Positions 1 to 64,000 of a stretch of DNA of 64,000 nucleotides are shown piece by piece; the first letter of the stretch is position 1, and every line of letters begins with the position of its first letter. The notes under the pieces are model-generated. The model was given only the letters and a program-made list of their open reading frames with translations, ran no database searches and was not told where the DNA came from. The translations under genes and the position numbers were made by a program. Source of the stretch: Syntrophales bacterium (lineage in GTDB: Bacteria; Desulfobacterota; Syntrophia; Syntrophales; Fen-1087); NCBI GenBank assembly GCA_034678725.1, contig JAXDBM010000049.1, positions 10,878 through 74,877 on the forward strand, given 5' to 3'.

Positions 1-738
1 CCCCTGCCGGTCCAGGATGCATCGGAAAAGCCCGAGCCGCTCCGCATCGAGGGCGCCTACAATTTTCTGCTGCTGGCCGGCGTGGTGGGCGTGATCCTCA
101 TCAGCGGCTACTGGCGGCCCGGCCACCTGTCCGTTTTCGGCGTTGAGATGCACTACCAGAACATGCTTCGGGACGGCGCGATCGTCGCCCTGGGCCTCCT
201 GTCCCTCTACCTGACCCCGCAGCGCCTGCGGAAGGCCAACGAGTTCAGTTGGGGGCCGATTCTGGAGGTGGCGAAGCTCTTTGCGGGCATTTTCATCACG
301 ATCATACCGGCTCTGGCCATTCTGAAGGCCGGCGCGCACGGGGCGATGGCGGGCCTCGTGACGGCGGTCCAGACGCCGGCCCATTACTTCTGGGCGTCGG
401 GCGGGCTGTCGTCCTTCCTGGATAATGCGCCCACCTACCTGACTTTTTTCAACATGGCCCTGGGGAAGGTCGGGATCGCCGAGTCGGCCGTGCCGGCGGC
501 ATTGGCGGCGGGTACGGCGGCGGCCAGCCCCGACTTCATCGGGTATCTCAAGGCCATCTCCGCCGGGTCGGTTTTCATGGGCGCCAACACCTACATCGGG
601 AACGCCCCGAACTTCATGGTGAAGTCCATCGCCGAGGAGGCGGGGGTGAACATGCCCAGCTTCTTCGGCTACATGTTCAAGTATTCCATACCGATCCTGA
701 TTCCGGTTTTCATTCTGGTGACGTTCATCTTTTTTTAA
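1..738 (+). CDS. NhaD/ArsB-like (ion-transporter superfamily) Na+/H+ antiporter family permease, C-terminal part; the 5' end lies outside the window
   Basis: Frame 1 is open from nt 1 (PLPVQDASEKPEPLRIEGAYNFLLLAGVVGV...) into ORF 82..738. The sequence is polytopic and hydrophobic, with GGLSSFLDNAPTYLTF and GANTYIGNAPNFMV motifs typical of this fold. Confidence 0.7.
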   Translation, partial: PLPVQDASEKPEPLRIEGAYNFLLLAGVVGVILISGYWRPGHLSVFGVEMHYQNMLRDGAIVALGLLSLYLTPQRLRKANEFSWGPILEVAKLFAGIFITIIPALAILKAGAHGAMAGLVTAVQTPAHYFWASGGLSSFLDNAPTYLTFFNMALGKVGIAESAVPAALAAGTAAASPDFIGYLKAISAGSVFMGANTYIGNAPNFMVKSIAEEAGVNMPSFFGYMFKYSIPILIPVFILVTFIFF

Positions 739-778
739 CCCAAATGGGCCGGGGTTTGCGGCTCCGGGAGGACATGTC

Positions 779-1366
779 ATGAACGAGCGTTATTGCGAAG
801 TGACCGTCGAAGGAAGCCTCGATCTGGTCAAGGGATTTGTCGCGGGGTTCCTGGAGGGGCGGGGCGTTTCGGGCGACGTCTTTTTCGGCAGCGACTACCA
901 CATCGAGAAAGAGAATCCGGCGGGCCTGCTCATGCGGCTGACGGGAATTCGGGGCGAGACCTGCACGCTGGTCGTCGGGACTGGGCTCCACGAACTCCTT
1001 GCCGCGGCCCTGGAGAGGCGGCGGGGCATCGTGCCCCTGCGCATCCTGAGGGTGCGCCCGGTCGCCTCCGCCGCCTTTGACGCGTCGTTCCGGACCTATT
1101 CACGGGATGTCGGCGCGAAGCTCAGGGAACTTTTCGGCAGCCTTCCCGCGGGAGTGAGCCACGGAGAAGGGTTCGAGATGCAAGAAAAGGTCACGCCGGA
1201 GGGCAAGGGGGTCGAGGCCTACGCCCCCCTGCACGAATACGAGCTGCGCGGCCGGGGAAGGATCGAGGGCGACGTGAAAGGGGTCTTCGGGCTGTATCAC
1301 CGGCTGGAACGCTTCGAGGTCGTCGAACGGGGCGACATGGAACTGACCTGTGGCGAAGACCGGTGA
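779..1366 (+). CDS. Hypothetical soluble protein (195 aa) lying between two cation transporters
   Basis: ATG ORF with ordinary amino-acid composition. It starts 40 nt after the antiporter gene and ends 19 nt before kup. The competing ORFs (725..991 -, 793..1080 +, 1100..1462 -) are R/P/G-rich shadows. Confidence 0.6.
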   Translation: MNERYCEVTVEGSLDLVKGFVAGFLEGRGVSGDVFFGSDYHIEKENPAGLLMRLTGIRGETCTLVVGTGLHELLAAALERRRGIVPLRILRVRPVASAAFDASFRTYSRDVGAKLRELFGSLPAGVSHGEGFEMQEKVTPEGKGVEAYAPLHEYELRGRGRIEGDVKGVFGLYHRLERFEVVERGDMELTCGEDR

Positions 1367-1385
1367 AAAATGAGGCGGACGTTTC

Positions 1386-3203
1386 TTGAAGCAGCCTGAA
1401 AAAGAGTCCTTCTGGGGCGGTGTGATCAAGTCCATGGGGCTGGTCTTCGGCGACATCGGCACCAGCCCGATCTACACCCTGACCGTCATCTTCGCCCTGA
1501 CCCGGCCGACCTACGAAAACGTCCTGGGGATCCTTTCACTCGTGGTCTGGACCCTGACGATCCTCGTCACCGTCGAGTACGCCTGGCTGGCCACGAGCCT
1601 TTCCCGCAAGGGGCAGGGCGGCGAGATCGTGCTCCGGGAGATTCTGCTGTCCCACCTGAAATCCGGCCGGGCCATCGGCTTCGCGGGCGTCCTCACCTAC
1701 ATGGGCGTGTCGCTGCTCCTGGGGGACGGCGTCATCACCCCGGCGATCACGCTCCTCTCGGCGGTGGAGGGTCTGCTGATCATTCCCGGCATGGAAAATC
1801 TGAGCCAGGCGACGCTCATCGGGATCGCCGCGGCCATTGCCATCGCCCTCTTTATCGCGCAGTCCCGGGGGGCGGACCGCATTGCCGGCGCCTTCGGACC
1901 GGTCATGCTGGTATGGTTCGGCGCCCTGGCCCTGTCCGGCCTGGTCTCCCTGTCCGCCATGCCGGATATCGTCAAGGCGGTGAATCCCTGGTATGCTTTC
2001 CAGTTTTTCCAGCAGAACGGCATCGCCGCTTTCTTCGTTCTCTCGGAAGTCATTCTCTGCGCGACGGGAGGCGAGGCCCTCTACGCCGACATGGGCCATC
2101 TGGGGAGAAAGCCCATTTTACAGGCCTGGAATTTCGTTTTTGTCGCCCTGCTGATCAATTATTTCGGGCAGGGGGTCTTCGCCATCCAGCACCCGGAAGC
2201 GAAACACTTTCTGTTCGGCATGGTCCGAAGCCAGGCGCCGTTGCTGTACATCCCCTTCCTCCTGCTGACGGTCGCCGCGACGATCATCGCCTCCCAGGCC
2301 ATCATCAGCAGCGCCTTCTCCATCGTCTACCAGGGGATCACGACCCGGCTGATGCCCCTCATGAAGATCGACTACACCTCCCGCAGGCTGCAGTCGCAGA
2401 TCTACATCGGGGCCGTCAACTGGATCCTGATGATCAGTGTCATCTTCATCATGTTCCTCTTCCAGAGATCGTCGAACCTGGCGGCGGCCTACGGCATGGC
2501 GGTCACCGGCTCCATGACCATCACCAGCCTGATGATGATCATGGTCTTTTCCCGCACCACAAAGTGGAAGGTCCCCATCGCGCTTGCCGTCTGCGCGATC
2601 GATTTCGTCTACCTCGCTTCGACCTTCACGAAGCTGCCCCACGGCGCCTACTGGTCCCTGATCATCGCCTCTGTCCCCTTTTTCATCATGCTCGTCTATA
2701 CGAAGGGGCAGAAGATGCTCTTCCGGCGGCTGATGCCCCTGGACATGGAGGCCTTCCTGATCAGCTATGAGCAGGTCTACGGCAAGGGGAGAAACATCGC
2801 CGGCACGGCGCTCTTCTTCACCCGTCAGGGGAACGTCATTCCCCCCTACATCGTCCACTGCATTCTCGGCAGCAGCATCATCTACGAGAACAACATTTTC
2901 ATATCGATCACCCGGACCGAGGAGCCCTTCGGCATCGAGACCGACTACCGGCAGAACTTCGCCCCCGGGCTCCACCTCTTCGAGATCCGGGCCGGATACA
3001 TGACGGTCGTGAACATCGAAAAGCTGCTGAAGGAAAAGGGCATACAGGAAAAAATCATCTTCTACGGCGTCGAGGACATCACGACGAAGAACATCATCTG
3101 GAAGGCGTTCAGCATGATCAAGAAGCTGTCGCCGAATTTCGTGCAGTTCCACAAGCTGCCCGCCCGAAAACTGCACGGCGTCGTCACCCGGGTGGAGATG
3201 TGA
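1386..3203 (+). CDS. kup: KUP/HAK/KT family potassium uptake transporter
   Basis: GDIGTSPIYTL signature near the N-terminus, about 12 hydrophobic segments, and a C-terminal cytoplasmic domain. TTG start at 1386 with GAGGCGG 8 nt upstream; ATG 1434 is an alternative. Confidence 0.9.
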   Translation: MKQPEKESFWGGVIKSMGLVFGDIGTSPIYTLTVIFALTRPTYENVLGILSLVVWTLTILVTVEYAWLATSLSRKGQGGEIVLREILLSHLKSGRAIGFAGVLTYMGVSLLLGDGVITPAITLLSAVEGLLIIPGMENLSQATLIGIAAAIAIALFIAQSRGADRIAGAFGPVMLVWFGALALSGLVSLSAMPDIVKAVNPWYAFQFFQQNGIAAFFVLSEVILCATGGEALYADMGHLGRKPILQAWNFVFVALLINYFGQGVFAIQHPEAKHFLFGMVRSQAPLLYIPFLLLTVAATIIASQAIISSAFSIVYQGITTRLMPLMKIDYTSRRLQSQIYIGAVNWILMISVIFIMFLFQRSSNLAAAYGMAVTGSMTITSLMMIMVFSRTTKWKVPIALAVCAIDFVYLASTFTKLPHGAYWSLIIASVPFFIMLVYTKGQKMLFRRLMPLDMEAFLISYEQVYGKGRNIAGTALFFTRQGNVIPPYIVHCILGSSIIYENNIFISITRTEEPFGIETDYRQNFAPGLHLFEIRAGYMTVVNIEKLLKEKGIQEKIIFYGVEDITTKNIIWKAFSMIKKLSPNFVQFHKLPARKLHGVVTRVEM

Positions 3204-3270
3204 GCGAAATGGCCGTCGGCCTGAACCCGAAAGATTCAGACCGGAATCGGCATTTCAGGGAGGTTTACAG

Positions 3271-3579
3271 ATGGGGGATCGTTCCGACGCAAAGGAAGCA
3301 AAGGGGATGTCGCCGCTGATGATCGAAAAGATCGACCGGGTCCTCGAGCGGGTCAAGGACCCGGAGAGCGGGCTGCCCGTTTCCCGGCTTGGCCTGGTGA
3401 AGCGGTTCCGCTACAGCGAGCGCGAAAAAAAAATCTTCGTCTTCACCGACGTCTACCCGCACCTGCCCAAATGCGTCACCTGCGCCGCGATTGCCCGGAC
3501 GATCGTCTCCGCCATCATTCGGGACCTGACGGCGGAGCTGGAGCGCGAGTTTCCCGAGCTGAGCGTGGAGTTCGTCTGA
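3271..3579 (+). CDS. Small DUF59/MIP18-like protein (putative metal-sulfur cluster assembly factor family)
   Basis: V..V.DPESGLPVSRLGLV pattern followed by a conserved Cys region (PKCVTCAAIA), as in DUF59 proteins. The start is ambiguous (3271 or MSPLM at 3307). Confidence 0.55.
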   Translation: MGDRSDAKEAKGMSPLMIEKIDRVLERVKDPESGLPVSRLGLVKRFRYSEREKKIFVFTDVYPHLPKCVTCAAIARTIVSAIIRDLTAELEREFPELSVEFV

Positions 3580-3581
3580 TC

Positions 3582-4100
3582 TCAGAAGAACTTCCCGAAG
3601 GTCAGGCCCGCGTACATCGGGTCGTGGTTGGCCCGAAGGGTGCGCACCATGACCATGTGGAATTTTTCCTCCTTGGCGATCTTCTCGAAGAACTTTTTCT
3701 GGTCCCGGTCGCGGGACAGCTTGGCCAGCTCGGAGTAAAGAAGGATGGCGTTCTTTTCCGCCGCCATTGCGATCGCGCAGGCCTGGCCCACCGTCTCGAC
3801 CTTCTCCAGCCGTCTGTCCACCGTTTCGCCTTTGGGGAACAACCCATCCTGGACGATCGCTTCGAGATAGTCGTCGATTTCCGGGTTGCGCAGGGTCTGG
3901 TCGGTTCCCTTGAGTTCCGCCTGGACCTTGAAGTCCGAGAAGATCCGGAGATGGTTTGCCTCTTCCTTGGCGAGGTTCGTGAAGAGCTTCTTCAGGTCTT
4001 CCGCGTCGAACTTCTTTGCCGCCTTCGTGTAGAAGGCCATGCCGTCCTTTTCCGCCTTGATCGCAAAATCGAACACATCCAGTTTCTCGCGCTTTGCCAT
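3582..4100 (-). CDS. Rubrerythrin/ferritin-like di-iron domain protein without a rubredoxin domain
   Basis: Two ExxH motifs (EEANH, EEKFH) plus paired upstream Glu in a four-helix-type sequence. Convergent with 3271..3579, with 2 nt between the stops. Confidence 0.75.
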   Translation of the reverse strand: MAKREKLDVFDFAIKAEKDGMAFYTKAAKKFDAEDLKKLFTNLAKEEANHLRIFSDFKVQAELKGTDQTLRNPEIDDYLEAIVQDGLFPKGETVDRRLEKVETVGQACAIAMAAEKNAILLYSELAKLSRDRDQKKFFEKIAKEEKFHMVMVRTLRANHDPMYAGLTFGKFF

Positions 4101-4204
4101 GGTCTGCCCTCCTCATGTGCTGTCTGGGTTGATTTTTCGCGTAAACCGCCGCCCGAACATTTCTATCATGAAGCGGCGCCTTCCTCCCTGTCAAGAAAAA
4201 ACGG

Positions 4205-4573
4205 CTAATATACGGACTTTCTCCCTTCGAGAAGGCCCTTTTCCGTCTCCGGCTTCCCTTTGCACTCGGGCGGCATGGGGATCTCGTCGCCCGCCTCGCA
4301 GGGGAGGCCGCTCATGGATTTGGCCGCGCAGCGACCCGTCCGGAAACCGATCTCGTAGCAGGACAGAGCGCTTCCCGGACCGGCCGGTTTGGGCGATGCC
4401 GTCGTTGGCGCTGTTGCCGGCGCGGCCGGTTGCGCCGTTGCCTGCACGGCGGCGGGCTTGGGCTTGTCCGCCTGCGCCGGCCCCCCCTTGCCGGAATCGC
4501 CGCAGGCCGCAAAGAGCAGGCAAAGCGCCGCCAGCACGAACGGGATTGCCCGTTTCAAATTCGTTTTCTTCAT
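4205..4573 (-). CDS. Small lipoprotein (122 aa) with an Ala/Pro-rich linker and a Cys-containing C-terminal domain
   Basis: Internal ATG at 4573 of track ORF 4205..4966, with GGAGGC 8 nt upstream. Signal peptide plus lipobox: MKKTNLKRAIPFVLAALCLLFAAC. The start overlaps the upstream gene stop by 4 nt. Confidence 0.65.
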   Translation of the reverse strand: MKKTNLKRAIPFVLAALCLLFAACGDSGKGGPAQADKPKPAAVQATAQPAAPATAPTTASPKPAGPGSALSCYEIGFRTGRCAAKSMSGLPCEAGDEIPMPPECKGKPETEKGLLEGRKSVY

Positions 4574-5244
4574 TGTGATGCCTCCTGTTTGAACTGGGAT
4601 AAGAGCCAGCGGTAAACCGGCGCGAGGTCCTTCGCCACCTGCCCCTCGCGGGGGATCATGAAGATGAAGCAGCGCTTCTGCTCCGGGACAACGGCCACGT
4701 GGCGGATATTCCCCGGGTCGGGGGAGCCGCCGGCGAGCGTCCGCAACCGGTCGCGCATTTTTCCATTGCCGTAATAGAGAAGAAAACTGCTCTTCCCCCA
4801 GGTCAGCGTCTCCTGCTTCAGGCGGTCGGCGTTTGCGATCTTCGGCCCGCGGAAACGGCTGTACCCTTCTTCGATGAGATGCCCCTCGGCGCCAGGCGAC
4901 TGCCGAAGGTGAAGGGTGATGAACAGGCGGTCGTATTTGCGGATGATCTTTGAGACGGGCATCCACAGCCAGGAGTGCCTCGGCAGAAAGGTGATGGTGG
5001 CCTCCACCCCCTCCACGGGCGATTTTTTCGGCATGGCGAGTTTGGCGTGGTATCCGATCAGGCCGCCGATGTTGGTGAAGGTCTGGTCCGTCGGCTGAAC
5101 CACGGAAACGAGATCGGTAAAGGCGCTGCGGAAGATCCGCGTGTTCACCCGCTTCCCCCAGAAATAGCCGGCCCCCAGCATGAAGGAGAAGGCGAGAAAG
5201 AGATAGAAGAGGGGCTCTTTCGCCAGGTGGGCGTACTCAAACAT
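4570..5244 (-). CDS. Hypothetical N-terminally membrane-anchored protein (224 aa)
   Basis: One N-terminal TM segment (EPLFYLFLAFSFMLGAGYFWG) followed by a soluble domain. The start overlaps the ArsA-like gene end by 8 nt, and the stop overlaps the lipoprotein start. Confidence 0.65.
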   Translation of the reverse strand: MFEYAHLAKEPLFYLFLAFSFMLGAGYFWGKRVNTRIFRSAFTDLVSVVQPTDQTFTNIGGLIGYHAKLAMPKKSPVEGVEATITFLPRHSWLWMPVSKIIRKYDRLFITLHLRQSPGAEGHLIEEGYSRFRGPKIANADRLKQETLTWGKSSFLLYYGNGKMRDRLRTLAGGSPDPGNIRHVAVVPEQKRCFIFMIPREGQVAKDLAPVYRWLLSQFKQEASQ

Positions 5245-6199
5245 GGCCTGTGCCTCCGCGGTCCAGATGGGCCGTCAGGTCCTCGGCAATGCCGTAAAGG
5301 GGCGCCGGCCCGCCGAGAACGAACTCCCGGTTCAGGGCCACCGAGGTCGCGGGGACGGCGGCGCCCGCCCGGCGCTTCAGCGCGCCGGTGACGCGCTCTG
5401 CGGTGGGCCGGTTCTCTTCGGTGACCTTGTTGGCGATCAGGAGCGCCAGCGGCAGCTTGAGCTCCCGCAGCCCCTCGATGAGCCGCTCCGATTCCCGGAG
5501 CGACAGGAGATCGGGGTTGAAGACCACCACGACACCGCAATCTGCGCCCTGAAGGGTCCGGGTCAGGTCCCGGTAGTTCCCGTCAAGGGTCCTCAGGCGC
5601 TTGAGGATGTCGTCGTCCCGCTCGTCGTATTGCAGGCGGATCTCCGGGCTCTCCTCGCCTTCCTTCAGCGGTCCGCGGATCTTCTGGATCGTGTGGCGCT
5701 TGTCGAGGATCTGCCGGCGGATGGCCGTCAGACGCTCGATCCACGTGATGGTCACCTGGGGCAGGGCCAGGAACCGCAGGGTCAGCCCGGTGGGCGGCGT
5801 GTCGAAGACGATGTAATCGAAGGCTCCTTCCTCGCGAAGCGTCTTCTCGATGCTGTTCAGCAGGGCGTATTCCTCGATGCCGGGGGAGTATTTCAGGATC
5901 GAAAAGTACCGGTCCAGGTTCAGGGTCCGAAGATAGTGATAGGATTCGGACAGGACGCTGGTTTCCCGCTCCAGATAATCCCGGGACAGCTTTTTCAGGT
6001 CCACTTCCCGAAGCTGCAGGGTCGCGGAGAAGTTCCGCCTGCCGTCCACCAGCGAAACGCCGAAGACGTCCCCCAGATTGTGGGCCGGGTCCAGCGAAAC
6101 GGCCAGCACCCGCTTCCTTTGCGAGAGCTGCCAGGCGGCGGCGGCCGCCAGCGTCGATTTCCCGACGCCGCCCTTGCCGGTGAAAAATAGGATTTTCAC
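5237..6199 (-). CDS. ArsA/GET3-family P-loop ATPase (single ATPase unit, 320 aa)
   Basis: GKGGVGKST P-loop, DPAHNLGD and DTPPTGLTLRFL motifs matching the ArsA/Get3 signature DTAPTGHT. GTG start at 6199, 1 nt after the upstream ORF stop. Confidence 0.85.
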   Translation of the reverse strand: MKILFFTGKGGVGKSTLAAAAAWQLSQRKRVLAVSLDPAHNLGDVFGVSLVDGRRNFSATLQLREVDLKKLSRDYLERETSVLSESYHYLRTLNLDRYFSILKYSPGIEEYALLNSIEKTLREEGAFDYIVFDTPPTGLTLRFLALPQVTITWIERLTAIRRQILDKRHTIQKIRGPLKEGEESPEIRLQYDERDDDILKRLRTLDGNYRDLTRTLQGADCGVVVVFNPDLLSLRESERLIEGLRELKLPLALLIANKVTEENRPTAERVTGALKRRAGAAVPATSVALNREFVLGGPAPLYGIAEDLTAHLDRGGTGHV

Positions 6200-6200
6200 G

Positions 6201-6506
6201 TCAGTCGATCCCCAGGGTGCCGGCGATCTCGGCGAGCATGTCGCCGGCGTCCTCCGCCCGCCGGTGCAGGACCTGGATCTCCCGCTCCATGAAGGGAAGC
6301 AGCTCCACGGCCAGGAAACTGGGCGGCGAGGGCAGGCCCACGAAGGAGCCCAGCAGCAGCAGGGCGAAGATGTTTTCCAGCTCCTGGGCCTCCAGGCAGG
6401 TCAGGGATACGAGGTTCTCTCGCTGCAGCGCGCCGATGTCGGAGAAAATCCGGCGGCAGTAGCGGATCAGCGAAGATGTCTTCCTGTTCGATTTCGAGCG
6501 TGTCAA
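6201..6506 (-). CDS. Hypothetical small protein (101 aa), first gene of the ArsA-like operon
   Basis: This is the only ORF in the interval with non-shadow composition. TTG start, so the start is uncertain. The stop abuts the ArsA-like start. Confidence 0.45.
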   Translation of the reverse strand: MTRSKSNRKTSSLIRYCRRIFSDIGALQRENLVSLTCLEAQELENIFALLLLGSFVGLPSPPSFLAVELLPFMEREIQVLHRRAEDAGDMLAEIAGTLGID

Positions 6507-6571
6507 GCGGGTACGGACCCCTCAATTTCCACGGGAATGCAAAAGCCGAATGCGTCAGGGATGACGGCACC

Positions 6572-6609
6572 CATAAAACAGGGAGGCCCCGCCCGCGGGC
6601 GGGGCCTCC
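6572..6609 (-). terminator. Intrinsic terminator downstream of cstA
   Basis: Perfect 13-bp GC-rich hairpin GGAGGCCCCGCCC-GCG-GGGCGGGGCCTCC (6582..6609), followed on the minus strand by CTGTTTTAT. Confidence 0.6.
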
Positions 6610-6681
6610 GGAACGGCAGTTATTTTCTGCCGGGCGTCTTTCCTTGAGCGGTCGGGAAAGGCGCCGGCAGCGACAACGCGG

Positions 6682-8466
6682 TTACTGCTGCTCCTTCTTT
6701 CTCATCTTGTAGAAGTCGAAGATGAAGATGAAGTTGAGGATCAGCATGATGCCCATGATGATCTGGACCGTCCAGCCCTGGCCGGGGGCTTTGGCGATGT
6801 TGGCCGGCATGACGACGATCATGAACCAGATGATCGCACAGGTCACCGTGATCCAGAGCAGGTAGGCCGGCACGACCGCCATGACGGCGAATTTCGACTT
6901 CAGCTTCTTGGACACGAATGCCGCGCCGGTCATCAGGGCGATCGCGGCGATGAGCTGGTTCGCGGCGCCGAAGGAAGGCCACACGATGGTGAACTGCTTG
7001 CTCCAGGCGAGGTAGATTCCGATGGCCGCCGGCACCAGCGAGGCGATCCAGCGGTTCGTCAGGACGCTGTAGAGGCCCTTGGCTGCATCCTTCACGGGGG
7101 CCAGCATCTCGACAAGGCAGTACCGGGCGATGCGGTTCGTCGTATCCAGCGTCGTCAGCGCGAAGGCGGAGATCCACAGGCCGGCCAGGATCTTGACGAT
7201 CTTCGTGGGGATGAAGCTGAGGAAGCTTGCCGCCACCATGTCGGCGTAGGTCTGGACGACGAGGTTCGCCTGATCGAGTTTCAGAGACGACGATATCTTG
7301 GTGAAGAGCTCGCCCCAGTTGTCGAGCGTCAGGGCGAAAACGGGGGCTGTGAAGGCGGCGCCCGAAGCGGCGGCCTTGGCGGCGTCGGCGGCCACCTGGG
7401 CGGCGTGGCCGTTCTTCAGGGCCGTGAAGCCGAAGCCCGCGATGCCGCAGATCACGATCGTGGAGAGGAACCCCTCCGTGAACATGGAGCCGTAGCCGAT
7501 GAAGAGCCCGTCGGACTCCTTCGTGATCTGCTTGGACGATGTCCCCGAAGCCACCAGGGAGTGGAAGCCGGACAGCGACCCGCAGGCGATGATCAGCGGA
7601 ATGGCCGGCCAGAAGGGCGTCGGCTTTCCCCCGATCAGGTTGGGCGAGAACGTGGTGTAGGCGGGGATCTCGATCGCGTGGAAGGTGAAGAAGGCGGCGA
7701 TGAACCCGATGGCGATGCCGAAGTAGAGGAGCCAGGAGTTCAGGTAGTCCCGGGGCTGCAGCAGGATGTTCACCGGGATGGCCGCGGCGATGATGATGTA
7801 GATGAAGAGGATCACCAGCCAGGCCTCGAAGCTCAGGCGGACCGGGACGAGGGTTCCCAGCCAGATGGCGATGGCCATCATGACGATCCCGATGACCGTG
7901 GCGATGGGCAGGTTCATCTTCATCTGGTAGATGAGGTAGCCCAGAATGATCGCGGCGATGGTGACGAAGATCGAGGCGCCGGCGATCTCCGGCGTCTTCA
8001 CGAACATGGAGGAGATGACGGTGCCGAAGGCCGCCACGACCAGGATCAGGAGGAAGAAGACGATCCAGTAGAAGGCCGTGCCCGTCCGCTTGGAGATGAG
8101 GTCGGTGGCGACGAACTGGATGGACTTGCCGTCGTAGCGCATGGAGGCCATGAGCGCCAGGTAGTCGTGGACGGCGCCGATGAAGATGTTCCCCAGCCAG
8201 ACCCAGGCCAGGGCGGGGAGCCAGCCCCAGCACATGGCCATTGCGGGGCCGACGATGGGGCCCGCGCCCGCGATGGACGAGAAGTGATGGCCGAAGAGGA
8301 CCATTCGATGGGCCGGGACGTAGTCGATGCCGTCGTAGAGGCGCTTGGACGGGGCATCGATCTCGTCCGAGGCCCGGACAACATCCCGTTCGATCTTTTT
8401 TCCGTAGGTGAAGTACAGGCCTACGTAAAGGATGAAGCCGATGATGCCGATGATGGTGGTAGTCAT
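6682..8466 (-). CDS. cstA: Carbon starvation protein A family transporter (CstA/BtsT pyruvate-peptide transporter family)
   Basis: FGHHFSSIAGAGPIVGPAMAMCWGWLPA...GAVHDY signature in a 594-aa polytopic protein. The overlapping 6620..8233 ORF is an R/P/H-rich shadow. Confidence 0.9.
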   Translation of the reverse strand: MTTTIIGIIGFILYVGLYFTYGKKIERDVVRASDEIDAPSKRLYDGIDYVPAHRMVLFGHHFSSIAGAGPIVGPAMAMCWGWLPALAWVWLGNIFIGAVHDYLALMASMRYDGKSIQFVATDLISKRTGTAFYWIVFFLLILVVAAFGTVISSMFVKTPEIAGASIFVTIAAIILGYLIYQMKMNLPIATVIGIVMMAIAIWLGTLVPVRLSFEAWLVILFIYIIIAAAIPVNILLQPRDYLNSWLLYFGIAIGFIAAFFTFHAIEIPAYTTFSPNLIGGKPTPFWPAIPLIIACGSLSGFHSLVASGTSSKQITKESDGLFIGYGSMFTEGFLSTIVICGIAGFGFTALKNGHAAQVAADAAKAAASGAAFTAPVFALTLDNWGELFTKISSSLKLDQANLVVQTYADMVAASFLSFIPTKIVKILAGLWISAFALTTLDTTNRIARYCLVEMLAPVKDAAKGLYSVLTNRWIASLVPAAIGIYLAWSKQFTIVWPSFGAANQLIAAIALMTGAAFVSKKLKSKFAVMAVVPAYLLWITVTCAIIWFMIVVMPANIAKAPGQGWTVQIIMGIMLILNFIFIFDFYKMRKKEQQ

Positions 8467-8835
8467 GAACTTTCTCCTTTCGTTGGATGAAAAAAATTAA
8501 GATAAAGAACCGGTCCCTGCTTCGGGATTACATCTATTACATTACAGACGTGACCGGGTGGTCCGGCATCGTCTGCGTTTCCCTGACTTCCTTCAAGCTG
8601 TCCGGATTTCGCTTGCCCGGAGCTTGAAAGGACCCCGCACATGGGTGCAAATTTAGTCCCATCAAAATTGAAAGTCAATCATTTTTCCTGGCCCGCCCAT
8701 CCGCAAAGAGTTCATTTTTCTTGACTTCGAGGTTTTACGGGAGCATCATTCTGGCAAGTGAACCGGGGGCGGGGCAGGCCGTTTTCCGTGCCTATGTTCA
8801 GTTCCGCTTCGAACCTTTTCGCGGGAGGTGACAAG

Positions 8836-9438
8836 ATGCCACAGGACGCGCAAACCGGATCCGCCGTCGAGGACCTCAGGATCGGCGGCAAGATCAGGGA
8901 TCTTCGGGAAAAGAACTTTTTTACCCAGCAGGACCTGGCCGCCAAGACCGGGCTGACCAGGGCCGTTCTGGCGGAAATCGAGGCGGACGAGGTTATGCCG
9001 CCCGTGGCCACCCTGCTCAAGCTCGCCAGGGCGCTCAATGTGGGCATGGCGTATTTCTTCAAGGACGAGGCCCCGGTGGAGCAGGTCTCCATCACGCGGG
9101 CGGGGGAGCGGGTCCGCGTCAAGCGGCGGCCCCACCACCGTGAAGGCGAGGTCGATTACGTCTATGAATCCCTCGAGGCCCGCATGCCCGGCAAGCACAT
9201 GGAGCCGCTGCGGGTGGACTTCGTTCCCATGGAGACCGCCGACATGGTGTTCACCAGCCACGAGGGGGAGGAATTCCTCTTCCTCCTGGAAGGCACGCTG
9301 GAGTTCCGCACCAACGACCGGGTGGAAACCCTCTCCGCGGGCGATGCCCTGTATTTCGATTCCGTCCTGAACCACAGCTTCCGGTCGCTGACCGACCAGC
9401 CGGCCAGGGCCGTCGTGGTCGTCTGGAACAAGGTTTGA
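8836..9438 (+). CDS. XRE-family HTH transcriptional regulator with a C-terminal cupin domain
   Basis: ATG 8836 preceded by GGGAGGTG. HTH region IRDLREKNFFTQQDLAAKTGLTRAVLAEIE, then a cupin-like C-terminus (HEGEEFLFLLEGTLEF...GDALYFDS..NH). Confidence 0.85.
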   Translation: MPQDAQTGSAVEDLRIGGKIRDLREKNFFTQQDLAAKTGLTRAVLAEIEADEVMPPVATLLKLARALNVGMAYFFKDEAPVEQVSITRAGERVRVKRRPHHREGEVDYVYESLEARMPGKHMEPLRVDFVPMETADMVFTSHEGEEFLFLLEGTLEFRTNDRVETLSAGDALYFDSVLNHSFRSLTDQPARAVVVVWNKV

Positions 9439-9451
9439 CAGGGGGACCCCG

Positions 9452-10015
9452 ATGATTGAAATCCGTTTTCACGGGCGGGGCGGGCAGGGGACGGTGGTGG
9501 CCACCATCCTGCTGGCCAAGGCCTTTTTCCAGGCGGGCTGGCAGGTTCAGAGCTTCCCCTTCTTCGGGGTCGAGCGGCGCGGCGCGCCCGTCGAGGCCTA
9601 TGTCCGCCTGGACCGCAAGAAGATCCTGCTCCGGACCAACGTGACGGAACCCGACCATGTCGCCGTACAGGATCAGACGCTCCTGCACAGCATCAGCGTC
9701 ACCCGGGGCCTCAAGCCGGGCGGCTGGATCCTGATCAACAGCCCGTCGGCGCCCGCGGACCTCGCGCCCTTTGCCGGATTCCGGCTCGCTCACGTCGATG
9801 CGAACCGGATCGCCATTCAGCACAAGTTGGGGACGCGGACCCATCCCATCGTCAACACGACCATGATCGGCGCCTTTGCCCGGGTGCTGGAAATGCCGCC
9901 CCTGAAGGCCGTGGCGGAAGCCATTCGGGAGGACATCCAGACCGAGGCGGAGCGCAACATCGAGGCGGCCCGGGAGGCCTTTTCCCAGGTCTGCCTGGCG
10001 GGCATGATCGAATAG
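9452..10015 (+). CDS. 2-oxoacid:ferredoxin oxidoreductase, gamma subunit
   Basis: RFHGRGGQGTVVATILLAKA N-terminal signature of POR/VOR/KOR gamma subunits. Confidence 0.85.
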   Translation: MIEIRFHGRGGQGTVVATILLAKAFFQAGWQVQSFPFFGVERRGAPVEAYVRLDRKKILLRTNVTEPDHVAVQDQTLLHSISVTRGLKPGGWILINSPSAPADLAPFAGFRLAHVDANRIAIQHKLGTRTHPIVNTTMIGAFARVLEMPPLKAVAEAIREDIQTEAERNIEAAREAFSQVCLAGMIE

Positions 10016-10033
10016 CAAAGCGGGGAAGCGAGG

Positions 10034-11779
10034 ATGAACGAAGCCATGAAGCCAATACCCCTCTACATGCCGCGCACCTATCTCACCACGGAGAGCAACA
10101 AGACCGGTTCCTGGCGTTTCCTGCGTCCGCGGTACGACGAGAAGACCTCGCCCTGCAGCGCCGCCTGCCCGGCCGGCGAGGACATCGCCAGAATCGAGAT
10201 GCTGGCCGCGCAGGGGCTATTCAAAGAAGCGTGGGAGACAATCCTGCGGGAAAACCCCCTGCCGTCGGTCTGCGGGCGCGTCTGCTTCCACCCCTGCGAG
10301 GGCCGGTGCAACCGACGGGAGTTCGACGCGGCCGTGGCCATCCACAGCCTCGAGCGCTTTCTCGCCGATACGGCAATCCGCTACCGGATCACGCCGGAGA
10401 TGGAGACGCGGCCCGCGCAGCAGCGGAAAATCGCCGTGATCGGCTCCGGCCCGGCGGGCCTTTCGGCGGCGTGGTTCCTGTCCCTGCTGGGCTATGCCTG
10501 CCATGTCTACGAGGCCTCGTCCGAGGCGGGCGGCGTGCTGCGCTGGGGGATTCCCGCGTACCGCCTGCCGCTGAACGCGCTCCGCCATGACCTGCGGCAG
10601 ATCGAGGCCCTGGGCGTCTCGATCTACACGGGAAGGCCGGTGGGCCCGGACCTGCTGGCGGACCTGAAAAGGGATTATGACGGGGTCTTCATCGGCTGCG
10701 GCCACGGCCGGGGAATGTCGCTGCAGGCGCCCGGCGAGGAGCTGCCGCAGGTCGGCGAGGGCCTGGATTTCCTGCGCGAACTCCGAGCGGGCGGGAAGCC
10801 CTCCTGCGGGGGGGTGTCGGCGGTTGTCGGCGGCGGAAACACGGCCGTCGACGTGGCGCGCAGCATCGTGCGCCTGGGCGGAAAGGCGCTGCTCCTCTAC
10901 CGGAGGAGGCGTCAGGACATGCCCGCCTTCGATCTGGAAGTGGAAATGGCCCTCGAGGAGGGCGTGGAGCTGCAGGAACTGGTCGCTCCGGCGGCTGTGG
11001 CTGCCGATGGGGACGGAGTCGTCCTGACGCTGCAGGAGATGAAGATCGCCGGCGAGGAGGGCGGCCGGGGGCGTATCGTGCCGGACGCGGGAAAAACGCG
11101 GCAGGTCCGCGTGGAGAGGGTCTTCAAGGCCATCGGCGCCGGTGCCGCGGAACCCTGGCACCGGCCCCCGGAAGGGGCGCCGGGCCTGCTGCGGTTGAGT
11201 CATGCCGTCCTGGTGCACGGGCAGCCGGGCGCCGTCACGGCCTTCGGCGGAGACTTGACCAACGATACCCGGAGCGCTGTCCATGCCGTCGCCTCGGGCA
11301 AACAGGCGGCCATGGCGTTCGACACGCTTTTTCGGGAAGGGGTCGATGCAATCGTTCCGAAGCTGGATTCCTGCCGGGTCGGCGGTGGCCCGTCGCTTTC
11401 CATGGAGATTTACATGGGCGGGGAGCGGCGGTTGAGGAACCCCCACGTGGTCCGCTTCGAGGAAATCAACACCGATCACTTCCAGTTCGCTTCCCGGGTG
11501 ACCCAGCCGCGCCTGCTCCGGGACGAGCGGATCCGGTCGTTCGAGGAGATCGACCTGAAGATTTCCGCCCACCTGGCCATGAAGGAGTCCGAGCGCTGCT
11601 TCAACTGCGGCCTGTGCAACCAGTGCGACAACTGCTTCATCTTCTGCCCGGACACCTCGGTGATCCGGGACAAGGACCATCAGGGACGGCACATCAACTA
11701 TGACTACTGCAAGGGGTGCGGCCTGTGCGTGGTGGAATGCCCGCGCAACGCCATGTCTCTCGAGGAGGAGAAGTCATGA
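10034..11779 (+). CDS. Fusion protein: OFOR delta-type ferredoxin elements split by a GltD/NfnB-like FAD/NAD(P)H oxidoreductase module
   Basis: N-terminus TGSWRFLRPRYDEKTSPCSAACPAG (delta-subunit-like). GltD-like Fe-S region PLPSVCGRVCFHPCEGRC. Dinucleotide folds IAVIGSGPAGLSAA and VVGGGNTAVDVAR. C-terminal 2x[4Fe-4S]: CFNCGLCNQCDNC...CKGCGLCVVECP. Confidence 0.85.
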   Translation: MNEAMKPIPLYMPRTYLTTESNKTGSWRFLRPRYDEKTSPCSAACPAGEDIARIEMLAAQGLFKEAWETILRENPLPSVCGRVCFHPCEGRCNRREFDAAVAIHSLERFLADTAIRYRITPEMETRPAQQRKIAVIGSGPAGLSAAWFLSLLGYACHVYEASSEAGGVLRWGIPAYRLPLNALRHDLRQIEALGVSIYTGRPVGPDLLADLKRDYDGVFIGCGHGRGMSLQAPGEELPQVGEGLDFLRELRAGGKPSCGGVSAVVGGGNTAVDVARSIVRLGGKALLLYRRRRQDMPAFDLEVEMALEEGVELQELVAPAAVAADGDGVVLTLQEMKIAGEEGGRGRIVPDAGKTRQVRVERVFKAIGAGAAEPWHRPPEGAPGLLRLSHAVLVHGQPGAVTAFGGDLTNDTRSAVHAVASGKQAAMAFDTLFREGVDAIVPKLDSCRVGGGPSLSMEIYMGGERRLRNPHVVRFEEINTDHFQFASRVTQPRLLRDERIRSFEEIDLKISAHLAMKESERCFNCGLCNQCDNCFIFCPDTSVIRDKDHQGRHINYDYCKGCGLCVVECPRNAMSLEEEKS

Positions 11780-12945
11780 AACGCGTCCTGGAAGGAAGCC
11801 ATGCGGTGGCGGAAGCGGTGCGGCTGGCGAAGGTGCAGGTGATCTCCGCCTATCCGATCACGCCGCAGACCCATATCGTTGAGATCCTCTCGGAATACTG
11901 CACCAAGGGGGCGATGAGCGCCAAGTTCCTTCGAGTGGAGAGCGAGCATTCCTGCATGGCCGCGCTGATCGGCGCCCAGACTGCGGGAGTCCGGACTTTC
12001 ACCGCCACCTCCGGACAGGGGCTGGCCCTGATGCACGAGCTGCTCCACTGGGCGGCCGGCGCCAGGCTTCCCATCGTCATGGCCGAGGTCAACCGGGCCC
12101 TCGCGCCGGGCTGGAACATCTGGATCGACCAGACGGACAGCCTCGCCCAGCGGGACACCGGCTGGATCCAGATGTACTGCGAAGACGGCCAGGAAGTCCT
12201 CGACACGACGCTCCAGGCCTTCCGCCTGGCCGAGACGGTCAACCTGCCCGTCATGGTCGTTCTGGATGCCTTCTATCTCTCCCACACCTACGAGGCCGCC
12301 GACGTGCCCGCGCAGGAGGAGGTTGACGGCTTCCTGCCGCCCTATGTGCCGCGGTTTCAACTGGACACGGCTCACCCATGCGGTTTCGGGCCCCTTGTCC
12401 CCCCGGCCGATTACATGGAGATGCGCCACAGCATCGCCATGGCCATGGAGGAGGCCCTGGTCCGGTTCGACGAGATCGAGGACGACTTCGCCGGCCGCTT
12501 CGGCCGCCGCTATGGGCCGGTGGAGGCCATCGGCTGCGAGGACGCCGAGATCGTCTTCGTCACGACCGGAACGCTGACGAGCACCTGCCGTCTCGTGGTG
12601 GATGAATTGCGGTCGAAAGGGGATAAGGCGGGGATCCTGAAGCTCAAGCTCCTGCGCCCCTTTCCCTTCGAGCGGATCCGTCAGGCGCTGAAGCGCGCGA
12701 AGAAGGTGGCCGTCATCGACAGGAATTTCTCGTTCGGCGCCGGCGGGATCTTCGCCCAGGAGGTGCGGGCCGCCCTGTGCAACGTCTCGGACCACCCGCC
12801 CGTCTTCGGCTTTGTCGCCGGCATCGGCGGCCGGGACGTCACGCCCGGGCTGCTGATGGAAATCTACGAACAGGTCAGGAAAAGCGAGGCGCCGCAAAGG
12901 GAGAGTGTCTGGATGGGCCTGAAGGAGGTCAATCATGCCGACTGA
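11776..12945 (+). CDS. 2-oxoacid:ferredoxin oxidoreductase, alpha subunit
   Basis: ATG 11776 overlaps the upstream stop (ATGA). MKRVLEGSHAVAEAV...ISAYPITPQT signature. Confidence 0.9.
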   Translation: MKRVLEGSHAVAEAVRLAKVQVISAYPITPQTHIVEILSEYCTKGAMSAKFLRVESEHSCMAALIGAQTAGVRTFTATSGQGLALMHELLHWAAGARLPIVMAEVNRALAPGWNIWIDQTDSLAQRDTGWIQMYCEDGQEVLDTTLQAFRLAETVNLPVMVVLDAFYLSHTYEAADVPAQEEVDGFLPPYVPRFQLDTAHPCGFGPLVPPADYMEMRHSIAMAMEEALVRFDEIEDDFAGRFGRRYGPVEAIGCEDAEIVFVTTGTLTSTCRLVVDELRSKGDKAGILKLKLLRPFPFERIRQALKRAKKVAVIDRNFSFGAGGIFAQEVRAALCNVSDHPPVFGFVAGIGGRDVTPGLLMEIYEQVRKSEAPQRESVWMGLKEVNHAD

Positions 12946-13831
12946 CGACATCATGACGGATATCATGGACCGGGAATACGTCCACTCGGGGCACGTCGGG
13001 TGTCCCGGCTGCGGCGCCACGATCGCCATGCGCTTCCTGCTCAAGGCCCTGGGGGAGAAGACCATGATGGTGCTGCCGGCCTGCTGCTGGTCGGTGATCG
13101 CGGGACCCTATCCCCAGTCCACCTTGAACATTCCGGTGATTCACGCGGCCTTCGAAACGGGGGGCGCGACGGCCACCGGGGTCCGGGCCGCCCTGGACAT
13201 GAAGGGGGATCGGGAAACGACGGTCGTCACCTGGGCCGGCGACGGCGGGACCTTCGACATCGGCTTTCAGGCGCTCTCGGGCGCCGTGGAGCGCAACGAG
13301 GACTTCATCTACGTCTGCTACGACAACGAAGCCTACATGAACACGGGCATTCAGCGCAGCTCGTCCACGCCCTACGGGGCCTGGACGACGACCACCACCG
13401 GCGCGGACTGGAAAAAGCTGCGCAAGAAGAACATCGTGGAGGCCCTGGTGGCCCACCGGATCCCCTACGCGGCGACGGCCAGCATCGCCTTTCCGGACGA
13501 CCTGCTCCGCAAGGCCCGGAAGGCGAAGGAGGTGAAGGGCTCCCGGTTCCTTCACATCTACGCAAGCTGCCCCACGGGCTGGCGCATCCCCTCGGAGATG
13601 TCCGTCCGGATCGCCCGCATGGCCGTCCAGACCAACATCTTTCCCCTCTACGAGGTGGAAAACGGCCTGCGGTACACCATCAACTACAAGCCCCGCGAAT
13701 ATCTCGTCCGCGAGTATTTCAAGCTCCAGGGGCGCTTCCGGCACCTGACCGACGCCGACCTCGACGAGATCCAGAAGATGGTCGACGAGGACTGGGCATT
13801 GCTCCTCCGCAAGGCGGGCGAGCGCGCCTGA
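12935..13831 (+). CDS. 2-oxoacid:ferredoxin oxidoreductase, beta (TPP-binding) subunit
   Basis: CPGCG motif and the TPP motif GDGGTFDIG...YDNEAYMNTG. Overlaps the alpha subunit gene by 11 nt. Confidence 0.9.
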   Translation: MPTDDIMTDIMDREYVHSGHVGCPGCGATIAMRFLLKALGEKTMMVLPACCWSVIAGPYPQSTLNIPVIHAAFETGGATATGVRAALDMKGDRETTVVTWAGDGGTFDIGFQALSGAVERNEDFIYVCYDNEAYMNTGIQRSSSTPYGAWTTTTTGADWKKLRKKNIVEALVAHRIPYAATASIAFPDDLLRKARKAKEVKGSRFLHIYASCPTGWRIPSEMSVRIARMAVQTNIFPLYEVENGLRYTINYKPREYLVREYFKLQGRFRHLTDADLDEIQKMVDEDWALLLRKAGERA

Positions 13832-13885
13832 AGGGCGCGCACCGCAGACCGAAACGCCCCGCTCCACACGATCCCGCCGTGCCGA

Positions 13886-14512
13886 TTAGAAGTGGAATCC
13901 CAAACCGGCGCCGATCGTGAAGTAGCGGACCGTGTCCAGATCACCGAAACCCGAGGTATAGGCCGCCTCCAGGTTCACGGACAGGGTCGGATTGATGTAG
14001 ATGTCGGCGCCGAATCCGATCTTGGCGCAGGGATCCGTCTCGTCGGTCGATGTCGATGTCGGCAGGTACCCGGGAGCGCTGACCGTCGTGTCGAAAGACG
14101 CCCGCATCAGGCCCAGACCGGCGACGAAGTAGGGTTTGACGATCCCGGGCAGGGGCGGAAAGACTTTCGCCGCGGCCATGATCGTGAACACGTCCAGATC
14201 CGCGTCGAAGGTGGCCCGGTTATTGCCCCAGTTGACGGTTTCGCTGGCGTTGAAACCGGACAGATACTCGAAGACGGCTTCAACGGAAACGACCGGGTGC
14301 AGTTTGTACCCGACCTTGCCGTTGATGCCCCAGGAGTTGTCGAAGGACGGATCGAAGCCGTACGGCCGCACGTTGTCGAATTCCCCGGAATCAAAATTCT
14401 CCAGGGCATAGGTGCCCCCGATCCCGACGTACATCCCCCGGTCCGCCGCATAGGCGGAACCCGCCAGCAGGAACACCGCCACAATGCATCCGATGATAGA
14501 AAGCCTCTTCAT
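13886..14512 (-). CDS. Small outer-membrane beta-barrel protein (OmpA-barrel/OmpW-like class)
   Basis: Signal peptide MKRLSIIGCIVAVFLLAGSAYA, alternating amphipathic strands, and a C-terminal ...GAGLGFHF ending in Phe. Confidence 0.7.
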   Translation of the reverse strand: MKRLSIIGCIVAVFLLAGSAYAADRGMYVGIGGTYALENFDSGEFDNVRPYGFDPSFDNSWGINGKVGYKLHPVVSVEAVFEYLSGFNASETVNWGNNRATFDADLDVFTIMAAAKVFPPLPGIVKPYFVAGLGLMRASFDTTVSAPGYLPTSTSTDETDPCAKIGFGADIYINPTLSVNLEAAYTSGFGDLDTVRYFTIGAGLGFHF

Positions 14513-14920
14513 TTTCCTCTCCTTTCTCTGGTTGGGGTCGCCGAATCGTCCCGGCTGACCGTTGGCATTTCGTATATGTCAAAAGGGTCATCCTGTCAAT
14601 AGCGGTCGCCATTCGGTACGCGGGACCGAATCCGTAAACGGAATGGCATTCCCGTTCGTCTTATGATATGTGTATACATGTAATGGCGTTTGCGGCCGTT
14701 CCTGCCGTTCGCGGTTGACGCCGCTGATGCCGTTGCCGAGGGCGCAACTTCCGCCCGTCGGCCCCCCCGATGACATTTGCCCCGATTGACTTTTTTCGTC
14801 TCGTCATTTCCGCCCCCCCCTTCACCGCGGCGGCAAGGGGAAATTGTCGGAGCCTCCGATGGCAGCCGCGGAGCGAAAGGTCGGCCCCGTGAAGGCATCC
14901 TGCTGAAAGGAGTTTGGAAC

Positions 14921-17635
14921 ATGGAAAGGACGAACGAAAAAAAATGGCATTTGCTATCCCCGGAGGAAGTGCTCGGCATCCTGGAAAGTGACTCGGTAAA
15001 TGGGCTGGATCGGTCCGAGATTGAAAATCGACGACGGCGGTTCGGGGCCAATGTCATCACCGCGAAGAAGGGCCGGGGCCCCCTGATCCGGTTCCTTCTG
15101 CAGTTCCATCAGCCTCTGATCTACATTCTCCTCGCCGCGGCCCTCATCACGGCCCTGCTGCAGGAATGGGTGGATGCGGGCGTCATCTTCGGGGTGGTGC
15201 TCGTCAACGCCCTGATCGGTTTTTTCCAGGAGGCGAAGGCGGTCCGGGCCATCGAGGCCCTGGCCGAGACCATGGTCACCGAGGCGACCGTCCTGCGCTC
15301 CGGCGGGAAGACGCGCATCTCCTCGACGGAGGTCCTTCCGGGGGATATCGTCCTGCTGCAATCCGGCGACAAGGTGCCCGCGGACATGCGTTTGCTGTCT
15401 GCGCGGGACCTGAGGGCCGACGAGTCGGCGCTTACCGGTGAGTCCGTGCCGGTTGAAAAGAGCCACGAGACCCTGGCCGACGACGCCGTTCTGGCGGACC
15501 GGAAAAACATGGCCTACGGCTCCGCCCTGATCACCTACGGCCAGGCCACGGGCATCGTCGTCGCCATCGGCGACAACACGGAGGTGGGCCGCATCTCGAG
15601 CCTGATCTCCGCGACAACGGAGCTGGAGACCCCGCTGATCCGGAAGATCTCGGAATTCAGCAAGGTTCTGCTCTATGTCATCCTGCTGCTGGCGGCAGCG
15701 ACCTTCGGGATCGGCCTCCTGCGCGGTGCGAGCGCGTTCGACATGTTCATGGCGGCGGTGGCCCTGTCCGTCGGGGCCATCCCGGAAGGATTGCCCGCGG
15801 CCCTGACCATCACGCTGGCCATCGGGGTGGCCCGGATGGCCCGTCGCCGGGCGATCATCCGCAAACTCCCCGCCGTGGAGACGCTGGGCAGCACGACGGT
15901 CATCTGCTCGGACAAGACGGGCACCCTGACCGAGAACCAGATGACGGTGCAGGAGATCCATGCCGGCGGCGAGACCTTCGCGGTGAGCGGTGCCGGGTAT
16001 GCGCACTCCGGACGCATCACGGCCGTGGGGGGCGCGCCGGTGGACACCCCCGCAGCGGCGCTTCTGGAGACGCTCCGGTGCGGCCTGCTTTGCAACGACA
16101 GCCTCCTGGTGGAGAAGGAAGGCCGTCTGGTCGTGCAGGGAGACCCCACCGAAGGCGCCCTGATTGCCGCTGCGTCGAAGGGCGGGCTCTCGATGGAAGG
16201 GGAGGCGGGAAAGCGTGCGCGCCTCGACACGATCCCCTTTGAGTCGCAGCACCAGTACATGGCAACCCTGCACGCCACACCCGGGGAAGAAGGGGCAGGC
16301 GCCCTGGTTTACGCCAAGGGTTCCCTCGAATCCATGCTGGCCCGGTGCGACAGTTTCCTTTCCCCGTCGGGAGAGCCTGTGGATCTTGACGCCCCGTCGG
16401 TTATACGGGCGGCGGAGGCCATGGCCGCACGGGGTCTTCGCGTCCTGGCCTTAGCACGAAAGGAAATAGCCGGGGGCACGAAAAGGATCGATCACGGGGA
16501 TGTGGCGGACGGCATGATCTTTCTCGGGCTGCAGGGTATGATCGATCCGCCGCGCGCCGAGGCCGTGGAGGCGGTGAAGCACTGTCACAGCGCAGGAATT
16601 CGCGTCAAGATGATCACGGGTGACCACGCGCTCACGGCTTCCGCCATCGCCGGGCAGATCGGTCTTCGAAACGCGGACCGGGTCATCACCGGCGGAGCGC
16701 TCGCGGAGATTCCCGACGCGGAGCTCGTCCGCATCGTCGAAGACGTTTCGGTATACGCGCGGGTCGCCCCGGAGCAGAAGCTCCGCCTCGTGGAGGCCCT
16801 GCAATCCAGGGGCAATGTCGTGGCCATGACCGGAGACGGCGTGAACGATGCCCCGGCCCTGAAGCGCGCGAACATCGGCGTCGCCATGGGCATCACGGGC
16901 ACGGACGTGGCCAAGGAGGCCGCGGACATGGTCCTCACGGACGACAACTTCGCGTCCATCGAGGCGGCGGTGGAGGAGGGCAGGGGCACGTTCGACAATA
17001 TCACCAAGTTCATCGTCTGGACGCTGCCCACGAACATCGGCGAAGGCCTCGTGATCCTGGCCGCCGTGCTGATCGGAGCCGTTCTGCCGATCCTCCCGGT
17101 TCAGATCCTGTGGATCAACATGACCACGGCCGTGCTGCTCGGCCTCATGCTCGTCTTCGAGCCCAAGGAGCCGGGCATCATGGACCGTCCCCCGCGCGAT
17201 CCCAAGGAGCCCATTCTAACCCGCGTCCTGGTCTGGCGCCTCCTGATCGTGGGATTCTGGATGTTGGTTTGCGCCTTCGGCCTCTTCAAGTACGAGATTG
17301 CCTTTCTCGGGGCCTCCGAGGCGGAAGCGAGGACCGTGGCGGTGAACGTGTTCGTGATGGTGGAACTGTTCTACCTCTTCAACTGCCGCTCGCTGACGAA
17401 ATCCGTGTTCGAGGTGGGTTTCTTTTCCAACCCCTGGGTGTTCGCGGGGGCGGCCGCCATGATCCTCCTGCAACTGCTGTTCACCTACACGCCGTTTATG
17501 AACACTGCGTTCAATAGCGCGCCGATCGGCGCGGGGTCGTGGCTGCGCATTCTGGCCGCCGGGTTCATGGTGACGCTGATCGTGGGGATCGAAAAAGGGA
17601 TCGTGCGGCGAAGGCCGCCGGTCGCCTCACCGTGA
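14921..17635 (+). CDS. Cation-translocating P-type ATPase (type II, Ca2+/Mg2+-ATPase-like)
   Basis: DKTGTLT phosphorylation site, MITGD and TGDGVNDAPAL motifs, and 10 predicted TM segments. ATG 14921 preceded by AAAGGAG; the 48 codons upstream in the track ORF are unlikely to be coding. Confidence 0.9.
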   Translation: MERTNEKKWHLLSPEEVLGILESDSVNGLDRSEIENRRRRFGANVITAKKGRGPLIRFLLQFHQPLIYILLAAALITALLQEWVDAGVIFGVVLVNALIGFFQEAKAVRAIEALAETMVTEATVLRSGGKTRISSTEVLPGDIVLLQSGDKVPADMRLLSARDLRADESALTGESVPVEKSHETLADDAVLADRKNMAYGSALITYGQATGIVVAIGDNTEVGRISSLISATTELETPLIRKISEFSKVLLYVILLLAAATFGIGLLRGASAFDMFMAAVALSVGAIPEGLPAALTITLAIGVARMARRRAIIRKLPAVETLGSTTVICSDKTGTLTENQMTVQEIHAGGETFAVSGAGYAHSGRITAVGGAPVDTPAAALLETLRCGLLCNDSLLVEKEGRLVVQGDPTEGALIAAASKGGLSMEGEAGKRARLDTIPFESQHQYMATLHATPGEEGAGALVYAKGSLESMLARCDSFLSPSGEPVDLDAPSVIRAAEAMAARGLRVLALARKEIAGGTKRIDHGDVADGMIFLGLQGMIDPPRAEAVEAVKHCHSAGIRVKMITGDHALTASAIAGQIGLRNADRVITGGALAEIPDAELVRIVEDVSVYARVAPEQKLRLVEALQSRGNVVAMTGDGVNDAPALKRANIGVAMGITGTDVAKEAADMVLTDDNFASIEAAVEEGRGTFDNITKFIVWTLPTNIGEGLVILAAVLIGAVLPILPVQILWINMTTAVLLGLMLVFEPKEPGIMDRPPRDPKEPILTRVLVWRLLIVGFWMLVCAFGLFKYEIAFLGASEAEARTVAVNVFVMVELFYLFNCRSLTKSVFEVGFFSNPWVFAGAAAMILLQLLFTYTPFMNTAFNSAPIGAGSWLRILAAGFMVTLIVGIEKGIVRRRPPVASP

Positions 17636-17750
17636 ACGACGCAGGAAACCCGGACGAGCCGGGTCGGCGAAACGGAGGCCGCACCGCCCGCCGAACAGGA
17701 TGGTCTGTGCTCTTTTGCATCCATATTTGCTTTTGTAAATCTCGCTTCAT

Positions 17751-17792
17751 CAAACAATCTTATCGTTGACATCACAAGATTGTTTGTATAAA
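17751..17792 (+). promoter_or_regulatory. Candidate sigma70-type promoter embedded in a perfect 11-bp inverted repeat (operator-like)
   Basis: CAAACAATCTT (17751..17761) and AAGATTGTTTG (17776..17786) flank a 14-nt spacer containing TTGACA (17766..17771). TATAAA follows at 17787..17792, giving a 15-16 nt spacer. Confidence 0.4.
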
Positions 17793-17861
17793 AGGGGCGA
17801 AAAAGATAATCAATCAGGGTTCAGAAATCGAGTAGGTTTCTGGAGGACTTTCGATGGTCGG

Positions 17862-17900
17862 GCCGCCATCTGACGTAATTGTCGGGTGGCGGCTTTTTTT
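17862..17900 (+). terminator. Strong intrinsic terminator, or attenuator, immediately upstream of small ORFs
   Basis: A 13-bp stem (17862..17874 pairs with 17881..17893, two G-U pairs), a 6-nt loop, then T7 (17894..17900). Confidence 0.7.
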
Positions 17901-17926
17901 ATTCGGAATAAATCGAGAGAGGTCGG

Positions 17927-18100
17927 ATGATCGAAATTCTGTCTCAGGGCCTTGCAACAGCGTGTGCGATTTTTGCCATATACGGTATCAAGGTCATGGA
18001 TTTGCCTGCCGGGATCACCATCATACTTGTGTTCGCCATCGTCTTTTTTTTCATATTTGTTTTAGCCGGCGGTCTTTCCAAAATCAAATTCATGAAATAG
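17927..18100 (+). CDS. Candidate small membrane protein (57 aa, two hydrophobic helices)
   Basis: Too short to appear in the ORF track (<60 aa). ATG 17927 preceded by GAGAGAGG. Sequence: MIEILSQGLATACAIFAIYGIKVMDLPAGITIILVFAIVFFFIFVLAGGLSKIKFMK. Confidence 0.45.
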   Translation: MIEILSQGLATACAIFAIYGIKVMDLPAGITIILVFAIVFFFIFVLAGGLSKIKFMK

Positions 18101-18141
18101 CCTCAGGCTGTCGTTTTTAGAAAAGGATTAGGGAAATAACG

Positions 18142-18252
18142 ATGATAGACTTGAAAGAGTTGCTCTTCCTGTTGGTTTTCATTGCCGTGATCGGAATGCC
18201 GATTATTTTTGGTATCTGGAAGAAAAAAGAGAAAAGCAAGCGCGACAAATGA
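18142..18252 (+). CDS. Candidate small membrane peptide (36 aa, one TM plus a basic tail)
   Basis: ATG 18142 preceded by AGGATTAGGGA. Sequence: MIDLKELLFLLVFIAVIGMPIIFGIWKKKEKSKRDK. Confidence 0.4.
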   Translation: MIDLKELLFLLVFIAVIGMPIIFGIWKKKEKSKRDK

Positions 18253-18314
18253 AATCTTCCGCGGGAATGGGACTTGTTTCCCAACCCTGAACCGACCGGT
18301 TTTCGGGAGGGAGA

Positions 18315-19085
18315 TCAAAGCGCTTCGAGGATTTCATCCAGCAGTCGGGCGATCTTTTTCTGGTCCGACAGGAAGAAGGCGGCCTGACCGGACAGCCCAT
18401 CCCCCACCCGAATGCCGAGGATGCGGTCGTTTCGCATGCGGAACACGTCTTCATCCGTTTCGTCGTCGCCAACGAAAACGGCGCGGTCTGAACCCGCAAG
18501 CGCCATGATTCGCAGGAGCGCCTCCCCCTTGTGCAGGGCATCCGCCGGCAGGATGTTTTCAACGCATTTGCCGGGAACCTCTCTGGGGCGGGGCGTGATC
18601 TGCTGCACGGCCTGAAGGATCTCACGGCGTGCCGCACTCCGTCGGGGCGCCTTTCGATAATGGGCGGACAGGGAAACCCCCTTGTTTTCGATAACGATGC
18701 CGCTGCGGGGCGAGCCCGGCAGAAGCACCCGGAGCTGATCTTCCCAGTTTCGGCAGAGGCCGGCGTATACGCGCTCGCGCTCCTCCTGCCCGGGAATGCC
18801 CTCCGCGCCGTGGTTGCCGACAATGAAGCGGGGATCGAAGCCGAGGCGGGAACGGGCGTCCTCGCGGGCACGACCCGTGAGGATGGCCACATCCGCCAGG
18901 CTGCACAGGCGGACCATCCTTTCACGCACGTCGACTGAGATTCGGGTGCCGGAGGGATCGTCGATGATCGGCGTCAGCGTCCCGTCCAGGTCGAATGTGA
19001 AAAGCGTTGCCCGGTTGGCGAAGTTCCGGAGCGCCGACAACCCGGCCGGACTGAAAATGCAGGTCCGTCCGTCTGCGGCGGTCAT
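18315..19085 (-). CDS. otsB: Trehalose-6-phosphate phosphatase (HAD superfamily)
   Basis: HAD motif I FDLDGTLT, ILTGR, and C-terminal GDDETDEDVF. The start overlaps the otsA stop by 4 nt. Confidence 0.85.
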   Translation of the reverse strand: MTAADGRTCIFSPAGLSALRNFANRATLFTFDLDGTLTPIIDDPSGTRISVDVRERMVRLCSLADVAILTGRAREDARSRLGFDPRFIVGNHGAEGIPGQEERERVYAGLCRNWEDQLRVLLPGSPRSGIVIENKGVSLSAHYRKAPRRSAARREILQAVQQITPRPREVPGKCVENILPADALHKGEALLRIMALAGSDRAVFVGDDETDEDVFRMRNDRILGIRVGDGLSGQAAFFLSDQKKIARLLDEILEAL

Positions 19086-21334
19086 CCCGCACCCCCGATG
19101 CGCAGCGCCAGCCGCTCCCGCTGCCGGATCCGGGCGGCGTCGAGCAGCATTCGGCCGGCCCAGCGGTAGACGTTGAAATCGCGGACGAGCGCCCGCATGC
19201 TGCGCATCCGCTCCCGCTGCTCGAAATCGGGCATGGTGAGCGCCTGGTAGAGGGCTTCGGCGGTCTGTTCGATGTGGTAGGGATTGACGATAAGCGATTC
19301 ATGCAGTTCGTGAGCGGCGCCGGTGAACTGGCTGAGCACGAGCACGCCCTGCTCGTCGTCCCGGGAGGCCACGAACTCCTTCGCCACCAGGTTCATTCCG
19401 TCGTGCAGGCTGGTTACCATGCAGACGTCCGCGGCCCGGTAGAAGCGGTTGACGATCTCCGGTTCGTGGTGTTCGGCCCGAAGGCAGACGGGCCGGTAGG
19501 CGCCCCGCGCGAAACGCCCGTTGATGCGGTCTGCGAGGCTCCGGACCTGTGCCGCGAACATCTGGTAATCCTCGAGCGTGGAGCGGCTCGGGGCGGCAAT
19601 CTGAATGAAGGTGAACCGGCCGATCATTTCCGGATGCGTTTCAAGCAGGTTCTCCACGGCTCGAAAACGCTCGAGAATCCCCTTGGTGTAATCCTGGCGG
19701 TCGACGCCCAGGCCGATGAGACCGTCCTTCGGCAATCCTGTGGACTGCAGAACTTCCCGCCTGCAATCCTGCACGGACGGCTGGGTCTCCTGCCAGGGCG
19801 GCGGCCACTGAATTGAGATGGGATAGTTTTCCACCAGGGTCAGCTTGCCCTGACGGGATATCGTCGACGATTCCGGTTCGATTCGGACTTCCAGGTAGCG
19901 ATCCACGGTTTCGAGAAAATTCCTGCAATGGAACGGGGTGTGGAAGCCCATGATCGTGCTGCCGAGCATGCCCTCCAGGATCTCCTCCCGCCAGGGGCAG
20001 ATGCCGAAGGATTCGGGGTTCGGCCAGGGAATGTGCCAGAACGTGATGATCGTCGCCTTGGGCAGGGCCTTGCGGATCATTTCCGGCAGGAGCGCGAAAT
20101 GGTAGTCCTGCGCCAGCACGACCGGATTTTCGCTGTCCGCTTCCGCTGCCACGGCATCGGCAAATCGCTGGTTGATCGCCTTGTACTGCCGCCAGTCGCT
20201 GGAACGGAAGATCGGCCGCACGTGGGCGATGTGGCAGAGCGGCCAGAGCCCTTCATTGGCAAAGCCGTAGTAATAACCGTCTTCTTCCTCTTTTGTGAGC
20301 CAGATGCGCCGCAGCGTGTACTCCGGATGTTCGGGCGGGATTCCGACCCGGTCGTGCGCGTCCACGGTTTCCCGGTCCGCGCTGCCGCCGCCGTGCGCGA
20401 TCCAGGTTCCCGAGCAGGCCCGCATGACCGGTTCGACGGCAGTAACCAGTCCGCTCGCCGGTCTGGAAACCTCGATCCGTTCCCCGGTTTTGACATGGAT
20501 ATAGGGTTCGCGATTGGAAACGACGAGGATTCTTTCCCCGGCGAGCTGTTTGTGAAGAAGCCTTCGCAGAGAGTCGGGGTTCCAGACGATGGAGATGTCT
20601 TCCGTAAACCGGCGTTCCGCGTCCAGGGTCCGAAACAGGTTTCGCAGGTCTCCCGCGAGGGGCTTCAATTCGGCGGGGGCCGTCTCCACGGAAAACGGTT
20701 TCAGGATTCCTTCGCCGCGCAGCATGGCCCGGACGCCGGCCATCCATCCCCGCCAGCTCAGGTGCGCGACGAATACCGTGATCAGGGAGATGATGACCCC
20801 GAGCACCGTAAAGAAGATGATGATGTATTTGCGGGTGGCGGCGCTCCGGCGCTCGATGTAGCTCATGTCATGCAAAATCACCAGCGAACCGACCCGCACC
20901 CCCTCCCGGTCGTCGGGATTGTCGACGGCATTGTATGAGACATGAACCGGTCCCTGCGGGAGAGGATGAATGGAGGGCGGTTTCTCTTTCGCGGGGTCGG
21001 CGGAAAGGCACGGGATGGATTTCGGAAAAGTCGGGGTATGATAGAGCAGTTTTCCGCCTCCGTTGCAGTAGCCGATGGCAAACAGCCGCTCGTCCTTGAT
21101 GACATTACCAAAAAGAGCGTTGATTTTTGCCCGTTCTCCCCTCTCCAGAAAATCCATAAGAGGCTCCTGCAGGGAATTGGCGATCAGATGCGAGCGGATG
21201 TCCAGGTCCCGGACGAACCACTGCAGGGTCAGCTTGTCCACGAGGGGCACCGCCGCGTAGGCCATCAGGATCAGGGCGATCGCCAATGGAAGGATGAAGC
21301 GCAGCGTCAGGCTCAGGGAACGGAGTGATTTCAA
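19082..21334 (-). CDS. otsA: Trehalose-6-phosphate synthase (GT20) with a ~265-aa N-terminal membrane-anchored extension
   Basis: GT20 core: [32 protein letters not shown]. The N-terminus has two TM segments (aa ~12-32 and ~170-192) flanking a ~135-aa loop. Confidence 0.9.
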
Positions 21335-21343
21335 AAGTCTCTC

Positions 21344-23134
21344 CTAAAATACATGATCCCACCGTTTACTCAAGCGTATGGCGGCATTGATCAGACCGAC
21401 CATGCTGTAGGTCTGGACGAAATTTCCCCACTGCTCTCCGGTGCGAACATCCAGATGCTCGGCGATGAGCCCGTGCCGGTTGTGCCGGGAAAGCAGGTTC
21501 CCGAACAGGCTACGGGCCTCTTCAGCCCGCCCCAGCGCCGCAAGGGCGTAGATGTACCAGTAAGTGCAGACAACAAAGGCGTTGACGGGCGTACCGAAAT
21601 CGTCCGGGTCCGTGTAACGGAAGATGTAGTCGCCTTTGCGCAGATCCCTTTCGATGGCGGAGACGGTGGCGGCAAAGCGGGGATCGTCCGCCGCGAGGAA
21701 CCCGACGTCATGCATCAGCAGCAGGCTGGCGTCCAGCGCCTCTCCGCCGAAGGAGGCGGCAAACGCCTTTCTCCGGCTGTTCCAGGCCTGCGCACAGATG
21801 GCGGCATGAATCCGGGCTGCCTGGTCCGCCCAGTGGCGGCGACGGTCTTCGAGACCGAGGCTGGCTGCGATGCGGGAGAGGCGGTCGCAGGCCGCCCAGC
21901 ACATGATGCTGGAAAAGGTGTGCACCCTGCGGGACCCGCGCAATTCCCAAAGCCCCGCGTCCGGCTGGTTGTGCACCTGGACGGCGGTGTCCCCCAGCGG
22001 TTCGAGGCGCTGAAACAGGGCCCGGTCCCCGCGGTGCATCAGCCGGCGGTCGAAAAAGGCGTGTGTCATGGCCAGGATGGCGGAACCGTAAACATCGTGC
22101 TGCTGCATTTTGTAGGCCTCGTTGCCCACCCGGACCGGCCCCATCCCGCGGTAACCGGAGAGGGTTCCGACCTCCCGCTCCTCCAGACGCGCACGGCCGT
22201 CAATTCCATAAACGGGCTGGATGGTTCCGTCCGTCGCTGCTGCGGCCACGTTGACCAGAAAGCCGATGTAACGCTCCATGGTGTGGGTCGTGCCCAGCCG
22301 GTTCAGGGCGTTCACCACGAAATAGGCGTCCCGCACCCAGCAGTAGCGGTAATCCCAGTTCCGCGTGGAATCGGGTGCCTCCGGAATGGACGTGGTCATG
22401 GCGGCAATGACGGCGCCGGTGTCATCGAAGGCGTTGAGCTTCAGGGTTATGGCGGCCCGAATGACCTCGTCCTGCCATTCGAAGGGAATGCCCAAGTCGC
22501 GCACCCACCCGCGCCAGAAGTCGAGCGTTTCGCACCGGAATCGGCGGGCCAGTTCCCCGATCGCCTCGGGAATCGTCTCGTCGGGGCCGAAGATGAGATT
22601 CACACGGTCTTCCAGTAGAAAGGGGATTTCCTGGAGGATGGTGGTGATGGACGCATCGGTCGTGAGCCTCAAAACCCAGTCGGGGGACACATAGCGGATG
22701 TGATGGCTCCCGCAGGTGGTGCCGCAGCATTCCCGTCCGTAATCGAAGGTCGGTCGAACGCGGATGCGGATTCTCGGGCTTCCCTGAAGGCGGCGCACCT
22801 GACGGATCAGCATCATCGGGGTGAACATCCGGCCGTACTGGCGGAAGCGGGGGGCAAAGTCGGTGATCTCGATCACGCCTCCGTGCGCGTCGGTCAGGCG
22901 CGTTGTCAGCACGGCGGAGTTGTGAAGATAGGATTGCTCGGATTCCGCCAGATCCGCCAGTTCGATGACGCAATAGCCCATTCCGTCGCCCTGGGCATGC
23001 TCCTGCAGCAATGAACAGAAGGCGGGATCGCCGTCGAACCGGGGAAGGCAGCACCAGACGATCTCGGCCGCGGAGTCGATCAGGGCGCCGATTCTGCAAT
23101 TGCCGATCAGGGCGAGGTCCAGAGAGCTGTTCAT
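21344..23134 (-). CDS. Glycoside hydrolase family 15 protein (glucoamylase/trehalase-like)
   Basis: N-terminus LIGNCRIGALIDSAAEIVWCCLPRFDGDPAFCSLL is typical of bacterial GH15 proteins. It lies 9 nt upstream of otsA on the same strand. Confidence 0.85.
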   Translation of the reverse strand: MNSSLDLALIGNCRIGALIDSAAEIVWCCLPRFDGDPAFCSLLQEHAQGDGMGYCVIELADLAESEQSYLHNSAVLTTRLTDAHGGVIEITDFAPRFRQYGRMFTPMMLIRQVRRLQGSPRIRIRVRPTFDYGRECCGTTCGSHHIRYVSPDWVLRLTTDASITTILQEIPFLLEDRVNLIFGPDETIPEAIGELARRFRCETLDFWRGWVRDLGIPFEWQDEVIRAAITLKLNAFDDTGAVIAAMTTSIPEAPDSTRNWDYRYCWVRDAYFVVNALNRLGTTHTMERYIGFLVNVAAAATDGTIQPVYGIDGRARLEEREVGTLSGYRGMGPVRVGNEAYKMQQHDVYGSAILAMTHAFFDRRLMHRGDRALFQRLEPLGDTAVQVHNQPDAGLWELRGSRRVHTFSSIMCWAACDRLSRIAASLGLEDRRRHWADQAARIHAAICAQAWNSRRKAFAASFGGEALDASLLLMHDVGFLAADDPRFAATVSAIERDLRKGDYIFRYTDPDDFGTPVNAFVVCTYWYIYALAALGRAEEARSLFGNLLSRHNRHGLIAEHLDVRTGEQWGNFVQTYSMVGLINAAIRLSKRWDHVF

Positions 23135-23371
23135 TTTTCACTTCCTTGCTTCATGGATTGCAAAGCTCACGGGCAGTCTTTTCTTATTCCATGTTGATCG
23201 TGACTCCCGCTGTGTGCGTAACCGAAATAATTATATCAGAAGGACTTAAGGATGGCCAGTCGGCCTTGAATGATCAATTGCCGGGGATGGTTCCGGGAAG
23301 ATATGCATATGCTGTAATGGAACCACCCCTCGTTTCTCGATTCGGTTTCCTCTTTCGTCTTACGATGCGTC

Positions 23372-23605
23372 TCATGTCTCGAACACACCCGGCCTGATCA
23401 GCAGTACCGGCACATGGGCATCGTGAAGTACCTTCAACGCCACACTTCCAAACATGACGCGCTTTACCCCTTTGTATCCGTGCGTGGCGATTACGATCAG
23501 GTCGACATGGTTTTCTTTTGCATAATCAATGATTGTGTGAGCTGTTTCGCCTTCCAGAACCTCTGCATTGACTTTCATCCCCTCCGAACGCAACCGGGAT
23601 TGCAT
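23372..23605 (-). pseudogene. Universal stress protein remnant (C-terminal half only, 77 codons)
   Basis: DLIVIATHGYKGVKRVMFGSVALKVLHDAHVPVLLIRP is the USP C-terminal ATP-binding half. The in-frame upstream sequence hits TAA 6 codons above the ATG, next to an A7 run. No N-terminal half is present in any frame. Confidence 0.6.
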
Positions 23606-23658
23606 CGCTGTAAGATACTTTTTTTATGCCGCCGAAACACCCCCTTTCTCGTGGTCGA

Positions 23659-24294
23659 TTAGAAGTTCCTTTTTTGTACGACAACTTCGCTTCCATTCAA
23701 CGTCTTTCTATGGGACGTTCTTTCCTCTTTGCCCGGCAAGTTCAGCTCCGGTGAGAGGACCAGCCGTGGCGGAAGCTCCTGTGCCCCGAGAATATTGACC
23801 AGCAGATCAAGGCCAGCCACTATTTCCTTCAGTTTCATGAGAGTAAGATCCTCCAGCCCGGAAACCAATAAATCCTGGTGGACCTGTGGCGCTTTTGTCA
23901 CTAACGCATTGCCTTCATCGGTCAGCTCCACATGAACAACCCTTCGGTCGCCGGCGGTTCGTACCCGCTTGATCAGTCCCTGCAATTCGAGGCGATTGAG
24001 TATGCCCACGACGGTTGCGGGATGAAGATACATGCGAAGCGCAAGATCCGAAACCCTTACCGAAGAGGATGCCGCAATGGTCTTGATTGCCCACAGCTGT
24101 GGTCCCGTAAGCCCCGTTTTTCGTTTTGCCCTTTTGGACTGTTCGTTGATGACCTGGAAAATGCGTCTAATGTTATCGATGATATCGGATACTAAAGCTG
24201 ATTTTCTTGCCATATTCCCAACTTTCACCCCGATCCGGTACGGGTGGTAAAATTCATCATGCATCCGCACCATCGTTTTCAGTGCACGGGTCAA
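23659..24294 (-). CDS. MarR-family transcriptional regulator
   Basis: Winged-helix region LTGPQLWAIKTIAASSSVRVSDLALRMYLHPATVVGILNRLELQGLIKRVRTAGDRRVVHVELTDEG. The start is ambiguous (24294, or ATG 24213 giving MARKSALV...). Confidence 0.8.
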   Translation of the reverse strand: MTRALKTMVRMHDEFYHPYRIGVKVGNMARKSALVSDIIDNIRRIFQVINEQSKRAKRKTGLTGPQLWAIKTIAASSSVRVSDLALRMYLHPATVVGILNRLELQGLIKRVRTAGDRRVVHVELTDEGNALVTKAPQVHQDLLVSGLEDLTLMKLKEIVAGLDLLVNILGAQELPPRLVLSPELNLPGKEERTSHRKTLNGSEVVVQKRNF

Positions 24295-24351
24295 ATTGTC
24301 TTTTCACTTTGCTTCTCATCCCGACGGATTCATGTCGATCGTCTCTTTTTC

Positions 24352-24365
24352 ATTAGTATACTAAT
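24352..24365. promoter_or_regulatory. Perfect 14-bp palindrome, candidate MarR operator
   Basis: ATTAGTATACTAAT lies in the divergent marR/24601 intergenic region, 18 nt upstream of a TTGACA (24383..24388). Confidence 0.4.
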
Positions 24366-24600
24366 CATTTCTGTAGAAATCAATTGACAAATTACAGCGA
24401 TTTCGAATATTCTACACATGCTGCGTGATGATGTGGACCGCTGCAGATGAAATGTGAAACAATATTCAGCCTGCTGCGACCCGCTCATGAAATGCGTCAT
24501 TTCAATCCGCCTGCACACAATCTAATCATTGCAATGACAGTGAATTGCGCGAAAAGAATGAAAACAAGGGCTATTTTTCGATAAGATGAAGGAGGAAATC

Positions 24601-25296
24601 ATGAAGACCAACATTTTTGTCAGTGCTCTGGTGACGGCCGTTCTCATTGCCATTGCCGGAATCGGCGCCTATTTCATTTTGCCGAGACTGATCCAGGAAA
24701 ACACTTCTGATCTGAATTTACAGATAAAACAGGCAAATGAGCGTCTGCAGAAAATAGAGGGATCTATCGCTGTCTCGGAACAGGCGAGCAAGGAAGGCCA
24801 GTTGAAAATCGGTGCAGATGCCCAAACGATTGTCAATATGGTGAACCGGCAAATTTCGCGCATCGACGCCTTGAGCGTCCAGACCAAGGGAGACATAAAG
24901 CGAATCGACGATGAGATGACCCGACAGAAAAACCGAATCGAGAAAGGCCTCAAGGAACAGGAAGAAACTGCCAAGAAAATCGACGATGCGACGAAGTCTC
25001 TCGCTCAGACCGCTCAGTTTCGAGGACTATTGGCGAATATCAAAAGGCAGATTCTGAAAGTTCGTCTGGAAATCAGCGACAAGAATATCGGCAACGCCAA
25101 GAATGAATTGAATCTGATCGACGCGCGGTTCGGCCAGGCATCGGCCCTGACTTCCGCTCAGGAAAAAACAACCTTGAAAGAATTGCATCAAATGCTGCAG
25201 AAGGTCAGGGCCGATCTGGATACGAATCTCGCCTCGGCAGCCAATCGTCTGGATCTCTTGTGGCACGAATTGGAGAAAGTGCCGGAGCAGCCGTAA
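24601..25296 (+). CDS. Hypothetical membrane-anchored coiled-coil protein
   Basis: ATG 24601 preceded by GGAGG (24591..24595). N-terminal TM segment (IFVSALVTAVLIAIAGIGAYFIL), then a long Q/K/E-rich heptad-like sequence. AT-richer than its surroundings. Confidence 0.6.
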   Translation: MKTNIFVSALVTAVLIAIAGIGAYFILPRLIQENTSDLNLQIKQANERLQKIEGSIAVSEQASKEGQLKIGADAQTIVNMVNRQISRIDALSVQTKGDIKRIDDEMTRQKNRIEKGLKEQEETAKKIDDATKSLAQTAQFRGLLANIKRQILKVRLEISDKNIGNAKNELNLIDARFGQASALTSAQEKTTLKELHQMLQKVRADLDTNLASAANRLDLLWHELEKVPEQP

Positions 25297-26486
25297 TGGA
25301 TGTTCCGCTTCTGTTTTTCATCGCCGGGGGCATCATCCTCGTCGGTTTCCTGGGCGATTATGTTTACGAGAAGATCAAGATTCCTGACGTGCTGGTTCTG
25401 CTCGGAATCGGCATTCTTCTCGGGCCTGTTTTCGGGATGGTCGATCACCAGCGGCTTGCCGAGTTCGCCGAGTATTTCGGGACCTTCGCCCTCATCGTCA
25501 TCCTGTTTGAAGGGGGCATGGACGTCAAAATCAGCATGCTGCTGCGGGAACTCGGAAACGCCACGATTCTCGCGACCCTTTCTTTTGCGTCCACGACGGG
25601 GGCCATCACGGCTTTTCTCTTTTACGTCCAAGGGTGGCAATTCTTCCCAAGCATCATGATGGCCAGCGTTCTGGGCTGCACCAGCGCGGCCATCGTCCTC
25701 CCTATCGTCGCGAAAATGTCCGTCAAGGACGAAACCCGAACCGTCGTCGGCGTCGAATCGGCGGTGAGCGATGTTCTGGCCGTGGTTCTGGTGATTTCCC
25801 TGATTGAATTCACCAAACTCGAAAGCATCGGAATCGAGAAGCCGCTGCGGGCGATCGCCAGCTCATTTTCCGTTGCCATCGTTGCGGGGACGGTTTTCGG
25901 GTTTTTCTGGTTCAAGGTGTTGAATGTCCTGGAAGAACGAAAATATTCCTACATGGTCACGCTGGGCGCCATGCTGATTGTTGTCGCGGCGGTCGATTAT
26001 CTGGGCGGAAGCGGTCCCATCGCGGTTCTCATCTTCGGGATCATTCTCGGCAACTGCGGCGACATCCCCTTTATTCGGGGTTCCGGCCGGTGCGGCCTGA
26101 TCGACGAGACGATCAAGTTCTTTCACGGCGAGGTCACCTTTTTCATTCGAACCTTCTTCTTTGTTTATCTGGGAATGATGATCACCTCCGCGGTCCTGTC
26201 GCCTCGGCACATTGCCGTCAGCCTTGCCTTGCTGTGCATTATCGTTCTCATGCGGTACCTGAGCGTCGAGTTCATGGTGAGAAGTTCCGGAAAAGGAAGG
26301 GAGGAGAAGAGCGCCTTTTTCTACATGCTTCCCCGCGGTCTGGCGACGGCTGTCCTGGCTTCGCTCCCGGTGGCCGCAGGCGTGGAAGGTTCCGAGAATT
26401 TTATCGTCTACGCCGTCAGTGTCATCATTTTAACGAATGTCATCATGACGTTCGGTGTGCTGAACATGGAAAGGAACAATACATGA
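25296..26486 (+). CDS. Cation:proton antiporter (CPA1/CPA2, Na+/H+ exchanger family)
   Basis: ATG 25296 overlaps the upstream stop (TAATG). Polytopic protein, MDVPLLFFIAGGIILVGFLGDYVYEKIKIPDVLVLLGIGILLGP, typical of a Na_H_exchanger N-terminus. Confidence 0.85.
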   Translation: MDVPLLFFIAGGIILVGFLGDYVYEKIKIPDVLVLLGIGILLGPVFGMVDHQRLAEFAEYFGTFALIVILFEGGMDVKISMLLRELGNATILATLSFASTTGAITAFLFYVQGWQFFPSIMMASVLGCTSAAIVLPIVAKMSVKDETRTVVGVESAVSDVLAVVLVISLIEFTKLESIGIEKPLRAIASSFSVAIVAGTVFGFFWFKVLNVLEERKYSYMVTLGAMLIVVAAVDYLGGSGPIAVLIFGIILGNCGDIPFIRGSGRCGLIDETIKFFHGEVTFFIRTFFFVYLGMMITSAVLSPRHIAVSLALLCIIVLMRYLSVEFMVRSSGKGREEKSAFFYMLPRGLATAVLASLPVAAGVEGSENFIVYAVSVIILTNVIMTFGVLNMERNNT

Positions 26487-26926
26487 AGCGGGACCACTTG
26501 ATCATTGCAAGTATAATCATTTCTTTCATATTCCTGGTCGTCTTCAATTTAGGAGGACACGGAAAATCAGCTTCCGCAAATGAAAGGGTTCCTTATCTGA
26601 TCGGCAAATGGAAAGGAGTATGTTCATTAAGTGTTAACACGAATGGCTTCGTTCCGATTAAAGCATCTTTGGTTCTTCATGTATTTGAGCAGATGGACAG
26701 AGACTTTATCGGATATATTGAAGGCTGGACGGATGGCATCCCATATCGAATGGAACTGTCGGGCGCAGTTGACACGCGGGATAGAAACATATTTGCAATC
26801 GATAAGAGCGGAATGATTTACAGCGGATATTTTGTAACCAGTTATCGAATGATCCTGTATGGCTTTGAAAATAAGGCTGAACCCAGAATCATTCAATACA
26901 AACTAAAAAAAATATCCGATCTATGA
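26483..26926 (+). CDS. Hypothetical exported or membrane-anchored protein (147 aa)
   Basis: ATG 26483 overlaps the antiporter stop (ATGA). N-terminal hydrophobic segment (LIIASIIISFIFLVVF). AT-rich codon usage. Confidence 0.55.
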   Translation: MKRDHLIIASIIISFIFLVVFNLGGHGKSASANERVPYLIGKWKGVCSLSVNTNGFVPIKASLVLHVFEQMDRDFIGYIEGWTDGIPYRMELSGAVDTRDRNIFAIDKSGMIYSGYFVTSYRMILYGFENKAEPRIIQYKLKKISDL

Positions 26927-27061
26927 AGGCAATGGCACGAAAACATTATCGGTGATGGCGAATGTGTTGACTCGAACGGTTATGATATGAAAAATTAAAT
27001 AATTAGGTCTTGGGCAGGGTTTTTGTCATAAGGTTAAAAAGCGAGCTGTCACCTCCGACTT

Positions 27062-28477
27062 ATGCAGAAACCCTGCTCGTCTTTTTTCGTTGTCTTTCGG
27101 GCCACGGAAACAACCATGAGAAATAAAATCGTCGAAGAGTCCGTTCTGTTTGTCAGCCTTCTGAAATGGCTCGTTCTGTCTTCCGTTGTCGGGATTACCG
27201 CAGGCGCCGCAACGGCCGCCTTCCTCAAAATCCTTCATGCAAGCATCGCGTTTGCGACCCCTCCGTCCCATGCCTTTTTTCTGCTGCCGGCGGGGCTTTT
27301 CCTGAGCGCCCTGCTGGTGAAATACGTGGCGCGGGAGGCAAAGGGGTACGGAACGGAAAAGGTGATCGAGTCCGTTCACAGGCATTCCGGGAGAATCCGT
27401 GCCGTCGTCGTGCCGGTCAAACTCGCCGCGACCGTCGTCACGGCAGCGGTCGGCGGTTCCGTGGGGCAGGTCGGTCCGAGCGCGCAGATCGGGGGCGGAC
27501 TGGCGTCCGTCCTGGCCGGGTTTCTGAAATTCGACGATAACGATCGGAAGAAACTCGTCATCTGCGGGATCAGTGCCGGATTTTCCGCCGTTCTGGGCGC
27601 ACCGGTGTCCGGCGCCATCTTCGGGGTGGAAGTCCTCTTTGTCGGAACGCTCCTGTATGAGGTTCTTCTGCCTTCTTTCGTCGCGGGCATCATCGGTTAT
27701 CATACGGCTTCCTTCCTCGGCGTCACATACTTTCACTACCCCATTCGCGCGATATCGGCCTTCTCCGACGCCTTTTTCCTCGAAATCATCGTTTCCGGAA
27801 TTTTCTTCGGAATTTGCGCAATCGTTGTCATCGAGACGGTGCACGGTGCCGATCGCCTGTTTGCGAAGGTCAGAATCTGGCAGCCGCTTCAGGCGATCCT
27901 GGGCGGTGTCGTCCTGGCGCTCCTCGCGTCTGTTTTTTCCGCAAAATATCTGGGGCTCGGACTGAACACCATCCAGGAGGCGCTCCAGGGGGTCCGGATG
28001 GTTTCCTATGATTTTTTGATGAAGACGGTCTTTACCGCCATCACCTTCGCTTCCGGCGGGAGCGGCGGGATCATCGCGCCGATTCTGTTTGTCGGAGCGA
28101 CGGCCGGCAGCTTTTTCGGGGACCTGCTGAGCCTGGACCGGGCAACCTTTGCTTCGATCGGAATGGTGAGCGTCCTGGCAGGAGCGGCGAATACGCCCGT
28201 CGCCATGAGCATGCTGGCCATCGAGCTGTTCGGGGGCGAGATCGGCGCCTACGCGGCCGTCGCCTGCGTGATCAGTTTTCTCATCTCCGGGCACCGCAGC
28301 ATTTTTCCGACGCAGGTCATGGCCATGAAAAAATCATCCTCCGTCGATGTGGAACTCGGGAGGGAAGTGGAAAATGTGAAGACGCGGTTCAAATATCGGG
28401 AAAAAAGTTTCATCGGGCAGGGGATCCGGCTGAGGGATAAAATCAGAAGAAGAATCCAAAATGGCGGAGGGGAATGA
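27062..28477 (+). CDS. ClC-family chloride channel/transporter homologue with no CBS domains
   Basis: ClC signature blocks GYGTEK (the GSGIPE position), GGSVGQVGPSAQIGG (the GREGPxxQIG position) and GGIIAPILFVG (the GxFxP position). The start is ambiguous (27062 or 27116). Confidence 0.85.
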   Translation: MQKPCSSFFVVFRATETTMRNKIVEESVLFVSLLKWLVLSSVVGITAGAATAAFLKILHASIAFATPPSHAFFLLPAGLFLSALLVKYVAREAKGYGTEKVIESVHRHSGRIRAVVVPVKLAATVVTAAVGGSVGQVGPSAQIGGGLASVLAGFLKFDDNDRKKLVICGISAGFSAVLGAPVSGAIFGVEVLFVGTLLYEVLLPSFVAGIIGYHTASFLGVTYFHYPIRAISAFSDAFFLEIIVSGIFFGICAIVVIETVHGADRLFAKVRIWQPLQAILGGVVLALLASVFSAKYLGLGLNTIQEALQGVRMVSYDFLMKTVFTAITFASGGSGGIIAPILFVGATAGSFFGDLLSLDRATFASIGMVSVLAGAANTPVAMSMLAIELFGGEIGAYAAVACVISFLISGHRSIFPTQVMAMKKSSSVDVELGREVENVKTRFKYREKSFIGQGIRLRDKIRRRIQNGGGE

Positions 28478-28639
28478 TGCCTCGGCGGAGCGCATTTGCT
28501 TTCCTCCTTCCTGACGGCGTCCGTTGACGGTCCGGATCTGAATCTTCGATCGTTCGGTCGGCATCGGGTTTCCGGAAGAAATATAAGCATGCATCATTCG
28601 GAAGGGATCCTGCGACGGGGGGTGTTGAAAGAAGTCTCG

Positions 28640-28667
28640 TTGACAATTCAAATCTTTCCGGTATGAT
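28640..28667 (+). promoter_or_regulatory. Candidate sigma70 promoter for the aminotransferase gene
   Basis: TTGACA (28640..28645), a 16-nt spacer, then TATGAT (28662..28667), 46 nt upstream of ATG 28713. Confidence 0.5.
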
Positions 28668-28712
28668 CCGGTCAACAACAAGTCCGCGGCGGCGGGCAGG
28701 GAGGAGATCGAC

Positions 28713-29819
28713 ATGAAGAACCTGCTGGACGGCATCGAAGACATTCTGCTCATGGGACCCGGCCCATCCTGCGTCCCCGATGAGGTCTATCGGGCGCTGA
28801 GCCGCGGGACCCTCGGGCATCTGGACCCTTACTTCCTGACCATCATGGATGAAATCAAGGACATGCTGAGGCGGGTCATGAACACCGGCAACGCCATGAC
28901 GGTCCCCCTTTCCGGCACCGGATCGGCCGGGATGGAGGCGTGCTTCGTCAATCTCGTGGAGCCCGGCGACAAAGTGCTGGTCCTCGTCAACGGGGTGTTC
29001 GGCGTGCGCATGCGCGAGGTCGCGACCCGGCTGGGCGCCCGGGTGGACGCGCTCGAATTCCCCTGGGGGACGCCCGTGATTCCGGAGCAGGCGGCCGAGA
29101 AGATCCGCCGGGAAAATTACCGGATCGTCGCGATCGTCCACGCGGAGACGTCGACGGGGGTCATGAATCCGGTGGCCGACATCGGGAAAATCATCGCGGG
29201 GTCCGACACCCTCTACCTGGTGGATGCGGTGACCAGCCTGGGCGGCATCGAGGTCCGCATGGACGACTGGGGCATCGACGCCCTCTACAGCGGGACCCAG
29301 AAATGCCTTTCCTGCCCGCCGGGGCTCGCGCCCCTGTCCTTTTCCGAAAAGGCGATGGCCCGGCTGGGCGGGCGCGGATCGAAAGTGCCCAACTGGTACC
29401 TGGACCTTTCCCTGATCGCCAACTACTGGGGGACCAACCGGGTTTACCACCACACGGCGCCCGTGAACATGCTCTACGGCCTTTACGAGGCCCTGCGCCT
29501 GCTGCTGGCGGAGGGGCCCGAAGCGGCCTTCCGGCGGCACCGGGAATGCCACGAAGCCCTTGTCCGGGGCTTGTGGGACCTCGGCTTGGAGATGCTGGTG
29601 GCGGAGCCCTGGCGCCTGCCCATGCTCAACACCGTCCGCATTCCGGAGGGTGTGGACGATCTTGCCGTCCGGAAGCATCTGCGCAGCGAATTCCGGATCG
29701 AGATCGGCGGCGGCCTGGGGCCGCTGGCCGGAAAGATCTGGCGGATCGGCCTGATGGGCCATACCGCGAGGGCGGAGAATGTCTCCCGGTTTCTCGAAGC
29801 GCTGAGGGCACTTTTATAA
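28713..29819 (+). CDS. Class V aminotransferase (alanine-glyoxylate / serine-pyruvate aminotransferase family)
   Basis: LLMGPGPS N-terminus and the PLP-lysine block SGTQKCLSCPPGL, typical of the AGXT/SPT family. Confidence 0.9.
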   Translation: MKNLLDGIEDILLMGPGPSCVPDEVYRALSRGTLGHLDPYFLTIMDEIKDMLRRVMNTGNAMTVPLSGTGSAGMEACFVNLVEPGDKVLVLVNGVFGVRMREVATRLGARVDALEFPWGTPVIPEQAAEKIRRENYRIVAIVHAETSTGVMNPVADIGKIIAGSDTLYLVDAVTSLGGIEVRMDDWGIDALYSGTQKCLSCPPGLAPLSFSEKAMARLGGRGSKVPNWYLDLSLIANYWGTNRVYHHTAPVNMLYGLYEALRLLLAEGPEAAFRRHRECHEALVRGLWDLGLEMLVAEPWRLPMLNTVRIPEGVDDLAVRKHLRSEFRIEIGGGLGPLAGKIWRIGLMGHTARAENVSRFLEALRALL

Positions 29820-30003
29820 AATGGCCCCGACCGGCGTCTGATCGCCGGGTTGAATTCGACATCGAGCCCGCGGTTCCATAGCGGAAGCGGAACATTCCCG
29901 CGGCGCGGGGGTATTGCGGGCGGAAAAACCGCTGCGTGAAAATCCGGAACGTCTGTTTGCCCGCCGGAGCAACGCCTTTTCATCACACGAAGTGAACCGG
30001 ATC

Positions 30004-31173
30004 ATGTCTGAAGCGCTGATCTACTTTGACAATGCCGCCACCACCTTCCCGAAACCCGCGGTAACGATGGAGGCCATGGCGCGCTGCCTGCGCGAAGCGG
30101 GCGGCAGTCCGGGGCGTTCCGGCCACCGTCTTTCCATCGAGGCGGGACGGGTCCTGTTCAACGCGCGGGAAAGCCTGGCCGGGCTGTTCGGCATTTCCGA
30201 CTCGCTCCGGATCATTCTGACAAAAAATGCGACGGAAGCCCTGAATATTGCCATCTGCGGACTGCTGAAGCCGGGCGACCATGTCATCACGTCCGGCATG
30301 GAGCACAATTCGGTCATGCGGCCCCTGCGCGCCCTGGAGCCCGGGGGCGTGAATCTGACCGTGATCTCCTGCTCTCCCGCGGGGGAACTCGACCCTGCGG
30401 ATGTCGCCCGCGCCATCCGGAAGGACACCCGGGCTATCGTCCTGACCCACGCCTCCAATGTCACCGGAACCATCATGCCCGTCGCCGCCGTGGGCCGGAT
30501 CGCCCGGGAGCGGGGTGTCGTATTTTGCGTGGATGCTGCGCAGACCGCGGGCGCCCTTCCCATCGACGTTCAGGCCATGCAGATCGACCTGCTCGCATTC
30601 ACGGGGCACAAGTCCCTGTTCGGCCCGCAGGGAACGGGCGGGCTCTACATGCGGAAGGGCCTTGAAAAGGAGATCGCGCCCATCATGCGGGGAGGCACGG
30701 GAAGCCACTCCGAACTGGAGGAGCAGCCGGATTTCATGCCCGACTGCTACGAATCGGGCACCCCGAACACCGTCGGCATGGCCGGCCTGGATGCCGGGGC
30801 CGGTTTCGTCGCGAACCGGGGGGTCGAAAGCATTCGGGTCCATGAGGAAAGGCTGACCGGGCTCTTTCTGGCGGGTATCGAAAACATCGAAGGGGTAAGG
30901 GTGTACGGACTGAAGGACCCGTCCCGGCAGATGCCCGTCGTTTCGATCGGCATTCGCGGCTTGGACCCCGCGGCGGTCTCGATGGCGCTGGATGAACGTT
31001 TCGGGATCATGACGAGGCCGGGGCTGCACTGCGCCCCCGCGGCGCACAAAACGATCGAAACTTATCCCGCCGGGACGATCCGGTTCAGCTTCGGCTTTTT
31101 CAACACGGAGGAGCAGGTCGGCAGGGCGCTGGAGGCAATCCGCGAACTGGCCGGAAAGAGGATCAGGCCATGA
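30004..31173 (+). CDS. Cysteine desulfurase-family (class V) PLP enzyme
   Basis: ATG 30004. IYFDNAATTFPKP, the PLP lysine in FTGHKSLFGPQGTGGLY, and an active-site Cys in RPGLHCAPAAH. Confidence 0.85.
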   Translation: MSEALIYFDNAATTFPKPAVTMEAMARCLREAGGSPGRSGHRLSIEAGRVLFNARESLAGLFGISDSLRIILTKNATEALNIAICGLLKPGDHVITSGMEHNSVMRPLRALEPGGVNLTVISCSPAGELDPADVARAIRKDTRAIVLTHASNVTGTIMPVAAVGRIARERGVVFCVDAAQTAGALPIDVQAMQIDLLAFTGHKSLFGPQGTGGLYMRKGLEKEIAPIMRGGTGSHSELEEQPDFMPDCYESGTPNTVGMAGLDAGAGFVANRGVESIRVHEERLTGLFLAGIENIEGVRVYGLKDPSRQMPVVSIGIRGLDPAAVSMALDERFGIMTRPGLHCAPAAHKTIETYPAGTIRFSFGFFNTEEQVGRALEAIRELAGKRIRP

Positions 31174-31400
31174 CGCCGGGGGAGGGATTTCTCGTCGTTC
31201 TGTTCGTCTCGGTCAGCCATGCGCTGAAGGCGGAAAAGATTCTGAAGGGCGAAGGCATTCCCTTCAAGCTGATTCCCGTCCCCCGACACCTGAGTTCCGA
31301 CTGCGGTGTCTGCCTGCGGTTCCCGGCCGGTTTCCGGGAAAGGGTCCTTCACGCCCTTTCGGGAAAGGTCGAGATCGAAGGCATTCATTCCCTGGAATAG
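31170..31400 (+). CDS. DUF3343 (putative Se/S carrier-like) small protein
   Basis: ATGA overlap with the desulfurase gene. FLVVLFVSVSHALKAEKILKGEGIPFKLIPVPRHLSSDCGVCLRF matches the DUF3343 pattern, including its conserved Cys. Confidence 0.7.
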   Translation: MTPGEGFLVVLFVSVSHALKAEKILKGEGIPFKLIPVPRHLSSDCGVCLRFPAGFRERVLHALSGKVEIEGIHSLE

Positions 31401-31412
31401 GCCGGCCCGCCG

Positions 31413-32339
31413 CTATCGGCTCTTGTCCAGAAGGGCGGCATGCACCTTCTCGTGCTGCGGCACGGGGATCCCCAGTTTCTTCCCGATGGCGGTCATGTAG
31501 CCGGTGAAGATGTCCAACTCGACGGGGTTTCCCTTTTCGAAATCCAGTTGAAAAGAGGTCTTGGTCTCCTTCGGGAAGGCGCCCGCCTTGGCGATCGTGG
31601 CCGGAACGATGTCCTCGGGCAGCGCGACGCCCTGGGCCTTTGCCACCTCCGCGACTTCCCGCATGAGCGCCCCCAGCATTTTTTTCCGTTCCCCGTCTTC
31701 CAGAATCTCGCCGAACGCCTTTCCCAGCATGGCCGTCAGGCCGGCCATCGGATCGATGAAGATGTATTTGGTCCACAGTGGGATGCGGATGTCGGAAACA
31801 AGCTCCGCCGGAATGCCGGCGTCTTTCAGAAAACGCTCGACGGGCCGGAACGGCGCCGCGTCCGTTCCCGGCTCGGGGCCGAAGATGAGCTGGCAGGAGC
31901 CGCCGACCTGGCGGACGGCGCCGGGACCTTCGATCCGCGTGCTGATGTAGACGCAGCCGCCGAGGACAATGCCCGTTGGCAGGACCGCCCGCAGGCGCTC
32001 GGCCATGTTGACGCCGTTCAGAAGGGGAACGATCACGGTCCCGTCGTGGATGTTGCCGCTGATCCGGCGCGCCGCCTCTTCGAGGCCGTAGCTCTTAACG
32101 CAGAAGAGAACCAGGTCGAAGGGTCCCGCGTCGCCCGGGCTGTCCGTGGCCAGCGCCGGTACGGCGGTAAAATCCCCCTCCACGGTCATCAGCCGCAGGC
32201 CGCCGTTTTGAATCGCCTTCAGGTGCGCCCCCCGGGCGATGAAGATGATCCGGTGCTCCGGAGATCCGGCATACCGCAGGGCCAGCCTGCCCCCGTAATA
32301 GCCGCCCACGCCGCCCACGCCGACAATCGCCGCTCTCAT
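31413..32339 (-). CDS. panE: 2-dehydropantoate 2-reductase (ApbA/PanE family)
   Basis: ATG 32339 preceded by GAGGAGG. IVGVGGVGGYYGGRLA Rossmann motif and ApbA-like C-terminal domain. Confidence 0.85.
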   Translation of the reverse strand: MRAAIVGVGGVGGYYGGRLALRYAGSPEHRIIFIARGAHLKAIQNGGLRLMTVEGDFTAVPALATDSPGDAGPFDLVLFCVKSYGLEEAARRISGNIHDGTVIVPLLNGVNMAERLRAVLPTGIVLGGCVYISTRIEGPGAVRQVGGSCQLIFGPEPGTDAAPFRPVERFLKDAGIPAELVSDIRIPLWTKYIFIDPMAGLTAMLGKAFGEILEDGERKKMLGALMREVAEVAKAQGVALPEDIVPATIAKAGAFPKETKTSFQLDFEKGNPVELDIFTGYMTAIGKKLGIPVPQHEKVHAALLDKSR

Positions 32340-32420
32340 GAATCTTCCTCCTCTTTCATAATGGATGAAACAAGCGCCCGCCGGAGCCTTCGTCCGCGGA
32401 GGGTGCATGCCGGTCCGCCG

Positions 32421-33584
32421 CTACAGGCAGCGCCGGAGGATGTCCGAGATCACCTCGGGGGTATAATCCTTCAACTGCCAGACCTCGGCGAGTCTGCCGG
32501 CATTTGCCGTGATCTTGTCGATGTCCCCCTCCGGGATGCGGACCTCCTCGAGCGACGTCGGGCTGCCGATCCCGGAAAACCAGGCCTTCAGGCGGCGGAT
32601 CCCTTCCTGCGCCTCTTCCATTTCCGTGCGGCTTTCAACTCCGAAGATTTCCCGGGCGAACCGCGCAAACCGCTTCGGATTGCTCCCGACGGCGTAATCC
32701 ATCCAGCCCGGCGTCAGGATCGAGAGCCCCGCCCCGTGCGGCACGTCGTAGAGGGCGCTCAGGGAGTGCTCGATCATGTGGACGGGCAGGCTGATCAGGC
32801 CCATTCCCGCCGATGTCAGCCCGTTGAAGGCGAGCGTTGCGGACCACATCATCGTGGCCCTCGCATTGTAGTTCGCCGGGTCTTGAAGGATGATCCCGGT
32901 GCTTTCCATGATCGTCCGGGTCAGGGCTTCGACCAGGCGGTCCTGGAGCGGGGAGTCGGCCGCCGTGTTGTTGAAGTAGCCCTCCAGCATGTGGCTGATC
33001 GCGTCGACGGCGCTGTAGGCGCTGTAGGACGGGGGCAGCGTGTACAGGACGGTGGGGTCGAGAATGGAGGTCTTCGGCTGGATGTGCATGGACCGGATGC
33101 TGAATTTCTCGGCCCCTTCGTCGCGGGTCATGACGGCTGCCGGGTTCATCTCCGAGGCGCTGGCGGAGACGGTGGCCACCGTCAGGACGGGCAGTGCGCC
33201 CCGGATCGCTTCCTTGCGGGTGAAATAGTCCCAGATGTCGTGTTCCGCCCGGACGCCCATGGCGATGGTCTTGGCCGTGTCGATGACGCTGCCGCCGCCG
33301 ACGGCGAGGACAACATCCACCGCTTCCCGCCTGGCCAGTGTGATGCCCTTCATTGTGTGGGACAGCAGCGGATTCGACCGGACGCCCGGGAACTCCACGA
33401 GGGAAACCCCCGCCTCGCTCATGGAGGCGACCACCCGGTCGTAGATGCCGTTTTTCCGAATGCTGCCTTCCCCGTAGACCATCAGCGCCTTCCGGCCGTG
33501 GGATTTGACTTCCGCGCCGATCCGCTTGATCTGGCCCTGGCCGAAGATGATTTTTGTGGGGTTCTCAAAAATGAAGTTCTGCAT
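32421..33584 (-). CDS. Iron-containing (group III) alcohol dehydrogenase, butanol dehydrogenase/YqhD-like
   Basis: VLAVGGGSVIDTAK motif and metal-binding His blocks (AISHMLEGYF, MIEHSLSALYDVPHGAGL). Confidence 0.9.
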   Translation of the reverse strand: MQNFIFENPTKIIFGQGQIKRIGAEVKSHGRKALMVYGEGSIRKNGIYDRVVASMSEAGVSLVEFPGVRSNPLLSHTMKGITLARREAVDVVLAVGGGSVIDTAKTIAMGVRAEHDIWDYFTRKEAIRGALPVLTVATVSASASEMNPAAVMTRDEGAEKFSIRSMHIQPKTSILDPTVLYTLPPSYSAYSAVDAISHMLEGYFNNTAADSPLQDRLVEALTRTIMESTGIILQDPANYNARATMMWSATLAFNGLTSAGMGLISLPVHMIEHSLSALYDVPHGAGLSILTPGWMDYAVGSNPKRFARFAREIFGVESRTEMEEAQEGIRRLKAWFSGIGSPTSLEEVRIPEGDIDKITANAGRLAEVWQLKDYTPEVISDILRRCL

Positions 33585-33621
33585 GGCTCCCGTCCTTTCG
33601 GGTGAATGGACTTTGAAAAAA

Positions 33622-35013
33622 TCAGGTGTTCTTTTCCAGACGCCGCAGCAGATAATCCCGGAACTGCGCGTAGTCGTTCGGCAGCGGGTCGGCCTCGCCG
33701 GTTTTCCGGTCCAGTCCCTTCATGCTCTCGGGCAATTCCGGATCGATGCCGATGGTCTTCAGGATCTCCTCCGGAAACTTGGCCGGGTGGGCCGTTTCAA
33801 GGGATACGCACAGACCGGCGTACCCGGAGTGCCGAAGATAGGCCTCGAGGCCGCGCCAGCCGACGGCGCCGTGCGGCTCCAGGATCGTGCCGTATGATTC
33901 GTATGCCCGCCGGATCGTTTCCAGGGTTTCCCGGTCGGTGACGCTGACCGAGAAGATGTTCTCTTTCATGCGTGCCCGGTCCGGGTAGCGATGGACCGTG
34001 CCGTTCCGGTCCACCGTTCCGCCGTACAGGTCGAAAAAACGGGCCAGGTTGCTCGGATGCCCCACGTTCATTGCGTTGGACAGGCAGGCCCGCGACGGGG
34101 AGACCTTCTCGTAAAGGCCGGTTTCCAGGTACCTCGGAAACTCGTCGTTTTCGTTGGTCGGCATGACCAGCCTTTTGACCGGCAGCCCCATCCGCCGCGC
34201 ATATTCGCATCCCAGGGCATTGCCGAAATTGCCGGAGGGGACGGAGAACACGATCTCCTCTTCAGGTTCGGCGAGCTGTCCGTAGGCGTAGACGTAATAG
34301 ACGATCTGGGGCATGATCCGGCCGAAGTTGATCGAATTGGCCGACGTCAGGTTGAGCCCCGCGAGGCCGGGGTCGGCAAAGGCCCGCTTGACGAGGTTCT
34401 GGCAGTCGTCGAATTTCCCATCCAGGGAGATGGCCCGAACGTTGCCGCCGATGGTATCGAGCTGCTTTTTCTGCCTCCCGCTCACCTCCGCGCGGGGGTA
34501 GAGGATGAAGACATTGATTCCTTCGACGCCCCGAAAGGCGTCCCCGACGGCGCTCCCCGTGTCCCCGGAGGTGGCCACCAGCACGTTCAGCCGGTTGCCG
34601 GCGCCCTTGAAGTGGCCCATCAGCCGGGCCATGAGGCGCGCCGCGAAATCCTTGAAGGATGCCGTGGGGCCCCGGTCCAGCCTCATGACGTACTTTCTGT
34701 CCGCCACCTTCTCCAGCGGCACTGCAAAGGGATAGGCGCTGCCGATAATGTCCCGAAGCGCGGCCTCCGGCATTTCACCCCGCAGAAAGGCCCCCGCGAC
34801 CAGCAGAGCCGCCTCGGCATAGGGCCTGTCCCGCAGGGAGCGGATTTCAGAAAGGGAAATCACGGGAATCCGCTCCGGCATGAAGAGGCCCTCGTCCGGG
34901 GCCTGGCCCATGAGGAGGGCCTCCCGGAAGGATGCCGTTTCCCCGGGCGCTGATCCTGCTTGTTTTGCGTTCAGGGTTCGGTTGGTGCTGTAATACCGGA
35001 TGCTTTCAGACAT
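33622..35013 (-). CDS. thrC: Threonine synthase (long form)
   Basis: ATG 35013. The PLP-lysine block TASFKDFAAR and LVATSGDTGSAVGDAF. The upstream 50 codons of the track ORF are unlikely to be coding. Confidence 0.9.
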   Translation of the reverse strand: MSESIRYYSTNRTLNAKQAGSAPGETASFREALLMGQAPDEGLFMPERIPVISLSEIRSLRDRPYAEAALLVAGAFLRGEMPEAALRDIIGSAYPFAVPLEKVADRKYVMRLDRGPTASFKDFAARLMARLMGHFKGAGNRLNVLVATSGDTGSAVGDAFRGVEGINVFILYPRAEVSGRQKKQLDTIGGNVRAISLDGKFDDCQNLVKRAFADPGLAGLNLTSANSINFGRIMPQIVYYVYAYGQLAEPEEEIVFSVPSGNFGNALGCEYARRMGLPVKRLVMPTNENDEFPRYLETGLYEKVSPSRACLSNAMNVGHPSNLARFFDLYGGTVDRNGTVHRYPDRARMKENIFSVSVTDRETLETIRRAYESYGTILEPHGAVGWRGLEAYLRHSGYAGLCVSLETAHPAKFPEEILKTIGIDPELPESMKGLDRKTGEADPLPNDYAQFRDYLLRRLEKNT

Positions 35014-35214
35014 GGCGAGATGCGCGCTCCGCTGTGTTTTTCTAAGAAATTCATAGCACAACACGCGGATCCGATCAATGCGGAAAAGACGGCTGTGCCG
35101 GCGGGCGTTGTCCGGGGGGCTGACGCCGCCATGGCGTGTGCAGGGGCAGGGTGCTTCAGCCATGGAAGGCCCGCGGGGTGCCGGGAATGCCTGTCGGCGA
35201 TTCCGTGCCCTGGA

Positions 35215-36018
35215 TTAATAGGTATAGCTCACCGCGGCGCCGGCGGAAAGCCGGTCGGAATATTGCGCTTCGGCATTCAGGCGAAATCCCCTGGCAAGGG
35301 GCATGTCGATTCCCGCAAATCCTCCGGCCAATGCTTTGTTCGAAAGGGTAACCTTCTCGTCTGCGTGCGCGCGGCCGGAAATCGTGGTGGTTGCATATGC
35401 CTTCGCTTCCGAATAATGGACATAGGGTCCCGCATACACCCTGACGCCGCGGTGAAGGGCGGCCTGAAATCCGACGCCGAGATTCACGTCCCAGAGATTT
35501 CTCACTTTCAGCTCCGCGGTGAACGGGGCGCCGCCGGCGGTTCCGGAGACGCTGTCCGTGAAATAACTGAAATAATAGGTCCCCTGAACGAAAGCGCCCA
35601 TGCCGAATGTTTTGTTGAAGGGGTAGAAGACCTTTGCTCCCAGCGTTCCGAAGAATTTCCAGTTTTCCTCGAAATCGCTTCTGCCTGCGGTGGCTGATCC
35701 GTCCGCCGCACTGAAAGTGTCGAAGATTGTCAAATCCGAGATGCCGATGCGCGCGGATATTTCCCAGATGTTGCTTGCGCCGTAGGCCGCCTGGGAATAG
35801 ATCGCGTTCTGCCTGATTTTGTGTTCCGCGCCGTTCTCGTAGGTGTCTTCGTGATGCCAGTAACCGATGGCGGTGTTCAGGCCGCCGGCCTCTCTGGAGA
35901 CGGTTTGCGGTGCGCCGAACAATCCTGCCGCCGCAGCCGCCTTCGGGGGGACGGCCCAGATGAACAAAGCCGACAGCGCGATGAGCAGAAAATTCCCCGC
36001 CGGAATGGTTTTCTTCAC
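35215..36018 (-). CDS. Outer-membrane beta-barrel protein (267 aa)
   Basis: Signal peptide MKKTIPAGNFLLIALSALFIWAVPPKAAAA, alternating strands, and an aromatic C-terminus ...AAVSYTY. GTG start overlaps the mlaA stop (GTGA). Confidence 0.7.
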   Translation of the reverse strand: MKKTIPAGNFLLIALSALFIWAVPPKAAAAAGLFGAPQTVSREAGGLNTAIGYWHHEDTYENGAEHKIRQNAIYSQAAYGASNIWEISARIGISDLTIFDTFSAADGSATAGRSDFEENWKFFGTLGAKVFYPFNKTFGMGAFVQGTYYFSYFTDSVSGTAGGAPFTAELKVRNLWDVNLGVGFQAALHRGVRVYAGPYVHYSEAKAYATTTISGRAHADEKVTLSNKALAGGFAGIDMPLARGFRLNAEAQYSDRLSAGAAVSYTY

Positions 36019-36935
36019 TGAATTTCCTTCTCCGGCGATGCCGGCCCGTCCGCCGGGGACTGCGCTTCCAGAGATGCGGACTTCGTCCGTTTGGACTTCC
36101 TTGCCTCGACCGACTTCAGGCGGTATTGAATGTAGGCATCCCGAAAGGCCACGTAGGGATCGATGGCCGCATTTTTGAGGGATTCATAATCGCCGATCCG
36201 CAGAGAGGTGGCATTCACCTGCTCGAATACCCCCACCGCCGTACCGGCGTACCAGGGACTCAGGTAGGTGGGGGGATCGAGGAGCCGCTCGCCCACCAGG
36301 CCGACGGTGTCGCGGGGACTGGAGGGTCCGAACACCGGCCAGACCAGATAAAAGCCCTGCCCAACGCCGTAGACGCCCAGCGTCTCACCCAGGTTTGTGT
36401 CCTGAATCTGAAGGTCGATCTCCCTGCCGGAGGAGGGATCCAGGAGCCCCCCGATGCCCCAGATGGTGTTGATGGCGAAACGGCCGGCTTCCGTGGCCGC
36501 GCCGCTGAAATCCGCCTGAAGCAGGCAACTGAGAAAGCGGGCGGGAAATCCCAGATTGGAAAAGAAATTTTTTACGCCGATCCGCGCGGGTTCGGGAACG
36601 ACCGCCTTGTACCCCTGGGCGACGGGTTTGAGCGCCCAGAAATAGAGTTTGTCGTTGAACTCGTGCATGGCCCGGTTGAACGGCTCCAGGGGGTCGGCAA
36701 CTACCAGTTTCTCTTCCCGAACCGCGCCGGCGCCATAAGGGTCCGGAATCTCGTCTTCCCGGTATTCTTCCTCCATGGGATTCGTCGCCGAGACGGCGGA
36801 AGTCGCCGGAATTGGACCGGCTGCGGAGGCAGGCGGAGACGTCGGGGGCGAAGACGGGGGAGAAGCGGCCCAGGAAGCGCCGCACGCGGCCATCAGAAAA
36901 ACAACCAGCACGAACAGCTCGATGTAGGATCTCAT
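36015..36935 (-). CDS. mlaA: MlaA/VacJ-family outer-membrane lipoprotein
   Basis: ATG 36935 with lipobox LMAAC. DPLEPFNRAMHEFNDKLY and NTIWGIGGLLD VacJ motifs. Confidence 0.85.
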   Translation of the reverse strand: MRSYIELFVLVVFLMAACGASWAASPPSSPPTSPPASAAGPIPATSAVSATNPMEEEYREDEIPDPYGAGAVREEKLVVADPLEPFNRAMHEFNDKLYFWALKPVAQGYKAVVPEPARIGVKNFFSNLGFPARFLSCLLQADFSGAATEAGRFAINTIWGIGGLLDPSSGREIDLQIQDTNLGETLGVYGVGQGFYLVWPVFGPSSPRDTVGLVGERLLDPPTYLSPWYAGTAVGVFEQVNATSLRIGDYESLKNAAIDPYVAFRDAYIQYRLKSVEARKSKRTKSASLEAQSPADGPASPEKEIQ

Positions 36936-37020
36936 GTAACCGGCCCCGGGTTTTCGCGCCCGCCGCACCCTGCGCATCGCTGTGCTTGTGCTCCGGCGAT
37001 GCGGGTGAATGATTTTGATC

Positions 37021-37614
37021 TCAGTGCGCCTTGACCTTTTTGCGCAGGATCTCCAGCAATTGATCCGGGGTGTTCCTGGCCAGGATGTCGCTGAACTGCG
37101 TGCGGTAATTCTGGACCAGACTCACATTTTCCACCACGACATCGTATACCTTCCATTTGCCGTCCTTCAGAATCATCCGGTAGAAAATGGGGATTTCCTT
37201 GGAGGACGTCACGATCTTCGACTGAATTTCCGCCTGATTGCCGGAAATCATGTTCTCTTTGTAGAAATCGACTCTTTCGTTCGAGTAGTCCAGAATTTTG
37301 TCGATATACGCTTTTTCCAGGATCTGCTCGAAAAGGTTCACGAATTCCGTGCGCTGCGCGGGGTTGAAATGGTTCCAGTTGCGGGCCAGCGTGCGCTTGG
37401 AAAACTCGATTTCGTCAAACATGTCCCTGTAGATCACTCGCAGCCTGTCTTTTTTGACTTCCTTGGCGGCCGGGCTTTTCAGACCGGGATCCCGAAGCAC
37501 CTCAAGCACTCTCTTGACGTAGCCTTCGGCCGTGGTCATCGGCACCCCGGCATAGGCCGGGACGGACAGCAGAAAAATGATCAGCATGCCCCATATGGCC
37601 ATTCGTTTTCTCAT
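37021..37614 (-). CDS. mlaC: MlaC/Ttg2D-family periplasmic phospholipid-binding protein
   Basis: Signal peptide plus the Tol-tolerance Ttg2 pattern (FDEIEFSKRTLARNWNHFNPAQRTEFVNLFEQIL...YDVVVENVSLVQNYRTQF). Confidence 0.85.
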   Translation of the reverse strand: MRKRMAIWGMLIIFLLSVPAYAGVPMTTAEGYVKRVLEVLRDPGLKSPAAKEVKKDRLRVIYRDMFDEIEFSKRTLARNWNHFNPAQRTEFVNLFEQILEKAYIDKILDYSNERVDFYKENMISGNQAEIQSKIVTSSKEIPIFYRMILKDGKWKVYDVVVENVSLVQNYRTQFSDILARNTPDQLLEILRKKVKAH

Positions 37615-37646
37615 GGATAAAACCTCCTCAAACCGATTCCATTGCC

Positions 37647-38126
37647 TTATTTTGTCTTGTTTTCCTTGTCCGGTTCTTTTTTCACTTCTCCAAAGGCGTA
37701 TTTGCTGATGAGCTGCTCGATATCGACGGCCGCCTGCGTATCGCTGATGACCCCGTTGTCGGCCAGCAGCGTGCCGCCGCCGCCCGGGTCGATGCTGAGA
37801 TACTTGTCGCCGATGAGGCCTTCCGTTTTGATGGAGGCGATGGCGTCGTCGTAGATGTTGACCCCTTTTTTGATCTTCATTTCCACAACCGCCTTCAGGT
37901 TTTCCTGGTCGATGGTGACTCGCTCCACCCGTCCGACTTCGAGGCCCAGGATGCTCACTTTGCTGCCGATCCTCAGACCGGTTACGGTTGTGAACTTGGC
38001 GATCAATGTGTAGGAGCGATCACCGAACAGATCCACCTTGCCCAGCTTCACCGTCATGTATCCGACGCAGATCAGACCGAGGACAACAAAAATGCCGACG
38101 ATGGTCTCCATGTTGTATTTTTTCAT
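37647..38126 (-). CDS. mlaD: MlaD (MCE-domain) inner-membrane protein
   Basis: ATG 38126, 4 nt after the mlaF stop. N-terminal TM segment and the MCE domain (GLRIGSKVSILGLEVGRVERV...IKTEGLIGDKYLSI). Confidence 0.85.
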   Translation of the reverse strand: MKKYNMETIVGIFVVLGLICVGYMTVKLGKVDLFGDRSYTLIAKFTTVTGLRIGSKVSILGLEVGRVERVTIDQENLKAVVEMKIKKGVNIYDDAIASIKTEGLIGDKYLSIDPGGGGTLLADNGVISDTQAAVDIEQLISKYAFGEVKKEPDKENKTK

Positions 38127-38130
38127 GCCT

Positions 38131-39375
38131 TCACTCCCCGGCGGCACATTGGAGCCGCCCGATTTCTTTTTGTTGGGATTTTGCGGAGCCGACAATCGCA
38201 TCAATGTCGGCCATGGACTGGCCCTGGGCGATTCCGGCCAGGATCGCAAGTCCGGCCGCCTCACCGGCAGGCAGCTTGCATGCGACTTGCGGCATGGCGC
38301 GAAGAAACTGCTGCTGAAAATCCTGGACGAAGATCTGCATGATGCTTTCCGTTTCGGCAAGATTCGAATAGGGGATCATCGTGATGATCTCATCGGTGCT
38401 GCGGCGGGTGGAAAATCCGCCGATCTTGCCGAAGTGCTTTTCAATGTACAATCCCATCGACCGCAGAACCTCCTGCGCGGCATCATGTCCGACGCGGGTG
38501 GTGAAAGCGTCGAGCCCGGTCAGCCTGAAAACGACCAGGCAGTAGGATTCTTCCGCCGCCGTGTTTCTCTTCAACTGGATGTGATTGAGCATCTCGAACT
38601 GGCGCTTGGAGTAAAGGCCGGTCAGTTCCATTTGCAGCGCTTCGAGGCTGTTGATGACCTCTTCCTTGAACGGATGGTCGAAATTCTCCAGCTCCGCCGG
38701 CGTCCCCTGAAATACGATCTTGTGCTGATAGAGGGAAAGGATGCGGTTCGAGATGAAATAGACATCCGGGATCTCGTGGCTGACGAGCACGGCGGTAAAG
38801 TTGAATTTTTTCTGATACTGGGCAATCATGCTCAAGATGGCGTTTTTCCGGACGGGGTCCTGGCCGGAAGTCGGTTCGTCAAACAGAACGATCCTGGGAT
38901 CGGTGATCAGGGCGCGCGCCAGCGCGGCTCGTTTCTGCATGCCTCCGGAGAGCTCCGACGGAAAACGGTGGGCGGCGTCGGTCAGCTCCGTCTGCTCGAT
39001 TCTGGCCATCACCCGGCGATCGATTTCCGCTTTCGTCAGACGGGTGGTTTCCTGAAGCGGCATCGCGATATTGTCGTAAACGGTCAGGGAATCGAACAGC
39101 GCGTTCCCCTGGAACATGTAGCTGATCTGGGCGAAGGATTCGGCGATTTCCGGCTTCGTCATTTCGTCGATCGGTTTGCCGCGGAACAGAATCGCCCCAT
39201 CGTCCGGTTTCAGCAGACCGATGATGTGCTTGAGCATCACGCTTTTGCCCGAACCGGACAGGCCGATGATGGTGGTGACCTCTCCCTCGTAGATCCGCAG
39301 ATTGACGCGGTCCAGCACGGTTCGCCGGCCGAAGCGCTTGGTGACATCCTTGAATTCGATGAGGGGCGTTTCCAT
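38131..39375 (-). CDS. mlaF: MlaF-type ABC ATPase fused to a C-terminal degenerate GGDEF-like domain
   Basis: Walker A GLSGSGKS, signature LSGGMQKR and Walker B VLFDEPTSGQD (aa 1-245). Residues ~245-405 align to a GGDEF fold (ELTGLYSKRQF...VGHDAAQEVLR...) with STDEI in place of GG[DE]EF. Confidence 0.85.
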   Translation of the reverse strand: METPLIEFKDVTKRFGRRTVLDRVNLRIYEGEVTTIIGLSGSGKSVMLKHIIGLLKPDDGAILFRGKPIDEMTKPEIAESFAQISYMFQGNALFDSLTVYDNIAMPLQETTRLTKAEIDRRVMARIEQTELTDAAHRFPSELSGGMQKRAALARALITDPRIVLFDEPTSGQDPVRKNAILSMIAQYQKKFNFTAVLVSHEIPDVYFISNRILSLYQHKIVFQGTPAELENFDHPFKEEVINSLEALQMELTGLYSKRQFEMLNHIQLKRNTAAEESYCLVVFRLTGLDAFTTRVGHDAAQEVLRSMGLYIEKHFGKIGGFSTRRSTDEIITMIPYSNLAETESIMQIFVQDFQQQFLRAMPQVACKLPAGEAAGLAILAGIAQGQSMADIDAIVGSAKSQQKEIGRLQCAAGE

Positions 39376-39381
39376 GATTCG

Positions 39382-40251
39382 CTAAATCAAAAGAGAAGTC
39401 ACCACGTAATCCGAGATCAGAATCAGCACGCAGGAAGTGACGACGGCCGACGTCGTCGCCAGGCCGACGGCCTGAGCGCCGCGGCTGTCCTTGCGCAGGT
39501 GCGCGAAATAACCCTGGTAACAGCAGACCGTGGATACGATGATCGCAAAAACGATCGCTTTGACGAAGCCGTTGGTGATGTCGCTCATTGCCACGTAGGC
39601 CTGAACGCTGTGCGAGTAGACGCCGGCATTCAAACCCAGCAGCATGACCCCGGAGATGTAGCCGCCGACGATGCCGATCAGGTCGAACAGTGCCGTCAAC
39701 AGGGGAAAACTGATGATGGCGGCGGTGATTCTGGGGCTGACCAGATACTGGAGCGGGTTGATCCGCATGGTGTGCAGCGCATCGATCTGTTCGCTGATGC
39801 GCTGAATGCCGATCTCCGCCGCGATGGCCGAACCGGCCCGCGCCGTGATCATGATGGCCGTCAGCACCGGCCCCATTTCCATGATCAGCGAAAGAGAAAC
39901 CAGTGAACCGACAGCGCCCTGCGCCCCGAATTTGACGAGGGCATAGTAGGACTGCAGACCCAGGACCATGCCGGTGAACAGGCTGACCAGCATGATGATG
40001 GTCATGGACCTCGCACCGATGTAGTAAACCTGCTTCACGACCTTGGAAAACTGTCTGGGCCGCGGCACATTCCAGAGCGCCGTGAGAAGGAAAATCATTG
40101 CCGCGCCCAGAATGTTGACCCGTTCGATGACCGCTTCCCCGATCCGGGCGAACGGCTTAGCCAGGGAAACGCCCGATCCATTTGGTGCTCCGGCTTCCGG
40201 ACCGTGTTTTTGCTTTTCGGTCAACGCCATGAACGGATATCCCCTTGTCAA
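39382..40251 (-). CDS. mlaE: MlaE permease
   Basis: The MlaE/Ttg2B pattern GAQGAVGSLVSLSLIMEMGPVLTAIMITARAGSAIAAEIGIQRISEQIDAL. The start is ambiguous (40251 or 40230). Confidence 0.85.
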   Translation of the reverse strand: MTRGYPFMALTEKQKHGPEAGAPNGSGVSLAKPFARIGEAVIERVNILGAAMIFLLTALWNVPRPRQFSKVVKQVYYIGARSMTIIMLVSLFTGMVLGLQSYYALVKFGAQGAVGSLVSLSLIMEMGPVLTAIMITARAGSAIAAEIGIQRISEQIDALHTMRINPLQYLVSPRITAAIISFPLLTALFDLIGIVGGYISGVMLLGLNAGVYSHSVQAYVAMSDITNGFVKAIVFAIIVSTVCCYQGYFAHLRKDSRGAQAVGLATTSAVVTSCVLILISDYVVTSLLI

Positions 40252-40439
40252 TTATTCTTGGGATGACATGACCGGCCAGTTTGCACATTTATTGAAATTC
40301 GTCAATAGTTTGCTGAAAATGTTTCGGTAAAGTTGTATAGAACCTCGTCATGGGGATTGCGGAGCCGTTCCGCGGCCGGCCGATCGAAGGTTTTTCGGCT
40401 TTCCGGAAAAGAGACGACTGAAGGGGAGAAATATTCGAT

Positions 40440-41492
40440 ATGTCCGAAGCGAAAACGTTGCGCCTGACTGAAACGGTTCACGGTTCCGGCTGAGCCTGCA
40501 AAATCGGTCCGGAGGACCTGAACAAAGCGCTGCAGGCATTGCCGCCGATCTCGCACCCGAATCTCATCGTGGGCATGGAGCACGGGGAGGATGCCGGGGT
40601 CTACAAATTGTCCGATGACCTGGCCATCATCCAGACCGTGGATTTTTTCACCCCGATCGTCGACGATCCCTTCACCTTCGGACAGGTGGCGGCCGTCAAC
40701 GCCCTGTCCGATGTGTACGCCATGGGCGGCCGACCGCTCACGGCCATGAACATCATCTGCTTTCCCGTCAGAAAGATGGACCTCTCCATTCTGCAGCAGG
40801 TCCTTCTGGGCGGCCTGAACAAGATGCAGGAGGCCGGCGTTGTCCTTGTGGGCGGGCACAGTGTGGAGGACGACGAACTGAAGTATGGGCTGTCCGTGAC
40901 GGGTGTCATTCATCCCGACAGGGTACTGTTGAACCGGGGCGCCCGGCCCGGCGACCGGCTGATCCTCACGAAGCCGCTGGGGACCGGCATTGTGAGCACG
41001 GCCGTCAAGGGTGGGGTGGCCGACGACGCACTGCTGGCCGGCGCCGTTGCGTGCATGACGACGCTGAACCGGGCCGCGGCCGAACTGGTGGCGCAGACCC
41101 CCGGGATTCACGCCTGCACGGACATCACCGGGTTCGGACTGGTCGGGCACGCCGCTGAAATGATTGAAAACAGCGATGTTTCCATTCGGATCCGGACCGC
41201 GGACGTGCCCTTTTTCCCGGGCATCCGCGAGCTGGTGGAGAGCGGCATCGTCCCCGCGGGGCTGTACCGCAACCGGGATTTCCGTGCGGGCATCGTTGAT
41301 CCGGCCCCCGGATGTCCCTCGTGGCTGGTGGACATCCTTTTCGACCCGCAGACGGCCGGCGGGCTTTTCGTGGCCCTGGCGCCGGAGCGCGCGGACGAAC
41401 TCGTCCGAACGATGCGGTCCCGCGGCCTCGAGCAGGCCGCCGTCGTCGGGGAGGTTCTGGCCGAGCCGAAAGGCCGCATTCTGCTCGTTTGA
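40440..41492 (+). CDS. selD: Selenide, water dikinase (selenophosphate synthetase) with in-frame UGA (Sec) at codon 18
   Basis: ATG 40440 preceded by AAGGGGAG. Translation MSEAKTLRLTETVHGSG-U-ACKIGPEDL... with TGA at 40491..40493, at the position of the catalytic Cys/Sec in the SelD glycine-rich loop. It runs in frame into track ORF 40539..41492 (AIR-synthase-like fold). Confidence 0.9.
40494..40537 (+). promoter_or_regulatory. Candidate bacterial SECIS stem-loop directly 3' of the selD UGA
   Basis: Outer stem GCCUGCA (40494..40500) pairs with UGCAGGC (40531..40537). Inner hairpin GGUCC-GGA-GGACC (40506..40518). Confidence 0.6.
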
Positions 41493-41616
41493 TCCCGCAT
41501 GGTATTCAAAAATAATGGTTGTTGAATCGGAAAATGCTTTCTGTTAAATCTTTTCCCATTCTTGCGTGCCGCTGATCGCGCGAAGCGGAAGGACCACCCG
41601 TCAATAACGCCATGTC

Positions 41617-42693
41617 ATGAAGCGCATTGAATCGATCCTCGTCAAAAAAGAGGAAACATCACTCAATGTTTTCAAACTGAAGGCCATGGTCAGGGGAAAA
41701 GAGGCGCCGGCCATCCTCATGTACGGCAGCCCCGATCCGGACGCCGTGGCGTCGGCGATGGCGCTGGAGGAGATTCTGCGCCGGACATCGGGGATTGCCC
41801 GGTGCACCCTGATCTCGACGGAGCCGGTGGCCCGCCAACAGAACCGGGAATTCATCCGGGCCATGCGTCTGGACATCGGGCTCCTGGACAAGAGCGACCT
41901 CGATTCGTTCGATCTCATCGCCCTTGTGGACGCCCAGCCCACGTTCTTCGGCCAGTCCCTGGAAAACATCCCCGTCCACCCCCAGATCGTCCTGGACCAC
42001 CACCCCGCCGCCGGCGTCTGGCACGCTGAACTGGCCGACATCCGGCCGAACTACGGCGCCCTGTCCACCGTCATGATGGAGTATTTGCTGACGGCGAAGG
42101 TCAGGATTCCGAGGAAGCTCTACACGGCGCTCTTGTACGGGATCAAGACGGACACCAACAACTTCGAGCGGGATTCCATTCTCGAAGACATCACTGCCTA
42201 TTACCTGGCCTATTCCCGCGCCAATCGCCAGCTCATCCGGCGCATCGAGCTGAATCAGATCCCCGAGAAGTATTTCAAGTATTTCGACTATGCCTTTCAT
42301 CACCGGCGCCGCTATCGCGACCGGGCCATGTGCTTTCTCGGCAAGGTGGAAAGCACCGACGCCTGCGTCCAAGTGGCCGATTTCTTCATCCGGATCGCGG
42401 AGATTTACTATGTCCTGATCGCCGGCATCGTCCGGGACCGTCTCGTCATCGTTTTGCGCGGGGACGGCTACCGTCAGGACTGCGGGGCCATCGCCATCAA
42501 GGCCTTCGGCGGCTACGGGAGCGCGGGGGGGCACAAGAGCGCGGCCCGTGTGGAGATACCGCTGGAGGCCCTGAAAGCGCCCCTGGATGAAGATTTTTCC
42601 CAGGAAAACGTGGAGCAGTTCATGATTCAGTGCCTTCGAAGGGCGCGGAAGCGGGCGCGCCCGTCCGAACCGCCCCCGGCGCAGAATTCCTGA
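41617..42693 (+). CDS. DHH/DHHA1-family phosphoesterase (NrnA-like)
   Basis: The DxD motif (GSPDPDAVAS), DHH motif (VLDHHP) and DHHA1 GGGH-type motif (GSAGGHKSAA). Confidence 0.8.
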   Translation: MKRIESILVKKEETSLNVFKLKAMVRGKEAPAILMYGSPDPDAVASAMALEEILRRTSGIARCTLISTEPVARQQNREFIRAMRLDIGLLDKSDLDSFDLIALVDAQPTFFGQSLENIPVHPQIVLDHHPAAGVWHAELADIRPNYGALSTVMMEYLLTAKVRIPRKLYTALLYGIKTDTNNFERDSILEDITAYYLAYSRANRQLIRRIELNQIPEKYFKYFDYAFHHRRRYRDRAMCFLGKVESTDACVQVADFFIRIAEIYYVLIAGIVRDRLVIVLRGDGYRQDCGAIAIKAFGGYGSAGGHKSAARVEIPLEALKAPLDEDFSQENVEQFMIQCLRRARKRARPSEPPPAQNS

Positions 42694-42878
42694 CCCGCGG
42701 CCCTGCCTCGAAGCGAATCCCGCTTGCCCTTGCCGGACATTCCTGAACATTGTCGGCCATGCGAAGAATCGAACGCCCCGGTTGCTCTGAAGAAACGGAA
42801 GGGTGTCTGAAATGCAGGAACGCGGAGGCGGGATCCCTTTGAGGGCCCTGCTTCCGCGCTGAAGGGAAAGTTTATGTT

Positions 42879-43172
42879 TTAATCGTTGCTTTCGGAAGAT
42901 GTGCCGGACGTATCGGATGCACCGGCGGCGGCATCGACCGGGGGCGAAGCGGCGGACTTTTCTTCCTTGGCCGTCTCGGTTGCCGGCGCCTTCTTTCCGC
43001 CGTAATCCGTGACATACCAGCCGGACCCCTTCAAGTGAAAGGTCGTTCTCGAAATCAGCTTCCGGGCAGGCCCCTTGCAGAAACGGCAGGATTTCAGGGC
43101 AGGCTCTGTAATCCCTTGAAATACCTCAAATTCCTTGCCGCACTTTTTGCATTTGTACTCGTAAATGGGCAT
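42879..43172 (-). CDS. FmdB-family zinc-ribbon protein
   Basis: ATG 43172 preceded by GGAGGTG. MPIYEYKCKKCGKEFEV...CRFCKG (CxxC...CxxC) with a low-complexity acidic/Ser tail. Confidence 0.8.
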   Translation of the reverse strand: MPIYEYKCKKCGKEFEVFQGITEPALKSCRFCKGPARKLISRTTFHLKGSGWYVTDYGGKKAPATETAKEEKSAASPPVDAAAGASDTSGTSSESND

Positions 43173-43194
43173 TCCCACACCTCCAAAAAATCGC

Positions 43195-43731
43195 TTATTG
43201 GCACAGATCGCCAATTTGATATCGATTGCTGAAGCACTCCAGGACCAGATTCAACTCCGGATGGGACGCGGGTCCCAGCATCTCCCGGGTGATCTCGTGG
43301 ACTTTTTCCTCCTCCCGCCGCTTCTCTTCCAGCGGGGCGTCGAAATCGATCGCGCCCTCGTCGAAGCGGATCACGTGCACCAGCTCGTGGGCGGCGATAT
43401 AAAGCATCAGGGGCCCCAGCTTGATGAACGAGCTGGCCCTTTCCACGGCGTCGAGTATCCGGTTGTCCTGAAGGCAGATCCGGTAAAAATGAAGATCCCT
43501 CTCCGGACCGGCCCCGTCCGCCCTCTGGTAGTGGTACTTGCAGAGATGGGCGAAGGCCCGCGCACTCACCTCGTGATGATCGAGATAGGCCAAGGTCTTG
43601 ACATCATAGCGGTATTCCTTCATCCCTTCCGGGCTGATCCGGTAGTATCGCCCGGCCAGCTTTTCGGCCTGCTGAAAGGCGCTGCCGGCAAGAGACTTCT
43701 GCAATGAATTGAAATACATGCCCGGTGACAT
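43195..43731 (-). CDS. Hypothetical protein with an HExxH motif
   Basis: A 178-aa ORF of normal composition containing AAHELVHVIRF. It ends 22 nt upstream of the FmdB-family gene on the same strand. Confidence 0.6.
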   Translation of the reverse strand: MSPGMYFNSLQKSLAGSAFQQAEKLAGRYYRISPEGMKEYRYDVKTLAYLDHHEVSARAFAHLCKYHYQRADGAGPERDLHFYRICLQDNRILDAVERASSFIKLGPLMLYIAAHELVHVIRFDEGAIDFDAPLEEKRREEEKVHEITREMLGPASHPELNLVLECFSNRYQIGDLCQ

Positions 43732-43793
43732 CGCCCCGTTCCCCCGACCATCGATTACGCTGCGCTAATATATGAATTTTTTTCAATCTGTCA

Positions 43794-43811
43794 AGCTTTT
43801 CCTGAATTGCT
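43794..43811. repeat. Left copy of the 18-bp direct repeat (target-site duplication) flanking the IS
   Basis: AGCTTTTCCTGAATTGCT, identical 18/18 to 45249..45266, immediately abutting the IS left inverted repeat. Confidence 0.75.
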
Positions 43812-45248
43812 GTCAAGAGCAAATAGAGTTGTCCGGTTTTGTAGCACGTGAATTGTCCGCTTTTCTGTTCCGTGCGAAGGGCGACATTTTGGAACAGGAG
43901 GGGAGCGGCGGACGTGCGCTTCCTCAGACGATGAGGCGTTATCCACAACTCATCTCCCGCAGCCTATGTGGAGCGAGGCGGGAGGGGGCTGTGGGTAACG
44001 CCGTCAAGCCGCTTTTTTTATCTCTTTGAGCTTCCCCCGAGGATCATAATCAGCCAGCTTCCTGGGACCATGAAAGAGGGCTATTGACCCATCCAGATAC
44101 CGATGAACTTGGACCCTGACCCTGACGTAATGGCAGCGATATTGGTTTTCAGGGATTTGGAGTTTCTTCCCCTCGAAGCTGACGCAGTTGTCGGCGCTGA
44201 CCGTCCGCTCATCCTGTTCGCAGAGAATGTCATCCAGATGCTCTCCCAGCCAAGGAACAAACGCTGACCCGTCTTCAAGGGCCGGCTGCATGAACTCGGC
44301 GTTGAACGCGGGGAGATACTCCTTTGCCAAATAGCGGTTGGCGGCGTCCATGTCCGTGATCCCATGAAAAGCCAGCTCCTTGACAAGCCGGTCCTGGTGA
44401 GTCTCAAAAGCCCTTTCGCTACGTCCTCGCGCCTCCGGGGAGTAGGCCGCAATCATCTGAATCCCCAGGTGTTTCATCGCCCGGCCAAACTGGGTCAGCT
44501 GCGTCTTGCTGACCTTCCCCCCTTCCTTGGGTGTGTACCAGTAATGACTTCCACGGTCGGTGTACAAAGAACTGAACAACCCCTTTTGAACAATCACCTC
44601 CCGCACCCCCTGAAAACTGCTGCTCGTCCCTTCCTCGCCAACAAAGAACATCGAATAATGCTCACTCGTTGCGTCATCCATCGTCACGATTAGATCCCAC
44701 TGCTTCCCGGAAACCCATTCGTGTCTGCTGCCGTCTTGATGCAGCATCATACCGGGAAAGTGAGCCCGCTCTCTGCGCTTGCGATGAACTCCCCGCTTGG
44801 ATGACTTCATAACCAATCCCTTTGTCTGGAGCGTGTTCTTCACCCAGGTGTAACTGCGCCCACCCCCATCTCGCCGATACCACCTGTAAAAGTGCTTCAC
44901 ATTCCAGCCCCGGTGACCACGATGATACAGGTCCGTAACCGCCATCACCTCGTCCACAGGCGCACGACGAAATGAAGCCTGCCTCAAACGCTTGTCCGAC
45001 ACACCCGCTATCCCATCCTCCTCGTATCGATCAATGTATCGCCGAAACGTCCGATCGCTTACCCCCAAAACCAGAGCCGCCGTCGCCTGCGTCAACCGAC
45101 CCTCGTTCCATCCCAAATATACCTCCTCAAATCGCATCTTCCGGTTCTCCTCTAGCCACTCTGTCCGCCTCATCGGTCACCTCCCTAGGCAACCTTATCA
45201 AACCGGACAGATCATGTGCTATAAACCGGACATATCATTTGTTACTGA
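43812..45248 (-). mobile_element. Intact 1437-bp insertion sequence (DDE/rve transposase; IS1202/ISNCY-like, or IS481-like)
   Basis: Imperfect ~50-bp terminal inverted repeats: GTCAAGAGCAAATAGAGTTGTCCGGTTTTGTAGCAC... versus the reverse complement GTCAGTAACAAATGATATGTCCGGTTTATAGCAC... Each carries two TGTCCG(G/C)TTT motifs. One transposase ORF, flanked by an 18-bp direct repeat. Confidence 0.8.
44004..45173 (-). CDS. IS transposase (N-terminal HTH plus rve-type DDE integrase core)
   Basis: 389 aa. HTH region LTQATAALVLGVSDRTFRRYIDRY; DDE core blocks MLHQDGSRHEW, DLIVTMDDATS, LYTDRGSHY and SPEARGRSER. Confidence 0.85.
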   Translation of the reverse strand: MRRTEWLEENRKMRFEEVYLGWNEGRLTQATAALVLGVSDRTFRRYIDRYEEDGIAGVSDKRLRQASFRRAPVDEVMAVTDLYHRGHRGWNVKHFYRWYRRDGGGRSYTWVKNTLQTKGLVMKSSKRGVHRKRRERAHFPGMMLHQDGSRHEWVSGKQWDLIVTMDDATSEHYSMFFVGEEGTSSSFQGVREVIVQKGLFSSLYTDRGSHYWYTPKEGGKVSKTQLTQFGRAMKHLGIQMIAAYSPEARGRSERAFETHQDRLVKELAFHGITDMDAANRYLAKEYLPAFNAEFMQPALEDGSAFVPWLGEHLDDILCEQDERTVSADNCVSFEGKKLQIPENQYRCHYVRVRVQVHRYLDGSIALFHGPRKLADYDPRGKLKEIKKAA

Positions 45249-45266
45249 CAGCTTTTCCTGAATTGC
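45249..45266. repeat. Right copy of the 18-bp direct repeat (target-site duplication)
   Basis: AGCTTTTCCTGAATTGCT, immediately abutting the IS right inverted repeat. Confidence 0.75.
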
Positions 45267-45671
45267 TTTTTTCGCAATTGCGTTGCGTCTCACGAGCGGG
45301 GTGGCCCGGCATCGATCGCCGAATGCATACGGCGGGGAAATCGGACGAAGAGTCGATGTCCGCTCGCTTGACGTTTCCCTTCGCTCCACGGTCTTAAATT
45401 CCCGGTCTTTCATCCTCCCGGATCTGATCCTGAGCGGCGGCGCCTGGCCTTATGAATGGTCTCGATGTGCCGGTGAGGGTGTGATTGCCGGTGAAATGCC
45501 GGTTTCTGCATCTTTTCCGCCCTTCGGAAATGTGATATTGATGGGCCGCGCCGGCCGATGTCGCCCCGCCGGTTGACGAAAAGAGAAAAAGCGATGATTC
45601 GTGACCATCGGCAAGGGAAGGGATGACCTTCCCCTGCTTTCGGCCGACCGCCAAGGCAAAGGAGGCCCGAC

Positions 45672-47102
45672 ATGCTCATTCAGCCCTTTTTTGTTTCCGG
45701 ACTGGCCCATTGCTCGTACCTGCTCGCCGGGTCGAAAAGCTGCGCCGTCATCGATCCGAGGCGGGACGTCCGGGTGTATCTGGATGCGGCGAATTCGCTG
45801 GGCGTCCGGATCACGCACATCCTCGAAACCCACCTTCACGCGGATTTTGTCTCCGGTCACATGGACCTGGCCGAAAAGACCGGGGCCGCGATCTATGCCC
45901 CCCGCTCCGCCGGGTGCGCCTTCGCGCACACGGGTTTGGCAGACGGCGATGTGTTCCATATCGAAGACATGGATGTCCTGGTTCTGGAGACGCCCGGCCA
46001 CACACCGGAGCACATCGTTTACGTCGTCGCGGACCGGTCAAGGGGCGAAGATCCGGTGGCCCTCTTCAGCGGCGACACCCTCTTCGTGGGTGATGTGGGA
46101 AGGCCGGACCTGTTTCCGGGGATCGCGGAGAAACTGGCGGGGGAACTGCACGACAGCCTCTACCGGAAACTGATGGGCCTGCCCGATTTCTGCGAGGTCT
46201 ATCCCGCGCACGGGGCCGGCTCCCTCTGCGGAAGAGAGATATCGGCAAAGCGCACGTCCACCATCGGATATGAAAAGCGGCACAACTACGCGCTGCAAAT
46301 CCCGGACCGGAAGGAGTTCATTCGGCGGCTGACGACCGGGATGCCCGCGGCCCCGGACCACTTCAGCCGCTGCAGCGAGACCAACCGGAAGGGACCTGCC
46401 CGGCTTAAAAGCCTTTCCGCCGCCGTGCCCCTCGATCCCCTATCCTTTTCACGCAGGGCCGAGGGCGCCGGTGTGGCCGTGCTCGATATCCGGCCCTATG
46501 ATGCGTACGGCGGCTTGCATGTCATGGGATCTTTTCACATCGATCTGACCAGCAACTTCAGCACCTTCGCCGGATGGATCCTTCCGCCCGAAGCCGACAT
46601 CCTGCTGGTCGCCGATCACCGGGACCAGGTTGAAAGGGCCTCGGTTCTTCTCAGACGGGTGGGGCTCGACCGGGTGACGGGCTTTCTGGAAGGGGGCTCG
46701 TTTGCCTGGGCCGCCTCCGGATTTCCCCTGGGTCATGTTCCCCAGCTTTCCGTTCAGGATCTGAACGAAAGGATCTGCAGCGGCGAATCGGCCGTCCTTC
46801 TGGACGTGCGAACCGTCGGCGAATTCGAGGGGGGCCATATCGAGGGCGCCATCCATATTCCGGTTCCCGACCTCAGGACCCGACATGGGGAACTGGACCC
46901 GGAGGCGTCGATCGTCGCCATCTGCAACGTGGGACAGCGGGGGACGCTTGCGGCAAGCCTTCTCAAGCAGCGCGGTTTTCAGCGCGTCTCCAATCTGGCC
47001 GGCGGCATGACGGCTTACAATGCCGCCACAGGAGGCGCCGAATGTCCGGTCTGCGCGCTTCCCCACGGACCGGCGCTGTCCGCAGGATCGGGTGGGAGGT
47101 GA
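45672..47102 (+). CDS. MBL-fold hydrolase (persulfide-dioxygenase-like) fused to two rhodanese domains
   Basis: THLHADFVSGH metal motif and HTPEH. C-terminal rhodanese with active-site loop CNVGQRG. AGGAGG lies 6 nt upstream of the ATG. Confidence 0.85.
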   Translation: MLIQPFFVSGLAHCSYLLAGSKSCAVIDPRRDVRVYLDAANSLGVRITHILETHLHADFVSGHMDLAEKTGAAIYAPRSAGCAFAHTGLADGDVFHIEDMDVLVLETPGHTPEHIVYVVADRSRGEDPVALFSGDTLFVGDVGRPDLFPGIAEKLAGELHDSLYRKLMGLPDFCEVYPAHGAGSLCGREISAKRTSTIGYEKRHNYALQIPDRKEFIRRLTTGMPAAPDHFSRCSETNRKGPARLKSLSAAVPLDPLSFSRRAEGAGVAVLDIRPYDAYGGLHVMGSFHIDLTSNFSTFAGWILPPEADILLVADHRDQVERASVLLRRVGLDRVTGFLEGGSFAWAASGFPLGHVPQLSVQDLNERICSGESAVLLDVRTVGEFEGGHIEGAIHIPVPDLRTRHGELDPEASIVAICNVGQRGTLAASLLKQRGFQRVSNLAGGMTAYNAATGGAECPVCALPHGPALSAGSGGR

Positions 47103-47127
47103 GGATCACAGCGTGGAATGGCTCATC

Positions 47128-47634
47128 ATGGAAAGGTGGTCGCCTTACGCGGCGGGGGTCGGAATCGGGATACTGAGCTGGCTGACCTTTCTGCTGTCGG
47201 ACCGGGCCCTCGGCTGCTCCACCGCCTTCGCCCGGACCAGCGGGATGATCGAAAGGCTCTTCCGCGGGGCCAAGGTCCTCGAAAAGCCCTATTACCGGAA
47301 ATTCGTCCCGGAGATCGACTGGGAATGGATGCTGGTCCTCGGGATGTTCTTCGGCGCCCTCGCCTCCTCGGTCCTGTCCGGCCAGTTTCAGATCCAGTGG
47401 GTTCCGGAAAGATGGATGGCGGCTTTCGGCGGTTCGTTCCCCCTTCGCTGGCTGGCCTCGATGGCCGGAGGATTTCTGCTGGGGTTCGGCGCCCGCTGGG
47501 CGGGAGGCTGCACCAGCGGCCACGGGATCAGCGGCACCCTGCAACTGGCCGTCGGCAGCTGGATCGCGACCCTCTGCTTCTTTGTCGGCGGCGTTGTGAC
47601 GGCCCGGCTGATTTTTCAATATTTTCCGAAGTGA
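47128..47634 (+). CDS. YeeE/YedE-family sulfur (or selenium) transport protein, half-size
   Basis: Conserved GARWAGGCTSGHGISG motif and four hydrophobic segments. GTG 47113 is an alternative start, 10 nt after GGGAGGTGAGG. Confidence 0.8.
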   Translation: MERWSPYAAGVGIGILSWLTFLLSDRALGCSTAFARTSGMIERLFRGAKVLEKPYYRKFVPEIDWEWMLVLGMFFGALASSVLSGQFQIQWVPERWMAAFGGSFPLRWLASMAGGFLLGFGARWAGGCTSGHGISGTLQLAVGSWIATLCFFVGGVVTARLIFQYFPK

Positions 47635-47639
47635 CGCGG

Positions 47640-48200
47640 ATGATGCCGGGCAGCCTGCACGAAAACAGAAAAATTCAACTGGTCATCGGTTTTGCGGCCG
47701 GTTTCTTTTTCGGATTCCTGCTCCAGAAGGGAGGGGTCACCCGCTACGACGTCATCATCGGCCAGCTCCTTCTGAGGGACTTCACGATGGTCAAGGTCAT
47801 GCTCTCCGCCGTGGTCACCGGCATGATCGGCGTGCACCTGCTGCGCAGTCTCGGCCTGGCTGCCCTGCACCCGAAGGCCGGTTCCTTCGGGTCGGTCGTT
47901 CCCGGAGGCCTGATCTTCGGGGCGGGATTCGGCCTGCTGGGCTATTGCCCCGGGACCCTGGCCGGCGCCGCGGGTCAGGGGAGCCTGGACGCCCTGCTTG
48001 GAGGGATGGCGGGCGTCCTGATCGGCGCGGGGGTCTTTGCGCAATTCTACCCGAAGCTGGAGCGGGCAATTATCGGAAGGGGTGATTTCGGTGAGATGAC
48101 CATGCCGCAGTTGCTCCGGGTGAATCCCTGGCGGGTGATTCCGGGGGTCGCGATCGCCATCGTCGCCCTGCTGGTCTGGATGGAAAAATCGGGCTTCTGA
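47640..48200 (+). CDS. YeeE/YedE-family transport protein, second half-size paralogue
   Basis: ATG 47640, in frame within track ORF 47118..48200. GFGLLGYCPGT conserved-Cys motif; hydrophobic. Confidence 0.8.
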   Translation: MMPGSLHENRKIQLVIGFAAGFFFGFLLQKGGVTRYDVIIGQLLLRDFTMVKVMLSAVVTGMIGVHLLRSLGLAALHPKAGSFGSVVPGGLIFGAGFGLLGYCPGTLAGAAGQGSLDALLGGMAGVLIGAGVFAQFYPKLERAIIGRGDFGEMTMPQLLRVNPWRVIPGVAIAIVALLVWMEKSGF

Positions 48201-48400
48201 CCGAAGGGAAGAGGTCGACGTGCGGGAGATCGCTTCCAGGGCTTTGCGCCGAATTTCATGAACACCTGAACGCAATCGCCCGTGAGGCCGCCCGGACGGC
48301 CGCCATGACCGTGCGCCGCGCGGTCTTTTGCCGAATGCCGCGCCCCTGCCTCATAACGGGCGCTCCGGCGGCATACGGGAAGGGCGTGGGTCCGGTCTTC

Positions 48401-49477
48401 TCAGAGGGGTCCCTTCTTGGCGGCGTGCGCCTCCAGGGCATTTTGGATGATGCGGTCGATCAGGTCGGCCTGCGTGATCCCGGCGGCCGCCGCCTGATGG
48501 AACAGGACGGTGGAGGGCGTCATCCCCGGCAGGCTGTTGGGCTCGAGCACCGCGATCCGACCGCTTTCGGTGACGAACATGTCGATCCGGGCATAGCCCT
48601 TCAGATCGAGCGCCTGAAAACTCCGGACTGCGATGTCCCGGATTTTTTCCAGAGTTTCCTTCGGCAGGCGTGCCGGGGTCTTGTTCTCGCCCTGCCCGTA
48701 GAGGAATTTGTCCTCCAGGGACAGGATCGCCGTCGTCGGGATCGTCTCGGAGGGGGTGAGCGCGACGGGATGGTGATTCCCGACGACCCCGCAGGTGACC
48801 TCCATGCCGGTCAGAAATTCCTCGACCAGGACGGTGTCATCCCAGGCAAAGGCCCCTTCCAGCGCCTCGGGGATGCCGTCCGCGGAGACGACCTTCCGGA
48901 CCGCCGTGCTGCACCCTTCCCGGGTGGGCTTGACCACGCAGGGGTAGCCGATCTCCGAGGCGATCTTCTTCAGGATCGCCTCGCGGCTGTCAGGCGTCCA
49001 TTGTCCACTGAAAATCGGCAGCGTGCGGGGCACGTCGATGCCGCTGATGGACAGGATCTTTCGGCCGGTCCACTTGTCCATGCCCAGTGCCGAGGCCAGA
49101 ACGCCCGAGCCGGTGTAGGGGATTCGTACAAGCTCCAGGAGCCCCTGCATGCAGCCGTCCTCTCCGTATTTGCCGTGCAGCCCCAGGCAAACCACGTCGA
49201 CCCGGGATTTGATCTGCTCATAGGCGATGGGCGTTGCCTCGTCGGGAAGGTCCTCCTCGATGTCCCGAGTGCTGTTGCGCATCAACAGTTTGATCGGGAT
49301 TTCCCAGAGGGCCGCCCTGCTGTCCATGAAAATGGCGACCGGATCGTATTTCCGGCGGTCGATCTTGCTGTAGATGTTTCTGCCGCTCTCCAGGGAGACC
49401 TCCTTTTCCGATGAGACTCCCCCCATGATGATGCCGACCCGGAGTTTGGCGGCGGGATGATCCGTTGATGAAGCCAT
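48401..49477 (-). CDS. ddl: D-alanine--D-alanine ligase family protein (paralogue 1; omega-loop Lys-Phe)
   Basis: IIMGGVSSEKEVSLESG, LHGKYGEDGCMQGLLELVRIPYTGSG, and an ATP-grasp C-terminus LEPNSLPGMT. The omega-loop reads ILSLEDKFLYG. Confidence 0.9.
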   Translation of the reverse strand: MASSTDHPAAKLRVGIIMGGVSSEKEVSLESGRNIYSKIDRRKYDPVAIFMDSRAALWEIPIKLLMRNSTRDIEEDLPDEATPIAYEQIKSRVDVVCLGLHGKYGEDGCMQGLLELVRIPYTGSGVLASALGMDKWTGRKILSISGIDVPRTLPIFSGQWTPDSREAILKKIASEIGYPCVVKPTREGCSTAVRKVVSADGIPEALEGAFAWDDTVLVEEFLTGMEVTCGVVGNHHPVALTPSETIPTTAILSLEDKFLYGQGENKTPARLPKETLEKIRDIAVRSFQALDLKGYARIDMFVTESGRIAVLEPNSLPGMTPSTVLFHQAAAAGITQADLIDRIIQNALEAHAAKKGPL

Positions 49478-49495
49478 GGCTGTTGTTCCTTGGAT

Positions 49496-50275
49496 TTAGA
49501 AACCGATGGAAATTCCAACAAAAGGCCCGTTGCAATCCACATCCGCGTAAATGTCGCTGATGTCGTCCAGTTCGAGCTTCATGACGCGATAACCCGCGTG
49601 AATGTCGAGAAAAGGGAAGGGGGTCACGGAAATCTCCGCCGAGGCGTCGTAGAACTGGTTGCCGGAGTAGCCGGTCCAGGCGCCGTTCACGCGGGCCTCC
49701 AGGATGTTGGCGATCAGCCCGATATGCAGTCCCGCCCCGACCATGGGAAGAACGGCGGTGAACGTCCGTTTCTGCTCGCCCAGTTCCGCGGAGGACATCC
49801 TCGTTTCGCCGTCGATGTACCGCACCCTTCCCAGCAGCCCGAAGGAGAAGCCTCCCAGAGCGTTCTCCAGGTTGACAAGGTCGTACCGGTACTCCCCGTC
49901 GAACATGTTTATTTTGAAGCTGGAATCGACGACGGAATTCGTTTGATAGGCTTGGCCGTTGAAGGTGATGGGCCGGCTGATGCTCGCGCTCGCCGAATAA
50001 TCCAGCGGCGTGTACATGACGCTGAAGTGATGGTTTCCGCCTCCGGCATAGACTTCCACGGAATAGGTCAGCTCATCGTCGAGCCCCAGATCGTCTTTCA
50101 GGTCTACATTGTCGCCTTTTATTCCGTCTTTGTCCGCACGCATCGTGCCCTCGATTTTGGGCATCCACAGAAATCCCCGCGCGCCGAATTCCACGGCGCC
50201 GGCGCTTGCCGACAGCATGGTCACGATCAGAAATCCGGCAAGCGCGGCCAGAACCACCCCGTGCTTTTTTTTCAT
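49496..50275 (-). CDS. Outer-membrane beta-barrel protein (259 aa)
   Basis: ATG 50275. Signal peptide MKKKHGVVLAALAGFLIVTMLSASAGA, alternating strands, and C-terminal ...VGISIGF. Confidence 0.7.
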   Translation of the reverse strand: MKKKHGVVLAALAGFLIVTMLSASAGAVEFGARGFLWMPKIEGTMRADKDGIKGDNVDLKDDLGLDDELTYSVEVYAGGGNHHFSVMYTPLDYSASASISRPITFNGQAYQTNSVVDSSFKINMFDGEYRYDLVNLENALGGFSFGLLGRVRYIDGETRMSSAELGEQKRTFTAVLPMVGAGLHIGLIANILEARVNGAWTGYSGNQFYDASAEISVTPFPFLDIHAGYRVMKLELDDISDIYADVDCNGPFVGISIGF

Positions 50276-50403
50276 GAAACCTCCTGAAAACGCCCGCATC
50301 CGCGCATCCGCGCATTTTTTAGAATCCGCGGCAACATCGCAAATAATCCCGTCCAGTGCAAGCGAAAATGCATTCCCGTTCCCGCCATGCCCGGCGCTGA
50401 ATT

Positions 50404-51459
50404 TCAGAGGGGGCCCTTCTTGTCCCGGTGGATCGCGAGGGCGTTCCGGATCAGGGCGGAGATGATCATCCCGGGCAGGAGGCCGGCGCTGGCAGCCTGC
50501 TCGAAGAAAAAGGAGGAGGGTGCCATGCCGGATGAAGAGTTGGGGTCGGTGATCAGGATCCGGCCGTCCTTCAGGCAGAATCCGTCAATGCGGCCGTAGG
50601 AGCGGAATCCAAGGGCATGGTAGGCCCGAAGCACGGATTCCCGGATTCGATCCGCCGTTTCGCGGGGGATGTTTTTCGGCGGCGTGAATTTGCGGCATCG
50701 TCCGGGCATGTACTTGTCGTCATAGGTGTAGTAGGCGCTCTGCGGGTAGATTTCCGTCAGTTCCAGCACCCGGGCCTCTCCATCGTCCTCCAGGACGATG
50801 GCGGAAAATTCGATGCCGTCGAGATACTCCTCCACCAGGGCGGCGTTGTCCCATTGGAGGGCGGCGTCGATGCCCGCCGCGAGGCCGGCCGGATCGTCCA
50901 CACGGGTGACGCCGACGCTCGATCCTTCGCGGGTCGGTTTCGTGAAGAAGGGGAAGGAAAACCGCTCCAGGATCTCCTTTTGGACGGCCTCCCGCCTTTC
51001 CCGCCAGTCCCATGCGGTAACGACCATGCTGCGCGGCACATCGATTCCCTCCGACATCAGGACTTTCTGCTGGAGATGCTTGTCCATGCCGAGGGCGGAT
51101 GCCAGGACGCCGGGGCCGGTGTAGGGGATGTTCAGGAGTTCGAGCAGCCCCTGGATGCAGCCGTCGTCCCCGTACTTTCCGTGCAGGGAGATGAAGGCGA
51201 AATCGATTTCCCTTTTCAGGTCCTCGTAGGCGATCCGGCGGGCCTCCCCTTCGAGGTGGTCGGAGATGTCCAGGGTCGTGTTCTGGGAGATGAGCTGCCA
51301 CGGAATGACCCACAGCCTCCCCTCGGCGTCCATGAAGATGGGAACGGCCCCATACAGCTCGGGGTCGAGGTTGTCGTGAACGTTCCTTCCGCTGTTGAGG
51401 GAGACCTCACGTTCCGAAGACATCCCCCCCAGAATGATCCCGATGCGCAGTTTTTTCAT
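50404..51459 (-). CDS. ddl: D-alanine--D-alanine ligase (paralogue 2; canonical omega-loop Lys-Tyr)
   Basis: ATG 51459. IILGGMSSEREVSLNSG and LHGKYGDDGCIQGLLELLNIPYTGPG. The omega-loop YYTYDDKYMPG resembles E. coli DdlB FYDYEAKY. Confidence 0.9.
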   Translation of the reverse strand: MKKLRIGIILGGMSSEREVSLNSGRNVHDNLDPELYGAVPIFMDAEGRLWVIPWQLISQNTTLDISDHLEGEARRIAYEDLKREIDFAFISLHGKYGDDGCIQGLLELLNIPYTGPGVLASALGMDKHLQQKVLMSEGIDVPRSMVVTAWDWRERREAVQKEILERFSFPFFTKPTREGSSVGVTRVDDPAGLAAGIDAALQWDNAALVEEYLDGIEFSAIVLEDDGEARVLELTEIYPQSAYYTYDDKYMPGRCRKFTPPKNIPRETADRIRESVLRAYHALGFRSYGRIDGFCLKDGRILITDPNSSSGMAPSSFFFEQAASAGLLPGMIISALIRNALAIHRDKKGPL

Positions 51460-51734
51460 CGTCTCTTCCCGGAGTCGCGCCGCCGCGGGCATCGCGCCCG
51501 GATCGCGTCCGGTCGGCTGCACGTTCGGCTGAGGCGCCCCTTCCAATTATTTTTTTACGGTTCGTGCCGCATTTCATACTTTACAACGGCTTTACCGTCG
51601 AGGAAATGTTTTGCCGTATATCACAGTCGGCGGGCGGTGGGAAGACCGTGCAAGTAGGGCGGGCCGGAGACGGCCTGAAGGTCCGGGCCGCGGCCGGCGG
51701 ACCGTCGAACGCATGACCGGTGACGGGGCTGCGG

Positions 51735-53720
51735 CTACGCCCAGATAAATGTGACGCCGCTGGTGGGAAAGATCCACTCGTCGTCGCTGATCCGGAGTGT
51801 GATGGACCGGTCCTTCACTCGGGTGATCACCGGTGAGGGGTTCCTCCCGGCGAAGAAGCTGATCTCCCGGACATTCCGGACGCGCGCCCCCTCGTAGTTG
51901 AAGCGGATGTCCAGCCCCCGCGTGGGGTAGACCAGATAAACGGAGAACAGGTTGTTGCGCTTCGATTTCTTGGTCACGATTTCGATTGCAATCCTGGCCT
52001 GGCGGTTGACTTTTTTCTTCAGATCCTCGCCGCCGCACCAGACCTCGTAGCCCCGGTCCGTGATTTCCGTCCGAATGATGGGGACCGGATCATCGTCGAT
52101 ACAGACGCGGCTCACCCGGAAATCCTTTTCCGTGATCGCCTCGTCGCGTTGGCCGAGCAGCCAGCGGTACTCGCACCGCTTATCGTCGAACAGCGAGGCG
52201 AGCTGCTCGTTATTCATGGCGCAGCCGATCATGAAGACGGGATGGCTGAGGGCCTTGGTGTATTCGATGCGCGTGGTGACCTTGAAATCATCTCCGGACG
52301 GGCGATCGGAGGCCATTTCCGCCTCCGTGAATTCCTCGATGTGGATGTCGTAGCGGAAGTTCGTCCGCAGCTCGAGCTGCCGGTCCTCCTTGCCGAACAG
52401 GGTTTCGAACATCTCGTAGTAGATGGCGTCGCCCAGCTCCTCGCTGCGCGCCCGGGTCTGGAGGCAATGCCGGAGGATGTTGTCGATGCGGGCAAGGGAT
52501 TTTTCCTCGTCGGGGATGAAGACCCTCCGGAGGCGGGGAGCCACGGTGTCCGTTTTGCCCTTCTGCAGGAAGACCCGCGGCGCCCGCTTGCCCAGGGCGC
52601 ACAGGATCTCGTAGCTGATGGTCCGGATGCGGTTCGCGATCTCGTTGGCGGTGATCGCTTCGCTTCCCTGCCGGCCGAGGATCACCACCTCGTCCCCCAC
52701 TTGGCAGTCCTGAATGTGGCTGACATTGACGGTGCACATGTCCATGGAAACCCGCCCGACGATGGCGGCCCGCTTTCCCTGAATGAGCACCTCGCCCTGG
52801 TTCGACAGGAGCACGTCGTAGCCGTCCCCGTAGCCGACGGGGATCGTCGCGATCCGGGTGGGCTTGTGGGTCATATAGGTCCGGTTGTAGCCGATGCTGT
52901 AGCCTTCCGGAAACTCTTTGATGAGCACGATCCGGGTCTTGAAGCTCATGACCGGGGCGAGGCTCGCCTTTCCTGCGGTGTCGGGCGAGGGGTAGATGCC
53001 GTAGGACATGATGCCCGGCCGGACCATGTCCAGGTGGAACCCGGGGTAATTGAGGATGCCCCCGCTGTTGCACATGTGCCGGACGGGAATCCGGACCCGG
53101 TGGGCCGCCAGCTTGTCCAGCAGATCCTTGAACAGGCGCCACTGCCGGTCGTTGTACTCGATCATCACCTCGCTGGCCGCCAGGTGGGTGAAGATCCCCT
53201 CGACAACGACGTTCGGAAATGCGAGGATTTCCCGGATCATGTCGAAGGCCTCGTAATGGATGGTGCCGCCGCGGCCCATCCCGGTGTCCACCTCGATGTG
53301 TATGGGGGCCTTGATCCCCGCCTTGCGGAACTGCCTCTGCAGCTCCCGGGCAAAACAGATGTCGGAGACCGACGGTGTCAGGTTGTACTTGATGATCTGG
53401 CCGATTTCGTAATCCGGCGAGGGGCTGAGGATGACGATGGGTGCGCTGATGTCGCTGACCCGGAGCTGAACGCCCTCATCCGCGTTGGCGACGCCGAGGC
53501 AGGCCGCGCCGTTTTTCAGCGCCACATTGGCGATTTCCATCGCGCCGTGCCCGTAGGCGTCGGCCTTCACCACCTGCATGATGCGCACGGCAGGGCCCAC
53601 GAGCCGCTTCATCTCATTCCAGTTTTGGGTGAAGTGATCGAGGTCGACTTCCACCCAGCTTCTGTACCGCTGTTCCTCTTTCAACGCCATGTCCCCTGTC
53701 CCCGGGCCGCTTCCACACAT
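51735..53720 (-). CDS. alr: Alanine racemase fused to a ~276-aa C-terminal domain of unknown function
   Basis: The PLP-lysine block VVKADAYGHG and the Alr fold to about aa 385 (..ISYEILCALGKRAPRVF). A further 276 aa have no motif I recognise. ATG 53690 is an alternative start. Confidence 0.85.
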   Translation of the reverse strand: MCGSGPGTGDMALKEEQRYRSWVEVDLDHFTQNWNEMKRLVGPAVRIMQVVKADAYGHGAMEIANVALKNGAACLGVANADEGVQLRVSDISAPIVILSPSPDYEIGQIIKYNLTPSVSDICFARELQRQFRKAGIKAPIHIEVDTGMGRGGTIHYEAFDMIREILAFPNVVVEGIFTHLAASEVMIEYNDRQWRLFKDLLDKLAAHRVRIPVRHMCNSGGILNYPGFHLDMVRPGIMSYGIYPSPDTAGKASLAPVMSFKTRIVLIKEFPEGYSIGYNRTYMTHKPTRIATIPVGYGDGYDVLLSNQGEVLIQGKRAAIVGRVSMDMCTVNVSHIQDCQVGDEVVILGRQGSEAITANEIANRIRTISYEILCALGKRAPRVFLQKGKTDTVAPRLRRVFIPDEEKSLARIDNILRHCLQTRARSEELGDAIYYEMFETLFGKEDRQLELRTNFRYDIHIEEFTEAEMASDRPSGDDFKVTTRIEYTKALSHPVFMIGCAMNNEQLASLFDDKRCEYRWLLGQRDEAITEKDFRVSRVCIDDDPVPIIRTEITDRGYEVWCGGEDLKKKVNRQARIAIEIVTKKSKRNNLFSVYLVYPTRGLDIRFNYEGARVRNVREISFFAGRNPSPVITRVKDRSITLRISDDEWIFPTSGVTFIWA

Positions 53721-53984
53721 CCTTCCTGAAACCGCGACGTGCGAATCATACCAGAGGCTTCGGTGTTGTCAAGGCAAAGCTCGGACTTGGTTTGTGGAAA
53801 CAGCCATTGGAAATTTTCCATTATCCGTCCGATCGTCGCTGTCGAACACCTGCTTCGACCGCCCTCTCTGGCTCCGCTCGCGCTCCGCCGATCAAGGCCG
53901 TTCGAGCAGACCCCGCCCCAAGGGGCTGTAACGATCCATCGTTCGCATAAAGAGAGAAAAATCCTTGCTGCTATGACGTTATGG

Positions 53985-54002
53985 TGTTATAGATACATAA
54001 CA
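53985..54002. promoter_or_regulatory. Inverted repeat upstream of the TA operon (candidate antitoxin operator)
   Basis: TGTTAT-N6-ATAACA, 18 nt upstream of ATG 54020. Confidence 0.35.
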
Positions 54003-54019
54003 ACATGGGGGGTGATAAT

Positions 54020-54253
54020 ATGAAATCAGCAGCAACACGCGCCACCGTATACCTGGACCCGGAATTACATAAAGCTCTTCGCTTAAAGGCAGTTGAAACA
54101 TCACAGTCTCTATCGAAATTAGTGAATGATGCCATCAAAGAATCTCTGGCGGAAGACGCTGAAGACATTGCAGCTTTTGGGGAAAGAGTTAAAGAGCCCT
54201 TAATCAGTTACGAAACAATGATCAAGAGGCTGAAAATCGATGGCAAAATATGA
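54020..54253 (+). CDS. Ribbon-helix-helix (CopG/RelB-like) type II antitoxin
   Basis: ATG 54020 preceded by GGGGGTGA. RATVYLDPELHKALRLKAVETSQSLSKLVNDAIKESL is an RHH pattern. It overlaps the toxin gene by 14 nt. Confidence 0.75.
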   Translation: MKSAATRATVYLDPELHKALRLKAVETSQSLSKLVNDAIKESLAEDAEDIAAFGERVKEPLISYETMIKRLKIDGKI

Positions 54254-54497
54254 AATCTATTTCAAACAATCCGTCGAAAAAGACTTCCGTGCGATACCCA
54301 AAAAAGATTTAAGGAAGATTATCCATTGCATTGAGGCGCTTTCTAAAGATCCGAGACCCCCAGGCCATGAAAAACTAACAGGGCAAGAGAGATACCGTGT
54401 TCGACAAGGGCGGTACAGGATTATCTATTCCGTTCAGGAGAAAGAGCTTACAATTTGGATCGTGAAGGTGGGGCATCGAAGAGATGTTTATCGCTGA
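54240..54497 (+). CDS. relE: RelE/ParE-family type II toxin
   Basis: YRVRQGRYRIIYSVQEKELTIWIVKVGHRRDVY, the typical RelE/StbE C-terminal signature. Confidence 0.85.
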   Translation: MAKYEIYFKQSVEKDFRAIPKKDLRKIIHCIEALSKDPRPPGHEKLTGQERYRVRQGRYRIIYSVQEKELTIWIVKVGHRRDVYR

Positions 54498-54515
54498 AGC
54501 GAACATGTCAATCCT

Positions 54516-54546
54516 CGCGACCGCATGTAGCGGCGCGTGATTTTTT
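54516..54546 (+). terminator. Intrinsic terminator after the TA pair
   Basis: CGCGACCGC-ATGTA-GCGGCGCG hairpin (8 bp with one bulged A), followed by TGATTTTTT. Confidence 0.55.
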
Positions 54547-54811
54547 CGCTAAATGACTGCCCGGGCGATGCTCTGCCGTTTACAAGAAATCCGTGCTGTC
54601 CCGGTGTGAAGCACTCTTCCCGGTGCGAACGGGATTACCCACCTTTACCCTTCATTTTACAATGCTGTTCTGATCCGCGGAAATCTTTCCTGTAAAATAT
54701 TCATCAATCATTACAAAAACATGAGATTCATTTCCCTGCCGGATGGCCCTTTTGGCACGATTCCTGATTGCAACCGACGCCGAAAAGACTTTTCACAAGG
54801 GAGGCATGCAG

Positions 54812-55762
54812 ATGACGGCTTCAAGAAACAGGGTGGCCGCGGTCTTTCCGGGGCAGGGCGCCCAGCGGCCTGGCATGGGGCGGGACTTCCATGACCGCGC
54901 CGCCGTCTGCCGGGAGACCTACGAGGAGGCATCGGATGCGCTGGGTTGGGACGTTGCCGCCATGTGCTTCGGGAACGACGAGCGGCTGGACCGAACGGAG
55001 TACACGCAGCCCTGCCTGCTGACGACGGAACTGGCAATGTTCCGGGGACTTTGCGAGCTGCATGGGATTCATCCGTCCCTTTACGGGGGTCACAGCCTCG
55101 GCGAGTTTACCGCCCTGGTCGCGGCCGGCGTCATTCCCCTTTCCGATGCCGTCCGGATCGTGCAGTCGCGGGGCAGGCTGATGCAGGAGGCGGCCCCGGC
55201 CGGCCTGGGCGGAATGGCGGCGGTGATTGCCGACGCGCTGGATGCCGACGACCTCGATCACGCCCTGTCCGATCTTCCCGTCGATATCGCGAATGTCAAC
55301 TCGCCGAAGCAGATCGTTCTCAGCGGGGCCGCGGAGGCCCTGTCCGAGGCGGCGGTCCGGATCGTCGATGTCCTGGAGGAAGGCAGGCCCTTCCGCTTCG
55401 TTCCCCTCAATGTCAGCGCCCCCTTTCACAGCCGGTTCATGCGCTGTGTGGAGGGCGAATTTTCAAGGATCCTCCAGTCCCTGAGCGAACGGATGGACGC
55501 GAAAAAAGCCGTCGCGGTCACTTCCAATTTCACCGGCGGATTCCACGAAACGAACCCGGATGATCTGCTGAGCGCCCTCACCTGCCAGATCGGGAGCCGG
55601 GTCCGCTGGGTGGACAACATGGAAGCCATCGCCGCGGAGGCCGATCGGATCTACGAAATCGGCCCGGCCCGGCCGCTCCGGGAATTTTTCAAATCGATCG
55701 ATGTCCACTGCCTGTCCGTGACGACGCTTTCCTCGGCGTCCCGGCTGTTCGGGAGCAATTGA
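54812..55762 (+). CDS. fabD: Malonyl-CoA:ACP transacylase
   Basis: AAVFPGQGAQRPGMG and active-site GHSLGEFTALVAAG. ATG 54812 lies 7 nt after AAGGGAGG; ATG 54806 is an alternative. Confidence 0.9.
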   Translation: MTASRNRVAAVFPGQGAQRPGMGRDFHDRAAVCRETYEEASDALGWDVAAMCFGNDERLDRTEYTQPCLLTTELAMFRGLCELHGIHPSLYGGHSLGEFTALVAAGVIPLSDAVRIVQSRGRLMQEAAPAGLGGMAAVIADALDADDLDHALSDLPVDIANVNSPKQIVLSGAAEALSEAAVRIVDVLEEGRPFRFVPLNVSAPFHSRFMRCVEGEFSRILQSLSERMDAKKAVAVTSNFTGGFHETNPDDLLSALTCQIGSRVRWVDNMEAIAAEADRIYEIGPARPLREFFKSIDVHCLSVTTLSSASRLFGSN

Positions 55763-55765
55763 GAC

Positions 55766-56965
55766 ATGGACTTCCATCTGAACGATCAGCAGCAGATGTA
55801 TGTGGACACGGTCCGCCGCTTCGTCCGGACGGAGATCCTGCCGCAGGTCATGGACATGGAACGGAAACACGTTTTCCCCATGCAGATCATCCGCAAGGCC
55901 TGGGAGACGGGCATCCTCAATCTCAGCATTCCGGACGCGATCAAGGAGTACGAGATCGACGCCGTATCGTCCGCGCTGATCATCATGGAGCTTTCCTACG
56001 GCGATTCGGGGATCGCCACGTCGGCCATGTGCAACGATCTCGCCAACGTGATCATCGCCCGTCATGGGAGCGCCGCACAACAGGAGCGGTTCCTCCGCCC
56101 CTTCGTCGAAAGGCCGCTGTTGGCTTCCTTCTGCCTGACCGAACCGGGTGCAGGCTCCGACAACGGCGCCATGATCTCCTGCATGAGCAAGCAGGCGGAC
56201 GGCTCGTACCGGCTCAACGGAACGAAATGCTTCATCACCAATGCCTCCTACGCATCCCAGTTCACGGTCTTCTGCAAGGTGGGAAAGCCGGGCAGTTCGC
56301 TGATGGCCTGCGTCGTCGTTCCCGCCGGGTCCGTTTCCCCGGAAGATATGCAGGGCGATGGAGAAGGGATCCGGGAGATCGACATCGCGGCGGGCGGGAA
56401 AATCGTCGTCGCGAAGGCGGAGGACAAGCTCGGGCAGCGCCTGTCCAACACGGCCGGTGTCACCTTCGAGGACGTGGTGATTGCCCCCGACCAGATCATC
56501 GGGGACCGGCGTCTGGGATTCCGCTACATCGTCGATGTCCTCGACTACGCCCGGCCCATGGTGGCGGCGATCGGCGTCGGGCTGGCGAGGCGCGCGCTGG
56601 ATGTCACGCTGGCCTACACCCGGGAGCGCCGCCAATTCAGCCAGCGCATCTGCGACCTTCCAGTGGCGCGGGAATCGCTGGTGGCCATGTGGAAAAAAGT
56701 GGAAATGGCGGAGATGGCCCTGCTGAAGTCCGCCTGGAAACTCCAGACGGGGGCGCCGGACGGCGGCCTCTACGCCTCGCTGGCGAAAAATGCCGCAGCG
56801 GAGGCGTCCCTCTTCTGCGCGAACGAGGGGCTCCACCTCCACGGCGGCTACGGATTCATGTCGGAATACGAGATTTCGAAGCTGGTCCGGGACGCCCATA
56901 TCCTCGACATCTACGAGGGCGTCCGGGAGGTCCAGAACATGATCATCGGCCGGGAGCTGGTCTGA
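55766..56965 (+). CDS. Acyl-CoA dehydrogenase-family flavoenzyme (possibly acting on acyl-ACP)
   Basis: ACAD fold: CLTEPGAGSD, FITNA and the C-terminal catalytic-Glu block DIYEGVREVQ. It starts 3 nt after the fabD stop, and its stop overlaps the fabH start (TGATG). Confidence 0.9.
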   Translation: MDFHLNDQQQMYVDTVRRFVRTEILPQVMDMERKHVFPMQIIRKAWETGILNLSIPDAIKEYEIDAVSSALIIMELSYGDSGIATSAMCNDLANVIIARHGSAAQQERFLRPFVERPLLASFCLTEPGAGSDNGAMISCMSKQADGSYRLNGTKCFITNASYASQFTVFCKVGKPGSSLMACVVVPAGSVSPEDMQGDGEGIREIDIAAGGKIVVAKAEDKLGQRLSNTAGVTFEDVVIAPDQIIGDRRLGFRYIVDVLDYARPMVAAIGVGLARRALDVTLAYTRERRQFSQRICDLPVARESLVAMWKKVEMAEMALLKSAWKLQTGAPDGGLYASLAKNAAAEASLFCANEGLHLHGGYGFMSEYEISKLVRDAHILDIYEGVREVQNMIIGRELV

Positions 56966-57954
56966 TGGCGCTTTACCTGCACGGTCTGGGTCACTTCCAC
57001 CCGGAGAACGTGATCTCCAACCGTTTCCTCGAGGAGCTGGACATCGGCACGACCCAGGAGTGGATCATGGAGCGGGTCGGCATTCAGGAGCGCCGCACGG
57101 CCCTTTCCCTGGACTATATTCAGGCGACGCGGAACCGCGATCCGCGGGCGGCGCTGGAGGCGAGCAGCCATACGAACGCGCGGATCGGCGCGGCGGCGGC
57201 CCGAATGGCCTTGGATCGGGCGGGGCTCGGTCCGGAGGACATCGGCCTCGTCGTTTCCGGAAGCTCGGCCCCGGACCACGTCACGCCCGCCGAGGCGGCG
57301 GTGGTGGCGGCGGAACTGGACATCGAAGCGCCCTGTTTCGACATGAATGCCGCCTGCGCCACCTTTGGCGTGCAGATGCATTTTCTGAGCGGAATGCGGC
57401 CGGAAGCGCTTCCGCCTTACGTCCTGGTGGTCAACCCGGAGAGCCTCACCCGCTGCGTCGATTATTCGGACCGGAACACGGCTGTGCTCTTCGGGGACGG
57501 CGGCACGGCGGCCGTCGTCTCGGCGGCCGTGCCGTCGCGCATTCATGTTCAGGACTGCCGTTGCGATGCCCGGCCGTCGGCCTGGCGGAAGGCGTCGATT
57601 CCCCGTACCGGCTATTTCCGGCAGGAGGGGAACGCCGTCCAGGGGTTTGCAATCCGCCGCATGACGGACACCGTCCGAATGCTTCAGGATTCCCACGGCC
57701 GCAACGGCCATCGCTTTCTCTTCGCCGGACACCAGGCGAACCTGGGAATCCTGCAGACGGTCTGCGCGCGGACGGGAATCGCGGAGGATCACCACTGGCA
57801 CAATGTGGTCCGCTTCGGCAACGCCGGCTGCTCGGGCGCGCCTGCGGCCGTGAGCCAGCGCTGGGGCGATCTGAAGCCGGGCGACCGTCTGGCCATGGCT
57901 TTCGTGGGCGCGGGGCTGAGCTGGGCGTCTCTGATGCTGGTAGTCGAGGAATGA
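56965..57954 (+). CDS. fabH: 3-oxoacyl-ACP synthase III (FabH-like)
   Basis: These are the last 329 codons of track ORF 55759..57954. Cys-His-Asn triad contexts DMNAACATFG, GHQANLGI and FGNAGCSG. Confidence 0.85.
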   Translation: MALYLHGLGHFHPENVISNRFLEELDIGTTQEWIMERVGIQERRTALSLDYIQATRNRDPRAALEASSHTNARIGAAAARMALDRAGLGPEDIGLVVSGSSAPDHVTPAEAAVVAAELDIEAPCFDMNAACATFGVQMHFLSGMRPEALPPYVLVVNPESLTRCVDYSDRNTAVLFGDGGTAAVVSAAVPSRIHVQDCRCDARPSAWRKASIPRTGYFRQEGNAVQGFAIRRMTDTVRMLQDSHGRNGHRFLFAGHQANLGILQTVCARTGIAEDHHWHNVVRFGNAGCSGAPAAVSQRWGDLKPGDRLAMAFVGAGLSWASLMLVVEE

Positions 57955-57996
57955 CGGAAAGATATCGATGATACGCATTTTGCGGGGATGTGAAGC

Positions 57997-58602
57997 ATGA
58001 GAATCGGTTACCGGGAATTCCGGGAGAGGAAAAGTTTCGGCCTGGCTGACCTGATCGCCTTTTCCCGCGGCAGCCTGGTGGCGGATCCCCCGGCGGGATT
58101 CGAGGCAAGGCTGCCCGCCCCGCCGTTCCTGATGGTGGACCGCATCCTGCGGATCGAGGCCGACGGACGGAGGGGAAAGATCGTGGCGGAGCAGGACATC
58201 CGCCTGGACGCCTGGTATTTCCAGTGCCATATGCCCGGGGACCCGGTGCAGCCGGGCTGTTTGTGCGTGGATGCCGTCTGGCAGCTCCTGGGATTTTACG
58301 GGACCTGGCGTGGCGGTCTGGGTGCGGGGAGGGCGCTGGGGTGCGACGGGGTGGCCTTTACCGGCCAGATCCGGCCCTACCACCGAGTCGTACGTTTCGA
58401 AATCGACATTCGCCGCTTTGCCGTTCTGGCCGATTCGGGAGCCGGCATCGTGATCGGCGACGGCGCGATCTCCGTCGACGGCGAGCCCGTTGCCGAGGTC
58501 CGTCAGGCCCGGACAGGCCTGTTCCGGGGAATCGTCTATGGCGGTTACCCCTGGCCGGAAAGCGCCGGGGAAGGGCGCATGCCGGCCGGTTGCACGGCAT
58601 GA
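57997..58602 (+). CDS. fabA: FabA-type 3-hydroxyacyl-ACP dehydratase / trans-2-decenoyl-ACP isomerase homologue
   Basis: LPAPPFLMVDRI and YFQCHMPGDPVQPGCLCVDAVWQLLGFY align with E. coli FabA LPAPNMLMMDRV and [28 protein letters not shown]. The catalytic His and Asp are retained. Confidence 0.85.
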   Translation: MRIGYREFRERKSFGLADLIAFSRGSLVADPPAGFEARLPAPPFLMVDRILRIEADGRRGKIVAEQDIRLDAWYFQCHMPGDPVQPGCLCVDAVWQLLGFYGTWRGGLGAGRALGCDGVAFTGQIRPYHRVVRFEIDIRRFAVLADSGAGIVIGDGAISVDGEPVAEVRQARTGLFRGIVYGGYPWPESAGEGRMPAGCTA

Positions 58603-58613
58603 AGGGGGAAGCG

Positions 58614-59357
58614 ATGGCATCATCCGGTCAGCCGGACCAACCCGTTGCGGTTGTAACCGGAGCCGCCACGGGCATCGGGGCCGCCTGCGCCCGAGCGCTG
58701 GCGGAGAAGGGCTTTCGGGTCGGCATTCACTATCGGCGCAGCACCGCTGCGGCCGGGGCCCTGATGGCCGAGCTGGGTGAAGCATTCCTGCTCCGCGGGG
58801 ACTTGTCGCGGGAAGAGGATGTCGATGGCATCGTGGAGCGGATCAAGGACGAGGCGGGGCGGGTGGACGTCCTCGTCAACAATGCGGGCCTGTCGCTCAA
58901 TGCCGACATCCACGCCATGCGCCTCGAACAGTTCGACGAGCAGCGGGCCCTGACGCGCGGGACCTGGTACCTGACCAAGCGCATCCTGCGGCAGTTCATG
59001 ATACGACGCAACCGGGGGCGGATCATCAACATCACCAGCGTCGTCGGACACACGGGCAACGGGGGGCAGATCGCCTACACGATGGAGAAGGCCGCCCTGG
59101 ACGCCTTCACCCGGTCCCTCGCGAAGGAGCTGGCGGGCCGGGACATTCTTGTGAATTCGATTGCGCCCGGCTTCATCGACACGGACATGACGGCGGACCT
59201 TCCGGAAGAGGTCCGGGAACGCATCCTCGCCGGCATTCCCATGGGGAGAATGGGCAGGCCGGACGAAGTGGCCGAGGTGGCGGCCTTCCTGGCCAACGGC
59301 GGGAGCTACATCACGGGCTCCGTGATCCACGTCAACGGGGGGCTCTATGGCGGCTGA
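58614..59357 (+). CDS. fabG: 3-oxoacyl-ACP reductase (SDR, FabG-like)
   Basis: TGAATGIGAA, NNAG, and YTMEK (the YxxxK motif). ATG 58614 follows AAGGGGGA; ATG 58599 (ATGA overlap with fabA) is an alternative. Confidence 0.85.
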   Translation: MASSGQPDQPVAVVTGAATGIGAACARALAEKGFRVGIHYRRSTAAAGALMAELGEAFLLRGDLSREEDVDGIVERIKDEAGRVDVLVNNAGLSLNADIHAMRLEQFDEQRALTRGTWYLTKRILRQFMIRRNRGRIINITSVVGHTGNGGQIAYTMEKAALDAFTRSLAKELAGRDILVNSIAPGFIDTDMTADLPEEVRERILAGIPMGRMGRPDEVAEVAAFLANGGSYITGSVIHVNGGLYGG

Positions 59358-59817
59358 CGAACAAATGAAGGCGATCATTCTGAAGGCGATTCCCCAGCAG
59401 CCGCCGTTCCGTTTCATCGACGAGTTGCTGGAGCTGGATGACGATCGCAGCATCGGCGCCTACCGGTTCCGGCCGGACGAGTACTTCTACCGGGGGCATT
59501 TTCCCGGACGTCCCGTGACGCCCGGCGTCATCCTCATCGAGGCCATGGCCCAGACGAGCATCGTCGCCCACGGGCTGTACCTTTCCATGAAGAAAAGTGG
59601 ATCGTCTCCGGATGACTTGAAGCGAATCAGCACCCTGTTCACCTGCGCCGAAACGGTGGAATTCACCGGGATCGTGGCGCCGGGCGAGCGGATCGTCTTC
59701 CGGGGGGAAAAGGTCTATTTTCGCATGGGGAGCCTGAAGGCAAAAATTGTTGCGGAGCGGGAGACCGGGGAAGTCGTCTGCCGGGGAACGCTGGCCGGCA
59801 TGGGGGTCCGTTTATGA
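59347..59817 (+). CDS. FabZ-like hot-dog fold 3-hydroxyacyl-ACP dehydratase
   Basis: PPFRFIDEL and YRGHFPGRPVTPGVILIEAMAQ match the FabZ catalytic His/Glu block. Overlaps fabG by 11 nt. Confidence 0.75.
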   Translation: MAADEQMKAIILKAIPQQPPFRFIDELLELDDDRSIGAYRFRPDEYFYRGHFPGRPVTPGVILIEAMAQTSIVAHGLYLSMKKSGSSPDDLKRISTLFTCAETVEFTGIVAPGERIVFRGEKVYFRMGSLKAKIVAERETGEVVCRGTLAGMGVRL

Positions 59818-61094
59818 AAAAGCGAGTCGTGATTACGGGCATGGGGGTGACCGCGCCGAATGCCCACGGGCTGGAGGCCTTTGAGTCGGCCCTGCGCGAG
59901 GGCCGGTCGGGGATCCGCTTCATCCCGGAGCTGAAGGAGTTGAATTTCGCCTGCCAGGTGGGCGGCATCCCGCAGGATTTCGAAAGGATCCGCAAGCAGT
60001 ATTTCGATCATGAAAAGCTGCTGTCGATCAACGACAACATCGGCTATGCCTCCGTCTCGGCCATCGACGCCTGGCGGGATGCCGGCTTCGACATCCCGGA
60101 TCCCGAAGACGACCGGGTCGACTGGGACACGGGGATCGTGATCGGATCCGGAATCGGCGGCATGGATACGATCGCCCGTTCCGTCGTGCCGATGGTGAAC
60201 GACGGCAAGGTCCGCAGGCTGGGAAGCCGGATCGTCGAGCAGGTCATGAACAGCGGCACCAGCGCCCGGATCGCCGGGCTGCTGGCACTGGGGAACCAGG
60301 TGACTTCCAATTCGTCGGCCTGCAGCACCGGCAACGAGGCCATCATCGAGGCCATGCTGAAGATCCGGACGGGCCGGGCCAGGCGGATGCTGGCTGGAGG
60401 CTCGGAAGGGGCCTCGCCCTACATCTGGTCCGGGTTCGACGCGATGCGCGTCATCTGCCGGAAGTTCAACGAAGCGCCGGAGCAGGCCTCCCGGCCCATG
60501 AGCGCCACCGCGGGCGGCTTCGTTCCCGGCGCCGGCGGGGCGGTGCTGGTCCTGGAAGATCTGGAGACGGCCAGACGGCGCGGCGCGCGCATCTACGCCG
60601 AGGTCCTCGGCGGCGCCCTGAACTGCGGCGGCCAGCGCCGGGGCGGGTCCATGACGGCGCCCAACCCGGACGGCGTCAGCCGCTGCATCCGCGGGGCCAT
60701 CGCGGACGCGAATGTTTCGCCCCGCGACATCGACGCCATCAACGGCCACCTGACGGCCACCTATGCTGACCCCATGGAAGTCCGGAACTGGTCCGCGACG
60801 CTCGGCCTTCCGCCGGAGGATTTTCCCCTGATCAACGCGACGAAATCACTGATCGGACACTGCCTCGGCGCCGCCGGGGCCATCGAAAGCGTCGCCGCCG
60901 TCCTGCAGATCCACAGGGGGTTCGTCCATCCCTCGGCAAACTGCGAGGATGTCCACCCCGAACTGGAGCGCTTCGCCGACAAAATCCCCCGAAAGGCCGT
61001 GGACGTGCCCGGCCTCAAGATCGTCGCCAAGGCCGGATTCGGATTCGGCGACGTCAACAGTTGCCTGATCTTCCGAAAATGGGAAGAGAATTGA
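59814..61094 (+). CDS. 3-oxoacyl-ACP synthase I/II (FabB/FabF-like elongating KS)
   Basis: Cys-His-His triad contexts SNSSACSTGNEAI, INGHLTAT and KSLIGHCLGAAGAIE. ATGA overlap with the upstream gene. Confidence 0.9.
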   Translation: MKKRVVITGMGVTAPNAHGLEAFESALREGRSGIRFIPELKELNFACQVGGIPQDFERIRKQYFDHEKLLSINDNIGYASVSAIDAWRDAGFDIPDPEDDRVDWDTGIVIGSGIGGMDTIARSVVPMVNDGKVRRLGSRIVEQVMNSGTSARIAGLLALGNQVTSNSSACSTGNEAIIEAMLKIRTGRARRMLAGGSEGASPYIWSGFDAMRVICRKFNEAPEQASRPMSATAGGFVPGAGGAVLVLEDLETARRRGARIYAEVLGGALNCGGQRRGGSMTAPNPDGVSRCIRGAIADANVSPRDIDAINGHLTATYADPMEVRNWSATLGLPPEDFPLINATKSLIGHCLGAAGAIESVAAVLQIHRGFVHPSANCEDVHPELERFADKIPRKAVDVPGLKIVAKAGFGFGDVNSCLIFRKWEEN

Positions 61095-61124
61095 AAGCGC
61101 AAACAAAATCAAAGGAGTTTTCAT

Positions 61125-61370
61125 ATGGATGAGAAACAGATTTTTGCGGAGATGATCGGCATTCTGAGGGTGTACACGAAGGACGCGACCCTCCTGGACA
61201 AAGCCACGCCGGCCACCCACATCCTGGACGATCTCAAGGTCAATTCCGCCCGCCTGGTGGATGTGATCATCAAGTGCGAGGACGTCTTCGGGATCACGAT
61301 CGAGGACGACGAGGCCGACAAGATCCGCACCATCGGCGATGCCGTTGAACTGGTCAAGAAGAAGCAATGA
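61125..61370 (+). CDS. Acyl carrier protein (dedicated)
   Basis: 81 aa, acidic helical bundle, with a putative phosphopantetheine serine in LDDLKVNSARLVD. Confidence 0.85.
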   Translation: MDEKQIFAEMIGILRVYTKDATLLDKATPATHILDDLKVNSARLVDVIIKCEDVFGITIEDDEADKIRTIGDAVELVKKKQ

Positions 61371-62188
61371 CTTTTCCCGCGGCTTTTCAGATCCGTCTGC
61401 AGTCCTTCCTGGGGCTCGCGGTCGCCTGGATCCTGGCGCCGGCCTATTTCCTCCTGATCCGCATCGCGGGCTGGCGCGTCAGGGACCTCGCCGGAACCCG
61501 AAAACGATGGGCGGAACTCCGGAAGGGCCATCAGGGGCCCTGGCTGGTCTGCGGCAATCATCTGACCATGGTCGATTCCATGATCATGACCTACTCCATG
61601 ACGTCCCTGGGAGGGCACCTCACGGCTTACCGGAGTCTGCCCTGGAACCTGCCGGAGCGGACCAACTTCAATCGAAACAAGCTGTTGGCCGCCCTGTGCT
61701 ATCTGGCGAAGTGCATTCCGGTGAGACGGGGCGGCGCCCGGGAGGAAATGCGCGGCGCCCTCGCGAAATGCGATCATCTGCTGCGCCGGCGGCAGAACCT
61801 CATGGTCTTTCCCGAGGGGGGCCGATCCCGGACCGGCCGGGTCAACCGGGAGGATTTCTCTTACGGCGTCGGGCGCTTTCTTCAGGACCACCCGGACTGC
61901 CGCGTGGCGTGCGTCTATCTGCGGGGCGACGGGCAGGATGTCTACGGGACGCTGCCCCGGCGGGGCGAATCGTTTTCGGTGATGCTCGAGGAGTTCCGGC
62001 CCTGCCGGAACGGGCTGCGGGGGTTGCGGGAACAGCGGGACCTTGCGGGTCAGATCGTTCGGCATCTGGCCGGAATGGAGGAAAGGCACTTTGATCTGCA
62101 TCGGCAACGATATTGTGGACTTGAACCATCCGGGAAACCGGGGAAAAAGCCGGGACCGGCGCTTCGTTTCCCGTGTCTTCACCCCTGA
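61367..62188 (+). CDS. PlsC/LPLAT-family acyltransferase (lysophospholipid acyltransferase-like)
   Basis: The HX4D motif (GNHLTMVDS) and FPEGGRSRTG. ATGA overlap with the ACP gene. Confidence 0.8.
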   Translation: MTFPAAFQIRLQSFLGLAVAWILAPAYFLLIRIAGWRVRDLAGTRKRWAELRKGHQGPWLVCGNHLTMVDSMIMTYSMTSLGGHLTAYRSLPWNLPERTNFNRNKLLAALCYLAKCIPVRRGGAREEMRGALAKCDHLLRRRQNLMVFPEGGRSRTGRVNREDFSYGVGRFLQDHPDCRVACVYLRGDGQDVYGTLPRRGESFSVMLEEFRPCRNGLRGLREQRDLAGQIVRHLAGMEERHFDLHRQRYCGLEPSGKPGKKPGPALRFPCLHP

Positions 62189-62837
62189 GGAGCGGGAACG
62201 GATCGACGGCGCCGACGCGCCTGATGCGGTGCTCTGGATGCTGTGGGCCGCAAAAGAGGCCGCCTTCAAGGCGGCCGTCAAGCGAAGACAGGGGATCCCT
62301 TTCATCCCCCGAATGTATTCGGTCGCTCTTGAAGATCGTTCATATTCCGGTGATTGCGGGCAGGGCAATCCGCATGGCATCTCGATGGCGTCCGGCATCG
62401 AGGAAGAGCGGTCCGCTGCACACTGCGGCGTCGTCATGACGCCCGCGGGCCCCGTCGAGCTTTCCTGTTTCCGCTCCGCCGGCCATGTCCACTGTGTCGC
62501 GGTCGTGAACGGCGCATACCGCACGGCCCAGCCCGATTCCGGTGTTCGCGCCTTCGTCAGAAAACTGACCGGCCCCGCCGATCCCTCCATTGCGCTTCGC
62601 CTGGAGACCATTCACTATCTGGCTTCCGCCTTGAGGATTTCCCCCTATTTCATTCGAATCCGCCGCGAGAAGATGGGTGCCGAATCCGGCCCCCCCAGGA
62701 TTTTCATGGAAGGGCGGCCCGCGGACATCGACATCAGCCTGAGCCACGACGGCCGGTACATCGCCTTTGCCGTTCACCTGCCGGGCGCAGGGTATGCGTC
62801 CGAACGCCGCCAGGCGGTCCCTGCCTGCGCTTTCTGA
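62091..62837 (+). CDS. 4'-phosphopantetheinyl transferase superfamily protein
   Basis: ICIGNDIVDL, WAAKEAAFKA and ISLSHDGRYIAFAV motifs. There is no ATG. TTG 62091 lies 9 nt after GGAGG (TTG 62043 is an alternative). The gene overlaps the acyltransferase gene by ~98 nt. Confidence 0.7.
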   Translation: MICIGNDIVDLNHPGNRGKSRDRRFVSRVFTPEERERIDGADAPDAVLWMLWAAKEAAFKAAVKRRQGIPFIPRMYSVALEDRSYSGDCGQGNPHGISMASGIEEERSAAHCGVVMTPAGPVELSCFRSAGHVHCVAVVNGAYRTAQPDSGVRAFVRKLTGPADPSIALRLETIHYLASALRISPYFIRIRREKMGAESGPPRIFMEGRPADIDISLSHDGRYIAFAVHLPGAGYASERRQAVPACAF

Positions 62838-63099
62838 ACCGGGCCGCACCGGTATCCGGGGAAGGGGCGGGCAGCCGTTCCGAAGTCTGCCGGACAAGAG
62901 CCTGTTTTCCCTGTTATTCCAGTGATTTTACCGATTTTTTCAGTCGCAAGAAATCTGGCAAGAAATCTAACCTTGACAGGGCTGTGAAATCATGATAACC
63001 GCTCGCACGGTTTGCGGTCCCCCCTGTGCATGGGCCGTGCGTAAGGCGCGTCATCCATGTTCTTTAAATTTCGAATCGAATCCGTACAGGAGTGAAAAG

Positions 63100-64000
63100 G
63101 TGTTGAAAGATAACGAGAAAGTCGGCGCGGTAATGGTCGTCGGGTCGGGCATCGCCGGTATTCAGGCGTCCCTGGACCTCGCAAATTCCGGTATGAAAGT
63201 GTACCTCGTGGAGAACGGGATCAGCATCGGCGGCGTCATGGCCCAGCTCGACAAGACCTTTCCCACCAATGACTGCTCGGCCTGCATCCTCTCCCCGAAG
63301 CTTGTGGAAGTGGGGCGTCATCCCAACGTGGAGATCATGACCCGCCGCACGGTGGAGTCCGTGGAGGGCGAGCCGGGCAGATTCAAGGTCAAGCTGACCC
63401 GGGCCCCCCGGTTTGTCGATCTGGACAAGTGCACGGGCTGCGGCGACTGCGCCAATGCCTGCCCCGTGTCCGTCAAGTCGGATTTCAACGAAAACCTGAA
63501 CGAGCGCAAGGCCACCTACCGCCATTTCCCCCAGGCCATACCCAGCGGTTACGCCATCGACAAACTCGGGACCTCCCCCTGCAAGGCGGCCTGTCCCACC
63601 CATATCAGCGTCCAGGGCTATGTGGCCCTCATCTCCGCGGGCAAGTACAAGGAAGCCCTCAAGCTCATCAAACAGGAGAACCCCTTCCCGTCCGTCTGCG
63701 GCCGGGTCTGCAACCATCCCTGCGAGGAGGCCTGCATGCGGGGCAAGGTCGAAGCGCCCATCGACATCATGCACCTCAAGCGCTTCGTGGCCGATCTGGA
63801 CCTGAACGCCGAGACCCGCTACATCCCGGAAGTCAAGGAGAAAAAAGATAAAAAGGTTGCCGTTGTCGGCGCCGGTCCGTCCGGCCTGACGGCCGCCTAC
63901 TATCTGGCCGCGAACGGATATGGCGTGGATGTCTTTGAAGCCCTGCCCGTGGCCGGCGGCTGGATGGCGGTGGGGATCCCCGAATACCGCCTCCCCAAGG
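63100..64000 (+). CDS. HdrA-like FAD/Fe-S oxidoreductase with an inserted GltD-like NAD(P)H module; the 3' end lies outside the window
   Basis: Not in the ORF track because no stop falls inside the window. GTG 63100 lies 7 nt after AGGAG. VMVVGSGIAGIQASLDLANSG, DKTFPTNDCSACILSPKL (HdrA signature), CTGCGDCANACP, then NPFPSVCGRVCNHPCEEAC and VAVVGAGPSGLTAAYYL (GltD-like). Confidence 0.8.
   Translation, partial: MLKDNEKVGAVMVVGSGIAGIQASLDLANSGMKVYLVENGISIGGVMAQLDKTFPTNDCSACILSPKLVEVGRHPNVEIMTRRTVESVEGEPGRFKVKLTRAPRFVDLDKCTGCGDCANACPVSVKSDFNENLNERKATYRHFPQAIPSGYAIDKLGTSPCKAACPTHISVQGYVALISAGKYKEALKLIKQENPFPSVCGRVCNHPCEEACMRGKVEAPIDIMHLKRFVADLDLNAETRYIPEVKEKKDKKVAVVGAGPSGLTAAYYLAANGYGVDVFEALPVAGGWMAVGIPEYRLPK

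Follow-up and report, generated by a model that had tools for sequence, protein, structure and literature searches.

Of all steps in bacterial fatty-acid synthesis, enoyl reduction is the one whose enzyme has been replaced most often, and the enoyl reductase is a major target of antibiotics. To our knowledge, the known replacements all take NAD(P)H directly. A 64-kb stretch of Syntrophales DNA (the window) contains a type II fatty-acid synthase (FAS)-like operon without any of these enzymes and, between its transacylase and ketosynthase III genes, a flavoenzyme of the acyl-CoA dehydrogenase (ACAD) fold that is publicly annotated as 'acyl-CoA dehydrogenase family protein'. We ask what such an enzyme does among proteins that work on acyl carrier protein (ACP). 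We consider the ACAD the best candidate for the missing double-bond-reducing step of the operon. We propose, with a probability of somewhat less than one half (about 0.45), that it is an FAD-dependent enoyl-ACP reductase fed by an electron-transfer flavoprotein (ETF) encoded elsewhere.

The ACAD gene and its operon

The ACAD is an integral, co-transcribed member of the operon, which has ten genes in the order AT, ACAD, KSIII, FabA, KR, FabZ-like DH, KS, ACP, PlsC-type acyltransferase and PPTase (Table 1). The FabD-like reading frame ends with TGA at 55760–55762 and the ACAD begins with ATG at 55766, leaving a 3-nt gap (GAC). At the other end, the ACAD stop codon TGA (56963–56965) overlaps the ATG of KSIII (56965–56967) by one base (TGATG). 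Both junctions had been described in this way by a sequence-only reading of the window, and the coordinates bear it out. The ACAD is probably translationally coupled within the operon. In other genomes, the distance between the ends of the ACAD and KSIII tblastn matches is 0–12 nt for 65 of 71 loci.

Table 1. Genes of the FAS-like operon in the window
Feature	Coordinates	Strand	Family evidence
FabD-like malonyl-CoA:ACP transacylase (AT)	54743..55762	+	Pfam Acyl_transf_1
ACAD-fold flavoenzyme, 399 aa (ACAD)	55766..56965	+	Pfam N, M and C ACAD domains
Ketosynthase III, FabH-like, Cys-His-Asn triad (KSIII)	56965..57954	+	Pfam ACP_syn_III, ACP_syn_III_C
FabA-like 3-hydroxyacyl-ACP dehydratase/isomerase (FabA)	57997..58602	+	Pfam FabA
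FabG-like ketoacyl-ACP reductase (KR)	58620..59357	+	Pfam adh_short_C2, KR
FabZ/ApeI-ApeP-like dehydratase (DH2)	59347..59817	+	Pfam FabA-like
Elongating ketosynthase, FabF/FabB-like, Cys-His-His triad (KS)	59814..61094	+	Pfam ketoacyl-synt N and C domains
Divergent acyl carrier protein (ACP)	61125..61370	+	NCBIfam ACP models 44–51 bits, under cut-offs
PlsC-type (lysophospholipid-type) acyltransferase (PlsC)	61367..62188	+	TIGR00530 domain match; Pfam Acyltransferase on orthologues
AcpS-type 4'-phosphopantetheinyl transferase (PPTase)	62043..62837	+	TIGR00556 domain match; Pfam ACPS on orthologues

The catalytic motifs are intact in all nine companions of the ACAD (AT, KSIII, FabA, KR, DH, KS, ACP, PlsC and PPTase). 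The AT, with a likely true start at ATG 54813 after a GGGAGG Shine-Dalgarno site, scores 237 bits against TIGR00128 fabD, slightly under the cut-off of 260.9, and shows GHSLGE, the Arg of RGRLMQ and APFHS. KSIII is also under its cut-off (NF006829, 194.5 vs 249) and has the motifs NAACATF, GHQAN and FGNAG. The FabA-like protein is over the cut-off of NF003509 (188.6 vs 124) and has the active-site motif CHMPGDPVQPGCL...VDAVWQL. The KR (240 bits against TIGR01830) is the sole SDR of the operon and is of the FabG type, with a YxxxK motif and not the FabI-type Yx6K. DH2 carries GHFPGRPVTPGV...EAMAQ, and its orthologues match both ApeP-like and ApeI-like proteins. The elongating ketosynthase scores 298 bits for fabF and 262 for fabB, each under the cut-off. 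The ACP has NSARL where DSLD is expected, the PlsC-type acyltransferase has HX4D and FPEGGRS, and the PPTase likely starts at TTG 62091 after GGAGGA.

No FabI, FabK, FabV, FabL, Etf or β-oxidation family was found in the Pfam-scanned open reading frames of the 64-kb window, a scan that covers all but a few short or alternative frames. The sequence-only reading had likewise seen no β-oxidation or Etf genes nearby. It had also held that only the ACAD could set or remove the α,β double bond in this cluster. The part on setting the bond does not stand, since a FabA-like and a FabZ-like dehydratase are present; the part on the lack of an enoyl reductase does, none having been found. It should be mentioned that an HdrA/NfnB-like flavoprotein encoded downstream (from ~62990) was considered as a conserved electron donor and rejected, since L004, the nearest relative, is the only other locus with it apart from a partial occurrence in L045.

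Family placement and active-site residues

The ACAD protein is over the gathering cut-offs of PF02771, PF02770 and PF00441, and its best sequence match in the PDB is a medium-chain acyl-CoA dehydrogenase (MCAD; 1.5e-67). The AlphaFold2 model (pLDDT 81, pTM 0.86) has MCADs as best Foldseek matches, with the same three-domain fold and TM values of 0.80–0.83 (PDB codes 3MDD, 1UDY and 1T9G, and 1UKW for T. thermophilus MCAD). Identity to MCAD is 32–34%. Glu384 (codon 56915–56917) takes the position of MCAD Glu376 and is invariant across the family, as are Tyr383 and the CLTEPGAGSD, FITN and GGYGF motifs. The catalytic-Glu context DIYEGVREVQ, pointed out in the sequence-only reading, is indeed kept and aligns with the MCAD YEGT motif. 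The Tyr-Glu catalytic pair and the FAD-side motifs of MCAD are both present, and the ACAD is predicted from its sequence to be redox-competent. The pocket floor differs from that of MCAD, with Ala/Ser84 and Met88 standing where MCAD has Gln95 and Glu99. MCAD Trp166 corresponds to Phe in the ACAD family and in the majority of the nearest non-family ACADs.

The residues of MCAD that dock ETF, as listed in PMC10925408, have counterparts in the ACAD: Y12, G49, I50, L53, Y62, I64 and I72 correspond to MCAD F23, G60, L61, T64, L73, L75 and I83, respectively. At the sequence level the putative docking pocket is hydrophobic, and Glu219, the equivalent of the salt-bridge residue Glu212 of MCAD, is invariant. 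On the CoA side, Asp260 (MCAD D253, which binds the adenine) is invariant and Arg396 (MCAD R388, which binds phosphate) is kept. MCAD Thr255, which together with the Asp forms hydrogen bonds to the adenine, is replaced by Ala262, a position at which Gly is common in the nearest non-family ACADs. The length of the β5–β6 loop, which in CoA-dependent enzymes touches the phosphates, is close to that of Bcd-like enzymes, and the loop is not shortened as in TcsD.

Several residues set the family apart. Arg248, Arg249 and Arg387 are invariant within it and occur in 0–4% of the nearest non-family ACADs; they may lie near the substrate entrance. MCAD Q292 and Q349, which we take to contact the FAD adenosine, are replaced by Pro299 and His357, each near-invariant within the family and seldom seen in other ACADs.

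The clade of the ACAD is an isolated one: its identity to any ACAD outside the FAS-linked lineage is no more than ~38% (34% by BLASTP to P0133), and it misses all equivalog cut-offs of NCBIfam by a wide margin. The best model is acryloyl-CoA reductase AcrC (230 bits vs a cut-off of 640); FadE reaches 201 vs 600 and glutaryl-CoA dehydrogenase (GCDH) 167 vs 470. By the same figures it does not cluster with butyryl- or glutaryl-CoA dehydrogenases, the placement that the sequence-only reading had set against its own proposal. Nor is there support for kinship with FkbI-, TcsD- or MbtN-type enzymes, the first two of which that reading had cited as precedents: in a comparison made by proxy, through HMM scores against curated families, the ACAD stays far under the cut-offs of MbtN (33.8 vs 700 bits), PigA (162 vs 500) and RedW (146 vs 650). 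Among structures, AnaB (PDB code 4IRN) scores 118 bits vs 231 for MCAD, and neither FkbI nor TcsD is among the top 60 PDB matches, the closest of which are MCADs.

The insertion that had been noted from the sequence is present as well. It comprises residues 187–207 (21 aa, 56324–56386), has no counterpart in pig MCAD and is placed by the AlphaFold2 model between two β-strands of the middle domain. It is lineage-specific, with a gap at this position in 97–100% of the 106 nearest non-family ACADs. Its value as a functional clue was not upheld, as the Margulisiibacteriota clade lacks it in the same gene context. An essential role in ACP docking was also rejected, since the sequence of the insertion is variable and that clade, at 59% identity, does without it.

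Conservation of the gene linkage

The ACAD-type flavoenzyme is a fixed and highly conserved member of FAS/lipid operons in strict anaerobes of several distant lineages. KR, DH2, KS, ACP, PlsC and PPTase stand beside it in 60/60 informative Syntrophales genome loci, that is, those with at least 6.2 kb of sequence downstream of the ACAD. KSIII is present in 43 of the 60 and absent or decayed in the other 17 (remnants are seen in L053 and L068), and FabA is present in 35, being missing from Smithella-type clusters. Among 64 loci, 27 have the AT directly adjacent and another 19 have it no more than 3 kb away; the remaining 18 lack it. With the ACAD as reductase, the minimal Smithella cluster, ACAD-KR-DH-KS-ACP-PlsC-PPT, would have a single enzyme for each step of elongation.

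The linkage persists outside the Syntrophales. On a contig of 30% GC (L086), an ACAD of 37% identity is followed by KSIII-FabA-KR-DH-KS-ACP-PlsC in the same order, beside a fused acetyl-CoA carboxylase (ACC). The Margulisiibacteriota ACADs (59% identical, without the insertion) are also in FAS/phospholipid operons, in the order ACAD-FabA-KSIII-DH-ACP-KS-PlsC-PlsC-ACPS or OFOR-ACAD-ACAD-KSIII-DH-ACP-KS-ACPS, where OFOR is a 2-oxoacid:ferredoxin oxidoreductase. These clusters are surrounded by PlsC, Pss, Psd and CdsA genes and have neither KR nor AT, so that trans-acting FAS enzymes are needed, and a trans-acting enoyl reductase is equally possible there. Their content, mainly specificity-determining enzymes, favours a tailoring role. 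One enzyme per step was accordingly rejected as a universal rule, also in view of three Smithellaceae loci with AT-ACAD-SDR alone within 5.5–6 kb of downstream sequence. The earlier suggestion that the ACAD is functionally tied to ACP-dependent enzymes is strengthened by the 60/60 Syntrophales loci together with the 59% and 37% identical relatives.

Supply genes for acetyl-/malonyl-CoA adjoin the cluster and vary with the lineage (transcarboxylase 5S in L037, ACC in L086, OFOR in L089 and L091), as would be expected of a complete synthesis module. Few members of the operon are as conserved as the ACAD, which is under strong constraint. Its median identity is 72%, compared with 74% for KS, 75% for ACP, 69% for KR, 63% for KSIII, 58% for DH and 51% for PlsC. 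The Syntrophales and Margulisiibacteriota ACADs share 59% identity, and for KS, KSIII, DH and FabA the corresponding figure is 31–39%.

No Etf or other donor gene was found linked to the ACAD in the Pfam contexts of 93 sequences (the window and 92 loci, some of them redundant), and a regular expression for the ETF-α signature had 0 matches in 1.6 Mb. Association with β-oxidation genes or etfAB was likewise absent from the scanned genes of the window and from the 92 related loci.

Proposed role in enoyl-ACP reduction

The operon is a self-contained type II FAS-like set, predicted to assemble an acyl chain on a dedicated ACP that the PPTase of the operon activates; the PlsC-type acyltransferase then passes the chain to a lipid acceptor. 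In the proposed scheme, the ACAD would work on the growing chain in its thioester-bound form, most probably attached to the cluster ACP, and supply the conversion of trans-2-enoyl-ACP to acyl-ACP, the one step of the cycle that no other enzyme of the operon covers. Like butyryl-CoA dehydrogenase, acryloyl-CoA reductase and caffeyl-CoA reductase of anaerobes, it would work as a reductase. Glu384 would give the proton and FADH2 the hydride, and an ETF or some other low-potential donor, encoded at another site of the genome, would re-reduce the FAD.

This role is proposed because the operon has all the other enzymes and no FabI, FabK, FabL or FabV, and because KR, DH2, KS, ACP, PlsC and PPTase are universal with the ACAD in Syntrophales, KSIII, FabA and AT being dispensable. 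It is also suggested by the persistence of FAS linkage in distant lineages with 37% and 59% identical ACADs, by the strong conservation of the ACAD with its invariant redox motifs, and by the supply genes that would complete a synthesis module. The retained ETF-docking features and the nearest NCBIfam model, AcrC, which is a reductase-direction ACAD, point the same way. We infer that the enzyme would act on an ACP-bound rather than a CoA-bound substrate, in the reductive direction. Counted against the reductase role are the Etf or donor gene, unlinked in all sequences searched, the Margulisiibacteriota clusters without KR and AT, and the three short Smithellaceae loci. The adenine-binding Asp and the phosphate-binding Arg also count against it, as they could still accommodate a CoA substrate.

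Butyryl-CoA dehydrogenase/EtfAB (PDB code 5OL2), AcrC and the caffeyl-CoA reductase CarC (PDB code 6FAH) are ACAD-fold enzymes that reduce enoyl thioesters with electrons from Etf. However, their substrates are CoA esters and their etfAB genes are adjacent, whereas here no locus has an etf gene within 10 kb and the context is that of ACP.

Alternative roles

The same α,β position could be approached from the opposite side. An acyl-ACP dehydrogenase would turn saturated acyl-ACP into trans-2-enoyl-ACP, from which FabA or the ACAD itself would form the cis-3 isomer for making unsaturated fatty acids anaerobically, a backtracking route like that of FabX, or whose 2-enoyl chain would go to the acyltransferase, as with MbtN in mycobactin synthesis. 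ACADs acting on ACP are established, namely TcsD (10.1101/736256) and the NCBIfam families MbtN, PigA and RedW, and Helicobacter pylori FabX carries out a backtracking dehydrogenation of decanoyl-ACP in primary FAS (PMC8626469). The Margulisiibacteriota clusters fit this picture, in that the ACAD directly adjoins FabA and the set, without generic KR and AT, resembles one of specificity-determining enzymes. However, FabA and the FabZ-like DH already yield trans-2- and cis-3-enoyl-ACP, which would make such an ACAD redundant wherever FabA is present. The co-occurrence of ACAD and FabA in all three lineages argues for separate roles, and the ACAD is universal, whereas FabA has been lost in Smithella. 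Shedding electrons at ~ -10 mV would be costly for syntrophs, and an acceptor gene is linked nowhere in the sequences searched. We therefore regard the oxidative direction as unlikely.

The parallel with FabX extends to a flavoenzyme of primary FAS working at the α,β position of acyl-ACP (PMC8626469), but FabX is an NMO-family FMN/[4Fe-4S] protein that needs O2 and is both dehydrogenase and isomerase. The present enzyme has the ACAD fold, belongs to strict anaerobes and is usually found beside FabA. TcsD, FkbI, MbtN and PigA/RedW/AnaB share the ACAD fold and are encoded with ACP, ketosynthase and acyltransferase, giving a precedent for ACP substrates. They differ from the ACAD studied here in their natural-product clusters, as it lies in a FAS/phospholipid operon without an FkbH or HADH partner, and TcsD further lacks the adenine-binding Asp.

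That Asp, the counterpart of MCAD Arg388 and the unshortened β5–β6 loop are what a CoA-level enzyme would have, and the fold and the nearest relatives are those of CoA-dependent ACADs. Such an enzyme would interconvert acyl-CoA and enoyl-CoA, for example branched-chain species from the adjacent 2-oxoacid:ferredoxin oxidoreductase, and so supply or edit the primer of KSIII. Its coupling to KSIII in the window and the order OFOR-ACAD-KSIII in L089 and L091 would be in keeping with this. We nevertheless find a starter-unit role quite improbable. The 17 of 60 Syntrophales clusters in which KSIII is absent or decayed retain the ACAD, the OFOR linkage is limited to some Margulisiibacteriota loci, and very high conservation despite differing starter-supply genes is unexpected for primer editing.

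Varied chemistry is possible on the ACAD scaffold, and TcsD-like γ,δ-dehydrogenation, isomerization alone or a non-redox role could be imagined, the more so as the family has its own replacements at Pro299 and His357, the presumed FAD-adenosine contacts. The motifs on the isoalloxazine side of FAD are intact, however, and the Tyr383-Glu384 pair is the canonical Tyr375-Glu376 of MCAD and not the Ile363-Glu364 of TcsD. In TcsD, bulky Phe, Leu and Ile residues push the substrate outward, including the Ile preceding the catalytic Glu (10.1101/736256). With Tyr383 before Glu384 the γ,δ-ACAD signature is absent, and the bulky pocket residues have no obvious counterpart, leaving this option very improbable. 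The last reading, an ordinary β-oxidation acyl-CoA dehydrogenase lying between fab genes by accident, accords with the public label and with MCAD as best structural match, but is contradicted by the synteny (FAS linkage in all 60 informative loci and, amid unrelated flanks, in three distant lineages), by the absence of β-oxidation and Etf neighbors and by the isolated position below all equivalog cut-offs, and can hardly be entertained.

Comparison with known enoyl reductases

In the reductase reading, the ACAD would hold the place that FabI, FabL, FabK or FabV holds in a fab-type operon. In Streptococcus pneumoniae, for instance, fabK presumably lies among fabH, acpP and fabD. The known enzymes are SDR (FabI and FabL) or TIM-barrel (FabK, of the NMO type) proteins using NAD(P)H, in contrast to an ACAD fold with FAD and no NAD(P)H site. 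By its predicted fold, the ACAD would lie outside every known class of enoyl-ACP reductase (ENR), to which it may be functionally equivalent. A 2022 review of ENR classes (PMC9260719) mentions acyl-CoA dehydrogenase 0 times. Neither an ACAD-type ENR nor a description of this cluster was found in the full-text literature searched, in which subscription journals are sparse. Our tentative suggestion, which we hold with some doubt, is that the clade is a new ENR class after FabI, FabL, FabK and FabV, using ETF electrons and not NAD(P)H directly, in strict anaerobes that are starved of energy (Syntrophales, Margulisiibacteriota and others).

If this is true, an ETF-linked, ACAD-type reductase working on ACP would be a mechanistically different class of enoyl reductase. 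It would explain how the cycle is completed in some anaerobes and would link the making of lipids with flavin-based electron transfer in organisms at the thermodynamic limit. Should the Etf be bifurcating, the reduction of the enoyl group, which is strongly exergonic, could drive a coupled reduction of ferredoxin, making fatty-acid synthesis partly energy-conserving. If the enzyme is a dehydrogenase instead, it would be the first of its kind: an acyl-ACP dehydrogenase of the ACAD fold encoded in a primary-type FAS/phospholipid operon, and an anaerobic counterpart of FabX. The family, present in up to 467 species-level genomes, is now sharply delimited by its signature residues and gene context.

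Gene Junctions and Protein Fold

Re-reading of the window reproduces exactly the coordinates and both junctions that the sequence-only reading had given for the acyl-CoA-dehydrogenase-type flavoenzyme (ACAD) gene. The FabD-like reading frame ends with TGA at 55760-55762, the ACAD ATG follows at 55766, and the final base of the ACAD stop TGA (56963-56965) is shared with the FabH-like ATG at 56965. The 399-aa product contains all three Pfam ACAD domains. Its nearest solved structures are medium-chain acyl-CoA dehydrogenases (MCAD; 1.5e-67 by sequence, 32-33% identity), and its AlphaFold2 model (pLDDT 81, pTM 0.86) superimposes on MCAD at TM 0.80-0.83. The motif DIYEGVREVQ, earlier read as the context of the catalytic glutamate, indeed aligns with the MCAD YEGT motif, making Glu384 the equivalent of catalytic Glu376. 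The protein is thus a member of the acyl-CoA dehydrogenase superfamily.

The Operon

The ACAD gene lies in a tightly packed operon of 10 genes, all on the plus strand. Sequence motifs indicate intact catalytic residues throughout its enzymes (KSIII, KS, KR, FabA, DH and PlsC), and FabA alone scores above its NCBIfam equivalog cut-off, all other members falling below. With its own ACP and phosphopantetheinyl transferase (PPTase), the operon gives the impression of a FAS-II-like system that is diverged and self-contained. Among the Pfam-scanned genes of the 64-kb window, neither FabI, FabK, FabL or FabV nor any Etf or beta-oxidation gene was found, the latter as the sequence-only reading had stated.

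Features of the window (positions in the window)
Feature	Position	Strand	Remarks
2-Oxoacid:ferredoxin oxidoreductase region	9452-13831	+	
POR gamma	9452-10015	+	
GltD/NfnB-like FeS flavoprotein	10034-11779	+	interleaved with oxidoreductase subunits
ORF	11716-12945	+	possibly oxidoreductase alpha subunit
TPP beta	12935-13831	+	
Low-GC stretch	~24000-28000		GC 0.50-0.52, about 0.62 elsewhere
mla lipid-transport cluster	36015-40251	-	
MlaA	36015-36977	-	
MlaC	37021-37614	-	
mla ABC ATPase	38131-39375	-	fused GGDEF diguanylate-cyclase domain
MlaE	39382-40251	-	
D-Ala-D-Ala ligase region	48401-53720	-	
D-Ala-D-Ala ligase paralogue	48401-49477	-	
ORF	49496-50299	-	no Pfam match
D-Ala-D-Ala ligase paralogue	50404-51546	-	
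Ribbon-helix-helix antitoxin/ParE toxin pair	54005-54497	+	antitoxin a weak Pfam match
FabD-like acyltransferase (AT)	54743 (probably 54813)-55762	+	
ACAD	55766-56965	+	
FabH-like KSIII	56965-57954	+	Cys-His-Asn intact
FabA-like dehydratase/isomerase	57997-58602	+	His/Asp intact
FabG-like KR	58620-59357	+	YxxxK intact
FabZ/ApeI-P-like DH	59347-59817	+	His/Glu intact
Elongating ketosynthase (KS)	59814-61094	+	Cys-His-His intact
ACP	61125-61370	+	
PlsC-type acyltransferase	61367-62188	+	HX4D intact
AcpS-type PPTase	about 62091-62837	+	
HdrA-like N-terminus fused to GltD/NfnB-like FeS flavoprotein	~62990-64000	+	runs past window end; FAD_oxidored, Fer4, Fer4_20, NAD_binding_8

Conservation in Syntrophales

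A search of 1.84 billion representatives of clusters at 50% identity gave a single full-length match at 68% identity, with 635 bits. Ordinary single-domain ACADs (≤38% identity) reach about 230 bits, and the few scores in between are those of the distant relative P0127, of fragments and of two-domain ACAD fusions. As judged by these scores, the clade is sharply isolated. Within Syntrophales (Syntrophaceae, Smithellaceae) family identity is 69-94%, and the family is present in up to 467 species-level genomes.

Synteny was evaluated in the best 80 genome loci, with full-cluster counts taken from the 60 loci having at least 6.2 kb downstream. KR, DH, KS, ACP, PlsC and PPTase follow ACAD in all 60, while KSIII occurs in 43 and FabA in 35, Smithella-type clusters being without FabA. 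Of 64 loci, 27 have the AT adjacent to ACAD, 19 have it within 3 kb and 18 lack it. The flanking genes vary from genome to genome, so the cluster itself is the conserved unit. This greatly strengthens the earlier argument from context that ties ACAD to ACP-dependent enzymes, and shows that ACAD belongs integrally, and under strong constraint, to an operon for ACP-based lipid-tail synthesis. The exceptions are three Smithellaceae loci (L048, L050, L057), where the available 5.5-6 kb downstream show only AT-ACAD-SDR; the remaining cluster genes have been lost or lie elsewhere.

In these three loci the ACAD is 70-71% identical and the SDR weakly KR-like (28-31% identical). The L050 SDR reads as a 255-aa HSD10-like protein, followed by unrelated MeaB-like and methylmalonyl-CoA mutase-like genes. 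Short KSIII-like remnants lie between ACAD and KR in L053 (11205-11366) and L068 (11205-11315); some Smithella lineages seem to be losing KSIII while their ACAD remains intact. In a Smithella sp. (L037, 8462-9874), a gene that reads as transcarboxylase 5S/oxaloacetate decarboxylase alpha-like separates AT from ACAD and may provide ATP-independent malonyl-CoA supply; the same 1.5-2.5 kb AT-ACAD spacing recurs in other Smithella loci.

Distant Relatives and the Insertion

P0127, a 497-aa relative (37% identical) sharing the family motifs, is encoded on a 30% GC contig. It heads ACAD-KSIII-FabA-KR-DH-KS-ACP-PlsC in the same order as in the window, and adjoins a fused acetyl-CoA carboxylase. A second clade, with proteins of 381 aa, shares 57-59% identity with the window protein. 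One member, Candidatus Margulisiibacteriota according to its source, has the order ACAD-FabA-KSIII-DH-ACP-KS-PlsC-PlsC-ACPS; another (L091) has PlsC-Pss-Psd-CdsA-PlsC-OFOR-ACAD-ACAD-KSIII-DH-ACP-KS-ACPS, then two B12 radical-SAM genes. Taken together with the Syntrophales context, these arrangements show the ACAD lineage tied to FAS/phospholipid genes in no fewer than three very distant lineages.

The sequence-only reading was right about an insertion: MCAD has nothing equivalent to residues 187-207, the alignment shows a gap there in 97-100% of the 106 closest ACADs from outside the family, and in the AlphaFold2 model the segment sits in the middle beta-domain, between two of its strands. The weight given to the insertion is not sustained, since the 381-aa clade lacks it yet keeps the FAS/phospholipid linkage. 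The extra segment is peculiar to Syntrophales and no hallmark of function.

A distant counterpart of the entire cluster is found on the P0127 contig (L086, 520-13719, metagenomic). Its hot-dog proteins are doubled (2x FabA domain, 2x DH domain), the fused carboxylase upstream is 1586 aa long, and the ACAD has many insertions. The L091 stretch (JGI 3300035660 contig, 4056-18716, Margulisiibacteriota-type clade) is a lipid 'super-operon' with CDP-alcohol phosphatidyltransferase, PS decarboxylase, CdsA/CarS-like protein, three OFOR subunits and two tandem ACAD paralogues. ABC transporter genes lie beyond its radical-SAM pair, and overlapping L092 has an MGDG-synthase-like gene. With FAS and phospholipid genes as its neighbours, the radical-SAM pair could indicate an unusual membrane lipid, e.g. 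a methylated or membrane-spanning one.

Active Site and Substrate Pocket

The family alignment shows no variation at Glu384, at Tyr383 or in the motifs on the isoalloxazine side of FAD. Positions matching the MCAD ETF-docking pocket (PMC10925408) are conserved in character, and Glu219, the counterpart of the salt-bridge residue Glu212, is invariant. The ACP-dependent ACAD TcsD has lost CoA-pocket features including the adenine-binding Asp and Thr (10.1101/736256); here the Asp is retained and the Thr replaced by Ala. Residues common to the Syntrophales and Margulisiibacteriota clades and found in ≤15% of the nearest other ACADs include Asp247-Arg248-Arg249 (MCAD Gly-Glu-Gly), Arg294, Pro299 (MCAD Gln292), Arg302, His357 (MCAD Gln349) and Arg387 (MCAD Ala379). 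By the MCAD structure, 248-249 and 387 are presumably near the substrate entrance. On the acyl-pocket floor, replacement of MCAD Gln95 and Glu99 by Ala/Ser84 and Met88 suggests a more hydrophobic, possibly deeper pocket.

Proposed Function

By curated-family profiles and PDB comparison, ACAD belongs to no curated ACAD family, CoA- or carrier-protein-dependent, leaving the earlier proposed kinship with FkbI and TcsD unsupported; nor does it fall into any known enoyl reductase (ENR) class. ACAD has been recruited into ACP-dependent lipid synthesis, and we infer that its substrate is an ACP-bound chain. We propose, with a probability of roughly 45%, that it would serve as the enoyl reductase of the operon's elongation cycle. 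The Syntrophales clusters have one enzyme for each other step and none for enoyl reduction, and ACAD is universal, unlike the starter enzyme and FabA, which some clusters do without. The ACADs Bcd, AcrC and CarC of anaerobes run as enoyl-thioester reductases; AcrC is the best-scoring named family for our protein, which retains the ETF-docking features. Acetyl-/malonyl-CoA supply genes joining the cluster in several lineages also fit a complete synthesis module. Against the proposal, no donor gene is linked to ACAD in any locus examined, KR and AT are missing from the Margulisiibacteriota clusters, implying trans-acting enzymes there, and a CoA-bound substrate is possible, as is a canonical ENR elsewhere in the genomes. 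The sequence-only reading had made ACAD the only enzyme able to set or remove the double bond; the two dehydratases of the operon contradict this for setting it, but ACAD is the sole candidate for reducing it.

A FabX/MbtN-like acyl-ACP dehydrogenase is an unlikely alternative; in clusters that also have FabA, such a role would be superfluous. Somewhat less probable is a CoA-level enzyme supplying starters to KSIII, which is contradicted by the 17 of 60 clusters that have no KSIII. Some other chemistry on the ACAD scaffold is improbable, and chance adjacency to fab genes, contradicted by the synteny, is very improbable indeed.

There is a substantial chance that ACAD represents a new class of enoyl-ACP reductase. 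No description of the cluster or of an ACAD-type ENR was found in the full-text literature searched, whose incomplete coverage makes an earlier description possible, and a 2022 review of ENR classes nowhere mentions acyl-CoA dehydrogenase.

Other Features of the Window

The antitoxin/ParE pair lies directly upstream of the lipid operon, and L004, the nearest relative at 92% identity, has the ParE gene there too. The HdrA-like flavoprotein directly downstream of PPTase was rejected as a general operon partner because L004 alone keeps it there, with partial conservation in L045. Next to the D-Ala-D-Ala ligase pair is an alanine racemase of 661 aa, the final ~280 residues of which have no match; the group could be an alternative peptidoglycan-precursor module. 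The low-GC stretch, with a MarR regulator, a Na+/H+ exchanger and a ClC channel, may have been horizontally acquired.
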